From NCBI GenBank assembly GCA_041666225.1, contig JBAYHJ010000005.1, positions 2,320 to 66,319 of the forward strand: a DNA stretch of 64,000 nucleotides. The letters are read 5' to 3'. The first letter of the stretch is position 1, and every line of letters starts with the position of its first letter. This stretch comes from Minisyncoccota bacterium (GTDB lineage Bacteria; Patescibacteriota; Minisyncoccia; Phycocordibacterales; UBA9973). This document shows, one piece after another, positions 1 to 64,000 of the stretch. The notes beneath the pieces are model-generated. The model was not told the origin of the DNA and did no database searches. It saw nothing but the letters and a program-made list of their open reading frames with translations. The position numbers and the translations under genes were made by a program.

Positions 1-909
1 TCTGCCGATGGGCCTATGGGGGGTGGAAATTATGGAGGTCAAGGCGGATTCGGTGGTGGATTTGAAGGTTTTGATTTTTCCGGTTTTCAAAATGGACAAG
101 GTTTTGACATGGGTGATATTGGAGATATTGGAGATATTTTTGGTGACTTTTTTGGTGGCGGAATGGGTAGGGGGACAAAAAATTCTCGTCAAGGCCGAGA
201 TATTCAAACTGAAATTGAATTAACATTTTCCGAATCTATTTTTGGAGTTAAAAAAAGTGTATCGCTAAACAAACAATCAACTTGTGATATTTGTAAAGGT
301 ACCGGAGGAAAAGTTGGAACCAAAATGAATACTTGTAAAACTTGTAATGGTCAAGGTAAGATTCACGAAGTCCGCCGATCAATTCTTGGTTCATTTCAAA
401 CAACAAAAACTTGTGAAGAATGTCTAGGGTCTGGTAAGATTCCATCAGAGAAATGTTCAAACTGTAAAGGGCTTGGAGTTGTTCGAAAACAAAATGAAGT
501 TGAATTAAATATTCCGAGCGGAATAAATAATGGGGAGATGCTAAAAATGTCTGGTGGTGGGGAAGATATTCAAGGAGGCCAATCGGGCGATTTATATATA
601 AAAGTAAAAGTTAAAACTCATGATATTTACAAGCGTGATGGTTTAAATTTAACGATGGATTTACCGATTAAATTAACCGACGCACTTTTGGGAATAACCT
701 ATAATTTAAAAACACTCGAAGGTAACAACATTGAAATTAAAATTCCTGAAGGAATAAATCACAATGAACAACTACGTGTTCGAGGCAAGGGTGTACCATC
801 AACTCGAGGCCGTGGCGATATAATTATTCGTATCCAAGTTAAAATGCCGACAAAACTTTCACGTCGTGAAAAAGAACTTATAGAACAACTCAAAAAAGAA
901 GGGATTTAA
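1..909 (+). CDS. dnaJ: Chaperone DnaJ, C-terminal part (5' end lies outside window; reading frame 1)
   Basis: Gly/Phe-rich linker (GGGFEGFDFSGFQNGQGF), four CxxCxGxG zinc-finger repeats (CDICKGTG, CKTCNGQG, CEECLGSG, CSNCKGLG), DnaJ C-terminal domain; ORF open to position 1. Confidence 0.85.
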   Translation, partial: SADGPMGGGNYGGQGGFGGGFEGFDFSGFQNGQGFDMGDIGDIGDIFGDFFGGGMGRGTKNSRQGRDIQTEIELTFSESIFGVKKSVSLNKQSTCDICKGTGGKVGTKMNTCKTCNGQGKIHEVRRSILGSFQTTKTCEECLGSGKIPSEKCSNCKGLGVVRKQNEVELNIPSGINNGEMLKMSGGGEDIQGGQSGDLYIKVKVKTHDIYKRDGLNLTMDLPIKLTDALLGITYNLKTLEGNNIEIKIPEGINHNEQLRVRGKGVPSTRGRGDIIIRIQVKMPTKLSRREKELIEQLKKEGI

Positions 910-1015
910 AATCTTTACAAATATTGAGTTTTTGATACAATTGTCACTATTATTACTTATTGCAGGTCGTAGATACTGAGAGTAAACTCGAAGTACAGAT
1001 ACCTGATATAAAGAG

Positions 1016-2392
1016 ATGAATAAAAGTTCTAAAGCTGGAAAAAAGCTATGGAAAATTGGTTCTAAGGATTTCAATACTCAATATTTTGATTTTAATAAAG
1101 AAGGAGATCTAATTATTAAAGAAGGACACAATATTTACAACGTTAAGTATTTAGCTGAAAAATTTGGGACATCTCTCGAAATTTTCATGCCTTTTATTAT
1201 TGAAGAAAGACTTGAAGACTTACTTGATATTGCTCAAGCATATTCAAAAAAGATTGGTTATAAGGGTAAATTTTTCTATCATTTCCCAATGAAAGTTAAT
1301 CAGAATAAGGAAGCTATAATGGCACTCGTGGGTGAAGGTGCTCATCTTGAAACTTCTTCCTATACTGATTTATATCTTATAAAAAAAATGCTTGAGCAAG
1401 AATCTTTTAATCCAAACATTCGCATTCTTTGTAATGGTCCAAAGACAGATAAATATATGAATCTGATAGATGAACTTCAACATCGGGGAGTTAAAATTTT
1501 TCCAATTATTGAGGCACCTAATGAATTATCATTTCTCCAGCACTCTCGTTATGACGTTGGTATTCGTCTAGATATGCCTGTAAAAGCTGAATCTTATTGG
1601 AACAAAACGATTGATCGTTTTGGTTTTTCTGCGAAGGAAATTTTACAAATGGGTAGTTTTAAAAATCTTAAAATATTACACTATCATATTGGTTCACAAA
1701 TAGAAAAATTATCTGATGTTATAGTACCTATTAAATATGCACTTGACGTTTATTTTAAATTAAAAGAAAAAAATCCTTCCCTTGATACACTCGACATTGG
1801 TGGAGGAATGCCTATTCCTTATGAGAGAAAAAAGAGTTATCCAGTTGATAAATTGATGGAAAAAATTTTTGAAGTTCTCAAATCCGAATCTGAGAAAAGG
1901 GGTGTTCCTCATCCAAATTTAATTTGTGAATGGGGTCGTTATATTGTAGCCCCAGCTCAAATAAATATCTATAAAGTTATTGATACAAAAATAATTAATA
2001 ACAAAAAAGCTGATGCTAATAAATGGTATGTTATTGATGGTAGTTTTATGAATGACCTTTGTGATACTTGGGCTATTGGTCAAAAATGGGCTATAATTCC
2101 TGTAAACATTAAGCAAGACAAAAATCTAACTAAAACATGGCTTGCTGGTTCAACCTGTGATTCAGATGATGTATATAGAGGAACAGAAGGTTTTGTCACT
2201 TTGCCTGATTATGAAGCCAATGGACATCCAATGTATATTGCAGTATTGGATACAGCAGCATATGAAGATGCACTTGTTATGCATCATTGTCTACTTGCAG
2301 GGCCAATGAAAATAATAGTTGAAAATGGTCATATTGTTGTTGCTCGTAAACGTGATACTCCAGAAGATATTGGTAAAGTTTTTGGCTGGTAG
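1016..2392 (+). CDS. speA: PLP-dependent Orn/DAP/Arg decarboxylase family; by N-terminal similarity and context a short biosynthetic arginine decarboxylase
   Basis: HIGSQ and DIGGGMPIPY PLP-fold motifs, CDSDD and AAYEDAL C-terminal motifs; N-terminal FPMKVNQNKEAI resembles SpeA; followed by aguB/aguA. Confidence 0.65.
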   Translation: MNKSSKAGKKLWKIGSKDFNTQYFDFNKEGDLIIKEGHNIYNVKYLAEKFGTSLEIFMPFIIEERLEDLLDIAQAYSKKIGYKGKFFYHFPMKVNQNKEAIMALVGEGAHLETSSYTDLYLIKKMLEQESFNPNIRILCNGPKTDKYMNLIDELQHRGVKIFPIIEAPNELSFLQHSRYDVGIRLDMPVKAESYWNKTIDRFGFSAKEILQMGSFKNLKILHYHIGSQIEKLSDVIVPIKYALDVYFKLKEKNPSLDTLDIGGGMPIPYERKKSYPVDKLMEKIFEVLKSESEKRGVPHPNLICEWGRYIVAPAQINIYKVIDTKIINNKKADANKWYVIDGSFMNDLCDTWAIGQKWAIIPVNIKQDKNLTKTWLAGSTCDSDDVYRGTEGFVTLPDYEANGHPMYIAVLDTAAYEDALVMHHCLLAGPMKIIVENGHIVVARKRDTPEDIGKVFGW

Positions 2393-2483
2393 ATGAATTA
2401 GGGACTAGTAATTAGTTTCTAGGTTCTAGTATTGAAAATTACAAGTGGTATAATAAAAATAATTAATAATTTAGAAAAATATT

Positions 2484-3506
2484 ATGGATACAAAATTACC
2501 AACATTAGAATTTATTTTAAGAAATTTTAAAAATTTTAACTCTCGTGCTACTCGCGATGCAACAATCGCATATTGGAAGCACGTAGAAAAGGGCGGCAAA
2601 ATGTTTTGGGCTGTTGGTGGAGCAATGTCTTCTGCTCAGCTTGGAATTACACTTGCTCCTGCAATTCGTAAGGGTCTTATCTCTGGTATGTCAGTAACAG
2701 GTGCAAATTTAGAAGAATCACTTTTCCGACTTGTTGCTCACAACAGTTATAAAGATTTTCCGGATTATCGATATTTTACAAAAGAAGATGACACAAAAAT
2801 CTTAGAAGACCGCATGCGTCGAGTGACAGACACAAGTATTCCAGAGGATGAAGCATTCCGTGCAGTTGAACAGCAAATCGTTCCTACTTGGAAGAAAGCA
2901 ACAGAAGAAGGAACAAGAAAATTTTGGCATGAATATTTTTACGATTTAATAAAGAGTGTTGAAGAAGAAAAACACGAAGGAAAGAAAGAAGAATGTTGGT
3001 TGCTTGCAGCCGCTGAGAATAATATTCCAATCGTTGTTCCAGGGCACGAAGATTCAACCTTTGGAAATATTTTTGCTTCATATGTAAAAAATAATGAATG
3101 TAGTCCAAACATTGTTAAATCTGGTATTGAATATATGGCCGCTTTTTATGATCAATATCAAACTCTTTCAGAGGGTGAAGGAATTGGATTTTTTCAAATT
3201 GGAGGAGGTATTTCAGGAGATTTTCCTATTTGTGTAGTTCCATCACTTAAATACGATATGCAAATTGACAATGTAAAACCTTGGGCATATTTTTGTCAGA
3301 TTTCTGATTCTACAACTTCATATGGTTCATACTCAGGTGCTACTCCAAACGAAAAAATTACTTGGGATAAACTTACCAAAGATACTCCAATGTTTGTTAT
3401 TGAGTCAGACGCAACTATTGTCGTACCACTAATACTTGAAGCTCTTATGGAGTGTCTTGAAAGTCCAATAGAGGCAAATAGATTAATAGAAAAATATACA
3501 GCTTAA
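2484..3506 (+). CDS. Deoxyhypusine synthase-like protein (bacterial DHS/homospermidine-synthase-like family)
   Basis: GGAMSSAQLG, SVTGANLEESL and VVPGHEDSTFGNIF match DHS family NAD-binding motifs; embedded in polyamine cluster. Confidence 0.6.
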   Translation: MDTKLPTLEFILRNFKNFNSRATRDATIAYWKHVEKGGKMFWAVGGAMSSAQLGITLAPAIRKGLISGMSVTGANLEESLFRLVAHNSYKDFPDYRYFTKEDDTKILEDRMRRVTDTSIPEDEAFRAVEQQIVPTWKKATEEGTRKFWHEYFYDLIKSVEEEKHEGKKEECWLLAAAENNIPIVVPGHEDSTFGNIFASYVKNNECSPNIVKSGIEYMAAFYDQYQTLSEGEGIGFFQIGGGISGDFPICVVPSLKYDMQIDNVKPWAYFCQISDSTTSYGSYSGATPNEKITWDKLTKDTPMFVIESDATIVVPLILEALMECLESPIEANRLIEKYTA

Positions 3507-3514
3507 TTTAGTAT

Positions 3515-3637
3515 AAGCTATACAAATTATAATAACAAAAAAGTCTGAATCAAGGAGGAGGACGAAGAGCCACCCAGTAGGTGATTCTCCTGAATCAGAC
3601 ACATTTCATAAAATAATTTGTTCCGCTTTAAAATCAC
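3515..3637. repeat. Intergenic repeat element copy 1: conserved AT-rich arms around a GC-rich imperfect hairpin core, ends at the ATG of aguB
   Basis: Left arm aagctatacaaattataataacaaaaaa and right arm cagacacatttcataaaataatttgttccgctttaaaatcaca are near-identical to 33230..33340; core gtctgaatcaaggagg...cctcctgaatcagac is self-complementary. Confidence 0.5.
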
Positions 3638-4525
3638 ATGAAAAAGAAAATGGTCACAGTTGGACTAGTTCAGAGTGCTGTTTCAGCTAACTTAAAATCA
3701 AATTTAAATAAAACTTTAAAAATGGTAGAAAATGCGGCGAAAAAAGGAGCTGAAATTATTTGCTTGCAAGAACTTTATAAAACACCATATTTCCCAAATA
3801 AGAAAAATGTTAAAATTGAAAGCTATCTTGAAACTATACCCGGTGAATCTACCTTGGCATTTAAGGATATTTCTAAGAAATATAAATGTTCAATAATTTT
3901 ACCAATTTATGAAAAAGCTAAAAATGGTAAACTTTACAATACAGTTGTTGTTATAAATGAAAAAGGGGAAATACAGCCAACATATCGTAAAATTCATATT
4001 CCCCATGATCCAAGTTTTTATGAGAAAGATTATTTTGCCGAAGGGAATAATGGTTATCAATTATTTAAACATAAAGATATTATTTACTCAGTATTAATAT
4101 GTTTTGACCAATGGTTCCCAGAAGCTGCTCGTATGGCCAAACTCTCTGGCACAGAAATGATTTTCTATCCGACAGCTATCGGAAATATAATTGGAGAAAA
4201 ACCAATAGAAGGAGATTGGCATGATGCATGGGAGACGGTTATGCGTGGGCATGCAATTGCCAATAGTTTGCCTGTAATTGCAGTCAATAGAACTGGAACT
4301 GAGGATAAATCAAGATTCTGGGGTCAATCATTTATTTGTGATGCGTTTGGTAAAATTCTCAAGAGAGCTAGTAATAAAAAAGATGAAACTATCGTTGCTA
4401 CTTTAGATTTATCAATGAATGAATATATTTCAGAGGGTTGGGGATTTTTAAGAAATAGAAGGGTAGATACTTATAAATTGATAACAAATAAAATTATTAA
4501 AAAGAAAAATGATAGAAATTCCTAA
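3638..4525 (+). CDS. aguB: N-carbamoylputrescine amidase (carbon-nitrogen hydrolase family)
   Basis: Nitrilase-superfamily fold with catalytic Cys in ICFDQWFPEAAR (typical of AguB), E in CLQELY, K in YRKIH. Confidence 0.75.
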   Translation: MKKKMVTVGLVQSAVSANLKSNLNKTLKMVENAAKKGAEIICLQELYKTPYFPNKKNVKIESYLETIPGESTLAFKDISKKYKCSIILPIYEKAKNGKLYNTVVVINEKGEIQPTYRKIHIPHDPSFYEKDYFAEGNNGYQLFKHKDIIYSVLICFDQWFPEAARMAKLSGTEMIFYPTAIGNIIGEKPIEGDWHDAWETVMRGHAIANSLPVIAVNRTGTEDKSRFWGQSFICDAFGKILKRASNKKDETIVATLDLSMNEYISEGWGFLRNRRVDTYKLITNKIIKKKNDRNS

Positions 4526-5561
4526 AGAATTAGGTTTTTATATGCCAGCAGAATGGGAAAAACATTCCGCTGTTTGGCTTGCTTGGCCATATGATGACAC
4601 TACTTTTCCAGGGATGGTTTCTGATATAGAAAAAATATATTGTCAGATTATAAAAGCAATAGAGGATAGTGAAAAAGTAAACTTAATAGTTTTAAATATT
4701 AAAACTCAAAATAAAGTAGAAATATTACTAAAAAGTTTTGGAGTTAATTTAAATAATGTAGTTTTTTATACACAAGAATATGCTGATGTTTGGGTTAGAG
4801 ATTATGCTCCTATAACTTTATTAAATAAAAAAAGCGACAATTTAGCGTTTGTAAAATGGAACTATAATGCCTATGGGAAAAAAGATGATCCCTTTTTTAC
4901 AGATTTATTAAAAGATGATGTTGTTTTTAATAATATTATAAGTGATATAAAATATAAAGTTTTTAAACCAGATATAGTATTGGAAGGCGGAGCAATAGAG
5001 TCTAATGGTGAAGGGGTACTCATGACCACAGAACAGTGCCTTCTTAATCCAAATAGAAACAATGAATTAGATAAAGGGCGTACTGAAATTTATCTAAAGG
5101 CTTATTTGGGGGTAGAGAATATAATTTGGCTTAAAGATGGATTAACTAATGATCATACTGATGGACATATTGATGAAATAGCTCGATTTGTTAGCCCGGA
5201 TACAATTGTTTGTGCTTATGAAAATGACAAAAAAGATTTAAATTTTAATATTTTAAATGATAATTTTAAAATATTAAAAAATGTAAAAGATCAAGGTGGT
5301 AATAAATTTAAAATAATCAAATTACCCATGCCCCATATGAATTATAATAATGGCGAAAAAGCTCCAGTCTCTTATACAAATTTTTATATTGGCAATTCTG
5401 TTATTTTAATGCCAATATTTAATGACCCAAATGACAAAAAGGCAGTAAAAATAATTAAGTCTTTGTTTAAAAATCACAAAATAGTAGAAATAGATTGTTC
5501 AAAAATTATATATGGCGGTGGGGGACTACATTGTATCACAATGCAACAACCTGAACTTTAA
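4509..5561 (+). CDS. aguA: Agmatine deiminase
   Basis: C-terminal GGGGLHCITMQQP (catalytic Cys motif of agmatine deiminase/PAD family), MPAEWEKHSAVWLAWPY N-terminal motif; overlaps aguB stop by 17 nt. Confidence 0.8.
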   Translation: MIEIPKELGFYMPAEWEKHSAVWLAWPYDDTTFPGMVSDIEKIYCQIIKAIEDSEKVNLIVLNIKTQNKVEILLKSFGVNLNNVVFYTQEYADVWVRDYAPITLLNKKSDNLAFVKWNYNAYGKKDDPFFTDLLKDDVVFNNIISDIKYKVFKPDIVLEGGAIESNGEGVLMTTEQCLLNPNRNNELDKGRTEIYLKAYLGVENIIWLKDGLTNDHTDGHIDEIARFVSPDTIVCAYENDKKDLNFNILNDNFKILKNVKDQGGNKFKIIKLPMPHMNYNNGEKAPVSYTNFYIGNSVILMPIFNDPNDKKAVKIIKSLFKNHKIVEIDCSKIIYGGGGLHCITMQQPEL

Positions 5562-5581
5562 TGTGATATAATCATAATTAT

Positions 5582-6508
5582 ATGACATGGTTTTTTATTG
5601 CATTACTAGCTCCAGTTTTTTGGAGTATTAGCACCCATTTTGATAAATATATACTCTCGAGATACAGCAAACGAGGGGGAATGGAATCTGTTTTTTTATT
5701 CTCAACTTTTTTCTCATTAATTTTTGCATTGTTTATATTTTCAATTAAATACAATGAAATTATTTCATATTCTGAATATCAAAATATTTTATTATTCGTT
5801 ATTCCTGGAATTTTAAATGCCTTAGGTTTATATTTTTATTTGAAATCACTAAAAAACGAAGAATCATCTATCGTGGTTGCACTTTTCCAAGTTTCTCCAG
5901 TTTTTGCTTATTTTTTAAGTTATTTAATTTTAGGTGAAATATTAACTAAAATTCAAATCTTTGCATCTATTATAATCTTGTTGGGTGCAACTATTTTATC
6001 TTTTAATATAGAGGAGAAAAGGAAAATTTTAGTAAAATGGGAAATGGTGAGATACATTTTACTCGCTGCTTTATTCTTTGCTCTCAACGATGTTATATTC
6101 AAAGAATTTACAATTTCCCATGGTTCCTTTATTACTTCACTTTTTTATCAGCATATTGGGATTTTTATTGTTGGGTTATTATTTTTTTTATTTAAAAAAC
6201 ATTATAAGGAAGATTTTATTTTATTATTAAAAAATAATAAAATAAAAATTTTTGTTTTAAATGGGGCAACAGAATTGTCTTATGTATTAGGCAATCTTAT
6301 AAGTAATTTTGTAATGCTGTCAGTTCCTGTAGCACTTGTTCTTATCGTTAATACCTACCAGACTGTTTTTACTTTCACTATAGGCTTATTATTAACGTTA
6401 TTTTTACCACACATTGTTACAGAAAAAATATCAAAACGTCATTTAATTCAAAAAATATTGGCCATTACTATCATTATTATAGGTAGCTATTTTCTTTACT
6501 TAAGTTAA
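5582..6508 (+). CDS. EamA/DMT-family membrane transporter (about 10 TM)
   Basis: Two repeated 5-TM hydrophobic halves typical of the EamA duplication; immediately downstream of the polyamine genes. Confidence 0.55.
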   Translation: MTWFFIALLAPVFWSISTHFDKYILSRYSKRGGMESVFLFSTFFSLIFALFIFSIKYNEIISYSEYQNILLFVIPGILNALGLYFYLKSLKNEESSIVVALFQVSPVFAYFLSYLILGEILTKIQIFASIIILLGATILSFNIEEKRKILVKWEMVRYILLAALFFALNDVIFKEFTISHGSFITSLFYQHIGIFIVGLLFFLFKKHYKEDFILLLKNNKIKIFVLNGATELSYVLGNLISNFVMLSVPVALVLIVNTYQTVFTFTIGLLLTLFLPHIVTEKISKRHLIQKILAITIIIIGSYFLYLS

Positions 6509-6669
6509 TTTTTTGATTATAATGATCTCATGGATAAAAAATCAAAAGCTTTGATAATAATTTTTCTGATTTTATTAATTATTTCTATGTCTTTTACGTA
6601 TTATCATTTTTTTATAATTCAAGATTTCAATATTTTGAATGATTAAGTTGGTTATTCAAAATAAATTCT

Positions 6670-7182
6670 ATGAAATATTATTTTTCTTGGTTAATCAAAA
6701 AAGCTCATAAAGAAAAAATGGCAAGTGGATTTGGTATTGTTGCTATTGAAAAAATAAAAAAAGGTGAAAAAGTTATAGTTTTTGGAGGTTATGTTTTTAC
6801 AAAAAAACAATTTGATACCCTTAGTAAAAAAATGAAAACATACCCTTTTCAATTAGATGATGAATTATATTTTGGGTTGTCAAAATATTCTGAAGTGGAA
6901 GAACCAGATTATTTAAATCATAGTTGTGAACCAAATTGTGGTTTTGTCGGTGAAATTACAATTGCTGCAATGAGAGATATAAATGTAGGTGAACAAATTA
7001 GTATTGATTACGCGATGTGTTCTACTCAAAAAAGATCGTTAACTTCAGACATGAAAAAATGTCTTTGTGGTTCTAACATTTGCCGTGGAAAAATTACATC
7101 AAATGATTGGAAAATAAAAAAATTACAAAAAAAATATAAAGGTTTTTTTCATCCATTTTTAGAAAAAAAATTTAAAATTTAA
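6670..7182 (+). CDS. SET-domain protein (putative protein-lysine methyltransferase) with post-SET Cys cluster
   Basis: NHSCEPNC SET signature, ELYFG-like motif, C-terminal CLCGSNIC (CxCx4C post-SET). Confidence 0.7.
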   Translation: MKYYFSWLIKKAHKEKMASGFGIVAIEKIKKGEKVIVFGGYVFTKKQFDTLSKKMKTYPFQLDDELYFGLSKYSEVEEPDYLNHSCEPNCGFVGEITIAAMRDINVGEQISIDYAMCSTQKRSLTSDMKKCLCGSNICRGKITSNDWKIKKLQKKYKGFFHPFLEKKFKI

Positions 7183-7194
7183 TTAAAAAATATT

Positions 7195-8865
7195 ATGTTA
7201 ACATGTCCATGGGAATCTACACAATACGTTTTCTTTTCAAGTAACGTTCCACCTTTATTTTATTATTCTCATGGTATTTCTATTATATCAGCATTACTTT
7301 TTGCTTTTATTCTATTCAAGGCCAGGAAGGAATTATCAGCAAAAATATTTATAATAATAATATCCTTATTTTCTATTTGGGTTCTACTTGACCAGTATTT
7401 GTGGGCAACAAATATCCCATCCAGTGTTATGTTTTTTTGGTCATTAGTTATACTTGTTGAGGTTTTGTTGTATATTTTTGCCATCTATTTTATAGATGTT
7501 TTTAATGAAAAAAAAGATATTTCTTTTAAAAAGAAATTATTATTGTTTATAATTTTATTACCTGTACTGCTCACACTCCCAACATCATTGAATCTTTCTG
7601 GTTTATATATTAATTCCTGTAATGCAGAAGAGGGATTTATCGCTAAATATTATACTTATATTGTTGAAATATTTTCGGCTTTATGGATTATATACTATAG
7701 CGTTAAATCATACAGAAGAACTAATGATTTTATAAAAAGAAAAAAAATAATGATATCAACTCTTGGTATTTTATTCTTTCTATTGGCTTTATCATCTGGT
7801 AATTTAATTGGTAGTTTTACTGAGCAGTGGGATTATTCACAGTTTGGCTTGTTTGTTATGCCAATTTTAATAGGTGCCTTAGCTTATCTTATTGTCAAAT
7901 ATAATGCTTTTAACGTTAAATTAATGGCGACACAAGTATTAATATGGGGACTTGTTATTTTAATCGGTTCTCAATTTTTCTTTATTAAGATAACGACCAA
8001 TTTTATTCTAAACGGTGTTACTTTTGTTGGTATTATTATATTTGGTCAATTCCTTATTAAATCTGTAAGAAAGGAAGTAGAACAACGAGAATTATTGGAA
8101 TCTTTGACATCAAAGTTGGAACAATCAAACTCAAATCTTGGAGAAGCTAATGAAAAACTTAAAGGATTAGATAAATTAAAAACGGAATTCGTTTCTTTAG
8201 CCTCTCATCAATTACGAAGTCCTCTGACTGCTATTAAGGGTTATACTTCTATGTTATTAGAAGGTGATTATGGAGATATAAACCCTGAGGCTAAAGATAA
8301 AATAGATAGAATAATGGAATCTAGCAATAATCTTACTTTAGTAGTTGAGGATTTATTAAATGTTGCAAAGATTGAACAAGGAGGGATGAAATATATAATG
8401 GTGAAATTTGATTTTGGAGAATTAATTGAAGATACTGTAAAAGATTTGTCTATTACTGCTGAAAAGAAGGGATTAAAATTAATTTTTAATCTTCCAGAAG
8501 ATAAAAAATATTTTGTAAATGGAGATAAAGAAAAGATTAGACAAATTATTATAAATTTGATAGATAATTCAATAAAATATACGACTAATGGAAGTATTGA
8601 GGTGAGTATGAATTCTAAAGATAATAAAATAATAATGGTAATCAAAGACACAGGAGTTGGAATTGAAAAAGGTAAAGAAGAGACTTTGTTTGATAAATTT
8701 ACTCGTGGTGAAGGATCAAAATTAAACACTTCTGGTTCTGGTCTTGGTTTATATCTAGTCAGAGAGATAGCAAAAGCCCATGGCGGGAGAGTTTGGGCTG
8801 AATCCGAAGGATTAGGTAAGGGATCAACCTTCTTTGTTGAGATAGCTGAAGCGAAAGATAATTAA
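7195..8865 (+). CDS. Sensor histidine kinase with multi-TM N-terminal sensor domain
   Basis: About 8 predicted TM helices, coiled-coil linker, HisKA H-box SHQLRSPLTAIKGY, HATPase N/G1/G2 boxes (IINLIDNSIKYT, DTGVGI, GSGLGL). Confidence 0.8.
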   Translation: MLTCPWESTQYVFFSSNVPPLFYYSHGISIISALLFAFILFKARKELSAKIFIIIISLFSIWVLLDQYLWATNIPSSVMFFWSLVILVEVLLYIFAIYFIDVFNEKKDISFKKKLLLFIILLPVLLTLPTSLNLSGLYINSCNAEEGFIAKYYTYIVEIFSALWIIYYSVKSYRRTNDFIKRKKIMISTLGILFFLLALSSGNLIGSFTEQWDYSQFGLFVMPILIGALAYLIVKYNAFNVKLMATQVLIWGLVILIGSQFFFIKITTNFILNGVTFVGIIIFGQFLIKSVRKEVEQRELLESLTSKLEQSNSNLGEANEKLKGLDKLKTEFVSLASHQLRSPLTAIKGYTSMLLEGDYGDINPEAKDKIDRIMESSNNLTLVVEDLLNVAKIEQGGMKYIMVKFDFGELIEDTVKDLSITAEKKGLKLIFNLPEDKKYFVNGDKEKIRQIIINLIDNSIKYTTNGSIEVSMNSKDNKIIMVIKDTGVGIEKGKEETLFDKFTRGEGSKLNTSGSGLGLYLVREIAKAHGGRVWAESEGLGKGSTFFVEIAEAKDN

Positions 8866-8905
8866 TAATTACTGATTACCAATTAATAATTAGAATAATT
8901 AAAAA

Positions 8906-8931
8906 ATACTAGGCCTTGCCTAGTATTTTTT
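8906..8931. terminator. Bidirectional rho-independent terminator between convergent histidine kinase and trpB
   Basis: atactaggc-cttg-cctagtat hairpin flanked by A-run upstream and T-run downstream. Confidence 0.55.
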
Positions 8932-8935
8932 AAAA

Positions 8936-10141
8936 TTACAATTTTAATAATTCTGCCACATAATCAATATCTTTATCTCCACGACCAGAGAGATTTACTA
9001 TTATTATTTTATCTTTATCTAATTTTGGTGCTAGTTTTATTGCATAAGCAATAGCATGAGCACTTTCAAGGGCTGGGATTATGCCTTCAACTTTAGATAA
9101 TTCAAGGAAAGCCTTAATCGTCTCATCATCAGAGGCAGAAGTATATTGAACCCTTCCTATATCTTTTAAATAAGCATGGATAGGTCCAACACCAGGGTAA
9201 TCTAATCCAGATGCAATAGAGTGAACACTATTAGGTTCTCCTTTTTCATTTTGTAATACAATAGTCTTCATACCATGTATTACACCCTCTGTCCCATAAG
9301 TAATAGTAGCTGCATGTTCACCAATACTTGAACCTTTGCCAGCTGGCTCTACTCCAATAAGTTTAACTTCGTCATCAAGAAATTCGTGGAATAATCCAAT
9401 GGCATTAGAACCACCACCAACACAACCAATTATATAATCTGGGAGTCTTTTTTCTTGTTTTAAGATTTGTTCTTTCGCTTCCTTTCCCACAATAGATTGA
9501 AAATCTCTTACTATCATTGGGTAAGGATGAGGTCCAACTACTGAACCTATGGCAAAGAAAGTAGTTTTATATTCTTCTATAAACTTAGCGAAGGCGCTAT
9601 CTACAGCATCTTTAAGACATTTACCCCCTGTATTAACTTCTACAACTTTCGCCCCTAGTAATTTCATGCGAATGACATTTGGTTGTTGTTTTTCTATGTC
9701 AATAGAACCCATATGAATTTCACATTCAAGACCAAGTAGAGCTGCTGCTGTGGCAAGAGCTACTCCATGTTGACCCGCTCCTGTTTCAGCTAGAACTTTT
9801 TTCTTACCCATTCTTTTTGCAAGTAATACTTCTCCAATACAATGATTTATCTTATGAGCACCAGTATGATTTAAATCTTCACGTTTAAGATAAATTTTTG
9901 CACCACCTAATTTTTCTGTTAGATTTTTTGCAAAATAGAGTGGGGAAGGACGACCAACATAATTTTTTAGTAAATCAGCGTATTCTTTTTGAAACTCTGG
10001 GTCATTTTTTGCTTTTAAATATTCTCTTTCTATTTCTTTTAATGGTCCTACTAATTGTGGTGGAACATAACTTCCTCCGAATTTTCCATAATACCCCTTT
10101 TCATCTGGTAAATTTTTCAATGATTTAATTTTGTTTTTCAT
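8936..10141 (-). CDS. trpB: Tryptophan synthase beta chain (TrpB1-like); start most likely at the internal ATG at 10141, the ORF track extends to 10237
   Basis: [29 protein letters not shown] (PLP lysine), [16 protein letters not shown] motifs. Confidence 0.85.
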
Positions 10142-10244
10142 ATAATTTGTATTTTTAAAATAGTAATGTAAAAACTTAGCGCTTTTTAAACTACGCCAGA
10201 ATTCAGTACAATGTTGTTTAAAAATAAATTTATTCATATGATTT

Positions 10245-10280
10245 TAAATTAAAAATAAAAAATCCCACAATTTTTGTGGG
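10245..10280 (-). terminator. Rho-independent terminator downstream of cysS on the minus strand
   Basis: cccacaa/ttgtggg hairpin at 10264..10280, followed on the minus strand by attttttatttttaattt. Confidence 0.45.
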
Positions 10281-10422
10281 TTGTCATGTATTATTTAAAA
10301 ATAATTATAAATACAATAAAAGACTACCCACTTATGTGAGTTGTCCACCATGCTGTATTAATATTAATACTCTTTATTAACATATTTTTATTGTAAACTA
10401 TTTATTCTATAAAAACAATATT

Positions 10423-11808
10423 TTAATCAATTTTAGATATTTCTGTTCTCAAATCAGTATCTTTTATTTCATACCCGAGTTCATTTATCTTTTTTCTTAA
10501 TTCATCACTTTTGCTCCAATCTTTTTGTTTGCGAGCCATTTCTCTCTCTTGTACTAATCCATTTATTTCACTTGGAATTATTTCTACTTCTATTTTACTT
10601 AAATTAAGACCGAGCACTTTATCAAAATCAAGTATAGTTGCGAGTTTGTCTTCATTTGAAATTCCATATTTAAATATCTCCCCAAGAGTTGCCAGAGCTT
10701 TGGGCATATTTAAATCATCATTAATATTATTTAAGAATCTTTCTTTGAGCTCTATATTCACAGTACCTATAGTAGTACCAAGAATTTTAATTTTATTTAT
10801 TAGATTATTGTAACCATTTAATGCAGCTCCCTCTATTTCAGAATTCCATTCCATATGTTTTCTATAATGGACTCCAAAAGTCGCGAAACGATAAACTAGA
10901 GGATTAATATTTTTATCAAGAAATTCACTTTTAAGAGTTAAAAAATTCCCTGTACTTTTAGCCATTTTTTCTCCATTTTTTATATTGAGAAAAAATCCGT
11001 GAATCCAATATTTGACCCAAGGTGATTTATCTGTAGCAGCTTCTGTTTGAGCTAGTTCATTTGTATGATGTAAATTAATGAAATCTTCTGCTCCACAATG
11101 TATATCAAACTGCTCTCCAAGGTATTTAACACTCATTGCAGAGCATTCTATATGCCAACCTGGGAATCCAGTACCCCAAGGACTTTTCCACTCCATTTGG
11201 CGTTTTGTGTCCAAGGGGGAGAACTTCCATAAAGCAAAGTCAGTAGGGTTTTTCTTCTCATCATTTATCTCAATTCGAGCACCTTCTTTTAATGATTCTA
11301 GTTTTTGATGTGAGAGTTTGGAGTAATCGCTAACTTTCGATGTATCAAAATATATACCATCACTGGTTTTATAAGTAAAACCTTTTTTCTCCAAAGTTTC
11401 TATCATTTGTATTTGTTCGGTAATATTGTCTGTGGCTTTACAAAAAACTTCAGGATAAATAATGTTTAAATTGGTTAAATCCTCTTTAAATTTAGTTGTA
11501 TAAAATTCTGCAATTTCCCACGCGGTTTTGTTTTCTTTAAGTGATTCTTTTTCAATTTTATCTTCACCCATATCACGGTCGCCAGTTAAATGACCAACAT
11601 CGGTAATATTCATAACATGTTTAACATTATATCCATTGTAAGCAAGGACTCGTTTTAATATATCTTCAAATATATAAGTACGCATATTACCCAAGTGAGC
11701 GTAGTTATAAACTGTAGGACCACAAGTATAAAGACCGACATCTTGGCCATTTATTGGAACAAATTCTTCTTTTTCCCTTGAAAGGGTATTAAATATGACT
11801 AAAGACAT
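10423..11808 (-). CDS. cysS: Cysteinyl-tRNA synthetase
   Basis: Class I HIGH motif in [21 protein letters not shown] variant KMAKSTGN, Zn-binding Cys in CGPT and HIECSAM. Confidence 0.9.
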
Positions 11809-12340
11809 ATATAGATATTAGCATTATTGCGCCCAATGAGACAAATGACAGTGTGGTTAATAATTTTAACTTCTTATTATTTTTCAATATCTGCTGTTTA
11901 AGATTTTCGGCTTTAATATTACTTAGTAATAATTCTTTTTGTGAACCTATAAACAAATTTTTTAACAAATGAGCAAATAGAACTTTATTATTACTTATAT
12001 CTAATTTTTGGCTTGAATTAATGTTTAATTCTATTTCTTTTATAAATGAAGATAAAGATGTAATTCGTTCATTATGAATACTTATAATAAAACTATCATT
12101 AACAATGAAAAATAATTTACTATTTTGAGTTGTTTTGTTTTGAGGAAAATCTATAGAAGTAAATAAATAATCATAATCAATACTTATTTCATCATTATTT
12201 CCTCTATTCTCTATCTTTTCTTTTATGTAGGAAGGTATTGAATACTCTTCTAAAATATAGTTAATTTCTTCTTCCTTGGGTGACTCTAAATCGATCCAAG
12301 TGAGTTCTTTGTGGCTATATTTTGATATCATAAAGATCAT
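11789..12340 (-). CDS. Hypothetical protein with C-terminal TM anchor
   Basis: 183-aa ORF overlapping the cysS start by 20 nt; C-terminal hydrophobic helix; no recognisable motif. Confidence 0.3.
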
Positions 12341-12353
12341 TATACAATCTAGC

Positions 12354-12382
12354 TTGCAATTTTGCCAACTTTTGTGTAATAT
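12354..12382 (+). promoter_or_regulatory. Candidate sigma70-type promoter for rplU
   Basis: TTGCAA then 16-17 nt then TAATAT, about 55 nt upstream of the rplU ATG. Confidence 0.35.
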
Positions 12383-12437
12383 GGTTCTTATCCATAGATT
12401 TCCGTATATTAAAGGATATCTTTAGATAAATTAAATT

Positions 12438-12809
12438 ATGCCTAAAACAACAACTACAACAAAAAAAGTCAAAACAACAGTTCCAGAAAGTAAGGAATTT
12501 GCGGTTATTTTCACGGGCGGAAAGCAATATAAAGTAGCTGTTGGGGATGTCTTAAAAATTGAAAAAATTGATGGTGAATTCAAACCAGGTGATAAGGTAG
12601 TATTTGATAAGGTTTTATTGGTAGATAATGGTACAGATACGACAATTGGAACACCTTATATATTAAACGCGAAAGTTGAATCTTTATTTCAAAAATTAGG
12701 TAAAGGAAAGACTGTAAAGGTAGTTAAATATAAACAAAAAAGTAGATATCTTAAAAGGAATGGTCATAGACAACCTTTTATAGAAGTTAAAATATCTTCA
12801 ATTAAATAA
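12438..12809 (+). CDS. rplU: 50S ribosomal protein L21 (with short Thr/Lys-rich N-terminal extension)
   Basis: FAVIFTGGKQYKVAVGDVLKIEKI core L21 motif, basic C-terminus. Confidence 0.85.
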   Translation: MPKTTTTTKKVKTTVPESKEFAVIFTGGKQYKVAVGDVLKIEKIDGEFKPGDKVVFDKVLLVDNGTDTTIGTPYILNAKVESLFQKLGKGKTVKVVKYKQKSRYLKRNGHRQPFIEVKISSIK

Positions 12810-12816
12810 ATTTAGA

Positions 12817-12840
12817 ACGGCCCGTAAGGGCTGTTTTTGT
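12817..12840 (+). terminator. Rho-independent terminator after rplU
   Basis: acggccc-gtaa-gggctgt hairpin followed by TTTTTGT. Confidence 0.5.
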
Positions 12841-12910
12841 ATTTGACTGGATATATAATATATTGTAATATAAAGAAAAAATTTACACTAAAATAATAGG
12901 AGATATAAAA

Positions 12911-13768
12911 ATGAAAAACGAGAATTTTGTATTAACGTTGGAGAACAATGAATCTCCAATTATAATAACTGTACCTCATGGAGGAATGCCAAATCGTTAT
13001 GCTTCCTGGTTGGATCCATTTTTTCAAAAACGAATTAAATCCGATAATCCTTCTGAAAATTTAATTACTGGAGAAAAAATTGTAGTTGGTAGTGATGGTC
13101 AAATAATGCACATTGTTGCTGATATCTTAAAAGAATATCCAGCAAATGCAATTATTGGTTTATTACCAAGGTCTTTTGTGGATTACAACCGCTTTGTCCC
13201 TGAAGTTGCTTACACGGATCAGAAAATTAAACCTTTTTATGGTGCGTATCACAATGCAATTATTGAAACGATTGAAAGACTTAAGAAAAACAAAAAAATA
13301 ATTTTTCTTTTTGATTTTCATGGTTTTGGGAAACAACCGATTGATGGCATGGAATTTGATGTTATTATCGGAACAGACGGAAAAACATCCCCGTTAAAAA
13401 CAGATAAATTTTTATATGATTATTTTGGGGATAAATACAAAGTATTTTGTGCTGGAATGAAAGGTTTACCCAAAAATGAAAGTGAATCTTATAGGGGAAA
13501 CACAACGAATCTTTGGTATTATCTTAAATATAAGAATATTTTGGATTCCATGTTAATAGAAATTTCTCCGAAATTTAGAAGTTCAAAAGGTGAAAATTCA
13601 AAAGAAAATGGAATTCAAATAGCTAGAGATTTCGCGTCATATTTTAAAAAAGTTGATGAAGAAGCTGGTTTAATGGAAGAGGATATTGAAGCTAATGATA
13701 TGTTCTATCATTCCTTATGGAGTTATCATAAAAATATATTTGGTGAAAAAATTAGTAGTGAAATTTAA
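12911..13768 (+). CDS. N-formylglutamate amidohydrolase (FGase) family protein
   Basis: IITVPHGG near N-terminus and FLFDFHGFG match the PHxG / DxH metal-binding motifs of the FGase fold. Confidence 0.45.
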   Translation: MKNENFVLTLENNESPIIITVPHGGMPNRYASWLDPFFQKRIKSDNPSENLITGEKIVVGSDGQIMHIVADILKEYPANAIIGLLPRSFVDYNRFVPEVAYTDQKIKPFYGAYHNAIIETIERLKKNKKIIFLFDFHGFGKQPIDGMEFDVIIGTDGKTSPLKTDKFLYDYFGDKYKVFCAGMKGLPKNESESYRGNTTNLWYYLKYKNILDSMLIEISPKFRSSKGENSKENGIQIARDFASYFKKVDEEAGLMEEDIEANDMFYHSLWSYHKNIFGEKISSEI

Positions 13769-13772
13769 GAAA

Positions 13773-13803
13773 GAGCTCTGTCAAATAATGGCAGAGCTTT
13801 TTA
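13773..13803. terminator. Bidirectional terminator between convergent FGase-family gene and recR
   Basis: agctctg-loop-cagagct hairpin with T-runs on both strands. Confidence 0.5.
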
Positions 13804-13805
13804 GT

Positions 13806-14420
13806 TTAGGCTCTATTTTTGAGGGCGTTTTTAATAGTTTCGCTATCTGAATATTCAAGCTCTGTTCCAGTAGAAAGCCCACGACCAAGTGAGACTATTT
13901 TAAAATTATATTTATCTTGAAGGGGAGATATCTTTTCTCGTAAATACATATCTGTATGTTCTCCTTGGGGATTTAATGATAGTGCAATTATTATTTCTTT
14001 TAGGTTATCTTTTTTTGCACGACTCTCAATTGTATTTAAAAGTTCTTTGAGTCTTAGAAAAATTGGTGTCTCTTTCGTAACTATCGGCGCAAGTCCTCCA
14101 AGTATAAAATACATACCAGAATAATTTTTACTTCTTTTTATATTTTCAAAATCAGCATCTTTTTCGATAATTAAAAGGGAAGTTTTGTCTGTTTTTAGAT
14201 CCTTGCATGTATTACATAGTTGGTCTTTGTCTCCTTGAAAAAAAAGAAAACAAGAGGGGCATTGATGAATTAGGTTTCTAATAGATAGAATGTCTTCTCC
14301 TAGCTCTTTTACATAATTGGGATTTTTATGAAGCAAAAAATACACAAACCTTTTTGATTGGCGTTCTCCAATTCCTGGAAATTCTTTAAAATATTGTGCT
14401 AATTTTTCAATTGGATCCAT
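13806..14420 (-). CDS. recR: Recombination protein RecR
   Basis: HhH motif FPGIGERQSKRF, C4 zinc finger CPSCFLFF...CNTCKD, Toprim domain. Confidence 0.85.
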   Translation of the reverse strand: MDPIEKLAQYFKEFPGIGERQSKRFVYFLLHKNPNYVKELGEDILSIRNLIHQCPSCFLFFQGDKDQLCNTCKDLKTDKTSLLIIEKDADFENIKRSKNYSGMYFILGGLAPIVTKETPIFLRLKELLNTIESRAKKDNLKEIIIALSLNPQGEHTDMYLREKISPLQDKYNFKIVSLGRGLSTGTELEYSDSETIKNALKNRA

Positions 14421-14425
14421 ATAAA

Positions 14426-15811
14426 TTAAAAACCATCTATCTCCGTGCCTCCAGATGAGCTGTAACTATTTGTATCTTTTTTATCTATCGACATAAAAGT
14501 TGTTGATTTTTCATCAAAGTATAGATCAACTTTTCCAACAGGGCCATTACGGTGTTTTTCTATTAAAATTTCGGCAATATTTGTCTTTTCACTTTCATCT
14601 TTTCCTTTATCTTCACGATGAATAAACATAACAATATCCGCATCTTGCTCGATTGATCCTGAATCACGAAGATCTGATAATCGAGGTCGTCCACCACGAG
14701 ACTCAACCGCACGAGAAAGTTGAGACAAAGCTAGAACTGGAACATCAAATTCTTTAGCCAAAGATTTAAGTGATCGAGATATTTCAGTAACTTGATTCAC
14801 CATATTATCATAATTTTTTGAAGTAGACATCAATTGTAAGTAATCAACAATTATTAACCCGATACCATGCTCAGCTCTTATTCTTCTACAAACAGAACGC
14901 ATACGAATAATAGAGTTACCAGCTAAATCATCTACAAAGATTGGGGCTTTCGATAAGCTATCAAGAGAGTCACGAATTTTAGCAAATTCTCCTTCAGAAG
15001 AAAGATTTCCAGTACGAAGATTCCACGCATTTACTTTTGATTGTGCAGCAAGCAACCTATCAACTAATTGTTGAGTACTCATTTCAAGAGAAAATATAAC
15101 AGTAGGGGTACCATTGTTGAGTGCGGCCTGACGAGCGATATCAAGAGCAAGAGTCGTCTTACCCATAGACGGACGTGCAGCTAAAATAACAAGATCTGAT
15201 TTTTGAAGCCCAGATAGATATTGATCAAGATCATGGAAGCCTGTAGGTACTCCACGAAGTTCACCTTTATTCTCGTGAAGTTTTTCTAATCTTTCCCAAG
15301 CCTCAGGTAAACTTTCTTTCAGGGAAGTAAATGCGTGCCCACCAGCATTACTATTTATTCCCATCATTCTTTTTTCAGCTTGGTCAAGAATATCAAAAAC
15401 ATCCTCAACTTCATCTTTAAAACCTAGTTCTGAAATATGATCACCAGCCTCAATTATTTTTCGAAGAATATGTTTTTTATTTACAACATCAGCGTAATAT
15501 TTGATATTTGTTGAAGCAGGTACGGAATTTGTAAGTTCACTCAAATAACTACTTCCACCCATCTGATCAAGTAATCCTTTTTCTTCAAGCTTATGAGAAA
15601 CTGACAAGATATCTATAGGATCTCCCTTACTTGAGAGCTCAAGCATTATCTTATAAACTTGTGCATGTTTTGAAGCATAAAAAGAGTCGGAATTTACGAT
15701 GTCATTTATTTCGTGTATTGCACCAGGACGCAACATTATTGAGCCCAAAATTGCTTTTTCTGAGTCCACGCTTTGTGGAGGCACTCGCAGTTTAGTTTTT
15801 TTGTCTTGCAT
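14426..15811 (-). CDS. dnaB: Replicative DNA helicase DnaB (start taken at internal ATG 15811; the ORF track extends to 15895)
   Basis: N-terminal DnaB domain, Walker A ARPSMGKTTLAL, IIVDYLQLM, RecA-like C-terminal domain. Confidence 0.9.
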   Translation of the reverse strand: MQDKKTKLRVPPQSVDSEKAILGSIMLRPGAIHEINDIVNSDSFYASKHAQVYKIMLELSSKGDPIDILSVSHKLEEKGLLDQMGGSSYLSELTNSVPASTNIKYYADVVNKKHILRKIIEAGDHISELGFKDEVEDVFDILDQAEKRMMGINSNAGGHAFTSLKESLPEAWERLEKLHENKGELRGVPTGFHDLDQYLSGLQKSDLVILAARPSMGKTTLALDIARQAALNNGTPTVIFSLEMSTQQLVDRLLAAQSKVNAWNLRTGNLSSEGEFAKIRDSLDSLSKAPIFVDDLAGNSIIRMRSVCRRIRAEHGIGLIIVDYLQLMSTSKNYDNMVNQVTEISRSLKSLAKEFDVPVLALSQLSRAVESRGGRPRLSDLRDSGSIEQDADIVMFIHREDKGKDESEKTNIAEILIEKHRNGPVGKVDLYFDEKSTTFMSIDKKDTNSYSSSGGTEIDGF

Positions 15812-15915
15812 GTTTCGTATTGTATCAGCAATAATGTAAGTCTCAAAATAGATATTTCTAATAAATATGTGTGTAATATGTGCAAAACTATTCATTTTTT
15901 GGTATTATTATACTT

Positions 15916-16923
15916 ATGGTAAAAGAACAAATAAATGTGCTTACAGGAGATCGTCCAACTGGGAAACTCCATCTTGGTCATTTTGTTGGATCTATTAAAA
16001 ATAGAATAAAGCTTCAAAATGAGGCAGATAATTCGTTTTATATGATTGCAGACATTCAAGGATTAACAGATAACGCAAATAATCCTCAAAAAGTTCGAGA
16101 TAATGTTATAGAAGTTGTTTTAGATAACTTGGCTTGTGGCTTGGATCCTAAAAAAACAACAATGTTTATTCAATCTGAGATTCCAGAAATAGCTGAGCTT
16201 ACTGTTATTTTTTTAAACCTAGTTACACTCGCACGACTCAAAAGAAATCCAACAGTTAAAGATGAAATGAAGCAAAAAGGTTTTGGAGAGGATGTTCCAG
16301 CTGGTTTTCTTTGTTATCCTATATCTCAAGCAGCTGATATATTATTTGCAAAGGCAAATTTAATTCCAGTTGGTGAAGATCAACTCCCAGTAATAGAACA
16401 AGTAAATGAAATTGTAGATACTTTCAATCGATATTATGGAGAAACATTTAGTCGTGTTAAACATTTAGTTGGAGATACACCAAGGCTAATTGGTACTGAT
16501 GGAAATGTTAAAATGGGTAAATCACTAAACAATGGAATCTATCTTTCTGATTCATTTGAAGAAATTTCTAAAAAAGTTATGAGTATGTATACTGACCCAA
16601 AACACATACACGTAGAAGACCCTGGACAAGTAGAAGGCAATGTAGTTTTTACTTATTTAGATATTTTTGATTCTGATAAAGATGTAGTTGAAGATTTAAA
16701 GAAAAAATATAAAATAGGTGGATTAGGTGATGTTATAATAAAAAAAAGATTAATTGATGTTCTTGAAAATATAATTAGTCCAATTAGAACAAAAAGAGAA
16801 GAATTATCAAGGCATCCAGAAGAAGTAATGAAGATTTTAGAAGAAGGTACAGCAAAAGCTAGATTAGTAGCACAAAAAACAATGGCCGAAGTGAGATTTG
16901 CATTAAAAATTAATTATTTTTAA
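15916..16923 (+). CDS. trpS: Tryptophanyl-tRNA synthetase (start at ATG 15916; the ORF track extends to 15880)
   Basis: TGDRPTGKLHLGHFVGS (HIGH region), KMGKS (KMSKS), divergent from dnaB. Confidence 0.9.
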   Translation: MVKEQINVLTGDRPTGKLHLGHFVGSIKNRIKLQNEADNSFYMIADIQGLTDNANNPQKVRDNVIEVVLDNLACGLDPKKTTMFIQSEIPEIAELTVIFLNLVTLARLKRNPTVKDEMKQKGFGEDVPAGFLCYPISQAADILFAKANLIPVGEDQLPVIEQVNEIVDTFNRYYGETFSRVKHLVGDTPRLIGTDGNVKMGKSLNNGIYLSDSFEEISKKVMSMYTDPKHIHVEDPGQVEGNVVFTYLDIFDSDKDVVEDLKKKYKIGGLGDVIIKKRLIDVLENIISPIRTKREELSRHPEEVMKILEEGTAKARLVAQKTMAEVRFALKINYF

Positions 16924-16926
16924 TTT

Positions 16927-17139
16927 ATGAAATATCTTTTTGCATTAATTGTCGTAATTTTGAATCTTGTAAATGTTCCACTGAACATGCTTTATATGAG
17001 AGTTCAAAAATGGTATTTACCAATGTGGAAAAAAGACAAAATTATATATTTTGCATTTGCTCCTTTTTATTGGATTTTAGTAGCCCTCACATTTATTTTT
17101 GGATATCCTTGTGAAAAGTTGGCACATTTAGCACATTAA
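16927..17139 (+). CDS. Small hypothetical membrane protein (70 aa, 2 TM)
   Basis: ORF fills the trpS-aspS gap; two hydrophobic helices; no motif. Confidence 0.3.
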   Translation: MKYLFALIVVILNLVNVPLNMLYMRVQKWYLPMWKKDKIIYFAFAPFYWILVALTFIFGYPCEKLAHLAH

Positions 17140-17168
17140 TAGTTTAATTATAATCACAAAAAGATTTT

Positions 17169-18590
17169 ATGAAAGAAAGAATATATATAAAAGATTTAAA
17201 TAATTTTATTAGTAAAGAAGTTTTAATTGCTGGATGGGTTGATGTTCGTCGCGATCAAGGGAAAATGATTTTCTTGGATTTTCGTGATATGACAGGAAAA
17301 GTACAAGGGGTTATTTTACCAAGTTATGTTGAAACACTTGAAGTTGGAAAAACACTCAGAAGTGAATTTGTGGTGAAAGTGAAAGGAAAAGTAAACAAAA
17401 GACCTGAACGAAATATTAAAGAAGGAGTTTTGAACGGTGATATCGAGCTTGAGATACTTGAGATAGAGGTATTAAATAAAGCAAACACACCTCCTTTTGA
17501 TGTAACAACTGATGGAAAAGAAATTGGAGAAGAAAATAGACTTAAGTATAGATATCTTGATTTACGACGACCTCGAATGCAAAAAAATATTCGTAATCGT
17601 CATTATCTTTCAAAATTTGTTAGAGATTTTCTTGATAATGAAAATTTTATTGAAATAGAAACACCTATTTTAACAAAGTCTACTCCTGAAGGGGCACGAG
17701 ACTATATTGTTCCATCAAGATTATATCCTGGAACTTTTTATGCTCTTCCGCAATCTCCTCAACAGTACAAACAACTCTTAATGGCAAGCGGAATGGAAAA
17801 ATATTTTCAAATTGCTAGATGTATGCGTGACGAAGATACAAGAGGTGATAGACAGCCAGAATTTACTCAACTTGATATGGAAATGAGTTTTGTGGAAAAG
17901 AACGATGTTATGGATGTTAACGAACGTCTTCTTATTGAATTAGTAACAAAATTATATCCACAAAAGAAAATCCAAGAAATTCCATTTCCTCATATTTCAT
18001 ACAAAGATGCCATGGAAAAATATGGTAATGACAGACCAGATTTACGCAAAGATAAAAATGATCCAGATCTACTTGCTTTTTGTTGGGTGGTTGATTTTCC
18101 GTTTTTTGAAAGAACTGATAAGTCAGACAACCCAAATACTGAGGGTGAATGGACATTTACACATAATCCATTTTCAGAACCCATAAGTAATCATAAAAAA
18201 ATGTTACTAGAAGGTAAAAATTTAGGAGAAATATTAACAACTCAATATGATATTATTTTAAATGGATATGAGATAGGTGGTGGAAGCATAAGAGCTCATG
18301 AGGCAAATACTCTTCGTAAGGTATTAAATATAATAGGACATAAAAATGAAGATATAGATAAAAATTTTGGACATATGTTGAATGCCTTTGAGACAGGTAC
18401 ACCTCCTCATGGTGGAATAGCTTGGGGTTTTGACCGATTGTTAATGCTTCTTGAAAATGAACCAAATATTCGTGAAGTTATTGCTTTTCCTAAAACGGGT
18501 GAAGGAAAAGATTTAATGATGGAATCTCCATCAGCAGTTTCAGCTGTTCAGTTAAAAGAATTAAATATAGAAATAACGAAGAAAAAATAG
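17169..18590 (+). CDS. aspS: Aspartyl-tRNA synthetase, short (archaeal/non-discriminating type) form
   Basis: Class II motifs; FQIARCMRDEDTRGDRQPEFTQLDMEMSF is diagnostic for AspRS; 473 aa lacks the bacterial insertion domain; gatB present at 27016. Confidence 0.85.
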   Translation: MKERIYIKDLNNFISKEVLIAGWVDVRRDQGKMIFLDFRDMTGKVQGVILPSYVETLEVGKTLRSEFVVKVKGKVNKRPERNIKEGVLNGDIELEILEIEVLNKANTPPFDVTTDGKEIGEENRLKYRYLDLRRPRMQKNIRNRHYLSKFVRDFLDNENFIEIETPILTKSTPEGARDYIVPSRLYPGTFYALPQSPQQYKQLLMASGMEKYFQIARCMRDEDTRGDRQPEFTQLDMEMSFVEKNDVMDVNERLLIELVTKLYPQKKIQEIPFPHISYKDAMEKYGNDRPDLRKDKNDPDLLAFCWVVDFPFFERTDKSDNPNTEGEWTFTHNPFSEPISNHKKMLLEGKNLGEILTTQYDIILNGYEIGGGSIRAHEANTLRKVLNIIGHKNEDIDKNFGHMLNAFETGTPPHGGIAWGFDRLLMLLENEPNIREVIAFPKTGEGKDLMMESPSAVSAVQLKELNIEITKKK

Positions 18591-18593
18591 ATT

Positions 18594-19049
18594 ATGAAAG
18601 ATTGTCTTTTTTGTAAAATTGTAAAAGGTGAGATGCCTTCATATAAAGTTTGGGAAGATGAAAAACATTTAGCTTTTCTTACTATTTTTCCTAATACAGA
18701 AGGAGTAACTGTTGTTATTACAAAAGAACATTTTACTAGTTATGCTTTTGACTTACCAGATGAGAATCTTTCTGATCTAGTTTTAGCTACAAAAAAGGTT
18801 GCTAAACTATTAGATTCAAAACTAGAAGACGTAGGGCGTACGGCGATGGTTTTTGAAGGTTATGGAATTGACCATATTCATGCAAAACTTTATCCAATGC
18901 ATGGAACTGCTGATTTAAAAGAATGGAAGCCAATTGAATCAAAGATTGATAAATATTTTTATAAATATGAGGGATATATTTCATCACATGATTACAAAAG
19001 AGCTGATAATAATTTATTAAAAAAAGTTGCAGAAAAAATAAGAAAATAA
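18594..19049 (+). CDS. HIT-family (histidine triad) hydrolase
   Basis: CLFCKIVKGE N-terminal motif, histidine triad region DHIHAKLYP. Confidence 0.75.
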   Translation: MKDCLFCKIVKGEMPSYKVWEDEKHLAFLTIFPNTEGVTVVITKEHFTSYAFDLPDENLSDLVLATKKVAKLLDSKLEDVGRTAMVFEGYGIDHIHAKLYPMHGTADLKEWKPIESKIDKYFYKYEGYISSHDYKRADNNLLKKVAEKIRK

Positions 19050-19050
19050 A

Positions 19051-19818
19051 ATGTCCGATATAATTTCACCATATCAAATAAAACAGGGAACTTTTGAGGG
19101 GCCACTTGAGCTTCTACTTTCTCTTATAGAACAAAAGAAACTATTTGTGAATGAGATATCACTTGCTGAAGTTACCAATGATTATATAACTTATATAAAA
19201 TCATTAAATGATGTTCCTTCAGATAAACACATCGCAGATGTGTCATATTTTATCCTCATTGCGGCAACTTTGATTTTAATTAAATCAAAATCATTGCTTC
19301 CAAACTTATCTTTAACTGATGATGAAACTGAAAAAATTACAGATCTTGAAACTAGACTTAAATTATTTAAAATAATTAAAAATGCCAGTATTGATATAAA
19401 TAATAATTTTGGAGTAAAAATAATTTTTATGCCGAATGAACGTATTTGGAGTGACCCACTGTTTTCTCCAGATGCTTTGATCACAGTAAACAATATGTTT
19501 TCCTCTATCAACGAAGTTCTTTCTCATATTCCTAAAAAAGCAGAAAAACTGCCTGAAATAGAAGTTAAAAAGATTATAAACATAGATGAAATAATAAATA
19601 GTCTCACAGATCGTATTCAAAATGCTATAAATTTATCTTTCCGAGAATTTACTCAAAATAGTGGAGCTGAAAATCAAGAAGAGGCAAAAGTACACGTTAT
19701 TATTTCATTCTTGGCTATGCTAGAATTGGTAAGAGAAGGAATAATTGATGTAATTCAAAATAATTCTTTCGGAGATATTGAAATTAACAAGCAGGAATTA
19801 ATTAAAAATTTGAATTAA
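19051..19818 (+). CDS. scpA: Segregation and condensation protein A
   Basis: N-terminal FEGPLELLLSLIEQKKL kleisin motif, conserved C-terminal winged helix. Confidence 0.8.
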   Translation: MSDIISPYQIKQGTFEGPLELLLSLIEQKKLFVNEISLAEVTNDYITYIKSLNDVPSDKHIADVSYFILIAATLILIKSKSLLPNLSLTDDETEKITDLETRLKLFKIIKNASIDINNNFGVKIIFMPNERIWSDPLFSPDALITVNNMFSSINEVLSHIPKKAEKLPEIEVKKIINIDEIINSLTDRIQNAINLSFREFTQNSGAENQEEAKVHVIISFLAMLELVREGIIDVIQNNSFGDIEINKQELIKNLN

Positions 19819-19862
19819 TAATTAATACTAGAAGCTAGAACCTAGCAACTAGAACCTAATCT

Positions 19863-20402
19863 ATGGAACTAGAATCAAAAATTGAAGGATTACTTTTTTA
19901 TAAGGGTGAAGATGTCCAAATAAAAAAATTGGCAGAACTTTTAAATGTAAATGACAATGATATAGAAGAAGCCTTAAAAAAATTAGAAATTTCTCTTTTA
20001 AATAGAGGGCTAGTTCTTGTCCGCAAAGATGATTCTGTGGTTTTGGGAATTACTGGAGAATTGAGTTCACTTATAGAGTCTATTCGAAAAGAAGAAATTA
20101 CAAAAGACTTGACGAAATCATCTCTTGAAACACTTTCTATTGTTTTATATAAAAATGGTGTTTCTCGTAGCGAGATAGATTATATTCGTGGAGTGAATTC
20201 AAGTTTTATATTGAGAAATTTAATTGTTCGAGGATTAATAGAAAAAATCACTGATCCTAAAGATAGTAGGCGTTTGCTATATCGTCCAACTTTTGATGCA
20301 TTATCTTTTATGGGAATCACTTCCATAGAACAACTTCCTAATTACAGTGAGGTTATAACTCAATTACAAGAAGTTATTAAACAAGAAGAAAAAAATGACT
20401 AA
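19863..20402 (+). CDS. scpB: Segregation and condensation protein B
   Basis: IEGLLFYKGEDVQIKKLAELL and tandem winged-helix pattern; follows scpA. Confidence 0.8.
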   Translation: MELESKIEGLLFYKGEDVQIKKLAELLNVNDNDIEEALKKLEISLLNRGLVLVRKDDSVVLGITGELSSLIESIRKEEITKDLTKSSLETLSIVLYKNGVSRSEIDYIRGVNSSFILRNLIVRGLIEKITDPKDSRRLLYRPTFDALSFMGITSIEQLPNYSEVITQLQEVIKQEEKND

Positions 20403-21453
20403 TGCTTTAAAAATATTTTTACCGGCAGTAATAAGTTTCATTGTTGGATTACTTCTAACTCCAGTTGCAACACATTATTTTTATAAATATAAAATGTGGC
20501 GTAGGGTTTCAAGAAACAATAATATTTCAGCAGAAAAATTAGAAGGATTTTCAAAGATTCATGACCATGTAGCTGAAGTCTCGACTCCACGTACGGGTGG
20601 TATGATAATTTGGATATCAGTCATCTTGACCGTTGCTGTTGTTTGGTTTATTGATATTTTATTTCAATATGATTCAATAAATAAATTTTATTTTATTAGT
20701 CGAGCTCAAACACTCTTGCCATTTTTTACACTAGTTGTGGCTTCACTCATTGGTTTAGGTGATGATTTTTTGCAAATTTTTGGACGAGGAAAATGGACAA
20801 CGGATCCAATTATTTTAAGATACATAAAAATAGGAATCATTTTAACACTTGGTCTTGTTATAGGACTTTGGTTTTATTTTAAACTAGGAGTTTCTGATTT
20901 ATATATTCCTTGGTATGGTTTTATAAATTTAGGTTATTTGTTTATTCCATTTTTTATTTTAATAATGCTTTCCTTATGGTCATCTAGTGTCATCGATGGA
21001 GTAGATGGTCTCTCAGGTGGAGTTCTTGCTTCAATCTTTATGGCTTATACACTTATAGCTTTCTTTAACAATCAAACAGATATTGCTACTTTTTGTGCGG
21101 TTATTACTGGAGCAATAATTGCTTTCTTGTGGTTCAATATTCCTCCTGCCCGTTTTTATATGGGTGAATCTGGAATGATTGGTCTTACTGTAACTCTCGC
21201 TGTTTTAGCCTTTATGACTGATACAGTTTTACTTCTTCCAATTATTGCTTTTCCGCTTTTTATCACATCACTTTCAGATGTTATTCAGATTACTTCACGA
21301 AAACTTAGAAATGGAAAAAAAGTATTCTTATTTGCTCCACTCCATCATCATTTTGAAGCTATGGGGTGGCCAAAATACAAAGTAACTATGCGTTACTGGA
21401 TCGTAGGAGTAATGACATCAATAATAGGAGTAATTATTTCTATTTTAAATTAA
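20395..21453 (+). CDS. mraY: Phospho-N-acetylmuramoyl-pentapeptide transferase (glycosyltransferase family 4)
   Basis: 10-TM protein with DDF, VIDGVDGLSGG and HHHFE motifs; followed by ftsW and murG. Confidence 0.75.
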   Translation: MTNALKIFLPAVISFIVGLLLTPVATHYFYKYKMWRRVSRNNNISAEKLEGFSKIHDHVAEVSTPRTGGMIIWISVILTVAVVWFIDILFQYDSINKFYFISRAQTLLPFFTLVVASLIGLGDDFLQIFGRGKWTTDPIILRYIKIGIILTLGLVIGLWFYFKLGVSDLYIPWYGFINLGYLFIPFFILIMLSLWSSSVIDGVDGLSGGVLASIFMAYTLIAFFNNQTDIATFCAVITGAIIAFLWFNIPPARFYMGESGMIGLTVTLAVLAFMTDTVLLLPIIAFPLFITSLSDVIQITSRKLRNGKKVFLFAPLHHHFEAMGWPKYKVTMRYWIVGVMTSIIGVIISILN

Positions 21454-21456
21454 ATA

Positions 21457-22572
21457 ATGAAAAAGTCCCCAATAGATAAAATTTTTTTTGGTATTGTTAT
21501 CACTCTAGTAGTGATAGGGTTAATTACTTTTACTTCGGCTTCTCTAGGAATACTTGCTAAAAATGAAGCAAAGTTTTATGGGGTAATTTTCAGTCAGTTT
21601 ATATTTGGATTTTTGGCCGGATTGATAGCTTTATATGTTGGATTAAAAATACCGTATAAATTTTTTAGACAATATTCTTTAATTTTATTTATTCTATCTA
21701 TTATTTTAACTGCACTTGTATTGATTCCAGGAATTGGACAGATTCACGGGGGGGCGCGTAGATGGATAAATATTTTAGGATACTCATTTCAGCCTGTTGA
21801 ATTTTTAAAAATTGGATTTATTATTTATTTTTCTGCTTGGTTATCTTGGGTAAAAGGGAAAGTTAAAGATCCGATGTTTAGTATTTTGCCACTTATTGTG
21901 TCTCTTGGTATTATCGCTGCTGTTTTATTAAAACAACCAGATACAAAAAGTATAATTCTTATATTTATAACTGCACTTACGATGCTGTTTGTTTCTGGCA
22001 CGCCAGTAAAATATATTTTAAGTTTTTTTGGTATAGCGATTGTTCTGGCTATAATTTTAGTTTCTTTTCAACCTTACCTAAGAGAACGAGTTAATACTTT
22101 TATTAATCCAAGTCAAAATAGCCAGGGTTCGTCATATCAATTACAACAATCATTAATCGCTGTTGGTTCAGGTGGGATTTTGGGTAGAGGTTTGGGGCAA
22201 AGTATTCAAAAATTTAATTATTTACCTGAACCACAAGGGGACTCTATCTTTGCAGTTATTGGAGAAGAAGTTGGATTTTTGGGTTGTGTTATTTTAATTA
22301 TTTTATATGTGGCATTTGCTTTACGCGGATATCGAATTGCTATTAGAAATGCCCCAGATTCATTTGCTAAATTACTTGTGATTGGTTTTATTACCATCAT
22401 AACAGCACAATCTTTCATGAATATCGCTTCTATTATTGGAGTTTTTCCACTTACTGGTGTACCTTTAGTTTTTATTTCTCAAGGGGGGACAGCCTTGCTT
22501 CTTTCACTAGGAATGATGGGTATTGTTCTGAATATTTCTCGTTTTCAAGGAAAGCCCATGCTGGAAAGATAG
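21457..22572 (+). CDS. ftsW: SEDS-family peptidoglycan polymerase FtsW/RodA
   Basis: QPDTKS, GSGGILGRGLGQS...LPEPQGDSIFAVIGEE SEDS signature; between mraY and murG. Confidence 0.8.
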   Translation: MKKSPIDKIFFGIVITLVVIGLITFTSASLGILAKNEAKFYGVIFSQFIFGFLAGLIALYVGLKIPYKFFRQYSLILFILSIILTALVLIPGIGQIHGGARRWINILGYSFQPVEFLKIGFIIYFSAWLSWVKGKVKDPMFSILPLIVSLGIIAAVLLKQPDTKSIILIFITALTMLFVSGTPVKYILSFFGIAIVLAIILVSFQPYLRERVNTFINPSQNSQGSSYQLQQSLIAVGSGGILGRGLGQSIQKFNYLPEPQGDSIFAVIGEEVGFLGCVILIILYVAFALRGYRIAIRNAPDSFAKLLVIGFITIITAQSFMNIASIIGVFPLTGVPLVFISQGGTALLLSLGMMGIVLNISRFQGKPMLER

Positions 22573-22599
22573 AACTAAATAATATATAATCAATAACAT

Positions 22600-23724
22600 A
22601 TGAAAATATTACTTACAGGAGGTGGAACAGGAGGACATTTTTATCCTCTTATTGCTATTGCAGAAAAACTTACAGAAATAGCTGACAAAGAAAAAATTAT
22701 TGATTTGAAACTTTATTATATGTCCGATAAGCCATACGACAAACGTTTGCTTTTTGAGAATAAAATTACTTTCGTACCGATTACTTCTGGTAAAATGCGA
22801 ACATATTTTTCTATAAATAATTTTTTTGATATTTTTAAAACAGCGACCGGTGCACTTTTTGGTCTCATTAGTATGTTTTTTATTTATCCAGATGTAGTTA
22901 TCTCAAAAGGAGGTTATGCTGCTTTTCCCGCAGTCTTTGCAGCAAAATTACTTCGAATTCCTGTTATTGTTCATGAATCAGATTCATTCCCGGGCAGACT
23001 CAATGTTTGGACAGCAAAATTTGCTTGGCATGTGGCTATATCGTGGCCAGAAGCAGCCGAATATTTACCAGAAGGTAAAACGGCTCTTACTGGTCAGCCA
23101 ATTCGTAAAGAGATATTGCACGGTGACCCAAATGGAGCCCATCAATTTTTTAAACTTAATCCCGATCTGCCTGTGATTCTTGTTGTGGGTGGTTCTCAAG
23201 GAGCTCAGATGATAAATGATATTATCGTAGACACACTTCCTGAATTACTTTCTAGATATCAGATTATTCATCAGGCCGGAATAAACAATATTGATAGTGT
23301 TAGTTCTCGAGCAAAATTATTAATGGAAAATAATCCCAACATGTCTAGGTATGCTCCTGTGTCTTATTTAAACAATCTTGCGACTCGTATGGCCGCTGGA
23401 TGTGCTGACCTAGTTATTTCACGTGCAGGTTCAGCAATATTTGAGATAGCATCATGGGGTGTACCTTCAATAATTATTCCGATTACAAATTCAAATGGAG
23501 ACCATCAAAGAAAAAATGCTTTCAATTATGCAAGAACTGGAGCGTGTGAAGTTATTGAAGAAAGTAATTTATCTTCCCATCTACTCGTTTCTGAAATAGA
23601 TAAAATTCTTTCCTCTTCTTCAAAACTAGCGAAGATGAAAGAAAGCGCTTTATCTTTTGCTTCACCAGAAGCCGCAGAGAAAATAGCTCAATCCGCAATA
23701 GACATAGCTCTGACTCATGAATAA
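22600..23724 (+). CDS. murG: UDP-N-acetylglucosamine--N-acetylmuramyl-(pentapeptide) pyrophosphoryl-undecaprenol N-acetylglucosamine transferase
   Basis: MKILLTGGGTGGHFYPLIAIAEKL N-terminal G-loop, GT-B C-terminal GGSQGA motif. Confidence 0.85.
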   Translation: MKILLTGGGTGGHFYPLIAIAEKLTEIADKEKIIDLKLYYMSDKPYDKRLLFENKITFVPITSGKMRTYFSINNFFDIFKTATGALFGLISMFFIYPDVVISKGGYAAFPAVFAAKLLRIPVIVHESDSFPGRLNVWTAKFAWHVAISWPEAAEYLPEGKTALTGQPIRKEILHGDPNGAHQFFKLNPDLPVILVVGGSQGAQMINDIIVDTLPELLSRYQIIHQAGINNIDSVSSRAKLLMENNPNMSRYAPVSYLNNLATRMAAGCADLVISRAGSAIFEIASWGVPSIIIPITNSNGDHQRKNAFNYARTGACEVIEESNLSSHLLVSEIDKILSSSSKLAKMKESALSFASPEAAEKIAQSAIDIALTHE

Positions 23725-25174
23725 TAATTATATGGATAAAAATACAAACACAAAAGTTATTACTCGTTTTGCTCCTTCACCGACTGGCTTTATGCATGTG
23801 GGAGGTATTCGCACTGCGCTTTATGCATATCTATGGGCAAAGAAAAATAATGGAACCTTTATTTTGCGTATTGAAGATACTGATAAAGCAAGAGAAGTTC
23901 CTGGTTCAATTGAACATATAATGAAAGCTCTCAAATGGATGGGCCTTGATTGGGATGAAGGTCCTGATATAGGAGGACCAAATGCTCCGTACAAACAATC
24001 TGAAAGACTAGAATCATATAAAAAATATGCACAAATTTTAATTAAAAAAGGCTTAGCTTATGCAGATCCTTACACAGAAGAAGAGGTTGAAGTTTTTCGT
24101 AAAAAAGCTGATGAAGAAAAAAGACCATTTTTATATAGAGAACATCGTCCCGATAACCCTCCTATTTGGGATGGATCTAAACCACTTCGTTTTAAAGTGC
24201 CTCTTATAAAACGTTATGAATGGAATGATTTGGTTTTTGGAAATCTTTCAGCTGGACCAGAAGCATTGGATGATTTTATCTTAATAAAAAGTGATGGCTA
24301 TCCTACTTATAATTTTGCTCATGTTATAGATGATCTTGAAATGCAAATAACTCATGTTATGCGGGGACAAGAATTTATTTCTTCTGTTCCTAAATATTTA
24401 TCTCTTTATGATGCTCTTGAAATAGAAAGGCCTCTTTTTGCAACATTACCACCTATAATGGGTAAGGACGGGAATAAAAAATTAGGAAAAAGAGATGGAG
24501 CAAAAGATGTACTTGATTATCCGAAAGAAGGATACTTGCCAGAAGCTATGATGAATTTCTTAGCATTTTTAGGATGGAATCCAGGTGGAGAAAAAGAAAT
24601 TTATACAAAGGATGAACTTATAAATGTTTTTGATATTTCGAGAATTGGACATTCTGGAGCTCAGTGGAATGATGATAAACTTGATTGGATTAATAAGGAA
24701 TATATTAAAAAACTTTCCACAAATGAATTAAAGGATAAAATTTTTGAATGGTTGCCAGAAGAATTAAAAATAGAAAAACTTATTTCGGTTATAACTGAGA
24801 GAATCTCAAAATTCGGAGATATTAAAACAATGGTAGATACTGGTGAGCTTGATTTTTATTATAAGAAACCAAATTATAATAAAGACAAATTAACTTATAA
24901 GAATTCTACAGAGACGGCACTTTCAAATAATTTAAATAATGCAGTTAGTAGTTTGTCCGAAATTGATGAGATTAATTTTAATAAAGAAACTGTAAAAGAT
25001 TCATTAAATAAAATTATAAGTGCTACTGGAATAAAAAGTGGAGAGATTTTGCACCCCGTACGTTTTGCATTATCTGGTTTAGATAAATCACCAGATCCAT
25101 TTATTTTGTCTGAGATTCTGGGTAAAAATGAAACTATTGAACGTTTAAATAATGCAATAAATTTCTTAAAATAG
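23717..25174 (+). CDS. gltX: Glutamyl-tRNA synthetase
   Basis: RFAPSPTGFMHVGGIRTALY (HIGH), KLGKRDG (KMSKS-like). Confidence 0.9.
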   Translation: MNNNYMDKNTNTKVITRFAPSPTGFMHVGGIRTALYAYLWAKKNNGTFILRIEDTDKAREVPGSIEHIMKALKWMGLDWDEGPDIGGPNAPYKQSERLESYKKYAQILIKKGLAYADPYTEEEVEVFRKKADEEKRPFLYREHRPDNPPIWDGSKPLRFKVPLIKRYEWNDLVFGNLSAGPEALDDFILIKSDGYPTYNFAHVIDDLEMQITHVMRGQEFISSVPKYLSLYDALEIERPLFATLPPIMGKDGNKKLGKRDGAKDVLDYPKEGYLPEAMMNFLAFLGWNPGGEKEIYTKDELINVFDISRIGHSGAQWNDDKLDWINKEYIKKLSTNELKDKIFEWLPEELKIEKLISVITERISKFGDIKTMVDTGELDFYYKKPNYNKDKLTYKNSTETALSNNLNNAVSSLSEIDEINFNKETVKDSLNKIISATGIKSGEILHPVRFALSGLDKSPDPFILSEILGKNETIERLNNAINFLK

Positions 25175-25188
25175 TATACTGTAAGGTA

Positions 25189-26466
25189 TTGATGAAAAAA
25201 TTAGTATTTTTTATTATTTTAATAGGTTTCTGCCTATATTTACTACCTATAGGAGTATTCGCTTTGACGGCAAGTGATGTCAGAAAACAGATTGATGATA
25301 CAAATAGCCAGATAGAGGCTCTGGATCGTGAGATTTTACAATATCAGTCTAAAATTACTAAAACTAGTACTGAGAAAAATACGCTTGCTAACGTAATCAA
25401 AGAACTAACTTTAACTAGAAGTAAATTAATAAAAGAACGTGAACAAATTCAGAAAAAAATTACAGCAACAGGGCTTGTGATAAATACACTTTCTAGTGAT
25501 ATAAAAGATAAGGAAAATTCTATTTCTATTTCTAAAAAATCATTAAGTCAGATGATAAAAGATTTAAATCAAAATGATGATATTCCTGTTGTAGAACGCC
25601 TTCTTACTGTAGATAATTTTTCTGATTTTAGTCGGGAATATAATAATTTACTTACATTAAATCAAAAAATTAAAGAAAATATCACAGAAGTATCTATTAA
25701 AAAAGAAGTTCTTTCCACAACAAAAAATCAAAAAGAAAGTGAGCAACAAAATTTAAATACTCTTAAAAATAATCTAGTTCAAAAAGAAAAAGTTGTTGCA
25801 ATTACTAAAAATGAAAAAGATACTCTATTAATTCAAACAAAAAATAAAGAAGCTGAATATCAAAAACTTCTTGCTGAAAAAATAAAAAAACGAGATGCTT
25901 TTGATAAGGCACTCGAGGATTATGAGGCTCAACTCAAATTTATTTTAAATCCTAAAATTTTACCAAAATCAGGTTCTGGTGTGTTGTCTTGGCCGCTTAG
26001 TTATGTATTAATAACTTCTCCGTTTGGTGAAAGATGGGGTAAATTTCATTATGGATTAGATTTTAGAGCTTCAGTTGGAACTCAAGTTATGGCTATGGCC
26101 TCTGGTGTTGTAGAGGGCACAGGGGATACAGATATCGCTTGTAAGGGTGCATCATTTGGTAAATGGGTTTTTATTAGATATAATAATGGTCTTTCTAGTA
26201 CTTATGGTCACTTATCAGTAATATCTGCAAAAGTTGGGCAGAAAGTAAAGGCTGGTGATATTGTAGGTCTATCTGGTAATACAGGTTCTTCTACTGGTCC
26301 ACATTTGCATGTAGGAATTTATGCTTCAACTGGAGTAAAAGTTGATACTGTACCAAGTAAAAGTTGTAATGGTAAAATATTTACTCAACCGATTGCAGCT
26401 CTAAATGCATACTTAGACCCAGCTCTTTATTTACCTAAAATAACTTCCGAAATGGTTAAAAAATAG
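25189..26466 (+). CDS. M23-family metallopeptidase with N-terminal signal peptide and long coiled coil (EnvC-like)
   Basis: HYGLDFRA...GNTGSSTGPHLHVGIY (HxxxD and HxH zinc motifs); N-terminal heptad-rich region. Confidence 0.8.
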   Translation: MMKKLVFFIILIGFCLYLLPIGVFALTASDVRKQIDDTNSQIEALDREILQYQSKITKTSTEKNTLANVIKELTLTRSKLIKEREQIQKKITATGLVINTLSSDIKDKENSISISKKSLSQMIKDLNQNDDIPVVERLLTVDNFSDFSREYNNLLTLNQKIKENITEVSIKKEVLSTTKNQKESEQQNLNTLKNNLVQKEKVVAITKNEKDTLLIQTKNKEAEYQKLLAEKIKKRDAFDKALEDYEAQLKFILNPKILPKSGSGVLSWPLSYVLITSPFGERWGKFHYGLDFRASVGTQVMAMASGVVEGTGDTDIACKGASFGKWVFIRYNNGLSSTYGHLSVISAKVGQKVKAGDIVGLSGNTGSSTGPHLHVGIYASTGVKVDTVPSKSCNGKIFTQPIAALNAYLDPALYLPKITSEMVKK

Positions 26467-26510
26467 TTTTTAATTTGCACAATATTTTAATTTAATGTTA
26501 TAATGTATTT

Positions 26511-26828
26511 ATGAATGATGACGAAAGAAAACCAAGATTACACATAAATATAGGAGGATTAATTATTCTTATAATAATCATTCTTATTTTATTTAAAGTT
26601 GACATTAAATCAAAAATAAAATCTCCTCAATTTCAAAAAAATGTGACTTACATAGAGGACACCGTAAAAGGTTTTTATGTAAAATACATCGCGAATCCTC
26701 TAAAAATAAAAGCTAGTGGTTTGTTTAGAGATGTTTCAAATGAGGGCGTAAAAAAGATGCAGGATAATTTTAATAATACTATTTTTAAAGTTCCAAGTAA
26801 TAAAGATATAGAAAAAGCCACCAATTAA
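26511..26828 (+). CDS. Small hypothetical protein with N-terminal TM helix
   Basis: 105-aa ORF, one TM segment (LIILIIIILILF), ends at a terminator. Confidence 0.35.
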   Translation: MNDDERKPRLHINIGGLIILIIIILILFKVDIKSKIKSPQFQKNVTYIEDTVKGFYVKYIANPLKIKASGLFRDVSNEGVKKMQDNFNNTIFKVPSNKDIEKATN

Positions 26829-26856
26829 AAAAACCTAGTTTATCTAGGTTTTTTTA
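26826..26856. terminator. Bidirectional rho-independent terminator
   Basis: aaaaaacctag-tttat-ctaggttttttt; lies between the + strand ORF and the minus-strand tRNA-Leu. Confidence 0.5.
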
Positions 26857-26860
26857 ATTG

Positions 26861-26942
26861 TGCCCGAGGTGGGAATCGAACCCACATCCCTTACGAGACA
26901 CGATTTTAAGTCGTGCGCGTATACCAGTTCCGCCACTCGGGC
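26861..26942 (-). tRNA. tRNA-Leu(TAA), class II with long variable arm, no encoded CCA
   Basis: Reverse complement folds as acceptor GCCCGAG/CTCGGGC, D-arm GCG-GAACTGGTATA-CGC, anticodon stem CACGA/TCGTG with loop CTTAAAA, 13-nt variable arm, T-arm GTGGG-TTCGATT-CCCAC. Confidence 0.85.
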
Positions 26943-27015
26943 ATATACAATAAATGGCTACAGAATTATAATTACATAATTTTCAAAAAATTACAAATTT
27001 TGTTATACTCAAAAT

Positions 27016-28434
27016 ATGTCTAAACAGTATTATACAACTATAGGTCTTGAAGTTCATGCCGAATTAAATACTAATTCAAAAATGTTTTGTGGCTGTATTA
27101 ATAACCCAGACGAGAAAACTCCAAATGTTAATATATGCCCAATATGTATGGCACACCCTGGAACTCTTCCTGTTATCAATAAAAAGGCCGTAGAGAGTGT
27201 CATCCGAGTTGGTCTTGCTATAGGTGCGAATATCGCCGACTTTACTGAATTCGATCGTAAGAATTATTTTTACCCAGATATACCAAAAGCATATCAGATT
27301 TCTCAATACAAATTCCCAATAGTTTCTGGGGGTAAGTTAAATGGAGTAGATATTACTCGCATACACCTAGAGGAAGATACTGCAACTTCAAAACACGATA
27401 AAGGAGACTATTCTTTAGTTGATTTTAACCGTGCGGGAGTACCTTTAATGGAACTTGTAACTGAACCAGTTATTCACTCGTCTAAAGAAGCGGGAGATTT
27501 TGGGAGAGAACTTCAATTACTTTTGAAATATTTAGGTGTCTCTGAAGCAAATATGGAAAAGGGTCAAATGCGAGTTGAGCTCAATATTTCAATTTCAGAA
27601 GATAAAGAAAAACTTGGAACTAAATGTGAAATAAAAAACATTAACTCTTTCCGAGCTGTTGAACGTGCCGCTGAATACGAAATCAAGCGAATGTCGAAAC
27701 TTTTAGACGAAGGAAGGGAGGATGAAATTGTTCAGGAAACTCGCGGTTGGGATGAAAATAAACAATCTACTTTTTCTCAGCGTTCAAAAGAAAATGCAAA
27801 TGATTATAGATATTTTCCAGACCCAGATTTACCAAAATTGTTTTTGAGTAAAGTTTTTGACTTAGAGTCATTAAAAAGTGAATTACCTGAACTACCTGAA
27901 GCTAAACGTACTCGATATCGAAGTGATTTTGGAATTAAAGATGAAGATATTGAAAGTTATATCACAGATCAAGAACTTGGTTTATGGTTTGAGGGAGTAG
28001 CTAATTTATTAAACAATAATAAAGAACTCATAAAAACCGCATCAAATTATATTACTTCCGACTATCTAGGGCTAAAAAAGACATTGTTGGAAGTCCGACT
28101 TCCAACAATTCGAAATTTTACTGAACTTATGAATATGGTCAGTGATAGTAAAATATCATCTCGTGTAGCAAAAGATATACTTGCGATTATTGTCTTGAAA
28201 GATGAATCACCAATGAAAATCGCCGAGGAAAAAGGACTAATACAAAACCACGACGAAGGAGCACTAAAAGAAATCGTTCAAAAAATTATCGACGCAAATC
28301 CTGAAGTCGTGGCAACATATAAAGGTGGCAAAGAAAATGCCATTATGTCTTTAGTTGGTCAAGTAATGAAAGAATCAAAGGGCTCAGCTAACCCACAACT
28401 TGTTCAAAAATTATTAAAAGAATTACTTGCATGA
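27016..28434 (+). CDS. gatB: Asp-tRNA(Asn)/Glu-tRNA(Gln) amidotransferase subunit B
   Basis: N-terminal YYTTIGLEVHAELNT...KMFCGC, conserved GatB core and C-terminal YqeY-like domain. Confidence 0.9.
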   Translation: MSKQYYTTIGLEVHAELNTNSKMFCGCINNPDEKTPNVNICPICMAHPGTLPVINKKAVESVIRVGLAIGANIADFTEFDRKNYFYPDIPKAYQISQYKFPIVSGGKLNGVDITRIHLEEDTATSKHDKGDYSLVDFNRAGVPLMELVTEPVIHSSKEAGDFGRELQLLLKYLGVSEANMEKGQMRVELNISISEDKEKLGTKCEIKNINSFRAVERAAEYEIKRMSKLLDEGREDEIVQETRGWDENKQSTFSQRSKENANDYRYFPDPDLPKLFLSKVFDLESLKSELPELPEAKRTRYRSDFGIKDEDIESYITDQELGLWFEGVANLLNNNKELIKTASNYITSDYLGLKKTLLEVRLPTIRNFTELMNMVSDSKISSRVAKDILAIIVLKDESPMKIAEEKGLIQNHDEGALKEIVQKIIDANPEVVATYKGGKENAIMSLVGQVMKESKGSANPQLVQKLLKELLA

Positions 28435-28666
28435 TATGAATAAAGTGAAGCTAGGTAAATATAGACATTACAAAGGAGGTATTTACGAAGTTATTGGAGT
28501 CGCTCGCCACAGTGAATATCCAGATCAAGAGCTAGTTATTTACACCCATCCAAATGAAGATGGCACAGAACAATTGTGGGCAAGACCAATTGAAATGTTT
28601 AAAGAAAACGTCGAAACAGAAAATTATAAGGGGGCTAGAGGTTTGAATACTTGGGTCAATAAGTAG
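28427..28666 (+). CDS. DUF1653-family small protein
   Basis: YRHYKGGIYEVIGVARHSE...LVIYT pattern characteristic of DUF1653. Confidence 0.55.
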   Translation: MHDMNKVKLGKYRHYKGGIYEVIGVARHSEYPDQELVIYTHPNEDGTEQLWARPIEMFKENVETENYKGARGLNTWVNK

Positions 28667-28678
28667 TATAATATTAAA

Positions 28679-29428
28679 ATGAATTTACTAAACAAAGTAG
28701 TATTAATTACAGGATCATCCAGTGGAATTGGGGAAGTTATTGCAAAAGCTTTTGCTAAAGAGGGATGCAAAGTAATAATTAACTGTAACAAAAATATAGA
28801 TAGTGCTAATAAAATCGTCCAAGATATTAACTCGTCTGGCGGTCAAGCCTTTTTCGTTCAAACTAATGTCTGGAAACAAAAAGATGTGGATGGCATGTTT
28901 AGAACAATTATTGATAAATTTGGAACATTAGATATTTTAATAAATAACGCTGGTGTAGCTAGAAGTAAAAAATTTTTAGAAACTAATTATGATGATTGGA
29001 TTCAAGAATTTAATGATAATTTTTTTGGTGCTGTTTTGTGTTCCCAAAAAGCCGCCCCAATTATGTTGAAGCAAAAATCTGGAGTAATTTTAAATACTTC
29101 TTCTATTAGGGGACTTTTGCAGACAGGAAGAGAGGGGATTATGCCATATTCAGCAGCCAAATCAGCTATAAATAATTTTACAAAAACTCTAGCAAAAGAA
29201 TTGGCACCAAATATACGAGTAAATGCAGTTGCTCCAGGTTTTACATATACACCAAATTATGATAAAAATTCTGCAGAAATGAATGATAGTTTTATCGAAA
29301 AAACATATATTAAACGATTTATAAAACCCATTGAAATAGCCGAGGCATTTATATATTTAGCAAAAGCAGATGCGGTTACGGGAGAAATACTAGTTGTTGA
29401 TGGAGGATTTACGTTAAAAGATGGTTAA
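28679..29428 (+). CDS. Short-chain dehydrogenase/reductase (FabG-like)
   Basis: TGSSSGIG Rossmann motif, NNAG, catalytic YSAAKSA (YxxxK). Confidence 0.8.
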   Translation: MNLLNKVVLITGSSSGIGEVIAKAFAKEGCKVIINCNKNIDSANKIVQDINSSGGQAFFVQTNVWKQKDVDGMFRTIIDKFGTLDILINNAGVARSKKFLETNYDDWIQEFNDNFFGAVLCSQKAAPIMLKQKSGVILNTSSIRGLLQTGREGIMPYSAAKSAINNFTKTLAKELAPNIRVNAVAPGFTYTPNYDKNSAEMNDSFIEKTYIKRFIKPIEIAEAFIYLAKADAVTGEILVVDGGFTLKDG

Positions 29429-29466
29429 AATATTATTCACTAATTTTATTAATTAAAAAATATACA

Positions 29467-30495
29467 ATGAATAAAAAAATAAAGGTAGCTATTAATGGTT
29501 TTGGAAGAATCGGTCGGGCATTTTTGAAAATTGTTTGGGATCGTGATGATATTGAAATTGTCGCCATTAATGACTTGGGTTCGATTGCAAGCTTATCATA
29601 TTTACTTCGTCACGATACTGTTTATCGTAACTGGGATCACAAAATAGAAGCAAATGGAACTGATTTAGTTATTGATGGAAAAGTTATTAAATATATCTCT
29701 GAGAAAGATACAACAAAACTCCCTTGGAAAGATTTAGATATTGATGTTGTTGTTGAATCAACAGGTCTCTTTACTTCGTTTGATAAAGCAAAATTCCATA
29801 TTGATTGCGGAGCCAAGAAGGTTGTCATCAGTGCTCCTTCAAAAGGAGCCGAGAGTACTATTCATGGTGAGACAATTCTTTTGGGTATAAATGAAGAAAA
29901 GTTTGGAACATGCGATATTACTTCCAATGCTTCTTGTACGACAAATGCAGCTTCGCCACTTATCGCTATAATGCACGAGAGTATTGGTATAGAGAAAGCC
30001 ATTTTAAATACTGTTCATGGATATACTGCGACTCAAGCCCTAGTTGATGGCCCAAGCAAGAAAGATCTTCGTGAGGGTCGTGCAGCAGCTCAAAACATCA
30101 TTCCTAGCTCTACAGGAGCCGCTATTGCCGTTACAGAAGCCTTTCCAGTATTGAAAGGTTTATTTGATGGTATATCTATACGTGTACCAGTTCCAGTAGG
30201 ATCAATCGTAGATATTACATTCATTGCTAAGAGAGATACAACAAAAGAAGAAGTAAATGAAATTATGAAAAAAGCCTCAGAAGATCCTTGCTGGGAAAAA
30301 TTATTTGCAGTTACAGAAGATCATCTAGTCTCAAGTGATATCCTTGGAGAGAGTCACCCTTGTATAGCTGACCTAGAAATGACTCGTGTCGTTGGTGGGA
30401 ACCTCGTCAAAGTTCTCGGCTGGTATGACAACGAAATGGGGTATACATATACACTAGTCGATCATGTAATTAAAACAGGTTTAACTATTAAATAA
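29467..30495 (+). CDS. gap: Glyceraldehyde-3-phosphate dehydrogenase
   Basis: VAINGFGRIGR NAD-binding motif, active-site SNASCTTN. Confidence 0.9.
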   Translation: MNKKIKVAINGFGRIGRAFLKIVWDRDDIEIVAINDLGSIASLSYLLRHDTVYRNWDHKIEANGTDLVIDGKVIKYISEKDTTKLPWKDLDIDVVVESTGLFTSFDKAKFHIDCGAKKVVISAPSKGAESTIHGETILLGINEEKFGTCDITSNASCTTNAASPLIAIMHESIGIEKAILNTVHGYTATQALVDGPSKKDLREGRAAAQNIIPSSTGAAIAVTEAFPVLKGLFDGISIRVPVPVGSIVDITFIAKRDTTKEEVNEIMKKASEDPCWEKLFAVTEDHLVSSDILGESHPCIADLEMTRVVGGNLVKVLGWYDNEMGYTYTLVDHVIKTGLTIK

Positions 30496-30496
30496 T

Positions 30497-31123
30497 ATGA
30501 AAAAAATTATTAAAAATATATTTATTGTTATTGGTATCATAGTATTATTTTTATATTTGTTAATTTTTTTTATTGCAGAATCTATTAATAAAAGTTCTCG
30601 CATAGAAAGTGAAAATTATAAAAAAAATATGGATTTAATACAAAATAGAGATAAATATCTAGAATCTGATAATAATTTATTTAAGGAACCACAATTAATT
30701 GTAGATGTTGGATTAACTAAATACAATGATTTTTATTTAATAACGGATAAAAATTATGTCATTCTTCCTTACGGAAGACAACTAATAGATTCAAGAGGAA
30801 ATTATTACAGTCGAATGTTAATGACAAACCAAATAAGATTATCAAATCTTAAAAAATTATTAAATAAAGAAATAAAGATTAAAGTTCGTGCTACTAAAAA
30901 TTTACCGTATGGTTATAAAATAAATGAAAATAATCTAACAGATGTTTATCCTCTTAATCAGAGTACATATTATATGGCAGATATAATATTTGATAATTAT
31001 TATTTAGACATGAATTTTAATCCTTGTAATGAAAATTACAGTACAATTGATGGTTATTATTGTAAACAAGATGAACAGACAATATATCCTAGACAAAAAG
31101 AGTGGGAGGGTGAAAAAAATTAA
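30497..31123 (+). CDS. Hypothetical membrane-anchored protein
   Basis: N-terminal TM helix then Asn/Tyr-rich soluble domain; no motif recognised. Confidence 0.35.
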   Translation: MKKIIKNIFIVIGIIVLFLYLLIFFIAESINKSSRIESENYKKNMDLIQNRDKYLESDNNLFKEPQLIVDVGLTKYNDFYLITDKNYVILPYGRQLIDSRGNYYSRMLMTNQIRLSNLKKLLNKEIKIKVRATKNLPYGYKINENNLTDVYPLNQSTYYMADIIFDNYYLDMNFNPCNENYSTIDGYYCKQDEQTIYPRQKEWEGEKN

Positions 31124-31956
31124 ATAATCTCTCCTTTAAATACAAAAATCGCGGGACCACGAAGGATTATTTCTTCGTGGTTTTTTGATACATAAAGTTT
31201 TCCACCAGGGAATTCTAAGGTAATTTCTTCTGGTCCTAAGCATTGCTTAGGACTAAGTTTATTTAAGATTGCGTAAACTGCACAAGCACCAGTACCACAG
31301 GCAAGAGTTTCTCCACATCCACGTTCCCATACTTTAACTTTATAATTTGTATCATCAATTTTTTCTACAAATTCAACATTTATTTTATTTGGGAAATGAT
31401 AGTCATTTTCTATTTCTGGCCCAATGGTTTTTATATTAAAATTATTTAAACTATCTACTATTACAACAGCATGAGGATTACCCATTGAAACACATTCCAT
31501 TTCTAACTCTTCTAAATTCAAAACCCCATTAGGAAAATCATCATGTTCGAATACAGGAATTCCCATATTCACAGAATATGTATCATCTTCATTGCATATA
31601 ATTTTTTTTATTCCAGCTCTAGTATCGATATATATTTCAGAATTGTTGGAAGTCCGACTTCCAACAATTTGACTAAGATAGAATTTTGCGGTACATCTGA
31701 CTCCATTACCACACATTTCAGCTTGCGTTCCGTCAGAATTATAATAATTCATAAAACAATCCGCCTTCGCTTGGCTTCGGCGAGACAAGTCTGCATTGTC
31801 TGATTTTTCTATAAGGATTAGTCCATCAGCTCCAACACCAAAATGCCTATCACAAATTAACTTAATATAATCTGGTTTAAGATCAATATCTCCCTCAAGA
31901 TTATTAATCATAATAAAATCATTCCCAGCACCGTGATATTTATAGAAATTAATCAT
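31120..31956 (-). CDS. dapF: Diaminopimelate epimerase
   Basis: FYKYHGAGNDFIMI, CGNGVRC and ERGCGETLACGTGACA (two catalytic Cys). Confidence 0.85.
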   Translation of the reverse strand: MINFYKYHGAGNDFIMINNLEGDIDLKPDYIKLICDRHFGVGADGLILIEKSDNADLSRRSQAKADCFMNYYNSDGTQAEMCGNGVRCTAKFYLSQIVGSRTSNNSEIYIDTRAGIKKIICNEDDTYSVNMGIPVFEHDDFPNGVLNLEELEMECVSMGNPHAVVIVDSLNNFNIKTIGPEIENDYHFPNKINVEFVEKIDDTNYKVKVWERGCGETLACGTGACAVYAILNKLSPKQCLGPEEITLEFPGGKLYVSKNHEEIILRGPAIFVFKGEII

Positions 31957-32008
31957 ATTTTCTATTATACCCTGTAGTAGAATTTATTAAAAATGTTATA
32001 CTTAATAT

Positions 32009-32461
32009 ATGATTTATATAGGAAGTGACCATGCTGGTTACGAATTAAAAGAAAAATTAAAAATATTTTTAGCTGAGTTAAGCTATAAGGTTATTGATAA
32101 GGGAGCATTTAAAAAAAATAGTGATGACGATTATCCTGACTTTGTTATTCCTGTTGCAGAATCTGTGGCTCAAGACCTTGGAAGTTTTGGAATAGTTATA
32201 GGTGGAAGTGGACAAGGAGAAGCAATGTCCGCAAATAAAATAGATGGAGTTAGAGCAACAGAATACTACGGTGGCGATCCTGAAATTGTAAAAGTATCAC
32301 GCTTACACAACGATGCAAATATTTTATCGCTTGGGGCTCGTTTTGTATCAGAAGAAGAAGCGAGAGAAGTAGTTACTCTATTTTTAGAAACAAAATTTAG
32401 TGGAGAAGAAAGACATATTAGAAGACTCAACGAAATTAAAGAAGAAGAAATTAATAATTAA
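32009..32461 (+). CDS. rpiB: Ribose-5-phosphate isomerase B (RpiB/LacAB family)
   Basis: MIYIGSDHAGYELKEKL N-terminal motif, GxGxGE motif. Confidence 0.85.
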   Translation: MIYIGSDHAGYELKEKLKIFLAELSYKVIDKGAFKKNSDDDYPDFVIPVAESVAQDLGSFGIVIGGSGQGEAMSANKIDGVRATEYYGGDPEIVKVSRLHNDANILSLGARFVSEEEAREVVTLFLETKFSGEERHIRRLNEIKEEEINN

Positions 32462-32503
32462 TTAAACTAGTCACTAAAAACTAGATACTAGAACCTAATC
32501 TAT

Positions 32504-33190
32504 ATGACCGAAATAACCCCAGCTATACTCGTAAGAGATTTCAATGAATTAAATGAAAAATTAGCAAAATTTGTAAACATATCAAATATAGTACAAATAG
32601 ATATTTGTGATGGTAATTTTGTTTCAACTATTTCATGGCCAATGAATCCTCGCGATCGAGAAAGTGTTCAATCAGTGTTGGATGAGGAAAATGGATTACC
32701 ATTTTGGGAACAATTGGATTTTGAATTTGATCTCATGGTCTTAAATGCTCACAAACAATTTGATTTTTTCGCTCGACTTGGAGCAAAGAGAATTGTTTTT
32801 CACTTAGAGGCGGAAACAGAAACAGATTTTAAAGAATTCCTAGAATCACTTGATCCATATTTTAAAGATAATATTGAAATTGGAATTGCTATAAACACAA
32901 TAACTAATATAAGTAAACTTGAACCATTTATAAACTATGTAGATTTTGTTCAATGTATGGGCATAGAACATATCGGACATCAAGGAGAAGAATTTGACGA
33001 AAGAGTCCTTATTCAAATAAAAAATTTAAAAACAATATATCCAGAGCTAAAGATAAGCGTAGATGGCTCTGTTAATGAAAATACAGCTCCCAAACTTATT
33101 GAAGCTGGTGCAACTAGGTTAGTAATTGGCTCAGCATTGCGTCAAAGTTATGACATACGAGAAACTTTTAAAGAATTTCAAAATTTATAA
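32504..33190 (+). CDS. rpe: Ribulose-phosphate 3-epimerase-like TIM-barrel protein
   Basis: ITPAILVRDF...IDICDGNFV resembles the Rpe S-x-D-x...D-x-MDG-x-FV motif; PPP context. Confidence 0.65.
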   Translation: MTEITPAILVRDFNELNEKLAKFVNISNIVQIDICDGNFVSTISWPMNPRDRESVQSVLDEENGLPFWEQLDFEFDLMVLNAHKQFDFFARLGAKRIVFHLEAETETDFKEFLESLDPYFKDNIEIGIAINTITNISKLEPFINYVDFVQCMGIEHIGHQGEEFDERVLIQIKNLKTIYPELKISVDGSVNENTAPKLIEAGATRLVIGSALRQSYDIRETFKEFQNL

Positions 33191-33229
33191 TTCATAAAGA
33201 AAAATGATACAATAATTGTGAGAGAATAA

Positions 33230-33340
33230 AAGCTACACAAATTATAATAACAAAAAACTCCTCGGATCTCCTCGCCGAATCCCTTAAGAAGCTCGGCCAG
33301 ACATTTTTTCATAAAATAATTTGTTTCACTTAAAATAACA
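33230..33340. repeat. Intergenic repeat element copy 2 (same conserved arms as 3515..3637, different GC-rich core), ends at the ATG of the transketolase N-subunit
   Basis: aagctacacaaattataataacaaaaaa ... cagacattttttcataaaataatttgtttcacttaaaataaca. Confidence 0.5.
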
Positions 33341-34177
33341 ATGGAAAATTTAACTGACGAAAAAATTAAAGAATTAAAAATAATAGCAAATAATATCCGC
33401 AAAAGTATTATTGAAATGCTTCTTGAGGCAGGTTCTGGTCACACAGCAGGAGCATTGGGAATGGCAGATATTTTTACTTCACTTTATTTTCATATACTAA
33501 AACATAAACCCAAAGAACCACTATGGGTAAATCGTGATAGATTAGTCCTTTCAAATGGTCATATTTGCCCTGTTTTATATGCATCCATGGCTGAAGCTTC
33601 CTATTTTCCAAAGGAAGAATTAAAAACTTTAAGACAATTTGGCTCGCGTCTACAAGGACATCCACATCGTGAATTTATGCCATGGTTAGAAACTTCCTCG
33701 GGACCACTCGGATCTGGACTTTCACAAGCTGTTGGAATGGCTATCGCAGATAAAATATATGGTGGAGATAAAACAATATACGCACTATTATCTGATGGGG
33801 AACATGATGAAGGAAATACTTGGGAAGCAATAATGCTTGCCAATAAAGAAAAACTTTCAAACTTAATCGTAATCGTTGATAGAAATAGTATTCAAATAGG
33901 TGGAAATACAGAAAAGGTTATGCCTCTTGGTAATTTAAAAGAAAAATACCAATCATTTGGATGGAATATTTTTGAAGTGGACGGTCATGATTTTTGGGAA
34001 ATTAATAATGCGATTTATAATGCTAAAAAAAATAAAGACAAACCATCTGTAATAATTGCACATACAATACCAGGGAAAGGAGTCCGAGAATGGGAAAATG
34101 ATTACCGTTGGCATGGTAAAGCTCCTAATAAAGAAGAAGCAGAAATGGCATTGCGCGGATTAGGAGCTAGTTTATAG
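33341..34177 (+). CDS. Transketolase, N-terminal (TPP-binding) subunit of a split enzyme
   Basis: GSGHTAGALGMADIF, GDG...E TPP-binding motif (SDGEHDEGNTWE). Confidence 0.85.
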   Translation: MENLTDEKIKELKIIANNIRKSIIEMLLEAGSGHTAGALGMADIFTSLYFHILKHKPKEPLWVNRDRLVLSNGHICPVLYASMAEASYFPKEELKTLRQFGSRLQGHPHREFMPWLETSSGPLGSGLSQAVGMAIADKIYGGDKTIYALLSDGEHDEGNTWEAIMLANKEKLSNLIVIVDRNSIQIGGNTEKVMPLGNLKEKYQSFGWNIFEVDGHDFWEINNAIYNAKKNKDKPSVIIAHTIPGKGVREWENDYRWHGKAPNKEEAEMALRGLGASL

Positions 34178-34207
34178 TGATTGGTTTCTATATAACAATA
34201 AAAATAC

Positions 34208-35206
34208 ATGTTAAATCAAAATTTAAAACTTAATACAAAAATATTCAATACTGATTTGGAAAAAATTTCAACACGCCAAGGTTTTGGTGAGGGGTTACTT
34301 AAAGCAGGAAGTGAAAATGAAAATATTGTTGTGTTAAGTGCAGACTTAGAAGAATCAACAAAAGTAAATATTTTCGCTGAGAAATTTCCTGATAGATTTA
34401 TTGAGCTAGGCGTAGCAGAACAAAATTTAGCATCAGTTGCAAGTGGAATGGCTTCTATGAGAAAAATTCCGTTTATTGCTTCTTATGGAATATTTAGTCC
34501 AGGTAGAAACTGGGAACAAATTCGTACAACTATTTGTTACAACAATCAACCAGTAAAAATTATTGGTTCACACACCGGCCTTTCTGTAGGACCCGATGGA
34601 GGAAGCCATCAAGCATTGGAAGACATAGCTATAACCCGCGTGATACCAAATATGGTTGTAATATCACCTTGTGACGCCATTGAAGCAAAAAAAGCAACAA
34701 TAGCATGCTCTTTAACAAAAGATCCTACTTACATTCGTTTAACTAGAAATAATACGCCCATAATAACTACGAATGAAACTCCATTTGAGATAGGAAAAGC
34801 TCAAATAGTTTTTATTCCTGAAATAGGTCTTGCTCATGTTGGAATAATTGCCACAGGCCCAATATTATATAAAGCGATTGTAGCTGCACGTGAATTAGAA
34901 AAGAAGGGAATTAAGGTCAAGGTTATGAATTTGTCGACTATTAAACCATTAGATAATGATGCTGTAATAGCACTAGCAAAAGAAACTAGAGCCATAGTGA
35001 CAGTAGAAGACCACCAAATTGCTGGAGGTATGGGAAGTGCTGTTGCAGAATGTATCGCACAAAATTATCCTATACCAATAGAATTTGTTGGAGTAAAAGA
35101 TAAATTTGGCCAATCAGGAAAGCCCGAGGAATTAGAAAAATATTATAAAATTGATGATTTAAATATAATTGAGAGTGTTAAGAAAGTAATTAAAAGAAAA
35201 GTCTAA
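34208..35206 (+). CDS. Transketolase, C-terminal (pyrimidine-binding) subunit
   Basis: FIELGVAEQNLASVASGMA, HTGLSVGPDGGSHQALEDIA. Confidence 0.85.
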   Translation: MLNQNLKLNTKIFNTDLEKISTRQGFGEGLLKAGSENENIVVLSADLEESTKVNIFAEKFPDRFIELGVAEQNLASVASGMASMRKIPFIASYGIFSPGRNWEQIRTTICYNNQPVKIIGSHTGLSVGPDGGSHQALEDIAITRVIPNMVVISPCDAIEAKKATIACSLTKDPTYIRLTRNNTPIITTNETPFEIGKAQIVFIPEIGLAHVGIIATGPILYKAIVAARELEKKGIKVKVMNLSTIKPLDNDAVIALAKETRAIVTVEDHQIAGGMGSAVAECIAQNYPIPIEFVGVKDKFGQSGKPEELEKYYKIDDLNIIESVKKVIKRKV

Positions 35207-35208
35207 AA

Positions 35209-35520
35209 TTAATTTTCTTTCTTAATTTTTGCAATTTTATCTTTTAGAATTTGTATTGATCTTTCAACCTCTAATATTTCGAACGAGATATCTATTGTAT
35301 CTTTTTGGCTAGTATAATCATTAAGAGAATCAATCAAATTAATTTTTTCTTTTTCTTTTTTTTCTAGTTCAGAAATATAGAAAAAAGCATTTTCAGGTTT
35401 GTTCTCAAGCATTTTCTTATATTCCTCAAAACTTACTTTATTAAATACTTTTTTCACTTCGAGCCCCTTAGGAATGTTATTTTCTGGCTCATTTTTTCCA
35501 ATTTTATTAAAGTCTTCCAT
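35209..35520 (-). CDS. Hypothetical coiled-coil protein
   Basis: 103-aa ORF, heptad-rich, no motif. Confidence 0.3.
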   Translation of the reverse strand: MEDFNKIGKNEPENNIPKGLEVKKVFNKVSFEEYKKMLENKPENAFFYISELEKKEKEKINLIDSLNDYTSQKDTIDISFEILEVERSIQILKDKIAKIKKEN

Positions 35521-35526
35521 ATATAT

Positions 35527-36531
35527 TCAATTTATTTTACTTGGCTTATAATCCTCAGGTAAATTTTTTACCAATTCTTCAATTTGTTCTCTGTTTAATA
35601 AACCTTTATGTGGGCCAACTTCTGACACTACTGACATTGAATTTATTGCTCCCCACATTAGCGCAACAGAAGGTTCTTTCTCTAAAGATAAAGCCGATAT
35701 AAAAGCAGATGAAAATGCATCTCCAGCTCCTGTGCTTTCTATAGAATTTTTAATAACAGCTTTCATAAATAAAGTTTGCTCTCCATCATATAAATAAGAA
35801 CCATTTATATCATCAGTAATTATTACCATTTTGGGACCTAAATCGTATATCATCTTTAATAATTTAGAAATATCTTTTTCTTCTGTTTCTAATATCTTTC
35901 TAGCTTCCTCGTGGTTACATAAAAATACATCGGTCCGATTATAAATATCTTTAAGTTGCTCGTGTCCTAACTTAATCTGAAAAGTTCCTGGCTGAAAAGC
36001 AAGCTTAACTTTTATATGTCTTTTTAAATAATTAACTATTTCATCATGAAAACGTAATGAATTCTCTCCAAGTGAACTTAAATAAATCCAAGCAGGGGAT
36101 TGATATTCTTTTGATTCTTCAGTCTTTGTCCATTCATAATTATATTTTTCATGTTTTACTAAAATAGTACGTTCTTTTTCATACCAAAGAACATAATGAT
36201 AATTTGTAGGCTTACCTAATTCTATCTTTATAAAATTAGTGTCAACATTTTCTTTTTGTAATACATTCAAACAATCAATTCCAATCTGATCATCACCAAT
36301 ATTTGTCATCAGTGCTGATTTAAGCCCAAGCCTACTTGCAGAAACTGCCACATTGGAACTGTTCCCGGTAGCATGACAAATTTCAGCTGATTCATAAGGA
36401 ATTTTACCGCCATAATTAAGACATAGTTTGCAGTGATTGCCTTCTAAATCACATTTTTCTTCAGCATCTTTAATTTTAATAAAAACGTCTGTTGCTATGT
36501 CACCTATAGCTAAAATATCGATTTGTTTCAT
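35527..36531 (-). CDS. PfkB-family carbohydrate kinase (ribokinase-like)
   Basis: N-terminal GD motif (ILAIGDIATD), C-terminal TGAGDAFSSAF anion-hole motif. Confidence 0.75.
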   Translation of the reverse strand: MKQIDILAIGDIATDVFIKIKDAEEKCDLEGNHCKLCLNYGGKIPYESAEICHATGNSSNVAVSASRLGLKSALMTNIGDDQIGIDCLNVLQKENVDTNFIKIELGKPTNYHYVLWYEKERTILVKHEKYNYEWTKTEESKEYQSPAWIYLSSLGENSLRFHDEIVNYLKRHIKVKLAFQPGTFQIKLGHEQLKDIYNRTDVFLCNHEEARKILETEEKDISKLLKMIYDLGPKMVIITDDINGSYLYDGEQTLFMKAVIKNSIESTGAGDAFSSAFISALSLEKEPSVALMWGAINSMSVVSEVGPHKGLLNREQIEELVKNLPEDYKPSKIN

Positions 36532-36561
36532 TTACTTATTATATCATGATATAATATTTTT

Positions 36562-37431
36562 ATGAAAACATTACGTGAATATATAAAAGAAGCAGAAGAG
36601 AAAGGTGTTGCTATTGGACATTTTAATATTTCTAATATTGAAGCACTTCATGGTATCTATGATGCAGCAAAAAAATTAAATCTTCCTATTATTATTGGAG
36701 TTTCTGAAGGTGAGGAAGAATTTATCGGTAGAAATGAAGTAGCCTCACTTGTAAAAATGATTCGTGAGAAAGATAATTATCCTATTTTCTTAAATGCTGA
36801 TCATCATTATACATTTGAATCTGTTAAAGGTGCACTCGACGCAGGATATGATGCTGCAATTATAGATGCTGTTAAATTACCACTTGAAGAAAATATTGCC
36901 CTTACAAAGAAATGTGTTGACTATGCAAAAGAATTAGGTGAAAAAGAGGGAAGAGATATTCTAATTGAAGCAGAGCTTGGTTTTATCGGCCAATCATCAA
37001 AACTTCTTGATGTTATCCCAGAAGGTATTAGTGAGGCTACAATGACCAAACCAGACGATGCAAAAACTTTTGTAGAACAAACTGGAATCAACTTGCTTGC
37101 TCCATCTGTGGGCAACATTCATGGAATGGTAAAAGGAGGGAACCCAAGACTAGATATAAATAGAATTAAAGAAGTTCGCCTTGCTTCTGGTGTGCCATTA
37201 GTACTACACGGTGGCTCTGGAATCGCTGATGAGGATTTTGTTAATGCAATTAAAGCTGGAATTTCAATTATCCATATTAATACAGAAATCCGTGTAGCTT
37301 ATAAAAAAGCACTCGAGAAGTATTTAAAAGAAAATCCAAATGAAGTTGCTCCGTATAAAATTCTCAAACCAGCAGTAGAAGCTATAGAGAAAGTAGTGGA
37401 ACAAAGATTAAAACTATTTAATAATCTATAA
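36562..37431 (+). CDS. fba: Class II fructose-bisphosphate aldolase
   Basis: GVAIGHFNISNIEAL, His ligands in LNADHH and LHGGSG. Confidence 0.85.
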   Translation: MKTLREYIKEAEEKGVAIGHFNISNIEALHGIYDAAKKLNLPIIIGVSEGEEEFIGRNEVASLVKMIREKDNYPIFLNADHHYTFESVKGALDAGYDAAIIDAVKLPLEENIALTKKCVDYAKELGEKEGRDILIEAELGFIGQSSKLLDVIPEGISEATMTKPDDAKTFVEQTGINLLAPSVGNIHGMVKGGNPRLDINRIKEVRLASGVPLVLHGGSGIADEDFVNAIKAGISIIHINTEIRVAYKKALEKYLKENPNEVAPYKILKPAVEAIEKVVEQRLKLFNNL

Positions 37432-37453
37432 AAAGTTCGAACCCTAGTGGAGG

Positions 37454-37573
37454 AGCCATATAGACAAATCTACATTTATATGTTATTGTATGAACAATAA
37501 TAGTTTTTTTGACATCTGGTTTTATTGGTTCTCAGAGAAGATAAATTATTGTCTTTTGTGGGAACCAATTAAA
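37454..37573. repeat. About 120-bp intergenic unit (segment A + spacer + imperfect-palindrome segment B), copy 1, ends 11 nt before the ATG at 37585
   Basis: A = gagccatatagacaaatctacatttatatgttattgtatgaacaataatagttt; B = ggttctcagagaagataaattattgtcttttgtgggaaccaattaaa; second copy at 38115..38168 plus 39272..39318 split by IS30. Confidence 0.5.
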
Positions 37574-37584
37574 ATTATATAGCC

Positions 37585-37956
37585 ATGCCAAGCATTACAC
37601 TGAAACTTCAATTCGTCGAAGATGGTATTATGAGTCAGAAATTGATTACAGAAATACGATCAGCGTTCATTCATGTGAAGGAATTAAACCTACAAGGGAA
37701 AGATCAAGCCATATTTATTAATGTTGTGTATACTCACAACGATCCAGTTTTCCCCGAAGGATTATTTGAAGCTGAAATAATTCTCAAAAAGAAACCCGAC
37801 AGAACAAAGAATGTCCTTGATCAGTTGGCCAAGAATGTTTATGGTGCAATTTCTGGTGTATTAAATCAGTATGAGTACCATGGATTTTTCGGCAGAGTGA
37901 GAACAATAACATTTCACCAAGACGAAGAAGGGTACGTTAGCTCAAAAAGTTTATGA
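37585..37956 (+). CDS. Hypothetical 123-aa protein starting Met-Pro (possible tautomerase-superfamily-like)
   Basis: MPSITLKLQF...LITEIRSAF weakly resembles 4-OT/MIF Pro-1 enzymes; low confidence. Confidence 0.3.
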   Translation: MPSITLKLQFVEDGIMSQKLITEIRSAFIHVKELNLQGKDQAIFINVVYTHNDPVFPEGLFEAEIILKKKPDRTKNVLDQLAKNVYGAISGVLNQYEYHGFFGRVRTITFHQDEEGYVSSKSL

Positions 37957-38019
37957 GATTTCAAAATCACGTATGAAGGTGACAGGTTAAGTTGATTTAC
38001 CTGAATTAAAGAACCAACA

Positions 38020-38050
38020 CATGAGCCACTGAATAAAGGTGGCTTTTTTA
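38020..38050 (+). terminator. Candidate rho-independent terminator
   Basis: agccac-tgaataaag-gtggct followed by TTTTTTAT. Confidence 0.4.
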
Positions 38051-38114
38051 TTTCCCCACAATACTTATTCAAACTTCATCCCACCCAGTAGTTCATTTGG
38101 GTAAATGAAGTTCG

Positions 38115-38168
38115 GAGCCAACTAGACAAATCTATATTTATATGTTATTGTAAACATAATAATAGTTT
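38115..38168. repeat. Segment A' of the second copy of the A-B unit (about 90% identical to 37454..37506)
   Basis: gagccaactagacaaatctatatttatatgttattgtaaacataataatagttt. Confidence 0.5.
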
Positions 38169-38184
38169 CCTATTAAGAGCCCCC

Positions 38185-39234
38185 AAGCAGAACACTAACT
38201 AGTTAATAATGACTCCCTTAATAATACCACACTTTGTGGTCTTTTTTGTTTTTGTAACTCTCTATCAAATTCTTCTTGTGGTGTTTTAAAATTAAGACAG
38301 GTCATGTATTTGTTTCTAAGTTTCTCTTCAACCATTTTAAAATGAGATAGTGGAAAGGAAGACAAATCAGATTTTTTCTTAACATATCTTCGTATAGCTT
38401 TGTTTCTGTTCTCGACTGTACCTTTTTCATTAGGTGATTGAGGATGACAGAAATACACTGTTGCATCCAATAATTCAGAAAGTTCTTGATGTTTTTGAAA
38501 CGAAATATCATTATCTAACGTCAAACTTTTAACTGGAATATCAAATAGTAATTCTTCTATCAATCTATTCACATTTCTATTACTCCTATCCTCTAAATAT
38601 ACAAGGAATGGATATCTTGTTTTCCTCTCTACAAGCACAAGAAGTGATCCTTTACCATCTTTCCCGCTTTCAATGAAATCACCCTCGAAATGACCAAATT
38701 CTATTCGTTTTTCAATATGTTTTGGTCTTTTATCAATGAATACTCTTCCATCTATTCCTACACTTGTTCCTCTTTTCTTTCCAGTCTTTTTCTTAACAGC
38801 ATTACTATACAAACACTTCTCTATCTGTCTTCCATGAGGACTTTCTACGAACTTGTATATTGCCTTAGAACTGGCATATTCAATTCCTTTTTCTACATAT
38901 TTTAATCTTCCAGATATACCTTCAGGAGACTGATGATCTTTTATATTATCTACAACAAACTTTTGTAATTCTTTATTCATTGCTACCTTCAAGCAATCTC
39001 TCTTAGATTTCTCTCTTTTTACATCTGCCTTATGCTGTGCTTTTTTTGCATTGTAGATTCCACTTACACTATTGTTCTTAACCTCATTTGATATATTTGA
39101 AACACTTCTTTTTAATACTCTTGCAATCTCTCGCAAGCTTTTTCTTTGTCTCAAAAATCTTTCAATTTTCTTTCTATCGCCGAAACACAAATGCATATAT
39201 ATTCTCATAATTCTATTTTACAAGTGTTCTGCTT
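38185..39234 (-). mobile_element. IS30-family insertion sequence (about 1050 bp) with 12-bp perfect terminal inverted repeats
   Basis: IRs aagcagaacact (38185..38196) and agtgttctgctt (39223..39234) bracket a single 337-aa transposase ORF. Confidence 0.75.
38195..39208 (-). CDS. IS30-family DDE transposase, intact
   Basis: N-terminal HTH (SLREIARVLKRSVSNISNEV), DDE domain (LTLDNDISF ... HPQSPNEKGTVENRNKAIRRY). Confidence 0.85.
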   Translation of the reverse strand: MRIYMHLCFGDRKKIERFLRQRKSLREIARVLKRSVSNISNEVKNNSVSGIYNAKKAQHKADVKREKSKRDCLKVAMNKELQKFVVDNIKDHQSPEGISGRLKYVEKGIEYASSKAIYKFVESPHGRQIEKCLYSNAVKKKTGKKRGTSVGIDGRVFIDKRPKHIEKRIEFGHFEGDFIESGKDGKGSLLVLVERKTRYPFLVYLEDRSNRNVNRLIEELLFDIPVKSLTLDNDISFQKHQELSELLDATVYFCHPQSPNEKGTVENRNKAIRRYVKKKSDLSSFPLSHFKMVEEKLRNKYMTCLNFKTPQEEFDRELQKQKRPQSVVLLRESLLTS

Positions 39235-39271
39235 CAAAGGTAAATCTTCATTTTTCGACATGTGTTTTAGT

Positions 39272-39318
39272 GGTTATCAGAGCAGACAATACTTTTGTCT
39301 CTTGTGGTAACCATTAAA
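39272..39318. repeat. Segment B' of the second copy of the A-B unit
   Basis: ggttatcagagcagacaatacttttgtctcttgtggtaaccattaaa, imperfect palindrome like B at 37527..37573. Confidence 0.5.
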
Positions 39319-39416
39319 CAATATAATTATGAGAGCTCTAATAAGCAAAGCAAGAAAAGTAATTTTTCTTCATGCAGTTAAAGCTGCAGGAATTGAAGAA
39401 AGGAAAAACTATGAAG

Positions 39417-39447
39417 GAGAATTGGGGTCAGAGAATTGGGGTCAGCC
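39417..39447. repeat. Left inverted doublet of the 11-mer attggggtcag flanking the Y1 transposase gene
   Basis: gagaattggggtcagagaattggggtcagcc; reverse complement of the right flank. Confidence 0.6.
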
Positions 39448-39470
39448 ACTATTAATGATATAATATTACT

Positions 39471-40145
39471 ATGCCAAGAATAAAAAGAATTAATGTTGGA
39501 GGATATATATATCATGTTTTAAATAGAGCAAACGCTCGTGTACAAATTTTTGATAACAAAGAAGATTATAAACTTTTTGAAAATATTTTAGAAGAAGCTA
39601 TTAAGAAATTTAATGTAAAGATTTTAGCTTATTGTATTATGCCAAACCACTGGCATATGGTTTTGTATCCAGAAAATGAAGGTGATCTATCTATGTTTAT
39701 GGGATGGCTTACAAACACCCACACAAGAAGATGGCATACAAAAAAGGGAACTGTGGGACAAGGCCATCTCTATCAAGGAAGATATAAATCATTTATTTGT
39801 CAGGATGATAATCATTTTCTCACTTTAGTTAAATATGTTGAACAAAATGCAATGAAGGCTAATCTAGTTAAAAAAGCAGAAGATTGGGAATGGTCTAGTG
39901 TCTGGAGAAGAGAAAATGGAACAATTAAACAGAAAGAAATTTTATCAGCATGGCCAGTATTTAGACCAAAAGATTATTTATCTTGGTTAAATACAATTTT
40001 ACCACAAGAAAAAGGAGAAATTATTGAAAAATCTATCATTAAGAGTATCCCTTTTGGAGAAGATGTTTGGGTTAATAATACTGTAAAGAAATTTGGATTA
40101 GAACAAACACTAAGGAAAGTTGGAAGACCTAAAAATGGTGGCTGA
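39471..40145 (+). CDS. Y1/HUH tyrosine transposase (IS200-like / REP-associated tyrosine transposase-like)
   Basis: HUH motif in IMPNHWHMVLY, catalytic Tyr region KYVEQNAMKANL, 224 aa. Confidence 0.75.
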   Translation: MPRIKRINVGGYIYHVLNRANARVQIFDNKEDYKLFENILEEAIKKFNVKILAYCIMPNHWHMVLYPENEGDLSMFMGWLTNTHTRRWHTKKGTVGQGHLYQGRYKSFICQDDNHFLTLVKYVEQNAMKANLVKKAEDWEWSSVWRRENGTIKQKEILSAWPVFRPKDYLSWLNTILPQEKGEIIEKSIIKSIPFGEDVWVNNTVKKFGLEQTLRKVGRPKNGG

Positions 40146-40184
40146 CCCCAATATCCTGACCCCAATATCCAATATCCAATATCT
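40140..40184. repeat. Right inverted doublet ctgaccccaat x2 plus aatatcc repeats
   Basis: ggctgaccccaatatcctgaccccaatatccaatatccaatatc; ggctgaccccaat is the exact reverse complement of 39435..39447. Confidence 0.6.
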
Positions 40185-40280
40185 CGAACCTATTGACTTT
40201 TTTGTGTAGTTTACGATATAATATAAACATAAATACGAAAAGGGATCCGAACGGTTAACTACCTAAGGAGCCCTTTTCTT

Positions 40281-40793
40281 TTATATGGAGATCTTATTTT
40301 TTATGTCTTTATTATCGAGATAATCAAACAACTCTCCTCCTAGACTTTTGTATAGAGATGAAGCAAATTTTTTATTTGGAAATAGTATTTTTTTAAGTTT
40401 GTTTTCTTCTATTAAAAAATCAACTAATAATTTATAATCACCATCTCCCGAAACTAAAACTATTTTATTAAAATCATTTTTTCTATATATTTTTTTCATT
40501 ATCTCAAAAACAATATCAGTATCAACATTACCTTTCTTTTTGCCGAGCATCGCTGGGTTGTGCTGTTTAAAGACTAAAATAAACCCGGCTTTTTGAATTT
40601 CTGAATATATTTCTTGATTTACTTCCTGTACATAACCTAGAAAATAATAAGCTTCTTTTACTCTATATTTTTTCTCTAAATAAACCTTGAATTTAAATAA
40701 ATTTACTTTCCATGAATTATCACTTAAGGTTGTTCCTAAATGTAAATTTTGACCATCTATAAAAGCTATATTATTTGTTTCAATATTTTCCAC
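40281..40793 (-). CDS. NYN-domain (LabA-like) predicted ribonuclease
   Basis: IDGQNLH ... GNVDTD ... LVSGDGDY acidic motifs of the NYN/PIN-like fold. Confidence 0.65.
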   Translation of the reverse strand: MENIETNNIAFIDGQNLHLGTTLSDNSWKVNLFKFKVYLEKKYRVKEAYYFLGYVQEVNQEIYSEIQKAGFILVFKQHNPAMLGKKKGNVDTDIVFEIMKKIYRKNDFNKIVLVSGDGDYKLLVDFLIEENKLKKILFPNKKFASSLYKSLGGELFDYLDNKDIKNKISI

Positions 40794-40932
40794 ATTTTTA
40801 TTATATCACATCATTTTAATTATTTATTATTTCCATCCGAACATCATCCCAAGTTTGGGACAAAATTAAGTGCTGTGAAAATAGGGTTATTTCTACTTGC
40901 AAATTTGGCTTTTTGGTGTTATTATTTCACCC

Positions 40933-41598
40933 ATGAATACATTAACCGCAATAAAGCGAAGTAAGGCAGATAAGCTTGCATCCGTACGAAGTAACGGTAT
41001 GGTACCAGCTGTTGTCTATGGCGCTCGTGTGGAAAACACTATGATTTCCGTGCCGAGTGTAGACTTCGTAAAAATATTAAAAATCGCAGGTGAATCAAGT
41101 ACAATAATTCTTGAATTAAAAGGCGATGAGACAAAAAAAGAAGCTGTTCAAAAGATAGATGTTCTTATTCACGATATGCAAGTCGACCCAATAAAAGGAT
41201 TTCCAATTCACGTTGACTTCCTTGCTATTGATATGAATAAGCCAGTTGAAGTAACTATTCCAGTAGAATTTATTGGAGTTGCTCCTGCTGAGAAAAATAG
41301 TCTTGGAGTATTAGTAAAAGTTATGCACGAAATTGAAATTGAAGCTCTTCCAAAAGATCTTCCTCATAATGTAACAATAGATGTATCTATACTTGAAGTT
41401 TTAGATGCTCAAATTCACATTAAAGATATCAAACTACCAAAAGGAGTAAAAATGATAACAGATGGAGAAGAAGTTATTGCTCTTATTTCTGCTATTAAAG
41501 AAGAAGTTGTTGAAACCGCTCCTGTAGATCTTTCTGCTATTGAAGTAGAAAAGAAAGGAAAGAAAGATGAAGTAGTGGATGAAGAAAAAGCTGCTTAA
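40933..41598 (+). CDS. rplY: 50S ribosomal protein L25 (Ctc form); start at ATG 40933, the ORF track extends to 40897
   Basis: LTAIKRSKADKLASVRSNGMVPAVVYG N-terminal L25 motif plus Ctc C-terminal domain and acidic tail. Confidence 0.8.
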   Translation: MNTLTAIKRSKADKLASVRSNGMVPAVVYGARVENTMISVPSVDFVKILKIAGESSTIILELKGDETKKEAVQKIDVLIHDMQVDPIKGFPIHVDFLAIDMNKPVEVTIPVEFIGVAPAEKNSLGVLVKVMHEIEIEALPKDLPHNVTIDVSILEVLDAQIHIKDIKLPKGVKMITDGEEVIALISAIKEEVVETAPVDLSAIEVEKKGKKDEVVDEEKAA

Positions 41599-41620
41599 TA
41601 TTAAAATATATTAAATAAAA

Positions 41621-41653
41621 GCCCCATTCTGATTTATCAGAATGGGGCTTTTA
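41621..41653 (+). terminator. Rho-independent terminator after rplY
   Basis: gccccattctga-tttat-cagaatggggc followed by TTTTAT. Confidence 0.55.
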
Positions 41654-41669
41654 TGATACAATAGAGTTT

Positions 41670-43046
41670 ATGAGTTTTCATTTTAAAAAAGGTTTTTCGA
41701 TTGTAATTATTGCCATCTTTATACTTGGAGCTATATCCTATCATATACCAGTGATCAGGGCCGATGTTGTATTGGATAATGCTCAAGCAGATAAGGCTAG
41801 ACTTGAAGCAGAATTATCTAAATTAGAACAAGAAATAGCTGCAAAGCAAAAAGAATTAGAGGGTCAAAAAGGTAAATCTGTTTCGATTTCTCGAGATATT
41901 TCTATCCTCACTGCTCAAATTCAAAAATCTAAACTAGATATTAAGGCAAAAAATTTAGTAATTCAAAAATTAGGAGGTGAGATTAATGCAAAAAGTAAAA
42001 AAATTGAAGCATTATCTACTAAAATAGATAGAGAAAAGGAATCATTAGCTCAATTAATAAGAAAAGAAAGACAAATAGATGATAAGTCTATTCTTTCCTT
42101 GATTTTATCTCAAGACAACATTTCAGATGCTTATGGAGATATTGATACTTTTGCCTCTATCAAGCAAGGTATTCAAGATTCAGTTAATGAAATTCGTGGA
42201 GTTAGAGTTCTTACACAATCAGAGAGAAAAAATCTTGAAGAAAAAAGGAATCAGGAAACAGATACTAAATATGAACTTGAAAGTGCTAAGGCAAAAGTAG
42301 AACTTAGTGAAGCAGAAAAAAAGACACTTTTAAGTATTAGTAAAAACAAAGAATCAGAATACCAAAAAGTTCTGACCGAAAAAGCAAAAAGGCGTACTGA
42401 AATACTTGCTGCAATATTCAATCTTGTGGGGGGCTCAACAAAAATCAATTTTGAAACTGCACTTATCTATGCAAAAGAAGCTCAAAAACTATTTGGTATT
42501 GATCCAGCATTTTTGCTTGCAATATTAACTCAAGAGACAAATCTTGGTTCTAATGTTGGTCAATGTTATCTTACTGATATAAAGACTGGGGCAGGAGTTG
42601 GTATGAATACTGGTAAAGCATTTCCAAATGTGATGAAGCCAATGGGACTGGCAGGAAGAAAAGGTGATATCGATGATTTCTTTGCAATAACAACAGCACT
42701 AGGAAGAGATCCATTTAAAACCAGGGTATCTTGTCCTATTGCTGGAGTAGGAGGTTATGGTGGAGCTATGGGGCCCGCCCAATTCATTCCTTCTACTTGG
42801 GGTGGATATAAGAGTAGATTAAAATCTCTATTGGGGCACGATGCAGACCCATGGAATCCAAAAGATGCATTTATGGCTTCAGCAATGCTTCTTACAGACA
42901 AGGGAGCTATTGGTAATAATGCAAGTGTACAACACATAGCAGCGTGTAAATATTACGGAACAGGAGGCTCTACTTGTTCTTATAGTAACAGTGTGATGAA
43001 ATTAAAGATTGGAATTCAAAATAATATAGATCTATTGCAAGATTAA
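41670..43046 (+). CDS. Lytic transglycosylase (MltB-like C-terminal domain) with signal peptide and long N-terminal coiled coil
   Basis: C-terminal AMGPAQFIPSTW motif of MltB-family lytic transglycosylases; N-terminal heptad region homologous to that of the M23 peptidase at 25189. Confidence 0.7.
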   Translation: MSFHFKKGFSIVIIAIFILGAISYHIPVIRADVVLDNAQADKARLEAELSKLEQEIAAKQKELEGQKGKSVSISRDISILTAQIQKSKLDIKAKNLVIQKLGGEINAKSKKIEALSTKIDREKESLAQLIRKERQIDDKSILSLILSQDNISDAYGDIDTFASIKQGIQDSVNEIRGVRVLTQSERKNLEEKRNQETDTKYELESAKAKVELSEAEKKTLLSISKNKESEYQKVLTEKAKRRTEILAAIFNLVGGSTKINFETALIYAKEAQKLFGIDPAFLLAILTQETNLGSNVGQCYLTDIKTGAGVGMNTGKAFPNVMKPMGLAGRKGDIDDFFAITTALGRDPFKTRVSCPIAGVGGYGGAMGPAQFIPSTWGGYKSRLKSLLGHDADPWNPKDAFMASAMLLTDKGAIGNNASVQHIAACKYYGTGGSTCSYSNSVMKLKIGIQNNIDLLQD

Positions 43047-43073
43047 TAAATTCATGATAATATCACAAAACAT

Positions 43074-43292
43074 ATGAAAAAAGATATACACCCAAAATAT
43101 AATAATAAATCAGAAGTAACTTGCGCATGTGGAGCAACTTTCCCAGTTGGTTCAACAATGGATAAAATTAATGTTGAAATATGCAGTCAATGTCATCCTT
43201 TCTATACCGGAAATGAAAAAGTTCTAGATACAGCCGGACGTGTTGATCGCTTCAAAAAGCGTGCCGCAGCAGGTGCAAAAGCAAAGAAATAA
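43074..43292 (+). CDS. rpmE: 50S ribosomal protein L31
   Basis: MKKDIHPKY...CxC...CxxCHPFYTG zinc ribbon. Confidence 0.85.
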
Positions 43293-43302
43293 CTTTCACA
43301 AA

Positions 43303-43332
43303 ACCTCCTCCTTTTAAGGGGGGAGGTTTTTT
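43303..43332 (+). terminator. Rho-independent terminator after rpmE
   Basis: aacctcctcc-tttta-aggggggaggtt followed by TTTTTT. Confidence 0.5.
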
Positions 43333-43340
43333 GGATTAAT

Positions 43341-43420
43341 TCCTCCCCTCCTTACCAAGGAGGGGAATGAGGGGAGGTCAATTAATTAAGAGACCCCCTC
43401 CCCTTGTTAAGGGGAGGGGG
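43341..43420 (+). promoter_or_regulatory. GC-rich polypurine/polypyrimidine hairpin pair with alternative pairing potential, upstream of prfA
   Basis: cccctcctt-acc-aaggagggg (43345..43365), competing gaggggagg (43369..43377), perfect ccccctcccc-ttgttaa-ggggaggggg (43394..43420). Confidence 0.4.
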
Positions 43421-43448
43421 AATACAAACCTTGTGCTATAATATTTTT

Positions 43449-44417
43449 ATGCAACTAGACTTAGAACAATTAAAAAAAGACCACAAAACTAGTTACTTTG
43501 CTATGGAGTACGAGCGTCTTTTGAGTGAAGAGAAAAAAGTTAATGATATGCTAACTGAAGACGAAAGTTTACGAGATCTAGCAGAAGAAGAAATTCAAAA
43601 TATAAAATTTCAAAAAGAAGCCATCGAAAGACAATTAGAAGAAATGTCAAAAAGAGAAGAGGAAGAAGAGGAATTTCCAAATGAAATTATTCTTGAAGTT
43701 CGTGCTGGTGCAGGAGGCGATGAAGCATCTCTCTTTGCATGGGAACTCGCACATATGTATGAAAGATTTGCAGAAAAAAATAAATGGAACTGGAAAATAC
43801 TAAATGAATCTCTAAGTAGTGCTGGTGGTTACAAAGAAGCTTCAATCGAAATAAAAGGGAAAGATGTTTACAAACTTCTCAGATATGAGACAGGTGTTCA
43901 TCGGGTTCAACGTATTCCTGCTACAGAAAAAAATGGCAGAATTCATACTTCGACAGCTTCTGTCGCAGTACTTCCTTTAAAAAAGAAAACTACAATTATT
44001 ATAAATCCTGCAGATTTAGAAATAGAATACTCACGTTCAGGTGGAGCTGGTGGCCAAAATGTGAATAAAGTCGAAACAGCTGTTCGTCTTATTCATAAAC
44101 CAACAGGTGAGGATGTTCGCTGTACCACAGAAAGAACTCAACTTGGTAATAGAGAAAAAGCCATGATGATGCTCACTTCAAAACTTCAAATGATTAAAGA
44201 TGAAGAAGATGCAAAGAAATATTCAGGCGATAGAAAGGCGCAAATCGGCACAAACGACCGAAGTGAAAAAATCCGTACCTATAATTTTCCCCAAGATAGA
44301 ATCACTGATCATCGTATTAAACAGTCTTGGTCAAATATCCCAATCATAATGGAAGGGAACATAAATAAAATCATTGAAGCACTTTCTTCTGGAGTAATGG
44401 GGGAAGAGGAAGAATAA
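43449..44417 (+). CDS. prfA: Peptide chain release factor 1 (start at ATG 43449; the ORF track TTG-extended to 43404)
   Basis: GGQ motif ([10 protein letters not shown]), RF1-type tripeptide PAT in [15 protein letters not shown]. Confidence 0.85.
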
Positions 44418-44418
44418 C

Positions 44419-44443
44419 ATCGTGAGGCAAGACCTCACGATTT
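44419..44443 (+). terminator. Candidate terminator hairpin after prfA (weak U-tract)
   Basis: atcgtgagg-caaga-cctcacgat then ttt. Confidence 0.4.
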
Positions 44444-44467
44444 AACGTTGAATCTACCCCAGCAAAT

Positions 44468-44496
44468 ATTGACAAATATGTTGTAATATGCTATAC
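44468..44496 (+). promoter_or_regulatory. Near-consensus sigma70 promoter with extended -10, reading rightward into IS30 copy 2
   Basis: TTGACA (44468..44473), 17-nt spacer, tgc-TATACT (44488..44496). Confidence 0.5.
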
Positions 44497-44530
44497 TATA
44501 TAGAGTAGTATAGTTCCTACAGGACGGGCT

Positions 44531-45563
44531 CAATCCGAACACTCACATTTCTCCATTAAGGAGTTTTTTTTGTTTTAAATACTCTTGTAGTACTTCATAT
44601 GGGGTCTTGTAATTCAAGCATTTCATAGATCTTCTATTAAGTTTCTCTTCTAAGGAATGAATTTGTTCATCGGAATATTTAGAAAGGTCTTTACCCTTAG
44701 GAATATCTCGACGAATGTATTTATTCGCATTCTCAACCGTTCCTTTCTCCCATGAATGATATGGATGACAGAAATACAAAGGAACATTTAAAAGATTAGA
44801 AAGTTCTTTATGTTTTCTAAATAATATATCATTATCAAGAGTTATACTTTTCATATATGGATATTGTTTCTGTATCCCCATTAATGCATCATGAACATTT
44901 AAAATATTTACAACTTTAATTAATGCCAAAAATGCCATTCGACTCCTCCTATCAACCACTACAAGTAGAATTCCACTACCTCCTTTCCCTGAAACAACAA
45001 AGTCTGCTTCCATATCACCAAATCTAATTCTATCATTGATATATTTAGGTCTTTCATCAATGAAAACTCGATCAAGTAGTGTTGGATGAATTACAATTCT
45101 CTTCCGTCTTCTTTGTTTCTTCTTCTGTCTATATACCTCAATTTTTCTTCCATATATACTATTAATATATCGATAGATACTATCTTTAGAAACTGATATA
45201 TCAAATGACTCTTGAGTGTTAATTCTTCCAGCAATTACTTCTGGTGATTGATCATCATACAATTTGTTATCTACAAAGGATTGTATCTCTTTATTCGATA
45301 CTATCTTCATTCCTTGATACTTACTATCCTTTCTTCTAACATATGCCTTATGATTTGCTTTCCTAGCATCATATATTCCTTCAATTGAATTTCTCTTTAA
45401 TTCATCACTGATACTTGAAACACTTCGTCCGAGTGTTTTCGAGATGTCTCTTAAAGAATATCCTTTTTCTTTTAACAGGAATATTTCATCCCTTTCACTT
45501 TTAGAAAGATGCGAGAACTTTTTGTTTTTTTCATTTGTTTATTATATCAAAGTGTTCGGATTC
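44531..45563 (-). mobile_element. Second, divergent IS30-family element (about 1030 bp) with 12-13-bp inverted repeats
   Basis: IRs caatccgaacact (44531..44543) and agtgttcggatt (45551..45562); core GAACACT shared with copy 1. Confidence 0.7.
44543..45534 (-). pseudogene. IS30-family transposase split by a frameshift: ATG 45534 with HTH segment is -1 out of frame with the 255-aa DDE ORF (44543..45310) at an A7 run
   Basis: Minus-strand atgaaaaaaacaaaaagttctcgc; adding one A gives MKKNKKFSHLSKSERDEIFLLKEKGYSLRDISKTLGRSVSSISDELKRNSIEGIYDARKANHKAYVRRKDSKYQG continuous with MKIVSNKE...; aligns with N-terminus of the intact copy. Confidence 0.7.
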
Positions 45564-45688
45564 AGATGAGAAGTTAGGGTTCTTTAATATTTTGATTTGA
45601 TTGTTTAATTTTATTAGGTTTTCTTAGTTTCTTTATGGAAATTGAGAAAACCTAATAAATAATTTATAAACAATTAATACTTAGAAAA

Positions 45689-46192
45689 ATGGAAAAGTTA
45701 GAAAATGTAATAACAGAAAAAGCCCTAACAGAACAAGAAGTCATTAATTTGATAAAAGAATTTTCTGAAAAATCATCTGCAGTAATTAACTATGATAAAT
45801 CATTACTTCAAACGATTCATGGAAAAAGACTCCGGATAAACGACGTGGATATTAATGACGAAAATTTTCCAAGTGAGCAATCATTAAAAGGAGAAGTTGT
45901 AATCCTAACTAAACTATTCGCCCGAAAAGATGCGGGGGAAAGTTGTTCTCAAATGATAGAGAGAATGAAAGAAGACGGGTATCATCCCGCAAGTATTATT
46001 GAACTTATTTCATTAAATATATCTGAATACCATAGGCAATTTCATATATATGCGTATGGGTCTGTATTTAAAAACAGGAGACAATATTATGTCTACCCGT
46101 TTATACAGTTAAATGAAGTAGGATTAACGAACCTCTCAACATATTTAAGCGAAAATGATCGTTTGCTGGGAGTTTGCAGGATAATAAAATAA
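45689..46192 (+). CDS. Hypothetical protein, 167 aa
   Basis: Clean ORF with terminator downstream; no motif recognised. Confidence 0.4.
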   Translation: MEKLENVITEKALTEQEVINLIKEFSEKSSAVINYDKSLLQTIHGKRLRINDVDINDENFPSEQSLKGEVVILTKLFARKDAGESCSQMIERMKEDGYHPASIIELISLNISEYHRQFHIYAYGSVFKNRRQYYVYPFIQLNEVGLTNLSTYLSENDRLLGVCRIIK

Positions 46193-46211
46193 ATACCACT
46201 AATTAATAAAC

Positions 46212-46245
46212 AATGGGAGACTCATAAAAGTCTCCCATTTTTATT
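46212..46245 (+). terminator. Rho-independent terminator
   Basis: aatgggagact-cataaaa-agtctcccatt followed by TTTTATTT. Confidence 0.55.
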
Positions 46246-46296
46246 TATCTAAAATACTCATTCGAACTTCCATTCAAATTCAGAGGAAAATTTTTC

Positions 46297-46325
46297 TTGC
46301 ATTATATTTATATATCTGTTATAAT
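46297..46325 (+). promoter_or_regulatory. Candidate sigma70 promoter with extended -10 for the RRM protein gene (about 155-nt leader)
   Basis: TTGCAT, 17-nt spacer, tgt-TATAAT. Confidence 0.4.
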
Positions 46326-46486
46326 TTCGCCAGTAGTTAGCTTATGTTTTGGTATTAATTTCATCCTTCGTTGTGTTAAACATTGAGGTATGTAAATGAA
46401 ATCGAGCTTTGCGATTACATTTATAAATTAGTTTTCTTCAATTAGTGGATATGAAAGTATCGCTAAAAGAAGCACAATTGTCATAT

Positions 46487-46765
46487 ATGGCAAAAAAGTT
46501 ATATGTTGGTGGTCTTCCTTATAAGACTACAAACGATGAGCTCAAAGCTCATTTCAGTGCTGCAGGAGCGGTTGCTTCAGCAACAATTATCATGGATAAG
46601 ATGACAGGTCGTTCTAAAGGTTTCGGTTTCGTAGAAATGGAAAACGATGCTGATGCAACAACTGCTATCTCAATGTTTGATGGTAAAGATTACGATGGTC
46701 GCAATCTTACTGTAAATGAAGCTCGTCCAATGGAAGAACGCCCACGTGGTAGTTTCCAAAGATAA
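46487..46765 (+). CDS. RRM-type RNA-binding protein (start at ATG 46487)
   Basis: RNP2 LYVGGL and RNP1 KGFGFVEM; 92 aa, glycine-poor C-tail. Confidence 0.8.
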   Translation: MAKKLYVGGLPYKTTNDELKAHFSAAGAVASATIIMDKMTGRSKGFGFVEMENDADATTAISMFDGKDYDGRNLTVNEARPMEERPRGSFQR

Positions 46766-46783
46766 TCTATCTTAATTAAATTA

Positions 46784-46810
46784 AAAAACTCCCCAAAAGG
46801 GAGTTTTTTA
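46784..46810 (+). terminator. Rho-independent terminator after the RRM gene
   Basis: actcccc-aaaa-gggagt followed by TTTTTTAAT. Confidence 0.55.
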
Positions 46811-46868
46811 ATTGCAATAACTCAATATTTTTGATATAGTCTATCTGTATTATTACGTATAACCATAT

Positions 46869-46941
46869 GCGTGTGTAGTTCAGTGGTAGAACGCTGTCCT
46901 GATAAGACAGAGGTCCTTGGTCCGATTCCAAATACCGTTGC
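46869..46941 (+). tRNA. tRNA-Ile(GAT)-like sequence: canonical acceptor-5', D-arm and anticodon arm, but T-arm/acceptor-3' do not fold (probable truncated tRNA / attachment-site remnant)
   Basis: GCGTGTG-TA-GTTC-AGTGGTA-GAAC-G-CTGTC-CTGATAA-GACAG then AGGTC CTTGG TCCGATT CCAAA TACCGTT; no CACACGC acceptor complement; immediately upstream of integrase. Confidence 0.45.
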
Positions 46942-47063
46942 GAACAAAGGCGTTTCTAAACATTAAAAGGGAGATAGGACACACTTCCGCAGAACAGTGT
47001 TCCGCGGCTCAGCTCAAAATTCGTTAAAAATTTAAAAAAACACTACATAAAATAGGAGTGTTT

Positions 47064-47957
47064 ATGGACATTAAAATGTTAGCAGAGAGGTTTTATAATC
47101 ACTCGTTACACATCCGTGGTTTCTCTAAGAATACGGTAAATAGATATAAAAGTATTATAGATCCGTATTGTGAATATTCTAATATATCAGAAATAGAACA
47201 GGTTTCAGAAAAAAACATAAGACAGATGTTTTTTTATGGTCGCACAGAGAGGAAGTGGTGCTCAGGAACTTTTATTTGCAACTACAAGGCACTTAAGGTG
47301 TTTTTTGACTGGTGTATCAAGGAAGGACATATCAAAAATAATCCTATGAAGTGTTTGGAGTTGCCCAAGCTAGAGAAACGATTACCACTAAAGTTAACAA
47401 AACAAGAGTCATCAAAATTATTGGAAGTAGTTTTTAATTATCCTTATGATTATGAATATTTAAGATATAGGAATTACGCAATTTTCTCACTTTTTTTATT
47501 TGCTGGACTTAGAAGGGCTGAGTTATTAAAATTGAAATTAACGAATATCGATATTGAGAATCAGACTATCTATATATCTCTAGGAAAGGGCAACAAGGAC
47601 AGGATTATTCCAATGAACTTTACTCTTACTGAAACCTTAAAAAGATATTTAGTGGAACGCAAAAGATTAAACAAAACATGCCCAGAGTTCTTTTGTTCTC
47701 TAAATCGTAACATGGGATATACAAATAATGGACTCAGGCGATTAGTAAAACAAATAAGAGAAGCATCTGGAATTAACTTCGCATGTCATAAACTTCGTCA
47801 TACTTTTGCTACGCTCCTTTTAGAAAATGGGTCAGATATTTATAGTATTTCTCGACTAATGGGCCATAGTGATATAAAGACGACTACAATCTATTTATAT
47901 GCCTCTGTAGAGCATTTAAGGGCACAGATGAGTAAACATCCACTAAACACAATATGA
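47064..47957 (+). CDS. int: Tyrosine recombinase / phage-type integrase (ATG 47064 preceded by aggag; track GTG at 47058)
   Basis: C-terminal catalytic HKLRHTFATLLLENGSDIYSISRLMGHSDIKTTTIYLY (H..R..H..Y), upstream R in LLFAGLRRAEL. Confidence 0.85.
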   Translation: MDIKMLAERFYNHSLHIRGFSKNTVNRYKSIIDPYCEYSNISEIEQVSEKNIRQMFFYGRTERKWCSGTFICNYKALKVFFDWCIKEGHIKNNPMKCLELPKLEKRLPLKLTKQESSKLLEVVFNYPYDYEYLRYRNYAIFSLFLFAGLRRAELLKLKLTNIDIENQTIYISLGKGNKDRIIPMNFTLTETLKRYLVERKRLNKTCPEFFCSLNRNMGYTNNGLRRLVKQIREASGINFACHKLRHTFATLLLENGSDIYSISRLMGHSDIKTTTIYLYASVEHLRAQMSKHPLNTI

Positions 47958-48117
47958 ATACGAAAATACCCCCTTTTACGTTAAGGAGGTATTCGTTCGA
48001 AGAAAACACAGGGGGGATAAGAGGGTAAATTTCTATTCATATGTCAGAATTTTTATATTTATATATAAAATATTTAATTATTGTATATAGTAGTTTAAAA
48101 TTACCTTCTTATCCATC

Positions 48118-50337
48118 TTATTCAGTTTCTTCTTTTCTGCCTTTAATCTTCACATTTCTCCAGCCCTGAATCTGTTTCTTGTCTATTGCTTTAGTTCCGT
48201 CAATGATATAACCACTATGATTAGGCAATTTTCTACCTAAAAATTTCTTATCAACAATTGGCAAATTATAGAATTTCGCGTATCGCGCGCACTCTTCGTA
48301 CATCGCATCTTTACTTACCCAAGCACTCGTTTCTTCTTCTAGGCAATCTTTAACAAAGTTAGCTACCATAGAGCCAGAAAGTAACATTTCTTTCTTTACT
48401 TCTTCTGGAGTTTTACCATAGCTAAAATCTTGCTTTTGTAAGATTTCACTTAATCCAAACAGTGATAAATTCAATAATCCAGATAATTCTTCTTTAGTTG
48501 TCATTTTATCTGTAAGGAATTTATCCACTCTTGTAATTTCCGCTAGGAACGGAACAATGATCCATCTGCTGAAATAGGCATCGTCATTGGTATCTTTTAC
48601 GTCTGGAATCTTATTACAAGCAAATGTTAATTTAGCGAAGTTCTGAAACTGAAATTGTTCTCCAAACTTCTTTTCACCGCTAATAATTCCACCACCAGTA
48701 GCTATCTTAAACAATCCATTGTCATTAATATCGCTGAAAGAAAGATCATCATATACATTTATATGTTTGTTATATAAGTGAGAAGATGCAAATTTGTCAG
48801 AGACTATCTTTTGTAGACTAATTCCTGAGACATTTTCTTTCCCTATAAATCTTTCGAACAATTTTATTAAGGTAGATTTTCCTGTATCTTTCTCTCCTAC
48901 AAAGATAATGGCTTTCTTAATGAAGTAATTTCTGTAGAGACAAAACCCGAACCATTCTAGAATTATTTTTTGATCCTCTGGCAAAATCTCATTCAGAAAG
49001 TTACTAATTACTGGACACATTGCATTCACATTGTAATTAACAGGAACCTTAGTGAAGAATAAGTATTCAGGACTATGTGGCATAAATTCTTTATTTTTAA
49101 TGTTAAATATTCCATTATTAAGATTAATGAAATTCTTATTAACATTAAAATCTTCTAAATCTGCCAAGGTTGAATCCTTAATCATTTCAATGATATTATT
49201 CTTGTTAGTAGTTGTCGTAAGCTCTTCTAATATTTCTTGAATTTCTGCCTTTATATTATTTAAGCCTAAAACGTAGATGCCATCTTTGTAGATGTAAATA
49301 TCGCGTATTCTTTCCCCGATGGTTTTAATGTGATATTTCTTAATGAGATATTTGGCAATTTCATATGATGTTTCTTTAGGGTGATTCAAGAAGTTACTCT
49401 TGAAATTTACATCTTCCGATATTTTTAGTACTAGATCTTTCTTCTTTTCCTGCTGGGATTGAATAGCAACCATAATTGTGTGTTCTCTATAATCCTTTCT
49501 TATCTGTGTTTTAACTCTTGCCCCAAGTGGTGAACTAAGCCATAGACGTTCCATTTGTTCTGCGTTGCAATCTGTCCAATAAGCTAGGTGCGAACATAAA
49601 GCTAAATCAGCCACAGAGTCATCGTTATTATGTGCAGTTGTATCACCGTTATACAGTAATTTAATTTTATCTCCTATTTTAGATGCGAACATTTTGGAAA
49701 GAATGATCTCATCGTCAATTGATGGAATAGCAACTGGAAATATGGCGGTTTGTTGCACTCCTTGCTTGCCCCATGGATAACCAATAATTGAGAGTAGTGC
49801 TATTGCTTCCTCTGGAGTAACTGTGCGGACAGGTAACGCTTCTTCAAGAGGGTTATTTGTCACAGTGAAATAACGACCTGATGTATAAGCTTCAAATGGG
49901 CCTTTCCTATTTGCTATAAGCTTAAGCGGTGCTGTAAGCGATAAATAAAGATGCAGTCCACTTTCAGACGGACTAATCTCTGTGTAAGTTCCTGCTTCCT
50001 TAATAAGCTTAAGAATATTCTCTCTTTCTTCATGCATGATTTCATTACCATCTAAACAATGATCTATATCAATTCCAAGAAGTAGTTGGTCTGGCGTAAA
50101 GACTATTCCAATACCTTGCGATACATTTACTACTTCTTCATACATGTTCCAAGTTGATGGGTTATCTGTTGATGCAGTTCTTCCATCTAAACCAATTGGC
50201 AACTTTGTAACTCGACCATCTTCTCCTGTTTCTTCATACCTCCAATTAACCCAGCACTTTTGTTCGCCAAAGGTTGATGCAAGTATGTTTTCATCTTCTT
50301 TTTTTTCTGTTTTTACTAATTCTTCTTCTATACTCAT
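48118..50337 (-). CDS. Bifunctional primase-polymerase (PrimPol N-domain) fused to D5/P4-alpha-like SF3 helicase
   Basis: N-terminal PrimPol motifs (GIGIVFTP...LGIDIDHC), Walker A FVGEKDTGKSTLIKLF, Walker B-like HINVYDD. Confidence 0.8.
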   Translation of the reverse strand: MSIEEELVKTEKKEDENILASTFGEQKCWVNWRYEETGEDGRVTKLPIGLDGRTASTDNPSTWNMYEEVVNVSQGIGIVFTPDQLLLGIDIDHCLDGNEIMHEERENILKLIKEAGTYTEISPSESGLHLYLSLTAPLKLIANRKGPFEAYTSGRYFTVTNNPLEEALPVRTVTPEEAIALLSIIGYPWGKQGVQQTAIFPVAIPSIDDEIILSKMFASKIGDKIKLLYNGDTTAHNNDDSVADLALCSHLAYWTDCNAEQMERLWLSSPLGARVKTQIRKDYREHTIMVAIQSQQEKKKDLVLKISEDVNFKSNFLNHPKETSYEIAKYLIKKYHIKTIGERIRDIYIYKDGIYVLGLNNIKAEIQEILEELTTTTNKNNIIEMIKDSTLADLEDFNVNKNFINLNNGIFNIKNKEFMPHSPEYLFFTKVPVNYNVNAMCPVISNFLNEILPEDQKIILEWFGFCLYRNYFIKKAIIFVGEKDTGKSTLIKLFERFIGKENVSGISLQKIVSDKFASSHLYNKHINVYDDLSFSDINDNGLFKIATGGGIISGEKKFGEQFQFQNFAKLTFACNKIPDVKDTNDDAYFSRWIIVPFLAEITRVDKFLTDKMTTKEELSGLLNLSLFGLSEILQKQDFSYGKTPEEVKKEMLLSGSMVANFVKDCLEEETSAWVSKDAMYEECARYAKFYNLPIVDKKFLGRKLPNHSGYIIDGTKAIDKKQIQGWRNVKIKGRKEETE

Positions 50338-50339
50338 AT

Positions 50340-50609
50340 TTATTCGGTCTTCGAAAAATTTCTAGTTACAAATTTTAAGAACATTTCTGATAACTTAAAT
50401 GCACCTTCGAGACATTTTTCATTATCCACAATACGATTTACCGACTTTTCAACATCTTTAGCTGAAATAAATTTTGAGGATAATACTAACGTCAATGCCA
50501 TCAGAAGATCCTCCTTTGAATACTTATCAGCAAAGTTCGTATATTTGTGTCCTATCATAATGTTTTCAACTCCTACTTTTGCCTTTTTAGGGCTATTTTT
50601 TTTACTCAT
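50340..50609 (-). CDS. Hypothetical small protein immediately upstream of the PrimPol gene
   Basis: 89-aa ORF; stop 2 nt before PrimPol start, same strand. Confidence 0.35.
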   Translation of the reverse strand: MSKKNSPKKAKVGVENIMIGHKYTNFADKYSKEDLLMALTLVLSSKFISAKDVEKSVNRIVDNEKCLEGAFKLSEMFLKFVTRNFSKTE

Positions 50610-50695
50610 ATTTTTTAATATATTATTTAATAATTGCAGGATGTTCCTTGCTTACTATTTCGTAAGCAAGGTTATCCCACATGGGGGGGCACTAT

Positions 50696-50869
50696 TTAGT
50701 TTTTACGATTACATTTCTCACAAAATGTAAGACTTCGAAGAATATCAAGAGATTCGAAAGCATTTTTCATAATCACTTGGCATACATCATCCATTGTCAC
50801 AACTTCTTCACAGAAGTTATCTATTTCTTCTTTGAGCACCTTGGGCTCTTTTGTTTTCTTTTTTAACAT
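50696..50869 (-). CDS. Possible 57-aa Cys-containing small protein (below the ORF-track length cut-off)
   Basis: Minus-strand ATG at 50869 to TAA at 50696: MLKKKTKEPKVLKEEIDNFCEEVVTMDDVCQVIMKNAFESLDILRSLTFCEKCNRKN. Confidence 0.25.
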   Translation of the reverse strand: MLKKKTKEPKVLKEEIDNFCEEVVTMDDVCQVIMKNAFESLDILRSLTFCEKCNRKN

Positions 50870-51042
50870 GTGTTTTTATAGTTAGGCTATTAATCTTCCT
50901 CTCGACTGAGGATTCCTTCTATTATTTCAAATCCTCTTTTCAGACTTTGATTTTTTTTGAATTAGTGGAAAACATAAAAAAAAGAGCCCTATTTTTAAGG
51001 ACTCTTTTTAAATTTCCACTAAAATTTCGGAAATTTCTTCCA

Positions 51043-51882
51043 CTAACTCCCACTCTTTTCTCTTATTTTCATATAAACACTTTGATTTCCATCAGTAAAT
51101 TCAAGTGATATACTCAACCCTTTTTTTGAAGTTTTGCGTTGTAATTCTTTTAATCTATCTTTTAATATTTCTTTTTTTCTAGGCACTGTTAGATAATGGT
51201 CATTCTTTAATTTACTTGTTTTAGGAGTTGTTTGATCAAAAACAAACTCAATTCTCTTTGGTACTTCGATTGGCAAAAGGCATTCATATAATTTACTTGC
51301 AACATTATCAATTGCACCTATCTCAACGCTTTTTGAACCAAAATTTAGTAGTCTTCCTCCGTTTGCAGTTTGTAAAAGAGTTTCATTATTATTATTATTA
51401 TTCATACCCGTTCTTTTTTCTGTATTTGAACTTTTGAGATGCTTAATGTCTGTTATTGGTGATTGAGCAGTATTACTACTTGTTACATCTTCAAGCATTT
51501 GTTTTAACTCAAGATCTCTTATTCCAGTGTTTGGTTTGTATTCATCTCCCAGCAATTCAGCTCTCTTTTGTTCTGCTTTAGACACTAAATACCGAAGATT
51601 GGTTTCTGCTTTATATAAAACTTTTTTATCTTTTTCTTCTCTATATGGAAGATAAATAATATCCAAGGGGATCAAATATCCCTTATCTTTAAAATTTAAA
51701 TTTCCAGCGGGTATTTTTAATTCTCCTAATAAATTAAGTAAAATATTATATTTTTGATTAAGTTCTTTGTATTCTCCTGGATACTTAATAATTATTTTTA
51801 CTATTTGTAAAATATCAAAAGCACACTGTGAGAAATTATGTAGTGTAGTAGCTTTTACTTCTGTTAGTTTTGTCCTTGGCAT
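51043..51882 (-). CDS. Hypothetical protein, 279 aa, first gene of the minus-strand PrimPol module
   Basis: Clean ORF; poly-Asn tract (NNNNNN); no motif. Confidence 0.4.
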   Translation of the reverse strand: MPRTKLTEVKATTLHNFSQCAFDILQIVKIIIKYPGEYKELNQKYNILLNLLGELKIPAGNLNFKDKGYLIPLDIIYLPYREEKDKKVLYKAETNLRYLVSKAEQKRAELLGDEYKPNTGIRDLELKQMLEDVTSSNTAQSPITDIKHLKSSNTEKRTGMNNNNNNETLLQTANGGRLLNFGSKSVEIGAIDNVASKLYECLLPIEVPKRIEFVFDQTTPKTSKLKNDHYLTVPRKKEILKDRLKELQRKTSKKGLSISLEFTDGNQSVYMKIREKSGS

Positions 51883-52043
51883 GGTTGGATTATATCAAAA
51901 ATATACTTTATAACCCAATATTAGGATTCCAATCCCTACTTATTAAGCATCTTCTAAAATTCAGTTTTAAGTGGTATACTTTTGACAGTTTATACTTATC
52001 AAGTGACTAGTTAAAATAACCTATAATATTACACAAATAACCC

Positions 52044-53141
52044 ATGTATTTAATTAATAAAGACAAGAATGACATTGAACAGCTTGAAGAAGTAACTTTT
52101 AAATCAGCAGGTTTTAAAGAACGACAACATCTCCAAGAATGGATAGCAAAGAATCCTTTATCACTAGGTGAGGATTTTCTAATTATTCAAAAAGAATTTG
52201 CTGGTTTTGATGATACAAATGAAAGACTTGATCTTCTGGCTTTAGATAAAAAAGGCAATTTAGTAGTTATTGAAAACAAGCTAGATGATACAGGTAGGAA
52301 TGTCGTATGGCAATCACTAAAGTATGCTTCATATTGTTCAAGCTTAACTAGTGAAGGTATTGAAGATATTTTTGATGAGTATTTAAAAAAGAATGGAATA
52401 AAAGAAAGTGCTAAACAGTTACTAGAAGACTTCTTTGATGATGAAGATTTTAAAGAGAAATTAAATACTGGAAATAGTCAAAGACTAATAATGGTTGCTC
52501 ACGAATTTAGAAAAGAAGTAACCTCAACTGTTTTATGGCTCCTTAACTTTGGATTGAGAGTTCAATGTTTTAAAGTTACACCTTACAAGCTAGGAGAAAA
52601 GTTTCTTTTAGATTTTTCTCAGATTATTCCTATTAAAGAAGCTGAAGATTATATTATAAAAGTTGCATCAAAGAATAGAGAAGAAATTGGTAATCAAGAA
52701 GAACTAGAAAATAGATATTCAGTTAGATATGATTTTTGGACAGAATTCTTAAAAGAAGTAAATAAAAAGAATAGTTTATGTGCAAACTTAAGTCCTAGCA
52801 AAGATGCTTGGATTGGCATAGGTTCTGGAGTAAGTGGAATAAATATAAACTTAGTTGTTACTAGGTCCTACGCTAGAGTAGAAATATATATAAATAAAGG
52901 AGTAGCTCAAAATAAAGAAGTGTTTGATTATTTCTTTAAACAGAAGGAGCAGATAGAAAAAGACTTTGGAGCACCCCTAGATTGGGCAAGAATGGATGAT
53001 AAGGTTACTTGTAGAATTAAGTGGCAATTAGATAGTGTTAGCATCTTTGAAGAAGCAGATCATAAGAAAATGAATGACTTCTTGATTGACGGACTAGAAA
53101 GAATGAAGAAAGCATTTACTGAACCAATAAAAAACTTATAA
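52044..53141 (+). CDS. PD-(D/E)XK nuclease-fold protein, probably DUF4268-like, preceding hsdR
   Basis: RLDLLALDKKGNLVVIENKLD (D...ExK), C-terminal domain of the kind often found beside type I R-M genes. Confidence 0.45.
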   Translation: MYLINKDKNDIEQLEEVTFKSAGFKERQHLQEWIAKNPLSLGEDFLIIQKEFAGFDDTNERLDLLALDKKGNLVVIENKLDDTGRNVVWQSLKYASYCSSLTSEGIEDIFDEYLKKNGIKESAKQLLEDFFDDEDFKEKLNTGNSQRLIMVAHEFRKEVTSTVLWLLNFGLRVQCFKVTPYKLGEKFLLDFSQIIPIKEAEDYIIKVASKNREEIGNQEELENRYSVRYDFWTEFLKEVNKKNSLCANLSPSKDAWIGIGSGVSGININLVVTRSYARVEIYINKGVAQNKEVFDYFFKQKEQIEKDFGAPLDWARMDDKVTCRIKWQLDSVSIFEEADHKKMNDFLIDGLERMKKAFTEPIKNL

Positions 53142-53157
53142 TAATTAAAATAAATTT

Positions 53158-56157
53158 ATGGCTTTCAATGAAAATACAAGAGTAAAGATTCCAGCAATAT
53201 TACATCTATCCAAATTAGGATATGATTATATTTCTCTTTCAAATGCAAAGATAGATGAGAATACAAATATCTTCACTGATATATTTAGAGAGAGTCTTTT
53301 AAAAATAAATAAAGATGTTGAAGAACATGATATAAAGAAAACTTTTGATGAAGTTTCTCTTACTCTTGATAATGATGATCTCGGACAAGAATTTTATAAT
53401 AAGTTGATAGCAACATCTGGAATAAAACTTATTGATTTTAAAGATTTTAGTAATAACACCTTTAATGTAGTCACTGAACTTACCTACAAGAATGGAGATG
53501 ATGAATTCCGTCCAGACATTACGCTTCTTATTAACGGTATGCCTCTTGTATTTATAGAAGTTAAAAAACCTAATAATCAAGAAGGAATACTCGCAGAAAG
53601 AAATAGAATAAATGTAAGATTTAAGAATAAGAAGTTTAAAAAGTTTATAAACATTTCTCAGATCTTGGTATTTTCCAATAACATGGAATACGACTCTGAA
53701 TCAATCGTTCCTATCCAAGGAGCATTTTATGGGACACCATCATATCAAAATGCGAACTTTAATTGTTTTAGAGAAGAAGAAAAAATTGATTTAGCTAGGA
53801 TTTTAAAAGAAGAAGATGAAGATATTGAGAATATTGTATTGAAAGATAACAATTTATTGACAATAAAACATTCCCAAGAATTTATTACTAATAAAGATAA
53901 CAATACTCCCACAAATCGGATTTTAACTTCGTTATTTAGCAAAGAAAGAATAGCATTGCTTTTGAGATACAGTATTGCTTATGTTCAAGAAAAGAACGGA
54001 CTTGAAAAACACATAATGCGTTATCCTCAATTGTTTGCAACAAAGGCAATTGAAAATAAACTAGAAAATGGAATAACTAAAGGTATCATTTGGCACACAC
54101 AAGGTAGTGGCAAAACAGCACTTGCTTATTATAATGTAAATTATTTAACTGACTATTATCAGAAGAAAGAAATAATCCCAAAATTCTATTTCATTGTAGA
54201 TAGAATTGATCTAATGATTCAAGCTAAGAACGAGTTTGTAAATCGTGGTCTTACCGTGCATATAGTTAATTCTAAGGAAGAGCTTACGAAAGACTTTAAT
54301 TTATTAACAGCAATTCATAACCTCTCAGGCAAAAGAGAAATTACTGTTGTTAATATTCAAAAGTTTAAGGATGATACGGATGTATTAAAAACAATTGATT
54401 ATAATATAAATACACAGAGAGTTTATTTCTTAGACGAAGTACATAGAAGTTACAATCCTACAGGAAGTTTCTTGGCTAACCTTTTTAATTCAGATCGCAA
54501 AGCTATCATGATAGGGTTAACAGGAACTCCACTTATAACAAAAGATAGATTCTCCAGAGAAATCTTTGGAGACTACATTCATAAATATTATTACAATTCG
54601 TCTATTGCAGATGGATATACTTTAAAATTAATTAGAGAAGGTATAGAAAATAATTATAAAATTCAACTCGAAAAAACCTTAAAAGAGGTTGAAGTGATGA
54701 GTGGAGATGTAGAAAAACGAGTTATATATTCACATGAAAAATTTGTAGAGCCGATGCTTGAATATATAGTTGAAGATTTTATTAAAAGTAGAATAAGATT
54801 TGCTGACAATAATATTGGTGGAATGGTTGTCTGTGATAGTTCTGATCAAGCTAAGAAGATGTCTGAAATTTTCGAAAGAAAATATAAAGACACTGATAAA
54901 AATTTAACATCAGCTCTTATTCTCCATGATGTTGGAGACAAGGAAGAAAGAAAAAAAGAAATTGAAGATTTTAAAGCTGGTAAAATAGACCTCTTGTTTG
55001 TATACAATATGTTACTTACAGGATTTGATGCTAAACGACTTAAAAAACTTTATATAGGTAGAATAATCAAAGACCATAACTTACTCCAAACACTTACTAG
55101 AGTAAACAGACCATATAAAGAATTTAGATATGGATATGTTGTAGATTTTGCAGATATTCGTAAGGAATTTGATTCTACAAATAAGGCATATTTTGATGAA
55201 CTGCAACTAGAACTTGGAGATGAGATGAAGACATACTCTGGATTGTTTGCTTCCCAAGAAGAAATTGAGCAAGATATACAAGATATTAAAGAAATGTTGT
55301 ATCACTATGACTTAAATAATGCTGAAACTTTCTCTCAACAAATCAATCAAATAGAAGATCGTAGTGTTATATTAGAGCTAAAAAAGGCCTTAGAAAAAGC
55401 AAGAAATTTATATAATATCATTCGCTTACAAGGAAACTATGAATTATTAGAAAAAATTGATTTTAAAAAACTCAATCAGCTTTATAGTGAAACTTCTCAT
55501 CGTTTAGATTTACTTAATCTTAAGGATTCTCTTGCAAATAGTACTGATACAACAAATCTTTTAAATATTGCACTTGAAGACATAGTTTTCATGTTTCGTA
55601 AGGTATCAGAAGAAGAACTTATAATTGCAGATCAACTTAAAAACATGCTTCGAAAAACTCGTGAAGCACTTGGTGGAAATTTTGATCCAAAGGACCCACA
55701 CTTTGTTTCTTTATATGATGAATTAAAAAGATTATTTAATAAAAAGAATCTAGATGAAATTACACAAGAAGAGATGACTCAAAATATTGGTTCATTACAG
55801 CAAATCTACGACAAAGTAACAGAACTAAACCGCAGGAATAATTTATTAAAAGCAAAATATGAGAATGATGCGAAGTATGCTCGAATTCATAAGCGAATAT
55901 TAGAAAAAGGAAACATTACTACACGAGAGAGTGAAATAGGAGAAACTCTTTTAGATATTAAGAAACAAGCTGATGAGAAGGTATTACTTAACGCTAAATT
56001 ATTAAACAATGAAAGTTACTTTGATGGATTAATGATGCAAATGGTAATTGGAGGTTTTGAGAAAACAAATATTAAACTTGATTCTGAGTCAGCTAAATAT
56101 ATAAATAAATGCGTCGTAAGTGAGTACATTAATGAATTTCAAGGCACAATAGCATAA
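53158..56157 (+). CDS. hsdR: Type I restriction enzyme R subunit
   Basis: N-terminal HsdR nuclease domain, helicase motif I IWHTQGSGKTALAYY, DEAH box FLDEVHRS, motif VI QTLTRVNR. Confidence 0.9.
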   Translation: MAFNENTRVKIPAILHLSKLGYDYISLSNAKIDENTNIFTDIFRESLLKINKDVEEHDIKKTFDEVSLTLDNDDLGQEFYNKLIATSGIKLIDFKDFSNNTFNVVTELTYKNGDDEFRPDITLLINGMPLVFIEVKKPNNQEGILAERNRINVRFKNKKFKKFINISQILVFSNNMEYDSESIVPIQGAFYGTPSYQNANFNCFREEEKIDLARILKEEDEDIENIVLKDNNLLTIKHSQEFITNKDNNTPTNRILTSLFSKERIALLLRYSIAYVQEKNGLEKHIMRYPQLFATKAIENKLENGITKGIIWHTQGSGKTALAYYNVNYLTDYYQKKEIIPKFYFIVDRIDLMIQAKNEFVNRGLTVHIVNSKEELTKDFNLLTAIHNLSGKREITVVNIQKFKDDTDVLKTIDYNINTQRVYFLDEVHRSYNPTGSFLANLFNSDRKAIMIGLTGTPLITKDRFSREIFGDYIHKYYYNSSIADGYTLKLIREGIENNYKIQLEKTLKEVEVMSGDVEKRVIYSHEKFVEPMLEYIVEDFIKSRIRFADNNIGGMVVCDSSDQAKKMSEIFERKYKDTDKNLTSALILHDVGDKEERKKEIEDFKAGKIDLLFVYNMLLTGFDAKRLKKLYIGRIIKDHNLLQTLTRVNRPYKEFRYGYVVDFADIRKEFDSTNKAYFDELQLELGDEMKTYSGLFASQEEIEQDIQDIKEMLYHYDLNNAETFSQQINQIEDRSVILELKKALEKARNLYNIIRLQGNYELLEKIDFKKLNQLYSETSHRLDLLNLKDSLANSTDTTNLLNIALEDIVFMFRKVSEEELIIADQLKNMLRKTREALGGNFDPKDPHFVSLYDELKRLFNKKNLDEITQEEMTQNIGSLQQIYDKVTELNRRNNLLKAKYENDAKYARIHKRILEKGNITTRESEIGETLLDIKKQADEKVLLNAKLLNNESYFDGLMMQMVIGGFEKTNIKLDSESAKYINKCVVSEYINEFQGTIA

Positions 56158-56160
56158 TAT

Positions 56161-57783
56161 ATGACACAAGATTTTACAATTCAAACAAAACAATTAATTG
56201 ATAACCTTAAGGGTATTTGTTCCTCTTATGGTTTAGGAAATGATGGTAATGAATTTAAAATCATTACTCAAGTGTTCTTGTATAAGTTTATGAACGATAA
56301 GTTTGGGTATGAAGTAAAACAGATTGATAATAGATTGCAAAAGGCTGAAAACTGGGAACAAGAAATATCTAAATATACTAACAAGGAGTATGATATGTTA
56401 CTTCTAAAAATGAATCCAGATAGTGCTAAACTTAAAAGAGAGCATTTTTTATCTAGTCTTCATAACAGACAAAACGATGAGGAGTTTGCTAAAATATTTG
56501 ATGATACATTGCTTGATATTTCTATTTTCAATAAAGATATCTTCTCTGTTAAGACTGAGACTGGAGCTAAAATAAAACTTTTTGATGAATTAAGTAATTT
56601 TATTACAGATAGTTCAAAGAGAGATGATTTTGCAAGAGCACTTATTAATCAACTTATTAATTTCAGTTTTGAGAAAACATTTAATCAAAAGTTTGATTTC
56701 TTTTCTACAATATTTGAATATCTTATTAAAGATTACAATAAAGATGGTGGAGGAAAATATGCTGAGTATTACACTCCTCATGTAGTATCAAAAATAATGG
56801 CTTCTATTTTAGTAGATAGTCCTGTAAAAAATGTAACTTGTTATGATCCATCTGCTGGTTCTGGAACTCTCCTTATGAATTTAGCACATGCTATCGGTGT
56901 GGATCGTTGTACTATTTACTCGCAAGATATTTCACAGAAGTCATCTAGTTTACTTCGTCTTAATCTAATTTTAAATAATCTAGTACATTCTATTCAAAAT
57001 ATTATTCAAGGTGATACTTTACTTGCTCCATATCATAAAACTGGTGATAAACTAATGACCTTTGATTATATAGTCTCGAACCCCCCATTCAAACTAGATT
57101 TTAGTAAAGAAAGAGATGATATCGAGTCTAAACAGAGTTATGGTCGTTTTTTTGCAGGAGTTCCTAAGGTTACACCTAAAAATCCAGACAAGATGGCAAT
57201 TTATTTGCTTTTTATTCAGCATATTATGTTTTCTTTAGCTTCTAATGGGAAAGCCGCTATTGTTGTTCCTACTGGATTTATCACTGCACAAAGTGGTATT
57301 GAAATGAAAATTAGAGAGAAATTAATTAATAAAAAAATGTTACGAGGAGTAGTTTCTATGCCGAGTAATATATTTGCGACTACTGGTACAAATGTATCTA
57401 TTTTATTTATTGATAAAACTAATACAGATGGTGATGTAATTCTCATGGATGCTTCTAGTTTAGGAACGAGTGTAAAAGAGGGTAAAAATAAAAAAACATT
57501 ACTTTCCCCAGAAGAAGAACAATTGATTATTAGTACTTTTAATAAACGTAAAGTAGAAGAAGATTTTTCTGTGGTTGTTTCGTATGACCAGATAAAAGAG
57601 AAGGGCTATTCTTTTAGTGCTGGGCAATATTTTGAGGTAAAAATTGAGTATATTAATATAACTCAAAAAGAATTTGGAACAAAAATGAGCAGATATAAAT
57701 TAAACCTTGCAGAATATTTCAAACAATCTCATGAGTTAGAACAAGAAATTAAAAAACAGTTGGAATTGTTAAAATATGAATAA
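56161..57783 (+). CDS. hsdM: Type I R-M N6-adenine DNA methyltransferase subunit
   Basis: HsdM N-terminal domain, AdoMet motif DPSAGSGTLL, catalytic NPPF (VSNPPFKLDF). Confidence 0.9.
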   Translation: MTQDFTIQTKQLIDNLKGICSSYGLGNDGNEFKIITQVFLYKFMNDKFGYEVKQIDNRLQKAENWEQEISKYTNKEYDMLLLKMNPDSAKLKREHFLSSLHNRQNDEEFAKIFDDTLLDISIFNKDIFSVKTETGAKIKLFDELSNFITDSSKRDDFARALINQLINFSFEKTFNQKFDFFSTIFEYLIKDYNKDGGGKYAEYYTPHVVSKIMASILVDSPVKNVTCYDPSAGSGTLLMNLAHAIGVDRCTIYSQDISQKSSSLLRLNLILNNLVHSIQNIIQGDTLLAPYHKTGDKLMTFDYIVSNPPFKLDFSKERDDIESKQSYGRFFAGVPKVTPKNPDKMAIYLLFIQHIMFSLASNGKAAIVVPTGFITAQSGIEMKIREKLINKKMLRGVVSMPSNIFATTGTNVSILFIDKTNTDGDVILMDASSLGTSVKEGKNKKTLLSPEEEQLIISTFNKRKVEEDFSVVVSYDQIKEKGYSFSAGQYFEVKIEYINITQKEFGTKMSRYKLNLAEYFKQSHELEQEIKKQLELLKYE

Positions 57784-59035
57784 GAAATATAAATTAAAAG
57801 AATTATGTGAAATTACTTCAAGTAAGCGAATATTTGCACATGAATACGTAGAAAAAGGTATATCATTTTTTCGAAGTAAAGAAATTATTGAATTAGCTAA
57901 TGAACAAAAAATAGATGAGCCATTATTCATTAGTGAAGAAAGATATAATGAGATAAAGAAAAAATTTAACATTCCTAAAAATGGAGATATTTTACTTTCT
58001 GCAATAGGAGCTAATCTCGGAATCCCTTATTGGGTTAATTTGGATTTTGAATTTTATTTTAAAGATGGAAATGTTATTTGGTTTAGAAACTTTTCATCAA
58101 AATTAGACAGTGAGTATTTGTTTTGGTGGATGAATACAAATTATTTTTTTAAACAATTTACAGATAAAGCAATTGGAGCTGCACAAAAAGCTCTCACTAT
58201 TGATTCATTAAATGAATATTTAGTTGAAGTTCCAAGTTTAAAAGAGCAAAGAGATGCTATAAAAATTTTTAGAGCAATATCAAAAAAAATTATAGTAAAC
58301 AACAAAATCAACGCTGAACTAGAAGTAATGGCAAAAACCTTATATGATTACTGGTTTATACAATTTGATTTTCCAAATAAAAATAATAAACCTTATAAAA
58401 ATAGTGGGGGTAAAATGATTTACAGTAATGAATTAAAAAAAGAAATCCCTGAAGGATGGGAAGTTGATAGAATAAATAAAAAGATTAAAATCGAATCAGG
58501 CTTTCCTTTTAATTCTGATGATTATTGCGAAAATGGAAAATATCAAATTATAACAATTAAGAACGTACAAGATGGATATTTAGATACTTCAACAGTAGAT
58601 AAAATTGACCTTATTCCTGATAATATATCAGATTTTTGTGTATTGGAAATTGGTGATGTCTTAATGTCTCTTACAGGCAATGTTGGAAGGATGTGTTTTG
58701 TGGATAAAGAAAATCTACTTCTAAACCAAAGAGTTGGTAAGTTGCTTGGAGAAAAAGAATTTATAATTTATACTTATTTATTTTTTAAGAGACCAGAAAA
58801 TCAAAAGAGGTTAGAAAAAATAGCTGGTGGAAGCTCACAGTCAAATTTAAGCCCAATAAATGCAGTAAAAGATTTTTTCATTATACCTTCACAAAATATA
58901 TTAAATGATTTTTCAAAAATTATCATCCCTATTTTTGAACAAATAATAAGAAATAAAAAAGAAAACAGAGAACTCTCAGAACAACGAGATTGGCTCCTTC
59001 CAATGCTAATGAACGGACAAGTAACCGTTAAATAA
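57776..59035 (+). CDS. hsdS: Type I R-M specificity subunit with two target-recognition domains
   Basis: Duplicated TRD architecture with conserved central and C-terminal coiled-coil repeats; overlaps hsdM by 8 nt. Confidence 0.85.
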   Translation: MNKKYKLKELCEITSSKRIFAHEYVEKGISFFRSKEIIELANEQKIDEPLFISEERYNEIKKKFNIPKNGDILLSAIGANLGIPYWVNLDFEFYFKDGNVIWFRNFSSKLDSEYLFWWMNTNYFFKQFTDKAIGAAQKALTIDSLNEYLVEVPSLKEQRDAIKIFRAISKKIIVNNKINAELEVMAKTLYDYWFIQFDFPNKNNKPYKNSGGKMIYSNELKKEIPEGWEVDRINKKIKIESGFPFNSDDYCENGKYQIITIKNVQDGYLDTSTVDKIDLIPDNISDFCVLEIGDVLMSLTGNVGRMCFVDKENLLLNQRVGKLLGEKEFIIYTYLFFKRPENQKRLEKIAGGSSQSNLSPINAVKDFFIIPSQNILNDFSKIIIPIFEQIIRNKKENRELSEQRDWLLPMLMNGQVTVK

Positions 59036-59040
59036 CAAAT

Positions 59041-59724
59041 ATGAACCCACTTAAAACAAATGGCTTAATAATTCAAAATTTTCCACAAAAGGAGTATGAG
59101 GCCATTCATTCAATTTTAAGTAGTAAGTATGCAGAAAGAAAAGAATATGAGCATTTTGCAGGAGCTTGGAATGCTGTGGCGTACAGATATAAAGCTGCTG
59201 TTGATCACGGACAAGATTTCATTGAATTATTCAAATTACATGGAACAGCACCACAACCAGAAAAAAGATATCTACAAGAAAAAGCTCTTTTTGATCACTT
59301 CAGCTCTTGCTTTTCTGTTTTTGAATCAATATGCTATGGATTTTTTGCTATAGGGTCTATTATTAAACCAGAATATTTTTCTATTATTGATCCAGTAGAT
59401 CAACGAAAAATATCCCCAGAGACAACTAAGAGAATCTTTCAAGGTGCATTTCCAGATGAGCAAATTACTAAAACGTTAATAGAGTTAACTTCTGATCCAG
59501 AATTTGAAAATATTAGGAATACTAGAAATATTCTTACTCACAGAACAGCACCAGGAAGAAAGATTTATCTTAATATAGGAAAGGATGAATCACCGCCAAC
59601 TGAATGGAAATTGAATAATAAACCCTTAGATGAATTTATAGTTAAATCAAACGAAGAAAATATGAAAAGACTTTTAAATAATTTATTAAATACAGGTGAA
59701 GAATTTTGTAAATCATATCTATAA
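59041..59724 (+). CDS. Hypothetical protein with HEPN-like Rx4H motif, directly downstream of hsdS
   Basis: All-alpha composition; NIRNTRNILTHR contains R-x4-H; 6 nt after the hsdS stop. Confidence 0.4.
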   Translation: MNPLKTNGLIIQNFPQKEYEAIHSILSSKYAERKEYEHFAGAWNAVAYRYKAAVDHGQDFIELFKLHGTAPQPEKRYLQEKALFDHFSSCFSVFESICYGFFAIGSIIKPEYFSIIDPVDQRKISPETTKRIFQGAFPDEQITKTLIELTSDPEFENIRNTRNILTHRTAPGRKIYLNIGKDESPPTEWKLNNKPLDEFIVKSNEENMKRLLNNLLNTGEEFCKSYL

Positions 59725-59728
59725 TTAT

Positions 59729-60691
59729 ATGGCACATAAAAATATTATAAAAATACCAAATAAGATAAAAGAGCAATTAGAAACATTTAGTCAGGATGAT
59801 GTTGTTGTAGCTTGTGTAAAATATATTCCTAATGAAGAAATTAATAAATATAAACACTTAAACATACAATACATTAATGGAGAACTTATTGTTCCTCCTT
59901 CAGATACCCCAGATCCTAATGCTGGAAAATTCTCTCGTGCTAATTTAGAGGGATTTGAAAAGAAAAGAACAGATTTACCAAAAATTTCAAAAGATTTTAG
60001 TTTTGATGCTCCCAATTGGGGTGGGTATGGGACTCATGAGGTTTCTCACACACGAGAAGTATTTCAAAAAGATTTTTATCCACCAAAAGAAGTTGAACTA
60101 AAAATTGAACAAGTAGAAAAAAGAGAGAATGGTTTTAAAATTAAATTTTCCATAGAACAAGTAATCAATCGTCGTACTCCAAATTTTGAGAAAGAACTGC
60201 TTTATAACCTAAATTTATTACAAGAAAATGTTGGGATGATAGATGTATTTCCAAGTATTGCTACCCTAGCAGATTATGCAAAGACCGTTTATATAGATTG
60301 GGAAATATTACCACCTGGAACTGTTGATGAAATCATAGAAGCTTTATTAAAAAATCAAAGAACAGGAAGTATTACACCTGATCAGATAAAAATAACGAGA
60401 GAAAGAATAGCTGTTATGGCAAAATTGAAACCTACTGTATATATAAAAGGTATGACTGGTTTTTTAAGGTATTTTGGTGCAAAGTTTGGAGAGGATTTTG
60501 TTGTTTTTGAAAATATAAAATATGGAAATGCTTTATATATAATGTATGATTCTTGGGAGAAGTTAAGTAAGAAGAGTAGAACAGAGTTATTAAGTGGACC
60601 AAGAGAAGGATTTGATCGTATAGAACATAAAAATGGATGGGAAAATAATTTAGCAAAATTTGTTAGAGAATATAGGTATAAAAATAAATAG
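59729..60691 (+). CDS. Hypothetical protein, 321 aa (start at ATG 59729)
   Basis: Clean ORF starting 5 nt after the preceding stop; no motif. Confidence 0.4.
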   Translation: MAHKNIIKIPNKIKEQLETFSQDDVVVACVKYIPNEEINKYKHLNIQYINGELIVPPSDTPDPNAGKFSRANLEGFEKKRTDLPKISKDFSFDAPNWGGYGTHEVSHTREVFQKDFYPPKEVELKIEQVEKRENGFKIKFSIEQVINRRTPNFEKELLYNLNLLQENVGMIDVFPSIATLADYAKTVYIDWEILPPGTVDEIIEALLKNQRTGSITPDQIKITRERIAVMAKLKPTVYIKGMTGFLRYFGAKFGEDFVVFENIKYGNALYIMYDSWEKLSKKSRTELLSGPREGFDRIEHKNGWENNLAKFVREYRYKNK

Positions 60692-60698
60692 TAATTAG

Positions 60699-61448
60699 AT
60701 GTCTGAATTTTATAATCCAAATAGAACAAGAAATATATATGACCCTAAAAGCAAGGAGCCTTTTAAACTATCTCGTTCAAAGATAGAGAACTTTATGCAT
60801 TGTAAAAAATGCTTTTACTTGGACCGTAGATTAGGAATTGGACAACCACCAGGATATCCTTTTAATTTAAACACCGCTGTGGATACCTTGCTTAAGAAAG
60901 AATTTGATATACATAGAGCCAAACACAAGACACATCCTCTAATGAAGGCGTATGGACTCAATGAGGTGCCTTTTAGTCATGAAATGATAGATGAATGGAG
61001 GGAGAATTTTAAAGGAGTGCAGTATCTTCACAAGCCTACTAATTTTATCGTTACTGGAGCAGTGGATGATTTATGGCAAGATGAAAATGGAGAAATTATT
61101 GTAGCAGACTATAAAGCTACAAGCAAAACTTCGCAGGTTACACTTGATGCTGATTGGCAGGATGGATACAAAAGACAAATGGAAATATATCAATGGCTAC
61201 TTCGTCACAATGGATTAAAAGTTTCAAATACTGGTTACTTTGTATATTGTAATGGAAAGACTGATAGAGAAGCATTTGATGGAAAGCTAGAATTTGATAT
61301 TGATCTATTGCCATACACAGGAGATGATTCATGGGTGGAAGGAACACTTAATGAGATTAAAGAATGCCTTGATGGACCTATGCCAGAGCCAGATTCTGAA
61401 TGTGATTTGTGTAATTATAGGAAAGCAGTTAGTGAAGTTGAAAAATAA
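60699..61448 (+). CDS. Cas4-like / RecB-family PD-(D/E)XK nuclease with Cys cluster (no CRISPR array nearby)
   Basis: N-terminal CKKCFYL, GAVDDL (motif II), EIIVADYKATSK (E-x-K with DYK), QMEIYQW (QxxxY), C-terminal CLDG...ECDLCNY. Confidence 0.6.
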   Translation: MSEFYNPNRTRNIYDPKSKEPFKLSRSKIENFMHCKKCFYLDRRLGIGQPPGYPFNLNTAVDTLLKKEFDIHRAKHKTHPLMKAYGLNEVPFSHEMIDEWRENFKGVQYLHKPTNFIVTGAVDDLWQDENGEIIVADYKATSKTSQVTLDADWQDGYKRQMEIYQWLLRHNGLKVSNTGYFVYCNGKTDREAFDGKLEFDIDLLPYTGDDSWVEGTLNEIKECLDGPMPEPDSECDLCNYRKAVSEVEK

Positions 61449-61452
61449 AATT

Positions 61453-61683
61453 ATGCATATCCCAGATGAAAAATTCGTTAGATTTAAAGAAATCTTTAAA
61501 GAAGAATTTGGAGAGGATGAATTTAATAAAATGACTAATAAACAATTATTTGAAAGTGCAACAAAACTTATAACTTTAATGGAGGCTGTTTACAAACATC
61601 AAAATTCTCATAATAATAAGGAAAGGATAGATAAAGCTTTTGATGTTTTATTTGATGAAACATTAAAAAATTATCGTAAATAA
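61453..61683 (+). CDS. Small hypothetical protein, 76 aa
   Basis: ATG 61453 five nt after the nuclease stop; helical; no motif. Confidence 0.35.
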   Translation: MHIPDEKFVRFKEIFKEEFGEDEFNKMTNKQLFESATKLITLMEAVYKHQNSHNNKERIDKAFDVLFDETLKNYRK

Positions 61684-61735
61684 TATCACTAAATTAATGA
61701 TTTATTAAAATGTATTTAAGTGATACAATACCAAT

Positions 61736-62839
61736 ATGTCAATTCGAGACAGTATAGGGTCATATAAAATTCAAAATCTTGGTGGCACAAGAGCCAGTAA
61801 AGGTTTCTCATATCAAAATCATTGGGCGATTAAGAAAATTATAGAATTACATACCTCCGAAAAAGATTATGTTGTTTTATTTGAAGTATATGATGATGTA
61901 AGTGTTCTTGATAGTGAATCAAATCCTAGTAAAATTGATATTTATCAAGTTAAAAGTACCCAAAACCAAACCCCTGTAACTCTTTCAAAATTATGTCAAA
62001 AAACTAAACAAGAAAAATCAATTTTAGCAAAATTATTTTTAACTAAGGTGCAATTGCCAAAAGAATTAAATAACATTGTTGAAAAAATGTTTATTGTATC
62101 AAACTCATCTTATCAATGCAAAACTAAATTTCATTCATCTACTAGCTCTGAAATATCAGTAGGAGATCATTATAGATCTGAGTTAAAAAGTAAAAAAATT
62201 GATGAACTATCAAAGCAATCTGGAATACAAAATTTAGAAATACAGAAATTATTAAATATTACATTTTTAATAAAATCTCCTATATCTTTTGATGAACCAT
62301 ATAGACAAATAAGAGATATGCTCCAAGACTTTTTTAAGACAAAATTTAAAGAATTTTTTGATGTTACACCTTTTTATAATCAGTTATTGGTTGAAATTGA
62401 GAATAGATGTGAATCAGAGAAAATTGATGGATACGATGAAACAATAAAAAGTAAAGCTATTACAAAAAAATGGTTAGATGGTATACTAAAAGAAATAACT
62501 CCTGATCTTAAACAACAATTAAGAATGATAGAACAGGAATTAAGTAAAGAGGGTTGGGGTCCAGAAAAGATCATTAAACTAGGAGAAGGGTGGCGGCAAA
62601 TGGAAATAGATAATTTTAGCGATAAGGAATATTTTAATGGTAAACTAATAACAGTGTTAGATACTTTGATTGTAAAATTTAATTTAAATTATAAAAAATA
62701 TAGTGATATCACCGATATTATTTTAAAAGAACTAAAAGATAATTATTATGATATTATTGAAAATAGAGAAGATTATTATATAAAAGCATTAATATTATGG
62801 AGAACCTTAGATCATCGCATAAAAACCTTAGAAAATTAG
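61736..62839 (+). CDS. Protein with N-terminal Cap4/DUF4297-like nuclease domain (Lamassu LmuA-like effector candidate)
   Basis: KGFSYQNHWAIKKIIEL, DYVVLFEVYDDVSVLD and IDIYQVKST resemble the GFxYQ ... D ... QxK signature. Confidence 0.45.
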   Translation: MSIRDSIGSYKIQNLGGTRASKGFSYQNHWAIKKIIELHTSEKDYVVLFEVYDDVSVLDSESNPSKIDIYQVKSTQNQTPVTLSKLCQKTKQEKSILAKLFLTKVQLPKELNNIVEKMFIVSNSSYQCKTKFHSSTSSEISVGDHYRSELKSKKIDELSKQSGIQNLEIQKLLNITFLIKSPISFDEPYRQIRDMLQDFFKTKFKEFFDVTPFYNQLLVEIENRCESEKIDGYDETIKSKAITKKWLDGILKEITPDLKQQLRMIEQELSKEGWGPEKIIKLGEGWRQMEIDNFSDKEYFNGKLITVLDTLIVKFNLNYKKYSDITDIILKELKDNYYDIIENREDYYIKALILWRTLDHRIKTLEN

Positions 62840-62863
62840 TAAAAAGTTTAAGTAAAAAAGAAC

Positions 62864-64000
62864 ATGAAAAAATTCGTATTGGAAGAAATAAAACTAATAT
62901 CACAGAAAGAACAAAGAGCAAATAATTTTATCTTTGATAAAGGATTTAATGTTATAACTGGGCAGAATGGTGTTGGGAAGTCTCATTTGATAAAAAGTAT
63001 TCCGTGGGCTTTTGGGGCTGAACCATCAACTTTACATCCCAATTGGATAAAAGCTGATATAAGTGTTATTGTTAAATTTTCAATTAATAAAGTGCGTTAT
63101 AAAATATTAAGGACAAATAAAACTTTCTTAGTTTTTGATGATGAAAATAATTTAATTAATCAATCTGTTAGTAGTATAACTAAAGAATTATCTCCTTTTT
63201 TATCAGAATTATTTGATTTTGATTTGAAGCTTCCATTAAAGGAAGGAGAGAAAAAATTAACACAGCTTACACCAGCCTACTATTTTTCACCTTTTTATGT
63301 TGATCAAGATAGTGGCTGGACAAATTTATGGCAAAGTTTTAAGAATCTTCAAATGTTTTCGAACTGGAGAAGACCGTTGCTTGATACTTTTACAAATATT
63401 TTATCTTTAGAACTACAAAAAACAAAAAACAGTATTAGTGAGGAGAAAATGAGATTAAAAGAGTTCGAGAATAGGCAAGATTTATTTAATAAGACCTTTG
63501 AAAACACCGAAGAGGAAATTGTTAATTTAAATTTTAATATTAATTTTGATAATTATAAAAAAGAAATTGATGAATTAATAATAAAACTAGATGGTTTGCA
63601 AAAAAAAGAATTTGAATATAAAGAATCAATAAGAAATTTGTCAAACAAAAAGGTTATTCTCGAAAATCAAGTTAATATAGTTGAATCGTCTATAAACTCT
63701 TTAAACAAAGAACACAATTTAATTAATAAAATAAAAGATCATATATTAGAATGTCCCACCTGTGGTGCTGAGTATGAAAATTCTTTTATTGATAAGTTCA
63801 ACATAGCTCAAGATTTATATACTGCACAAGAATTATTGGTTGATTTAAGAGAGGACCTTAATAAAATTAATAATAATATATTGGAAATTAAAAATATAGA
63901 TATTGATAATTCAAAAGAAATAAATAAATTAAATGATATTTTAAATAAAAAAAATCATAAAGTAACTATAAATGAAATAATTAAGAAGGAAGGAGAAAAA
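62864..64000 (+). CDS. P-loop SMC/Rad50-like ATPase with coiled coil and CPTC zinc-hook-like motif; 3' end beyond window (LmuB-like candidate)
   Basis: Walker A GQNGVGKS near N-terminus, long heptad region, CPTCGAEY in mid coiled coil; no stop before 64000. Confidence 0.6.
   Translation, partial: MKKFVLEEIKLISQKEQRANNFIFDKGFNVITGQNGVGKSHLIKSIPWAFGAEPSTLHPNWIKADISVIVKFSINKVRYKILRTNKTFLVFDDENNLINQSVSSITKELSPFLSELFDFDLKLPLKEGEKKLTQLTPAYYFSPFYVDQDSGWTNLWQSFKNLQMFSNWRRPLLDTFTNILSLELQKTKNSISEEKMRLKEFENRQDLFNKTFENTEEEIVNLNFNINFDNYKKEIDELIIKLDGLQKKEFEYKESIRNLSNKKVILENQVNIVESSINSLNKEHNLINKIKDHILECPTCGAEYENSFIDKFNIAQDLYTAQELLVDLREDLNKINNNILEIKNIDIDNSKEINKLNDILNKKNHKVTINEIIKKEGEK

Follow-up and report, generated by a model that had tools for sequence, protein, structure and literature searches.

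Two adjacent genes in a defence-rich stretch of a Candidatus Paceibacterota genome, here called A and B, constitute a real unit that is conserved, mobile and inherited together, possibly a phage-defence or toxin-like cassette of a new kind. The pair directly follows a type I restriction–modification (R-M) operon and is itself followed by two further genes, C and D. The earlier note on this DNA had taken all four for one module; when co-occurrence in other genomes was checked, as that note had suggested, only A and B were found together. What the region contains is a series of defence-island genes that are independent of one another, and no four-gene system. The window, i.e., the whole 64-kb stretch of DNA that was analyzed, contains the following features in this gene order:

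47058–47957, + strand: tyrosine integrase (Pfam)
48118–50337, − strand: D5_N/DUF5906 primase-helicase (Pfam)
52044–53141, + strand: PDC-S11 candidate defence gene, with a NucS-like N-terminus and DUF4268
53158–59035, + strand: type I R-M operon (hsdR 53158–56157, hsdM 56161–57783, hsdS 57776–59035)
59041–59724, + strand: gene A, 227 aa, predicted HEPN-superfamily protein and predicted RNase effector of the A-B pair
59524–59541, + strand: predicted Rx4H catalytic motif of A, codons R162-N-I-L-T-H167
59729–60691, + strand: gene B, 320 aa from ATG, partner of A, member of a large unannotated family
60699–61448, + strand: gene C, 249 aa, putative solo Cas4-like PD-(D/E)XK Fe-S nuclease
61453–61683, + strand: gene D, 76-aa ORF, lineage-specific, possibly attached to the Lamassu cassette
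61736–64000, + strand: Lamassu (LmuA 61736–62839; SMC-type LmuB from 62865, running off the window)

The four open reading frames lie on the + strand as previously described, with small numerical corrections. B has 320 aa when counted from its ATG, not 321 (an alternative GTG start at 59696 would give 331 aa), A begins 5 nt, not 6 nt, after hsdS, and the gaps within the group are 4 nt (A–B), 7 nt (B–C) and 4 nt (C–D) in place of the reported 5–8 nt, with 52 nt separating D from the next gene. The identification of hsdS upstream of A was borne out, as hsdR, hsdM and hsdS are all backed by Pfam and PADLOC (hsdS as Methylase_S and Specificity_I, respectively). Because of the short gene spacing, co-transcription is plausible, while a promoter and terminator scan of this AT-rich DNA gave counts not above those of shuffled sequence.

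The defence-system prediction that had been proposed for the contig returned LmuA, PDC-S11 and the type I R-M system, and no match for A, B or D. The PDC-S11 gene, which ends 16 nt before hsdR, was matched by PADLOC at E = 1e-150 and by Pfam DUF4268 at E = 3e-35. LmuA was matched by PADLOC at E = 2e-46 and also by Pfam Cap4_nuclease, and the start of LmuB carries the Walker A motif GQNGVGKS; in locus L175, an LmuB with SMC_N occupies the equivalent position. Neither the PDC-S11 gene before hsdR nor the LmuA and LmuB genes after D had been mentioned in the earlier note; they came to light through PADLOC and, for LmuB, through the Walker A motif. The core genes for RF-1 and ribosomal protein L25 lie just upstream of the integrase and primase region, and the integrase and primase likely mark the border of an integrated element with the defence genes as its cargo.

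Is the product of gene A a HEPN protein? The criterion for HEPN proteins is a conserved Rx4-6H motif whose arginine is immediately followed by a polar N, D or H (PMC3710099). In A, the sequence RNILTH occupies residues 162–167, and R162, N163, H167 and R168 were invariant in 40 homologues with 35–92% identity. Loss of this motif in homologues had been named beforehand as grounds for rejecting a HEPN-like assignment, and the assignment survives because the motif is invariant in those 40. In the predicted structure, A is a four-helix up-down bundle, all-helical as previously claimed except for one short hairpin; the motif lies at the end of the third helix (residues 153–166), ahead of the loop to the last helix, and an acidic residue, E95, at least 90% conserved, lies in helix 2. 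Both this placement of the motif and the acidic residue match what has been described for HEPN domains (PMC3710099).

The profile searches that had been recommended were less decisive. HEPN_Cthe2314 (PF18730) was the sole recurrent Pfam family among the A homologues, with alignments spanning the Rx4H region, but it matched only 6 of the 40 (best E = 2.6e-4), all below the curated cut-off, and A itself scored 14.5 bits against a cut-off of 27.1. Furthermore, Cthe_2314 had no conserved operon partner in a 2013 survey (PMC3710099), whereas A always has B. No significant family match was obtained for A, B or D in Pfam, NCBIfam release 20, PADLOC-DB v2.0.0 or PHROGs; even at E ≤ 1, the PADLOC-DB scan returned no family for any of the three, and NCBIfam likewise none, so that A and B match none of the known defence-family models in these two collections. 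Searches of PDB sequences with single sequences and profiles of A, B and C gave no meaningful matches, and the profile searches with A found nothing. As the earlier note had stated, A has no ATPase domain detectable by Pfam, NCBIfam or PADLOC. Taken together, A is predicted, on the structural model and the motif, to be a HEPN-fold protein with an intact R-N-x3-H active site, and it would act as an RNase.

Gene B belongs to a family of 1,569 clusters at 50% identity that is spread over many phyla, and the clade linked to A falls into just one of these clusters; the majority of B genes stand without A. B matched no sequence family and no fold among solved structures, so that the structure prediction and search proposed for the two proteins yielded a helical, HEPN-like motif placement for A and no fold match for B. 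Ten divergent B homologues had no Pfam match either, and no publication on either the A or the B family turned up in literature searches by accession and by topic. Homologues of B were not found in phages, and only 8 were found on plasmids. B genes that lack A have LexA-like S24, ImmA/M78, HTH, UvrD/GajB-like, CapH/CapP-like, RmrA-like, R-M and mobile-element genes as neighbours, a setting that favours the defence reading of the pair given below. Eight polar residues of B are invariant (H103, E166, R226, E261, N262, R284, R297 and H300), and from this conservation pattern they are suggested to form an active or binding site.

The pairing of A with B was observed in every locus examined (>20), with A followed by B within 0–17 nt and no case of A without B. 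This arrangement, with A immediately before B, was seen in 18 non-redundant genome loci as well as in L089, L092, L175, L180 and L181. The pairwise identities of A and B are strongly correlated (r = 0.94 over 153 pairs), and B is the better conserved of the two in 97% of the pairs. The pair was found in Patescibacteria, Alpha- and Gammaproteobacteria, Gemmatimonadota and others, including homologues in cultivable Sphingomonas, Bradyrhizobium and Rhodopseudomonas. Its other neighbours include Mrr, Schlafen, PIN, integrases, recombinases and a Rep protein. These results indicate that mobile or defence islands carry the pair from one phylum to another.

Is the pair also coupled to restriction? 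In three independent lineages, the final gene of an R-M operon is directly followed by A-B; two of these operons are type I and one is type III. The hsdRMS genes accompany A-B in the window and in L007, L089 and L175 (in these three loci, the hsdR and hsdM homologues match HSDR_N/ResIII and N6_Mtase); in Sphingomonas mesophila, a type I hsdM-S-R set lies beside the pair; in a Saccharibacteria genome, a type III Res gene lies 2 nt upstream of it; and hsdR lies near it in L181. On the other hand, for the majority of A-B loci no R-M system lies within 10 kb. R-M genes were present in 4 of 14 independent long A-B loci and in 4 of 46 B-only loci, but this comparison is biased because the R-M queries were drawn from A-B loci, and it was set aside as a measure of enrichment and is not relied on here. 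Consequently, the proposed coupling to R-M holds for the direct adjacency in three lineages and fails as a general rule, and it is best regarded as suggestive.

The comparison with PrrC and RloC, to which the earlier note had likened A, has the same two sides. Like A, these anticodon nucleases carry a HEPN-type Rx4H motif with a polar residue after the arginine and are found in or beside type I R-M operons, and a second-line role behind restriction is plausible for A-B as it is for them. However, PrrC and RloC have an N-terminal ABC/AAA_13 NTPase, whereas A, with only 227 aa, has none; their gene lies between the hsd genes, whereas A follows hsdS; they are consistently embedded in a type I R-M locus, unlike most A-B loci; and they have no counterpart of B. 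Other small HEPN abortive-infection proteins and toxins (AbiV, AbiD/F, AbiJ, AbiU2, HEPN-MNT and HepS) differ in that the partner of A is neither an MNT protein nor an RNA but a 320-aa protein. No model of AbiV, AbiD/F, AbiJ, AbiU2 or the other PADLOC systems matched A. The antitoxin of HEPN-MNT is an MNT nucleotidyltransferase, whereas B showed no nucleotidyltransferase similarity by sequence or fold, and there is no room for an RNA antitoxin at A because the gaps are only 4–5 nt.

The structure and pairing of the genes, their co-evolution, the conserved motif, the predicted fold and the genomic contexts are established; from these we infer that A is active as an RNase, that A and B bind each other, that B gates A, and that a trigger and a defence phenotype exist. 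In this mechanism, B would bind A and keep its RNase activity switched off; an infection or DNA-damage cue, sensed by or through B, would release A; and the freed A would cut cellular and/or phage RNA (tRNA, rRNA or mRNA), bringing growth to a stop. The pair, which has landed several times at the 3′ end of R-M operons, could in this way back up the adjacent restriction system as a second line. B is probably the gate on the RNase A in a cassette that works like abortive infection or a toxin–antitoxin pair. As for the whole of this explanation, in which A-B is a functional unit built around a B-gated HEPN RNase with C and D standing apart, we favour it tentatively, rating it at slightly short of an even chance.

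Could A-B instead be a plain addiction cassette that stabilizes mobile islands, including R-M islands, with A as the HEPN toxin, B as its protein antitoxin, and no direct anti-phage role? The tight coupling of the two genes, with A never found without B, agrees with this idea, as do the integrases, recombinases and Rep protein that adjoin the pair, and HEPN toxins are common in toxin–antitoxin systems (PMC3710099). B, however, is unlike a simple antitoxin because it is more conserved than A and mostly stands alone; its size (320 aa) is likewise atypical, and it shows no similarity to MNT or any other known antitoxin family. We therefore regard a pure addiction role as unlikely. Many toxin–antitoxin systems also act against phages, and for this reason the addiction reading overlaps with the B-gated RNase.

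B may have an activity of its own, with A as an accessory. A stronger form of this view makes B the main actor, linked to DNA damage or the SOS response as a repair, regulatory or effector protein, with A as a clade-specific add-on, so that the pair need not be a defence system. In its favour, the B family is far larger than its A-linked clade, and the invariant polar residues would suit an active or binding site. Some neighbours of B also point this way: ImmA/M78, CapH/CapP-like and UvrD-like genes are among them, in 6 loci the gene immediately before B encodes a LexA-like S24 repressor, and in 3 others such a gene lies within 2.5 kb, most of these loci being patescibacterial. LexA-like and ImmA-like regulators, however, govern defence systems and prophages as well; the neighbours are of many kinds and include many defence and mobile-element genes (on a Sinorhizobium plasmid, B adjoins Lit and a Gabija-like gene pair) rather than repair operons; and no repair or regulatory fold or family was detected in B. 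On balance, we consider it rather improbable, a little more so than the addiction cassette, that B is the main actor in this sense.

Some A-less B genes resemble RosmerTA and CapH/CapP-regulated genes in that HTH and ImmA/M78 protease genes or CapH/CapP-like regulators adjoin them. This likeness is limited to few loci: RmrA-like genes made up about 5 of the 119 genes flanking distant B homologues, and the RmrT models of PADLOC did not match B. Moreover, the RosmerTA toxin is paired with the RmrA antitoxin (HTH plus ImmA protease), and the window contains neither such a gene nor a CapH/CapP-like regulator.

Gene C had been described as a Cas4-like Fe-S nuclease with RecB motifs and N- and C-terminal cysteines but without a CRISPR array, and this description was upheld. 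The motifs GAVDDL (at 120), IVADYK (at 134) and QMEIY (at 160) were located, and cysteines 35, 38, 223, 235 and 238 were invariant in 30 homologues, as were D123, D124, D137-Y-K139, Q160 and Y164. C thus combines RecB-type PD-(D/E)XK motifs with the Fe-S cysteine ligands of Cas4. It matched PDDEXK_1 clearly (50.9 bits against a cut-off of 22) and Pfam Cas_Cas4 marginally (22.9 against 22.7), but it stayed below the Cas4 equivalog cut-off of TIGR00372 (31.6 bits against 65), and its third C-terminal cysteine precedes the CxxC (C223...C235-x2-C238) instead of following it. CRISPR-associated Cas4 sits in a CRISPR-cas locus, whereas C does not: no CRISPR-like array was found in the 64-kb window, and no cas family was found among the context genes scanned from 39.5 kb to the window end, among the annotated neighbours of C in L085–L088, L175 and L176, or, for the genes upstream of C in 80 other, independent metagenome loci, among the 25 families that occur most often. 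In these respects, C resembles the solo Cas4/PDDEXK_1 nucleases (Hudaiberdiev et al. 2017, PMC5704561), which have RecB motifs and cysteine ligands, occur outside CRISPR-cas, are abundant in the Candidate Phyla Radiation, and sometimes lie beside R-M systems. As for a prophage origin, C does not cluster with phage exonucleases: its best PHROG match was a family of unknown function, and the exonuclease PHROGs matched only weakly. More than 8,000 homologues of C were found, with 70–94% identity across Patescibacteria. Judged from these sequence comparisons, C is a conserved, stand-alone, putative Cas4-like Fe-S nuclease that is typical of Patescibacteria and independent of A-B, and it is most likely a DNA-end-processing enzyme.

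Might C work with the neighbouring R-M system, degrading or processing restriction fragments in the manner of RecBCD or the Argonaute-associated ACE1, and so be tied to the locus but not to A-B? C immediately follows R-M or defence genes in several loci: an AAA_13 gene in L085, an SNF2 gene and an MmeI-like enzyme with a 1-nt gap in L086/087, hsdR in L088 and in L169, and hsdRMS plus a gene of 538 aa in L176. (We considered whether this 538-aa gene, between hsdS and C, is an A-B fusion, but it matched neither the A nor the B profile; a DUF2779 protein upstream of A-B in L018 was likewise rejected as a C homologue, with a non-significant BLAST E of 0.2.) Published work also describes solo Cas4 as abundant in the Candidate Phyla Radiation and as a neighbour of R-M systems in DPANN archaea with small genomes (PMC5704561), and ACE1, an Argonaute-associated enzyme of the Cas4 family, provides a precedent (PMC12094033). 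However, the first three loci, which had suggested C as a fixed 3′ partner of R-M operons, were not representative of the 80-locus sample, in which the upstream genes were mostly unrelated (cyclophilin 6, DHH 3, sigma-70 2, and few R-M genes) and hsdR was found by direct search at 1 of 80. In addition, the high conservation of C across lineages fits a housekeeping repair nuclease. We therefore think it improbable that C is a partner of restriction.

Gene D is the weakest of the four ORFs. Its exact sequence was absent from a collection of 15 billion proteins, and no family in Pfam, NCBIfam, PADLOC or PHROGs matched it. Its one homologue, of 73 aa and 85% identity (dN/dS 0.29), occupies the corresponding place in L175, flanked by C and LmuA; the small genes that follow C elsewhere were compared with D and showed no similarity. 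D is a small lineage-specific ORF, possibly attached to the Lamassu cassette beside it.

The least probable reading, and in our judgement a very unlikely one, is that all four genes and hsdRMS form one co-transcribed, restriction-coupled abortive-infection system, in which the type I enzyme would license A as an anticodon nuclease of the PrrC/RloC kind, with B, C and D as accessory subunits. The spacing of 4–7 nt on one strand with no terminator-like site from hsdS to LmuA, the recurrence of the order hsdRMS-A-B-C in L007, L089/L090 and L175, and the position of C after other R-M operons in L086, L088, L169 and L176 would agree with it; against it, those recurrences all belong to one close lineage (A 82–98% identical) and one of them, L007, has an unrelated membrane gene between B and C; C follows A-B only in these nearest relatives and is absent from other close relatives (L005, L006 and L092); A-B occurs without C or hsd in L092, L002, L004 and many other loci; C occurs without A and B in 80 of 80 other loci; D accompanies A-B-C only in L175 and is otherwise without counterpart; A lacks the ATPase domain; and dS to L175, the nearest relative, is 7-fold higher for C than for A-B (0.52 vs. 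0.07). The locus is mosaic: recombination breakpoints fall at the junctions between genes, which are only 4–7 nt long.

This corrects the picture of the locus, with the Cas4-like gene C placed outside the cassette as a lineage-typical stand-alone nuclease. If A-B works as a defence or toxin cassette, it would add a new partner type for HEPN RNase systems and would offer the first functional handle on the large unannotated B family. The positions of A-B next to different R-M types would, if the coupling is true, make the pair a tractable case for studying how an RNA-targeting second line is coupled to restriction. A bolder possibility, to which we give little weight, is that B founds a new, widespread conflict or immunity family that senses a DNA-damage or restriction-related cue, and that one clade of it has taken on a minimal HEPN RNase as a partner, which would provide a second line of the PrrC type behind restriction systems without any ATPase. 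If B is such a sensor, restriction would be coupled to RNA-targeting abortive infection through a new architecture, seen here in bacteria of the Candidate Phyla Radiation, whose immunity is largely unstudied.

As the earlier note had described, four open reading frames follow the type I specificity gene hsdS on the + strand: A, a predicted HEPN protein; B, its partner; C, a Cas4-like nuclease; and D, a small ORF. The motifs quoted for them were also found (RNILTH at residues 162–167 of A; GAVDDL, IVADYK and QMEIY in C). The A and C sequences have exact database matches, MFA6515099.1 and MFA6515101.1, both from a Candidatus Paceibacterota metagenome-assembled genome. The genes lie in a defence-rich stretch with the order integrase and primase-helicase, PDC-S11, hsdR, hsdM, hsdS, A–D and Lamassu:

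47058-50337 (47-50 kb), tyrosine integrase (+) and D5_N/DUF5906 primase-helicase (-)
52044-53141, PDC-S11 candidate defence gene (PADLOC E = 1e-150), NucS-like N-terminus plus DUF4268, 16 nt before hsdR
59041-59724, +, A, 227 aa
59729-60691, +, B, 320 aa, counted from ATG
60699-61448, +, C, 249 aa
61453-61683, +, D, 76 aa
61736-64000, Lamassu system, LmuA with a Cap4-type nuclease domain; SMC-type LmuB from 62865, running off the window

The intergenic gaps are 5 nt (hsdS-A), 4 nt (A-B), 7 nt (B-C) and 4 nt (C-D), with 52 nt from D to the next gene. The integrase and primase-helicase separate core genes (RF-1, ribosomal protein L25) from the defence stretch, and the whole 47-64 kb region may be the cargo of an integrated element. 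Elsewhere in the window, 14-nt tandem repeats (39417-39445 and 40142-40170), roughly reverse complements of one another, lie on either side of an IS200-like Y1 transposase gene (39471-40145). No CRISPR-like array was found in the 64-kb window.

Which of these genes belong together? In the first three long contigs bearing B, a 228-236-aa gene without a Pfam match, 39-51% identical to A, lay directly upstream. When one genome per species was scanned for B (80 loci), 18 non-redundant loci, each from the B clade above about 45% identity, had an A homologue immediately 5' of B on the same strand; 63 further B loci had no A. Conversely, look-ups begun from A found B downstream every time (loci L089, L090, L091, L092, L093, L094, L180 and L181). 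Thus, A was not seen without B in any locus examined, whereas most B genes occur without A. In L180 (6671-7623, Rhodopseudomonas palustris CP076678), a frameshift divides the B after A between two reading frames; the gene has decayed to a pseudogene or the sequence contains an error. Across the 18 loci, the pairwise identities of A and B are strongly correlated (r = 0.94), and B is more conserved than A in 97% of pairs (mean identity 56% versus 46%). The hosts comprise Patescibacteria, Alpha- and Gammaproteobacteria, Gemmatimonadota, Dadabacteria and Acidobacteriota, and the 55-60% identity of B across phyla indicates horizontal spread of A-B. A contig binned as a Nanoarchaeota archaeon (L010, 1-1133) also carries A-B, about 85% identical to that of the window, reflecting either cross-domain transfer or mis-binning.

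C and D behave differently, and the single four-gene module proposed in the earlier note did not hold: neither A nor B was present at any of 80 metagenome loci sampled for C, and dS between the window and its closest relative, L175, is 0.52 for C versus 0.07 for both A and B. The corresponding values are 0.22 for D and 0.14 for LmuA. The hsdS gene (57776-59035) is only 54% identical at the nucleotide level to that of L175 (1539-2780), against 98% for A and B next to it: here the specificity subunit was exchanged. These unequal divergences indicate that the locus is a recombination mosaic in which the history of A-B differs from that of C. We are quite confident that the unit consists of A-B, with C and D as separate genes.

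C gives a good PDDEXK_1 match and a marginal Pfam Cas4 match, and its score falls short of the Cas4 equivalog cut-off. Its five cysteines (35, 38, 223, 235 and 238) and catalytic residues are invariant in 30 homologues. In all, its homologues number more than 8,000 and are 70-94% identical across several Patescibacteria lineages. The first look-ups, in which C directly followed an AAA_13 ATPase, an SNF2 plus MmeI-like pair or hsdR, pointed to a regular follower of defence genes, but the 80-locus sample did not: the upstream genes were mixed, led by cyclophilin, DHH phosphoesterases and sigma-70, with few restriction-modification (R-M) genes and hsdR only once. One locus, L176, reads GmrSD-hsdR-hsdM-hsdS-[538 aa]-C; there, an unrelated 538-aa protein without a Pfam match (6365-7981) takes the A-B slot. 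Small-genome bacteria and archaea have many solo Cas4 genes, some of them next to R-M (PMC5704561), and C fits this published class. In L007, a Parcubacteria relative, a gene for a TspO-like tryptophan-rich membrane protein (171 aa, 10969-11484) is inserted between B and C. D has no family match, and no homologue was found downstream of C in other loci except L175, where its only known relative, a 73-aa ORF, lies between C and LmuA (85% identical, dN/dS 0.29). D is probably a real gene and, since L007 and L089 lack both Lamassu and D, may belong with the Lamassu cassette.

The earlier note's reading would have been refuted had the Rx4H residues of A not been conserved, but they are: R162 and H167 are invariant in 40 homologues (35-92% identity), as are N163, R168, P171, G172, W189 and K190, among others. 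The AlphaFold model, a confident one (pLDDT 90.8), has long helices at 34-67, 73-108, 153-166 and 198-226, with the motif where the third helix passes into the next loop, and a near-invariant E95 in the second helix. Published HEPN domains have a polar residue after the arginine, and helices 2 and 3 separated by an insert (PMC3710099), and the model and motif placement agree with that description. The sole recurrent Pfam match, HEPN_Cthe2314, was obtained for 6 of the 40 members (best E = 2.6e-4), always under the curated cut-off. We assign A to the HEPN superfamily without placing it in any curated family. Pfam found no ATPase domain in A, which is consequently not PrrC or RloC.

B belongs to a large family without a recognised fold. 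Its 682 homologues at E <= 0.001 share a length of about 320 aa, and none carries an annotation. When 1.84 billion cluster representatives were searched with a profile, 1,569 proteins matched at E <= 0.001 (279 at E <= 1e-30), again of uniform length, about 320 aa, with no domain fusions among the best 150 matches; the entire A-linked clade is one representative in that set. Separately, B has eight plasmid homologues and none in phages. In 78 sequences, down to about 32% identity, positions at least 95% identical include H103, Q165-E166, R226, F260-E261-N262, Y265-G266-N267-A268, Y270, W276, S280, R284, R297, H300 and W304, a pattern that suggests a constrained site.

Where A is absent, the genes flanking B are heterogeneous: Peptidase_S24 (6), HTH (4), ImmA/M78 (3), UvrD-type helicases (3-5), ResIII, methylases, transposases and SMODS, some labelled RmrA-, CapH/CapP- or GajB-like by PADLOC. 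A LexA-like S24 repressor lies directly upstream on the same strand in L029, L039, L043, L052, L053 and L074, mostly Patescibacteria, and within 2.5 kb in L040, L049 and L076, which hints at SOS-type control of B. UvrD/GajB-like helicases are directly upstream in about five genome loci. On Sinorhizobium terangae plasmid pCB3126_2 (L179, 1-5918), B follows a Gabija-like pair of AAA ATPase and helicase by 105 nt, with a Lit-family phage-exclusion gene nearby.

Is A-B tied to restriction? In three independent lineages, it comes immediately after the final gene in an R-M operon:

Type I hsdR-M-S then A-B, 5-nt gap: window, L007, L089, L175
Type I hsdM-S-R then A-B, 168-nt gap: Sphingomonas mesophila
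Type III operon (SNF2, DUF4391, Mod, Res) then A-B, 2-nt gap: a Saccharibacteria genome

Furthermore, an hsdR gene lies 3 kb from A-B on the opposite strand in L181. Of 14 independent long A-B loci, only 4 have R-M within 10 kb, a count for which the R-M queries were biased towards A-B loci; the linkage is therefore recurrent but not obligate. Other neighbours are integrases, serine recombinases, a Rep protein, an Mrr-type enzyme, a Schlafen-like gene, a PIN gene or unrelated genes. On a Magasanikbacteria contig (L018, 2-1291), the beginning of A shares 4 nt with the gene of a 429-aa DUF2779 protein, in the order DUF2779-A-B; this protein has no significant BLAST similarity to C.

A-B thus combines tight operon structure, co-inheritance and recurrent placement in defence or mobile contexts with a predicted HEPN-like fold bearing an intact catalytic motif. 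Our tentative reading, to which we give slightly less than even chances, is that A would be an RNase that B binds and restrains, that an infection- or DNA-damage-related cue would free A, and that RNA cleavage would then halt the cell. The invariable presence of B wherever A occurs suits a dangerous enzyme in need of a keeper. B, being larger, more conserved and mostly independent, is probably more than a mere antitoxin, with an activity or sensing role of its own.

The pair resembles PrrC/RloC in logic and location but lacks their ATPase domain. It is similar in size and two-component design to small HEPN abortive-infection proteins and toxins (AbiV, HEPN-MNT), but has neither the MNT partner of HEPN-MNT nor the RNA of RNA-partnered HEPN toxins. 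Neither A nor B matched the PrrC/RloC, AbiV or HEPN-MNT family models, and no paper or curated model covering either family was found in the literature (by accession and topic), PADLOC or NCBIfam. We class A-B as a putative conflict cassette built on HEPN, in which the partner family is new. Two-gene cassettes proposed to act in defence are numerous, and A-B is one such candidate; what makes it worth testing is the size of the B family together with its total lack of annotation, and the repeated docking of A-B onto different restriction operons.

Follow-up and report, generated by a model that had tools for sequence, protein, structure and literature searches.

The closest described relative of the locus reported here is the type I Lamassu of Bacillus cellulasensis NIO-1130 (BcLmuAB; PDB 9ux7/9ux8), reportedly the system of Doron 2018, which like our pair is a two-gene lmuA-lmuB operon without lmuC. 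Type I systems that lack LmuC make up the "short Lamassu clade S", and Lamassu as a whole has been proposed to derive from SbcCD (PMC12663957). Cryo-EM and biochemistry of BcLmuAB provide the model for how such a pair works; in the structure, LmuA contacts the part of the coiled coil next to the hook through its C-terminal domain (CTD) (bioRxiv 10.1101/2025.06.23.660979). The Walker B motif is naturally deviant in both LmuBs that have been studied biochemically, BcLmuB and VcLmuB, yet BcLmuAB still hydrolyzes ATP (bioRxiv 10.1101/2025.06.23.660979).

Here we describe a pair of genes at the right-hand end of the window, by which we mean the whole 64,000-nucleotide stretch of DNA that was analyzed. 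The pair very probably constitutes a complete and, by prediction, functional type I Lamassu, LmuA-LmuB without LmuC, carried as cargo of an integrative element in Candidatus Paceibacterota. A preliminary description of this DNA had proposed a Lamassu-like pair in which a Cap4-type nuclease is followed by a SMC/Rad50-like ATPase. The LmuA stretches that it quoted (KGFSYQNHWAIKK, DYVVLFEVYDD and IDIYQVKST) are all present in the lmuA reading frame. As it also stated, the second gene begins 25 nt after the first, encodes both GQNGVGKS and CPTC, and runs off the edge of the window (Table 1). The two genes are on the same strand, and the 25 nt, counted from the final base of the lmuA stop to the ATG of lmuB, leave a spacer of 24 nt. 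The genome is a MAG of the candidate phyla radiation (CPR), where lmuAB, with a GC content of 25% vs 31.5% for the chromosome, lies on an integrase/primase element adjoining a Type I restriction-modification (RM) system.

Table 1. Features of the lmuA-lmuB locus, in window coordinates.
Feature	Position	Strand	Description or basis
lmuA	61736..62839	+	ORF; 367-aa effector with N-terminal Cap4-type PD-(D/E)xK dsDNA nuclease and helical C-terminal domain
LmuA Cap4 nuclease domain, residues 16-224	61781..62407	+	Pfam PF14130 Cap4_nuclease
LmuA predicted active-site motif E50, D53-D54, Q71-V-K73	61883..61954	+	Conservation and profile alignment
LmuA C-terminal helical domain, about residues 225-367	62408..62836	+	AF2 model, PADLOC and fold matches
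lmuB, first 379 of 573 codons	62864..64000	+	SMC/Rad50-like ATPase; continues to window-equivalent 64585
LmuB Walker A / P-loop GQNGVGKS, residues 33-40	62960..62983	+	Conservation in 27 homologues
LmuB DQD motif, residues 147-149	63302..63310	+	Invariant in 27 homologues
LmuB antiparallel coiled-coil arm	63407..64000	+	AF2 secondary structure; return helices pass the window end
LmuB CPTC zinc-hook motif, residues 297-300, coiled-coil apex	63752..63763	+	Conservation, alignment and AF2 model

The first protein is a Cap4-type LmuA nuclease, as had been proposed. Cap4_nuclease was its sole Pfam match (E 7e-29, 101.9 bits against a cutoff of 26.2, model positions 2-199 of 200), and the PADLOC LmuA model PDLC00238 matched at 2e-46, with residues 1-358 aligned to positions 3-362 of 365. 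A search of NCBIfam returned no family, and the NCBI record MFA6515103.1, which is identical to LmuA, is named "dsDNA nuclease domain-containing protein". The AF2 model of LmuA has a moderate mean pLDDT of 70.9, which falls to low values around the strands of the active site, and is all-helical from residue 188 onward. Its top fold match in the PDB was 9ux7_C, the LmuA of a type I LmuAB-DNA complex (E 8e-7, 353 aligned columns), followed by HamA (8zue_A), Salmonella LmuA and Cap4 (6vm5/6vm6). Neither single-sequence phmmer nor a 10-sequence profile found a nuclease relative of LmuA in the PDB; a profile of 35 LmuA sequences from genomic loci reached BcLmuA there weakly (E 0.008).

Across those 35 diverse sequences D54, Q71 and K73 are invariant; for E50 and D53 this is true only of the 10 closest relatives. 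In a profile alignment K73 coincides with the lysine of "FIQVK" in BcLmuA (9ux7_C), which by count is K59, the catalytic residue that was mutated in that protein (bioRxiv 10.1101/2025.06.23.660979). The full length of the PADLOC match, together with the number of columns in the BcLmuA fold match, lends support to a homologous CTD, and by analogy with BcLmuA we presume that it serves as the LmuB-docking and oligomerization domain.

LmuA could in principle belong to another Cap4/DUF1837-nuclease defense system, either as a CBASS Cap4 effector or as Hachiman HamA, in which case its position beside an ATPase would be coincidental. LmuA does give weak N-terminal matches to PADLOC HamA models (3e-9 and 1e-8), and HamA and Cap4 appear among its fold matches, but these matches are confined to the nuclease domain that all of the proteins share, and the PADLOC LmuA match is far stronger and spans the full length. 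Among the neighbors checked there is neither a SAVED domain nor a CD-NTase cyclase nor a HamB helicase, and in related loci the LmuA-LmuB pairing is kept in 77 of 80. We regard this assignment as extremely unlikely.

To complete the second gene we used a metagenome contig, ena:ERZ27249449:k141_1670229 (L001, 69 kb), which is identical to the window across all 12,265 overlapping bases and supplies the missing 3′ part of lmuB. The complete gene lies at 11129-12850 of that contig and encodes a protein of 573 aa. The PADLOC LmuB model PDLC00249 matched the truncated protein at 3e-106 and the complete one at 1e-154, with residues 1-566 on model positions 1-559 of 565. These scores, like the Cap4_nuclease and PADLOC LmuA matches of the first protein, are well outside what chance would give. 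In a phmmer search of the PDB the sole strong sequence match was 9ux7_A, "Lamassu protein LmuB", over its full length (E 4.5e-15). The AF2 model (pLDDT 86.6) passes from the head through a kinked antiparallel coiled coil to a hook loop and returns to the head; its first fold match was again 9ux7_A (E 1e-23), then type II LmuBs (E 4e-15 to 1e-10), then SMC/Rad50 proteins. The SMC/Rad50-like LmuB of the preliminary description is therefore what the gene encodes. Sequence beyond 64000, to which that description had looked for the rest of the ATPase, contains the C-terminal half of the head, including a GS-type signature remnant. Of the Walker B motif the aspartate is there but the catalytic glutamate is not (IIIDSP).

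Conservation among 27 LmuB homologues marks the residues under constraint. Invariant positions are G38, K39 and S40 of Walker A, D147, Q148 and D149 of the DQD motif, C297, P298 and C300 of the hook, the GS-type signature remnant, Walker B D493, and Q521. K39 aligns by phmmer with the Walker A lysine of BcLmuB, numbered K37, and CPTC with its ECQYC, where the Zn-hook is 285-CQYC-288 (bioRxiv 10.1101/2025.06.23.660979). In the AF2 model CPTC, the putative zinc hook, sits in the loop between the outward helices (182-220 and 228-289) and the return helices (308-364 and 369-438). The two arms are kinked at about 221-227 and 365-368, comparable to the kinks of BcLmuB at 210-225 and 351-357 (bioRxiv 10.1101/2025.06.23.660979). 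Judging from its position in the N-terminal lobe of the head, the DQD motif is probably the Q-loop.

A Walker B motif without its catalytic glutamate might suggest that the pair is a decayed or non-functional remnant, and recently acquired cargo, possibly not under selection, would fit both the low GC content and the location on a mobile element. However, the position after D493 is S, A or T in all 27 aligned homologues, none of which has the glutamate, and BcLmuAB hydrolyzes ATP despite its own deviant motif. Both ORFs are full length when compared with the family models, every family-invariant residue is present, and in relatives that are 95%, 83% and 63% identical the ORFs are likewise intact and equally long. 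Decay is thus highly improbable.

In Pfam, the SMC_N and AAA matches of LmuB were below threshold and no family reached the gathering score; the reference BcLmuB, reconstructed from the phmmer alignment, likewise had no Pfam family above threshold. LmuB was originally tied to DUF3732. Because neither the window LmuB nor BcLmuB matches DUF3732, we dropped it as a criterion for LmuB. At NCBI the protein (MFA6515104.1) is recorded as "hypothetical protein".

Weak NCBIfam matches to Rad50, SbcC and the archaeal SMC-related ASRP, the resemblance of the LmuB fold to Rad50 and SMC heads, and the proposed SbcCD ancestry of Lamassu together raise the idea that the pair is a housekeeping Rad50/SbcC-type DNA-repair module with a nuclease partner, and not an immune system. 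The scores of those matches are 15-47 bits vs cutoffs of 300-1087, and LmuB has 573 aa vs the 872-1007 positions of the Rad50/SbcC models, whereas the Lamassu-specific models match from end to end. Its partner is a Cap4 nuclease and not an Mre11/SbcD phosphoesterase, and the two genes, with their low GC content, are carried by an integrase/primase element that adjoins a Type I RM system. A role as a repair module is exceedingly improbable.

The organization of the locus separates the type I from the type II (DdmABC-like, three-gene) arrangement. Between lmuA and lmuB the only ORF called is a 42-aa out-of-frame overlap, and directly 3′ of lmuB is a hairpin with a 16-bp stem, followed by convergent genes. 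Small uncharacterized ORFs flank the pair, one of 83 aa upstream of lmuA (61432-61683) and others of 78, 179, 62 and 112 aa downstream. PADLOC LmuC models had no match among nine neighboring ORFs. Searches of eight flanking ORFs against PHROGs, and of their neighbors against Pfam, returned nothing that points to a third component, and BLAST of the flanking ORFs against 80 related loci found no homologue. In 77 of these loci, which come from other genomes, a LmuA homologue is directly upstream of lmuB, the two genes either overlapping or lying up to about 50 nt apart; two of the three loci without one carry only about 500 nt upstream of lmuB. No other neighboring gene co-occurs with the pair in the 80 loci. 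Consensus promoter matches were not enriched over shuffles, and for this reason no promoter was assigned. Given that there is no LmuC gene, that a hairpin and convergent genes follow lmuB and that the two genes abut in 77 of 80 loci, we assign the pair to type I Lamassu and not to the DdmABC type. The preliminary description was correct about the Lamassu pair, but the system is not of the three-gene DdmABC type with which it drew its comparison, and no LmuC-like gene, for which it advised looking beyond 64000, turned up in the PADLOC scans of the nine neighboring ORFs.

Since LmuC proteins are small and very divergent (PMC12663957), HMMs can miss them, and with small uncharacterized ORFs on both sides of the pair, we considered a type II system whose LmuC had gone unrecognized, the candidates being the 83-aa ORF and the small downstream genes. 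Position and conservation both speak against it. In type II systems lmuC lies between lmuA and lmuB, where this locus has 24 nt and the 77 related loci have at most about 50 nt; the downstream genes run the other way, past the hairpin terminator; the 83-aa ORF has no homologue in the 80 related loci; and the genes upstream of lmuA in L083, a 76%-identical element, have no homologue in the window. None of the flanking ORFs matches PADLOC LmuC, and type I chains are the best structural relatives of both proteins. An overlooked LmuC is very unlikely.

By analogy with BcLmuAB, we infer as follows in what stoichiometry the type I pair would assemble, how it would sense DNA ends and become active as a tetramer, and how it would bring about abortive infection. 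Two LmuB chains would dimerize through their kinked coiled coils and the CPTC zinc hook, and one LmuA monomer would dock near the hook through its helical CTD, an arrangement expected to hold the Cap4 nuclease domain monomeric and inactive. The LmuB head, with Walker A K39 and the deviant Walker B IIIDSP, would bind free dsDNA ends or replication intermediates of an invading phage or plasmid. LmuA may then be released and tetramerize via its CTD, allowing the D54 / Q71-x-K73 active site to cut DNA without sequence specificity. We hypothesize that infection would in this way be stopped at the cost of the infected cell.

Four uncharacterized genes (59041-61683) separate the Type I RM system from lmuA; they encode proteins of 227 aa (HEPN-like) and 320 aa, a Cas4-like Fe-S nuclease and the 83-aa ORF product. 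A search for att sites found no direct repeat of at least 15 nt shared by the contig tail and the side of the element where the integrase lies, and the right-hand boundary of the element is probably past the end of the contig. All relatives above 46% identity come from metagenome assemblies. Just one of them is assigned to a named taxon, a Saccharibacteria MAG, so that the closest named relative is CPR as well. A literature search on Lamassu in Patescibacteria found no paper on the subject by title or abstract. We speculate that the pair could stand for a sub-lineage of type I Lamassu associated with CPR, spread on integrase/primase elements and perhaps cooperating with the four genes between RM and lmuA, although we consider this unlikely. 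If it were true, it would amount to a new composite logic of defense islands in organisms that are believed to have few abortive-infection systems. The four genes might make or process the DNA ends that LmuB would sense, and the carrier elements might be a family in ultra-small episymbiotic bacteria.

Leaving that sub-lineage aside, the pair is an ordinary, intact two-gene Lamassu of a known kind, and the current picture of the Lamassu mechanism is unchanged. The practical value is mainly one of annotation, as a hypothetical protein and a generic nuclease can now be labeled a complete type I Lamassu. The LmuC-less clade also gains a very divergent but intact member, about 18% identical to the sole solved type I system, and at that distance the residues that are truly constrained become visible: in LmuB the Walker A GKS, DQD, CPxC, GS, the Walker B Asp without Glu, and Q521, and in LmuA D54, Q71 and K73. 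The small genomes of CPR/Patescibacteria are usually called defense-poor. A nuclease-based system, for which abortive infection is presumed by homology, is here documented on their mobile elements.

Comparison with BcLmuAB brings out both the shared plan and the divergence. In both pairs LmuA joins a Cap4 nuclease at the N-terminus, with its catalytic lysine in a QxK motif, to a helical CTD, and LmuB, with 562 aa in Bacillus vs 573 aa here, has Walker A, a kinked coiled coil, a mid-sequence CxxC hook and a deviant Walker B of the D-S type. Identity in fold alignments is about 16-18% (about 18% for LmuB), and the kinship to the sole biochemically studied type I system is distant. The window LmuA is longer (367 aa vs 315 aa) and the two proteins fall under different PADLOC LmuA sub-models; the hook is CPTC here and CQYC in Bacillus; and the host is a CPR bacterium as opposed to a Bacillus.

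Type II Lamassu, namely Vibrio cholerae DdmABC and Salmonella enterica LmuACB (PDB 9uxh, 9hqu, 9hr5, 9ny5), has in common with the window pair a Cap4-nuclease LmuA (DdmA) and an SMC-like LmuB (DdmC), and the two probably work by one logic, in which the effector is sequestered, DNA ends are sensed and a tetramer is the active form. Only type II has the third protein, LmuC (DdmB), which is encoded between lmuA and lmuB and contacts DNA and both partners, and its LmuBs are longer, at about 630-650 aa.

With Rad50/SbcC-Mre11/SbcD the pair shares an ABC-type head whose halves are separated by an antiparallel coiled coil with a CxxC zinc hook and, as predicted here, recognition of DNA ends. Unlike the window LmuB, Rad50/SbcC proteins have much longer coiled coils and a canonical Walker B glutamate and signature motif, and their partner is a phosphoesterase nuclease at the heads, whereas the window LmuB would have a Cap4 nuclease near the hook. 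CBASS Cap4 and Hachiman HamA have an N-terminal PD-(D/E)xK (Cap4/DUF4297-DUF1837) nuclease domain homologous to that of LmuA and differ in how it is controlled. Cap4 has a regulatory SAVED domain to which cyclic oligonucleotides bind, a domain that the window pair does not have, and HamA is regulated by the HamB helicase, whereas the neighbor of LmuA is an SMC-like ATPase.

The peptide strings from which a nuclease gene at 61736 had been described lie in a 367-aa ORF, lmuA, and a second gene, lmuB, starts at an ATG after a spacer of 24 nt (TAAAAAGTTTAAGTAAAAAAGAAC) and, as the preliminary description noted, runs past the window edge at 64000. An exact-protein look-up with the lmuA product returned two assemblies, L001 (ena:ERZ27249449:k141_1670229, 69,112 bp) and L002 (a 3.7-kb Logan contig, identical to the window across 2,700 bases). 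Because all 12,265 bases of overlap between L001 and the window are identical, L001 was used in place of the sequence past 64000. The completed lmuB carries both of the motifs reported for it, Walker A GQNGVGKS and CPTC, and the preliminary description of the sequence features proved right on each point. Between its stop codon and a convergent 78-aa gene sits a GC-rich hairpin (AAACGGCGAAGC...GCTTCGCCGTTT) that is likely a bidirectional intrinsic terminator, and beyond the hairpin are four small opposite-strand genes (78, 179, 62 and 112 aa, the 62-aa ORF with a weak SymE/AbrB-like match), so lmuB ends the operon. A 42-aa ORF called across the lmuA/lmuB junction, and likewise in L001, L002 and the related contigs L083 and L085, is probably a gene-calling artefact of AT-rich sequence.

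Features of the window, of its extension in L001 and of the LmuB model
Feature	Position	Strand	Remarks
Aspartate--tRNA ligase	17169-18590	+	473 aa
HTH_38 + rve integrase-core transposase	38195-39208	-	among housekeeping genes
IS200-like Y1 transposase	39471-40145	+	among housekeeping genes
Transposase-like gene	44543-45310	-	
Tyrosine integrase	47058-47957		
D5_N/DUF5906/NrS-1-like primase-helicase	48118-50337	-	
NucS_C + DUF4268 protein	52044-53141		
Complete Type I RM operon	53158-59035	+	hsdR (999 aa), hsdM (540 aa), hsdS (419 aa); upstream of lmuAB, same orientation
Four uncharacterised genes, hsdS to lmuA	59041-61683	+	co-directional, tightly packed
227-aa gene	in 59041-61683		HEPN_Cthe2314 match sub-threshold, E 0.036
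320/331-aa gene	in 59041-61683		unmatched in Pfam, NCBIfam, PADLOC, PHROGs
249-aa Cas4-like PD-(D/E)xK nuclease	in 59041-61683		PDDEXK_1 at 2.7e-13
83-aa ORF	in 59041-61683		
lmuA	61736-62839	+	367-aa ORF
42-aa ORF	62797-62925	+	another frame; overlaps lmuA 3' end and lmuB 5' end
lmuB	62864-64585 (window-equivalent; L001 11129-12850)	+	573 codons
LmuB Walker A	62960-62983		residues 33-40
LmuB CPTC	63752-63763		residues 297-300
Likely bidirectional intrinsic terminator	64595-64631 (window-equivalent; L001 12860-12896)		16-bp stem, A and T runs on either side
Small downstream genes, uncharacterised	64646-65947 (window-equivalent; L001 12911-14212)	-	
LmuB N-terminal head lobe	residues 1-180		AF2 model
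LmuB outward helices	residues 182-220 and 228-289		AF2 model
LmuB hook loop with CPTC	between outward and return helices		AF2 model
LmuB return helices	residues 308-364 and 369-438		AF2 model
LmuB C-terminal head lobe	after return helices		AF2 model

The reading of the first gene product as a protein with a Cap4-type nuclease domain was supported. LmuA residues 16-224 match the whole Pfam Cap4_nuclease model (PF14130; E 7e-29, 101.9 bits against a cutoff of 26.2 bits), and residues 1-358 match positions 3-362 of 365 in the PADLOC LmuA model PDLC00238 (E 2e-46). Nine further PADLOC LmuA sub-models also match, while PADLOC HamA matches are weak and limited to the N-terminus. An AlphaFold2 model built from ten close homologues is of moderate confidence (mean pLDDT 70.9), and its best match among solved structures is 9ux7_C (E 8e-7, TM 0.53/0.62, 353 aligned columns), LmuA in the type I LmuAB-DNA complex from Bacillus cellulasensis (BcLmuAB), followed by HamA, Salmonella LmuA and CBASS Cap4 structures. 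A CBASS or Hachiman nuclease was rejected as an alternative, since LmuA has no SAVED domain and neither a cyclase nor a helicase partner occurs among the neighbouring genes checked. Residues G17, D54, Q71, K73, S95, K99, Y214, K240 and L269 are invariant across 35 diverse LmuA sequences from the genomic loci. The profile of this alignment finds BcLmuA at E 0.008 and pairs YQVK of the window protein with BcLmuA FIQVK, whose lysine is, by our own count of residues, K59, a catalytic residue whose K59A substitution lowers defence (bioRxiv 10.1101/2025.06.23.660979). Together, the family and profile matches, the invariant residues and the K59 alignment argue that the predicted nuclease active site (E50, D53-D54, Q71-x-K73) is intact.

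The partner had been described as a zinc-hook SMC/Rad50-like ATPase, which also held. The PADLOC LmuB model PDLC00249 matches the window fragment at 3e-106 and the complete protein end to end at 1e-154 (residues 1-566, model positions 1-559 of 565). A phmmer search of all PDB sequences gave one strong match, 9ux7_A "Lamassu protein LmuB" (562 aa; E 4.5e-15, aligned residues 10-561), with the remainder marginal and Rad50 N-terminal; a Rad50/SbcC repair module was rejected on model cutoffs and on the type of partner. In the 9ux7_A alignment the Walker A lysines coincide, CPTC pairs with the BcLmuB Zn-hook 285-CQYC-288, and IIIDSP pairs with FCMDSF. Among 27 LmuB homologues (22-95% identity), G38-K39-S40 (Walker A), D147-Q148-D149, C297-P298-x-C300, G461, D493 (Walker B aspartate) and Q521 are invariant and S462 nearly so. 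All 27 have Ser, Ala or Thr directly after D493, therefore the canonical catalytic glutamate is missing from every aligned homologue. A "naturally deviant Walker B" was reported for BcLmuB and its type II counterpart from Vibrio cholerae, VcLmuB, in a structural study of both types, and complexes containing these proteins hydrolyse ATP all the same, in a Walker A-dependent manner (bioRxiv 10.1101/2025.06.23.660979). The AF2 model of LmuB (pLDDT 86.6) includes the C-terminal half of the ATPase, and its predicted kinked hairpin arm matches that described for BcLmuB. Foldseek placed 9ux7_A first (E 1e-23), followed by type II LmuBs (9uxh, 9hqu, 9hqx, 9nyg) and then SMC, Rad50 and JetC-type heads. 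No Pfam model reached its gathering score on the window LmuB or on the reference BcLmuB sequence, and Pfam is uninformative for this family. With the family-invariant residues intact, a decayed remnant was rejected as an explanation.

In type II systems (DdmABC, LmuACB) lmuA and lmuB are separated by a gene for a small LmuC, whereas type I systems are without it (PMC12663957; bioRxiv 10.1101/2025.06.23.660979) and correspond to "clade S" of short Lamassus in a phylogenomic study (PMC12663957). In the window the spacer is too short for any gene, PADLOC LmuC models had no match in the nine flanking ORFs that were scanned, and the genes 3' of lmuB are convergent and past the terminator; extension beyond 64000 completed the ATPase but yielded no LmuC-like gene. 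The LmuB alignment was searched against 185,579 species, each represented by a single genome, and LmuB relatives turned out to be encoded in 427 stretches. An LmuA homologue lies directly 5' of lmuB in 77 of the best 80 loci, its ORF ending anywhere from an overlap to about 50 nt before lmuB, and two of the three exceptional contigs have only about 500 nt upstream of lmuB. Of the window's other neighbour genes none recurs in these 80 loci, although two of the loci have unrelated RM genes. Conservation covers the two lmu genes and nothing else, which identifies the pair, at the level of sequence and gene order, as a type I Lamassu. A cryptic type II system was rejected on the spacer and the co-occurrence data.

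Exact-sequence look-ups trace the contig to a MAG whose deposited name is Candidatus Paceibacterota bacterium; it belongs to the CPR/Patescibacteria, listed by NCBI taxonomy as phylum Minisyncoccota, and its proteins MFA6515048-MFA6515104 span the window. NCBI calls LmuA, MFA6515103.1, a "dsDNA nuclease domain-containing protein", and the LmuB entry, MFA6515104.1, reads "hypothetical protein WCT42_02455". The first 44 kb are chromosomal housekeeping (trpB, cysS, dnaB, aspS, gltX, gatB, release factor). The short aspartate--tRNA ligase aligns to the bacterial aspS model (590 positions) in two separate pieces and therefore seemingly lacks the bacterial insertion domain, which is consistent with CPR genome reduction. 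From about 44.5 kb on, the gene content looks like an integrated mobile element. GC is 25.1% in lmuAB versus 31.5% in the chromosomal part, and 28.5% in the Type I RM operon, where hsdM and hsdS overlap by 8 nt. A search for an att-like direct repeat found none, and the element's right-hand end is probably past the contig end. The four genes between hsdS and lmuA, which include a Cas4-like nuclease whose Cys residues close to either end resemble those of Fe-S Cas4/AddB nucleases, matched no defence-system model as a set. The set recurs only in L085, a 95%-identical contig, is absent from the best 80 Lamassu loci and from L083, and may form a defence or RM-accessory module not yet characterised. 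L083, a related element from a different metagenome, has in common with the window the integrase (60% identity), LmuA (76%), LmuB (83%) and two small downstream genes; it is without the RM system, and its genes 5' of lmuA differ. This comparison shows lmuAB behaving, as far as gene content can tell, as a self-contained cargo module.

Metagenome assemblies supply all of the closest LmuB relatives (46-95% identity); of these a single one has a taxon name, that in the Candidatus Saccharibacteria MAG L003 (63%). Relatives at 37% identity or less come from Bacteroidota, Bacillota, Planctomycetota, Proteobacteria and one DPANN archaeon MAG. A second Saccharibacteria MAG (L078) and the MAG of a Woesearchaeota archaeon (L047) carry the pair too, which hints at a type I Lamassu sub-lineage circulating among ultra-small episymbionts.

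All sequence elements required by a model based on BcLmuAB appear to be present and conserved in LmuA and LmuB; the stoichiometry, trigger and outcome we infer from that system. By this analogy, an LmuB homodimer would be joined both along the coiled coils and by the CPTC hook, and one LmuA would be bound near the hook through its own C-terminal domain (CTD), keeping the Cap4 domain monomeric and inactive. An LmuB head would then bind a free dsDNA end, a step modulated by ATP binding and hydrolysis. LmuA, once set free, would tetramerize through its CTD to form a composite nuclease site, and the resulting non-specific DNA degradation would abort the infection. The proposal of a Lamassu-like pair is borne out by the profile, fold and co-occurrence evidence for both proteins. 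The pair is only mildly unusual, in that its host is a CPR bacterium, that a mobile element carries it and that four uncharacterised genes separate it from the RM system, and we conclude that lmuAB is an intact, very divergent member of the known Lamassu system, the structure of which was recently characterised.
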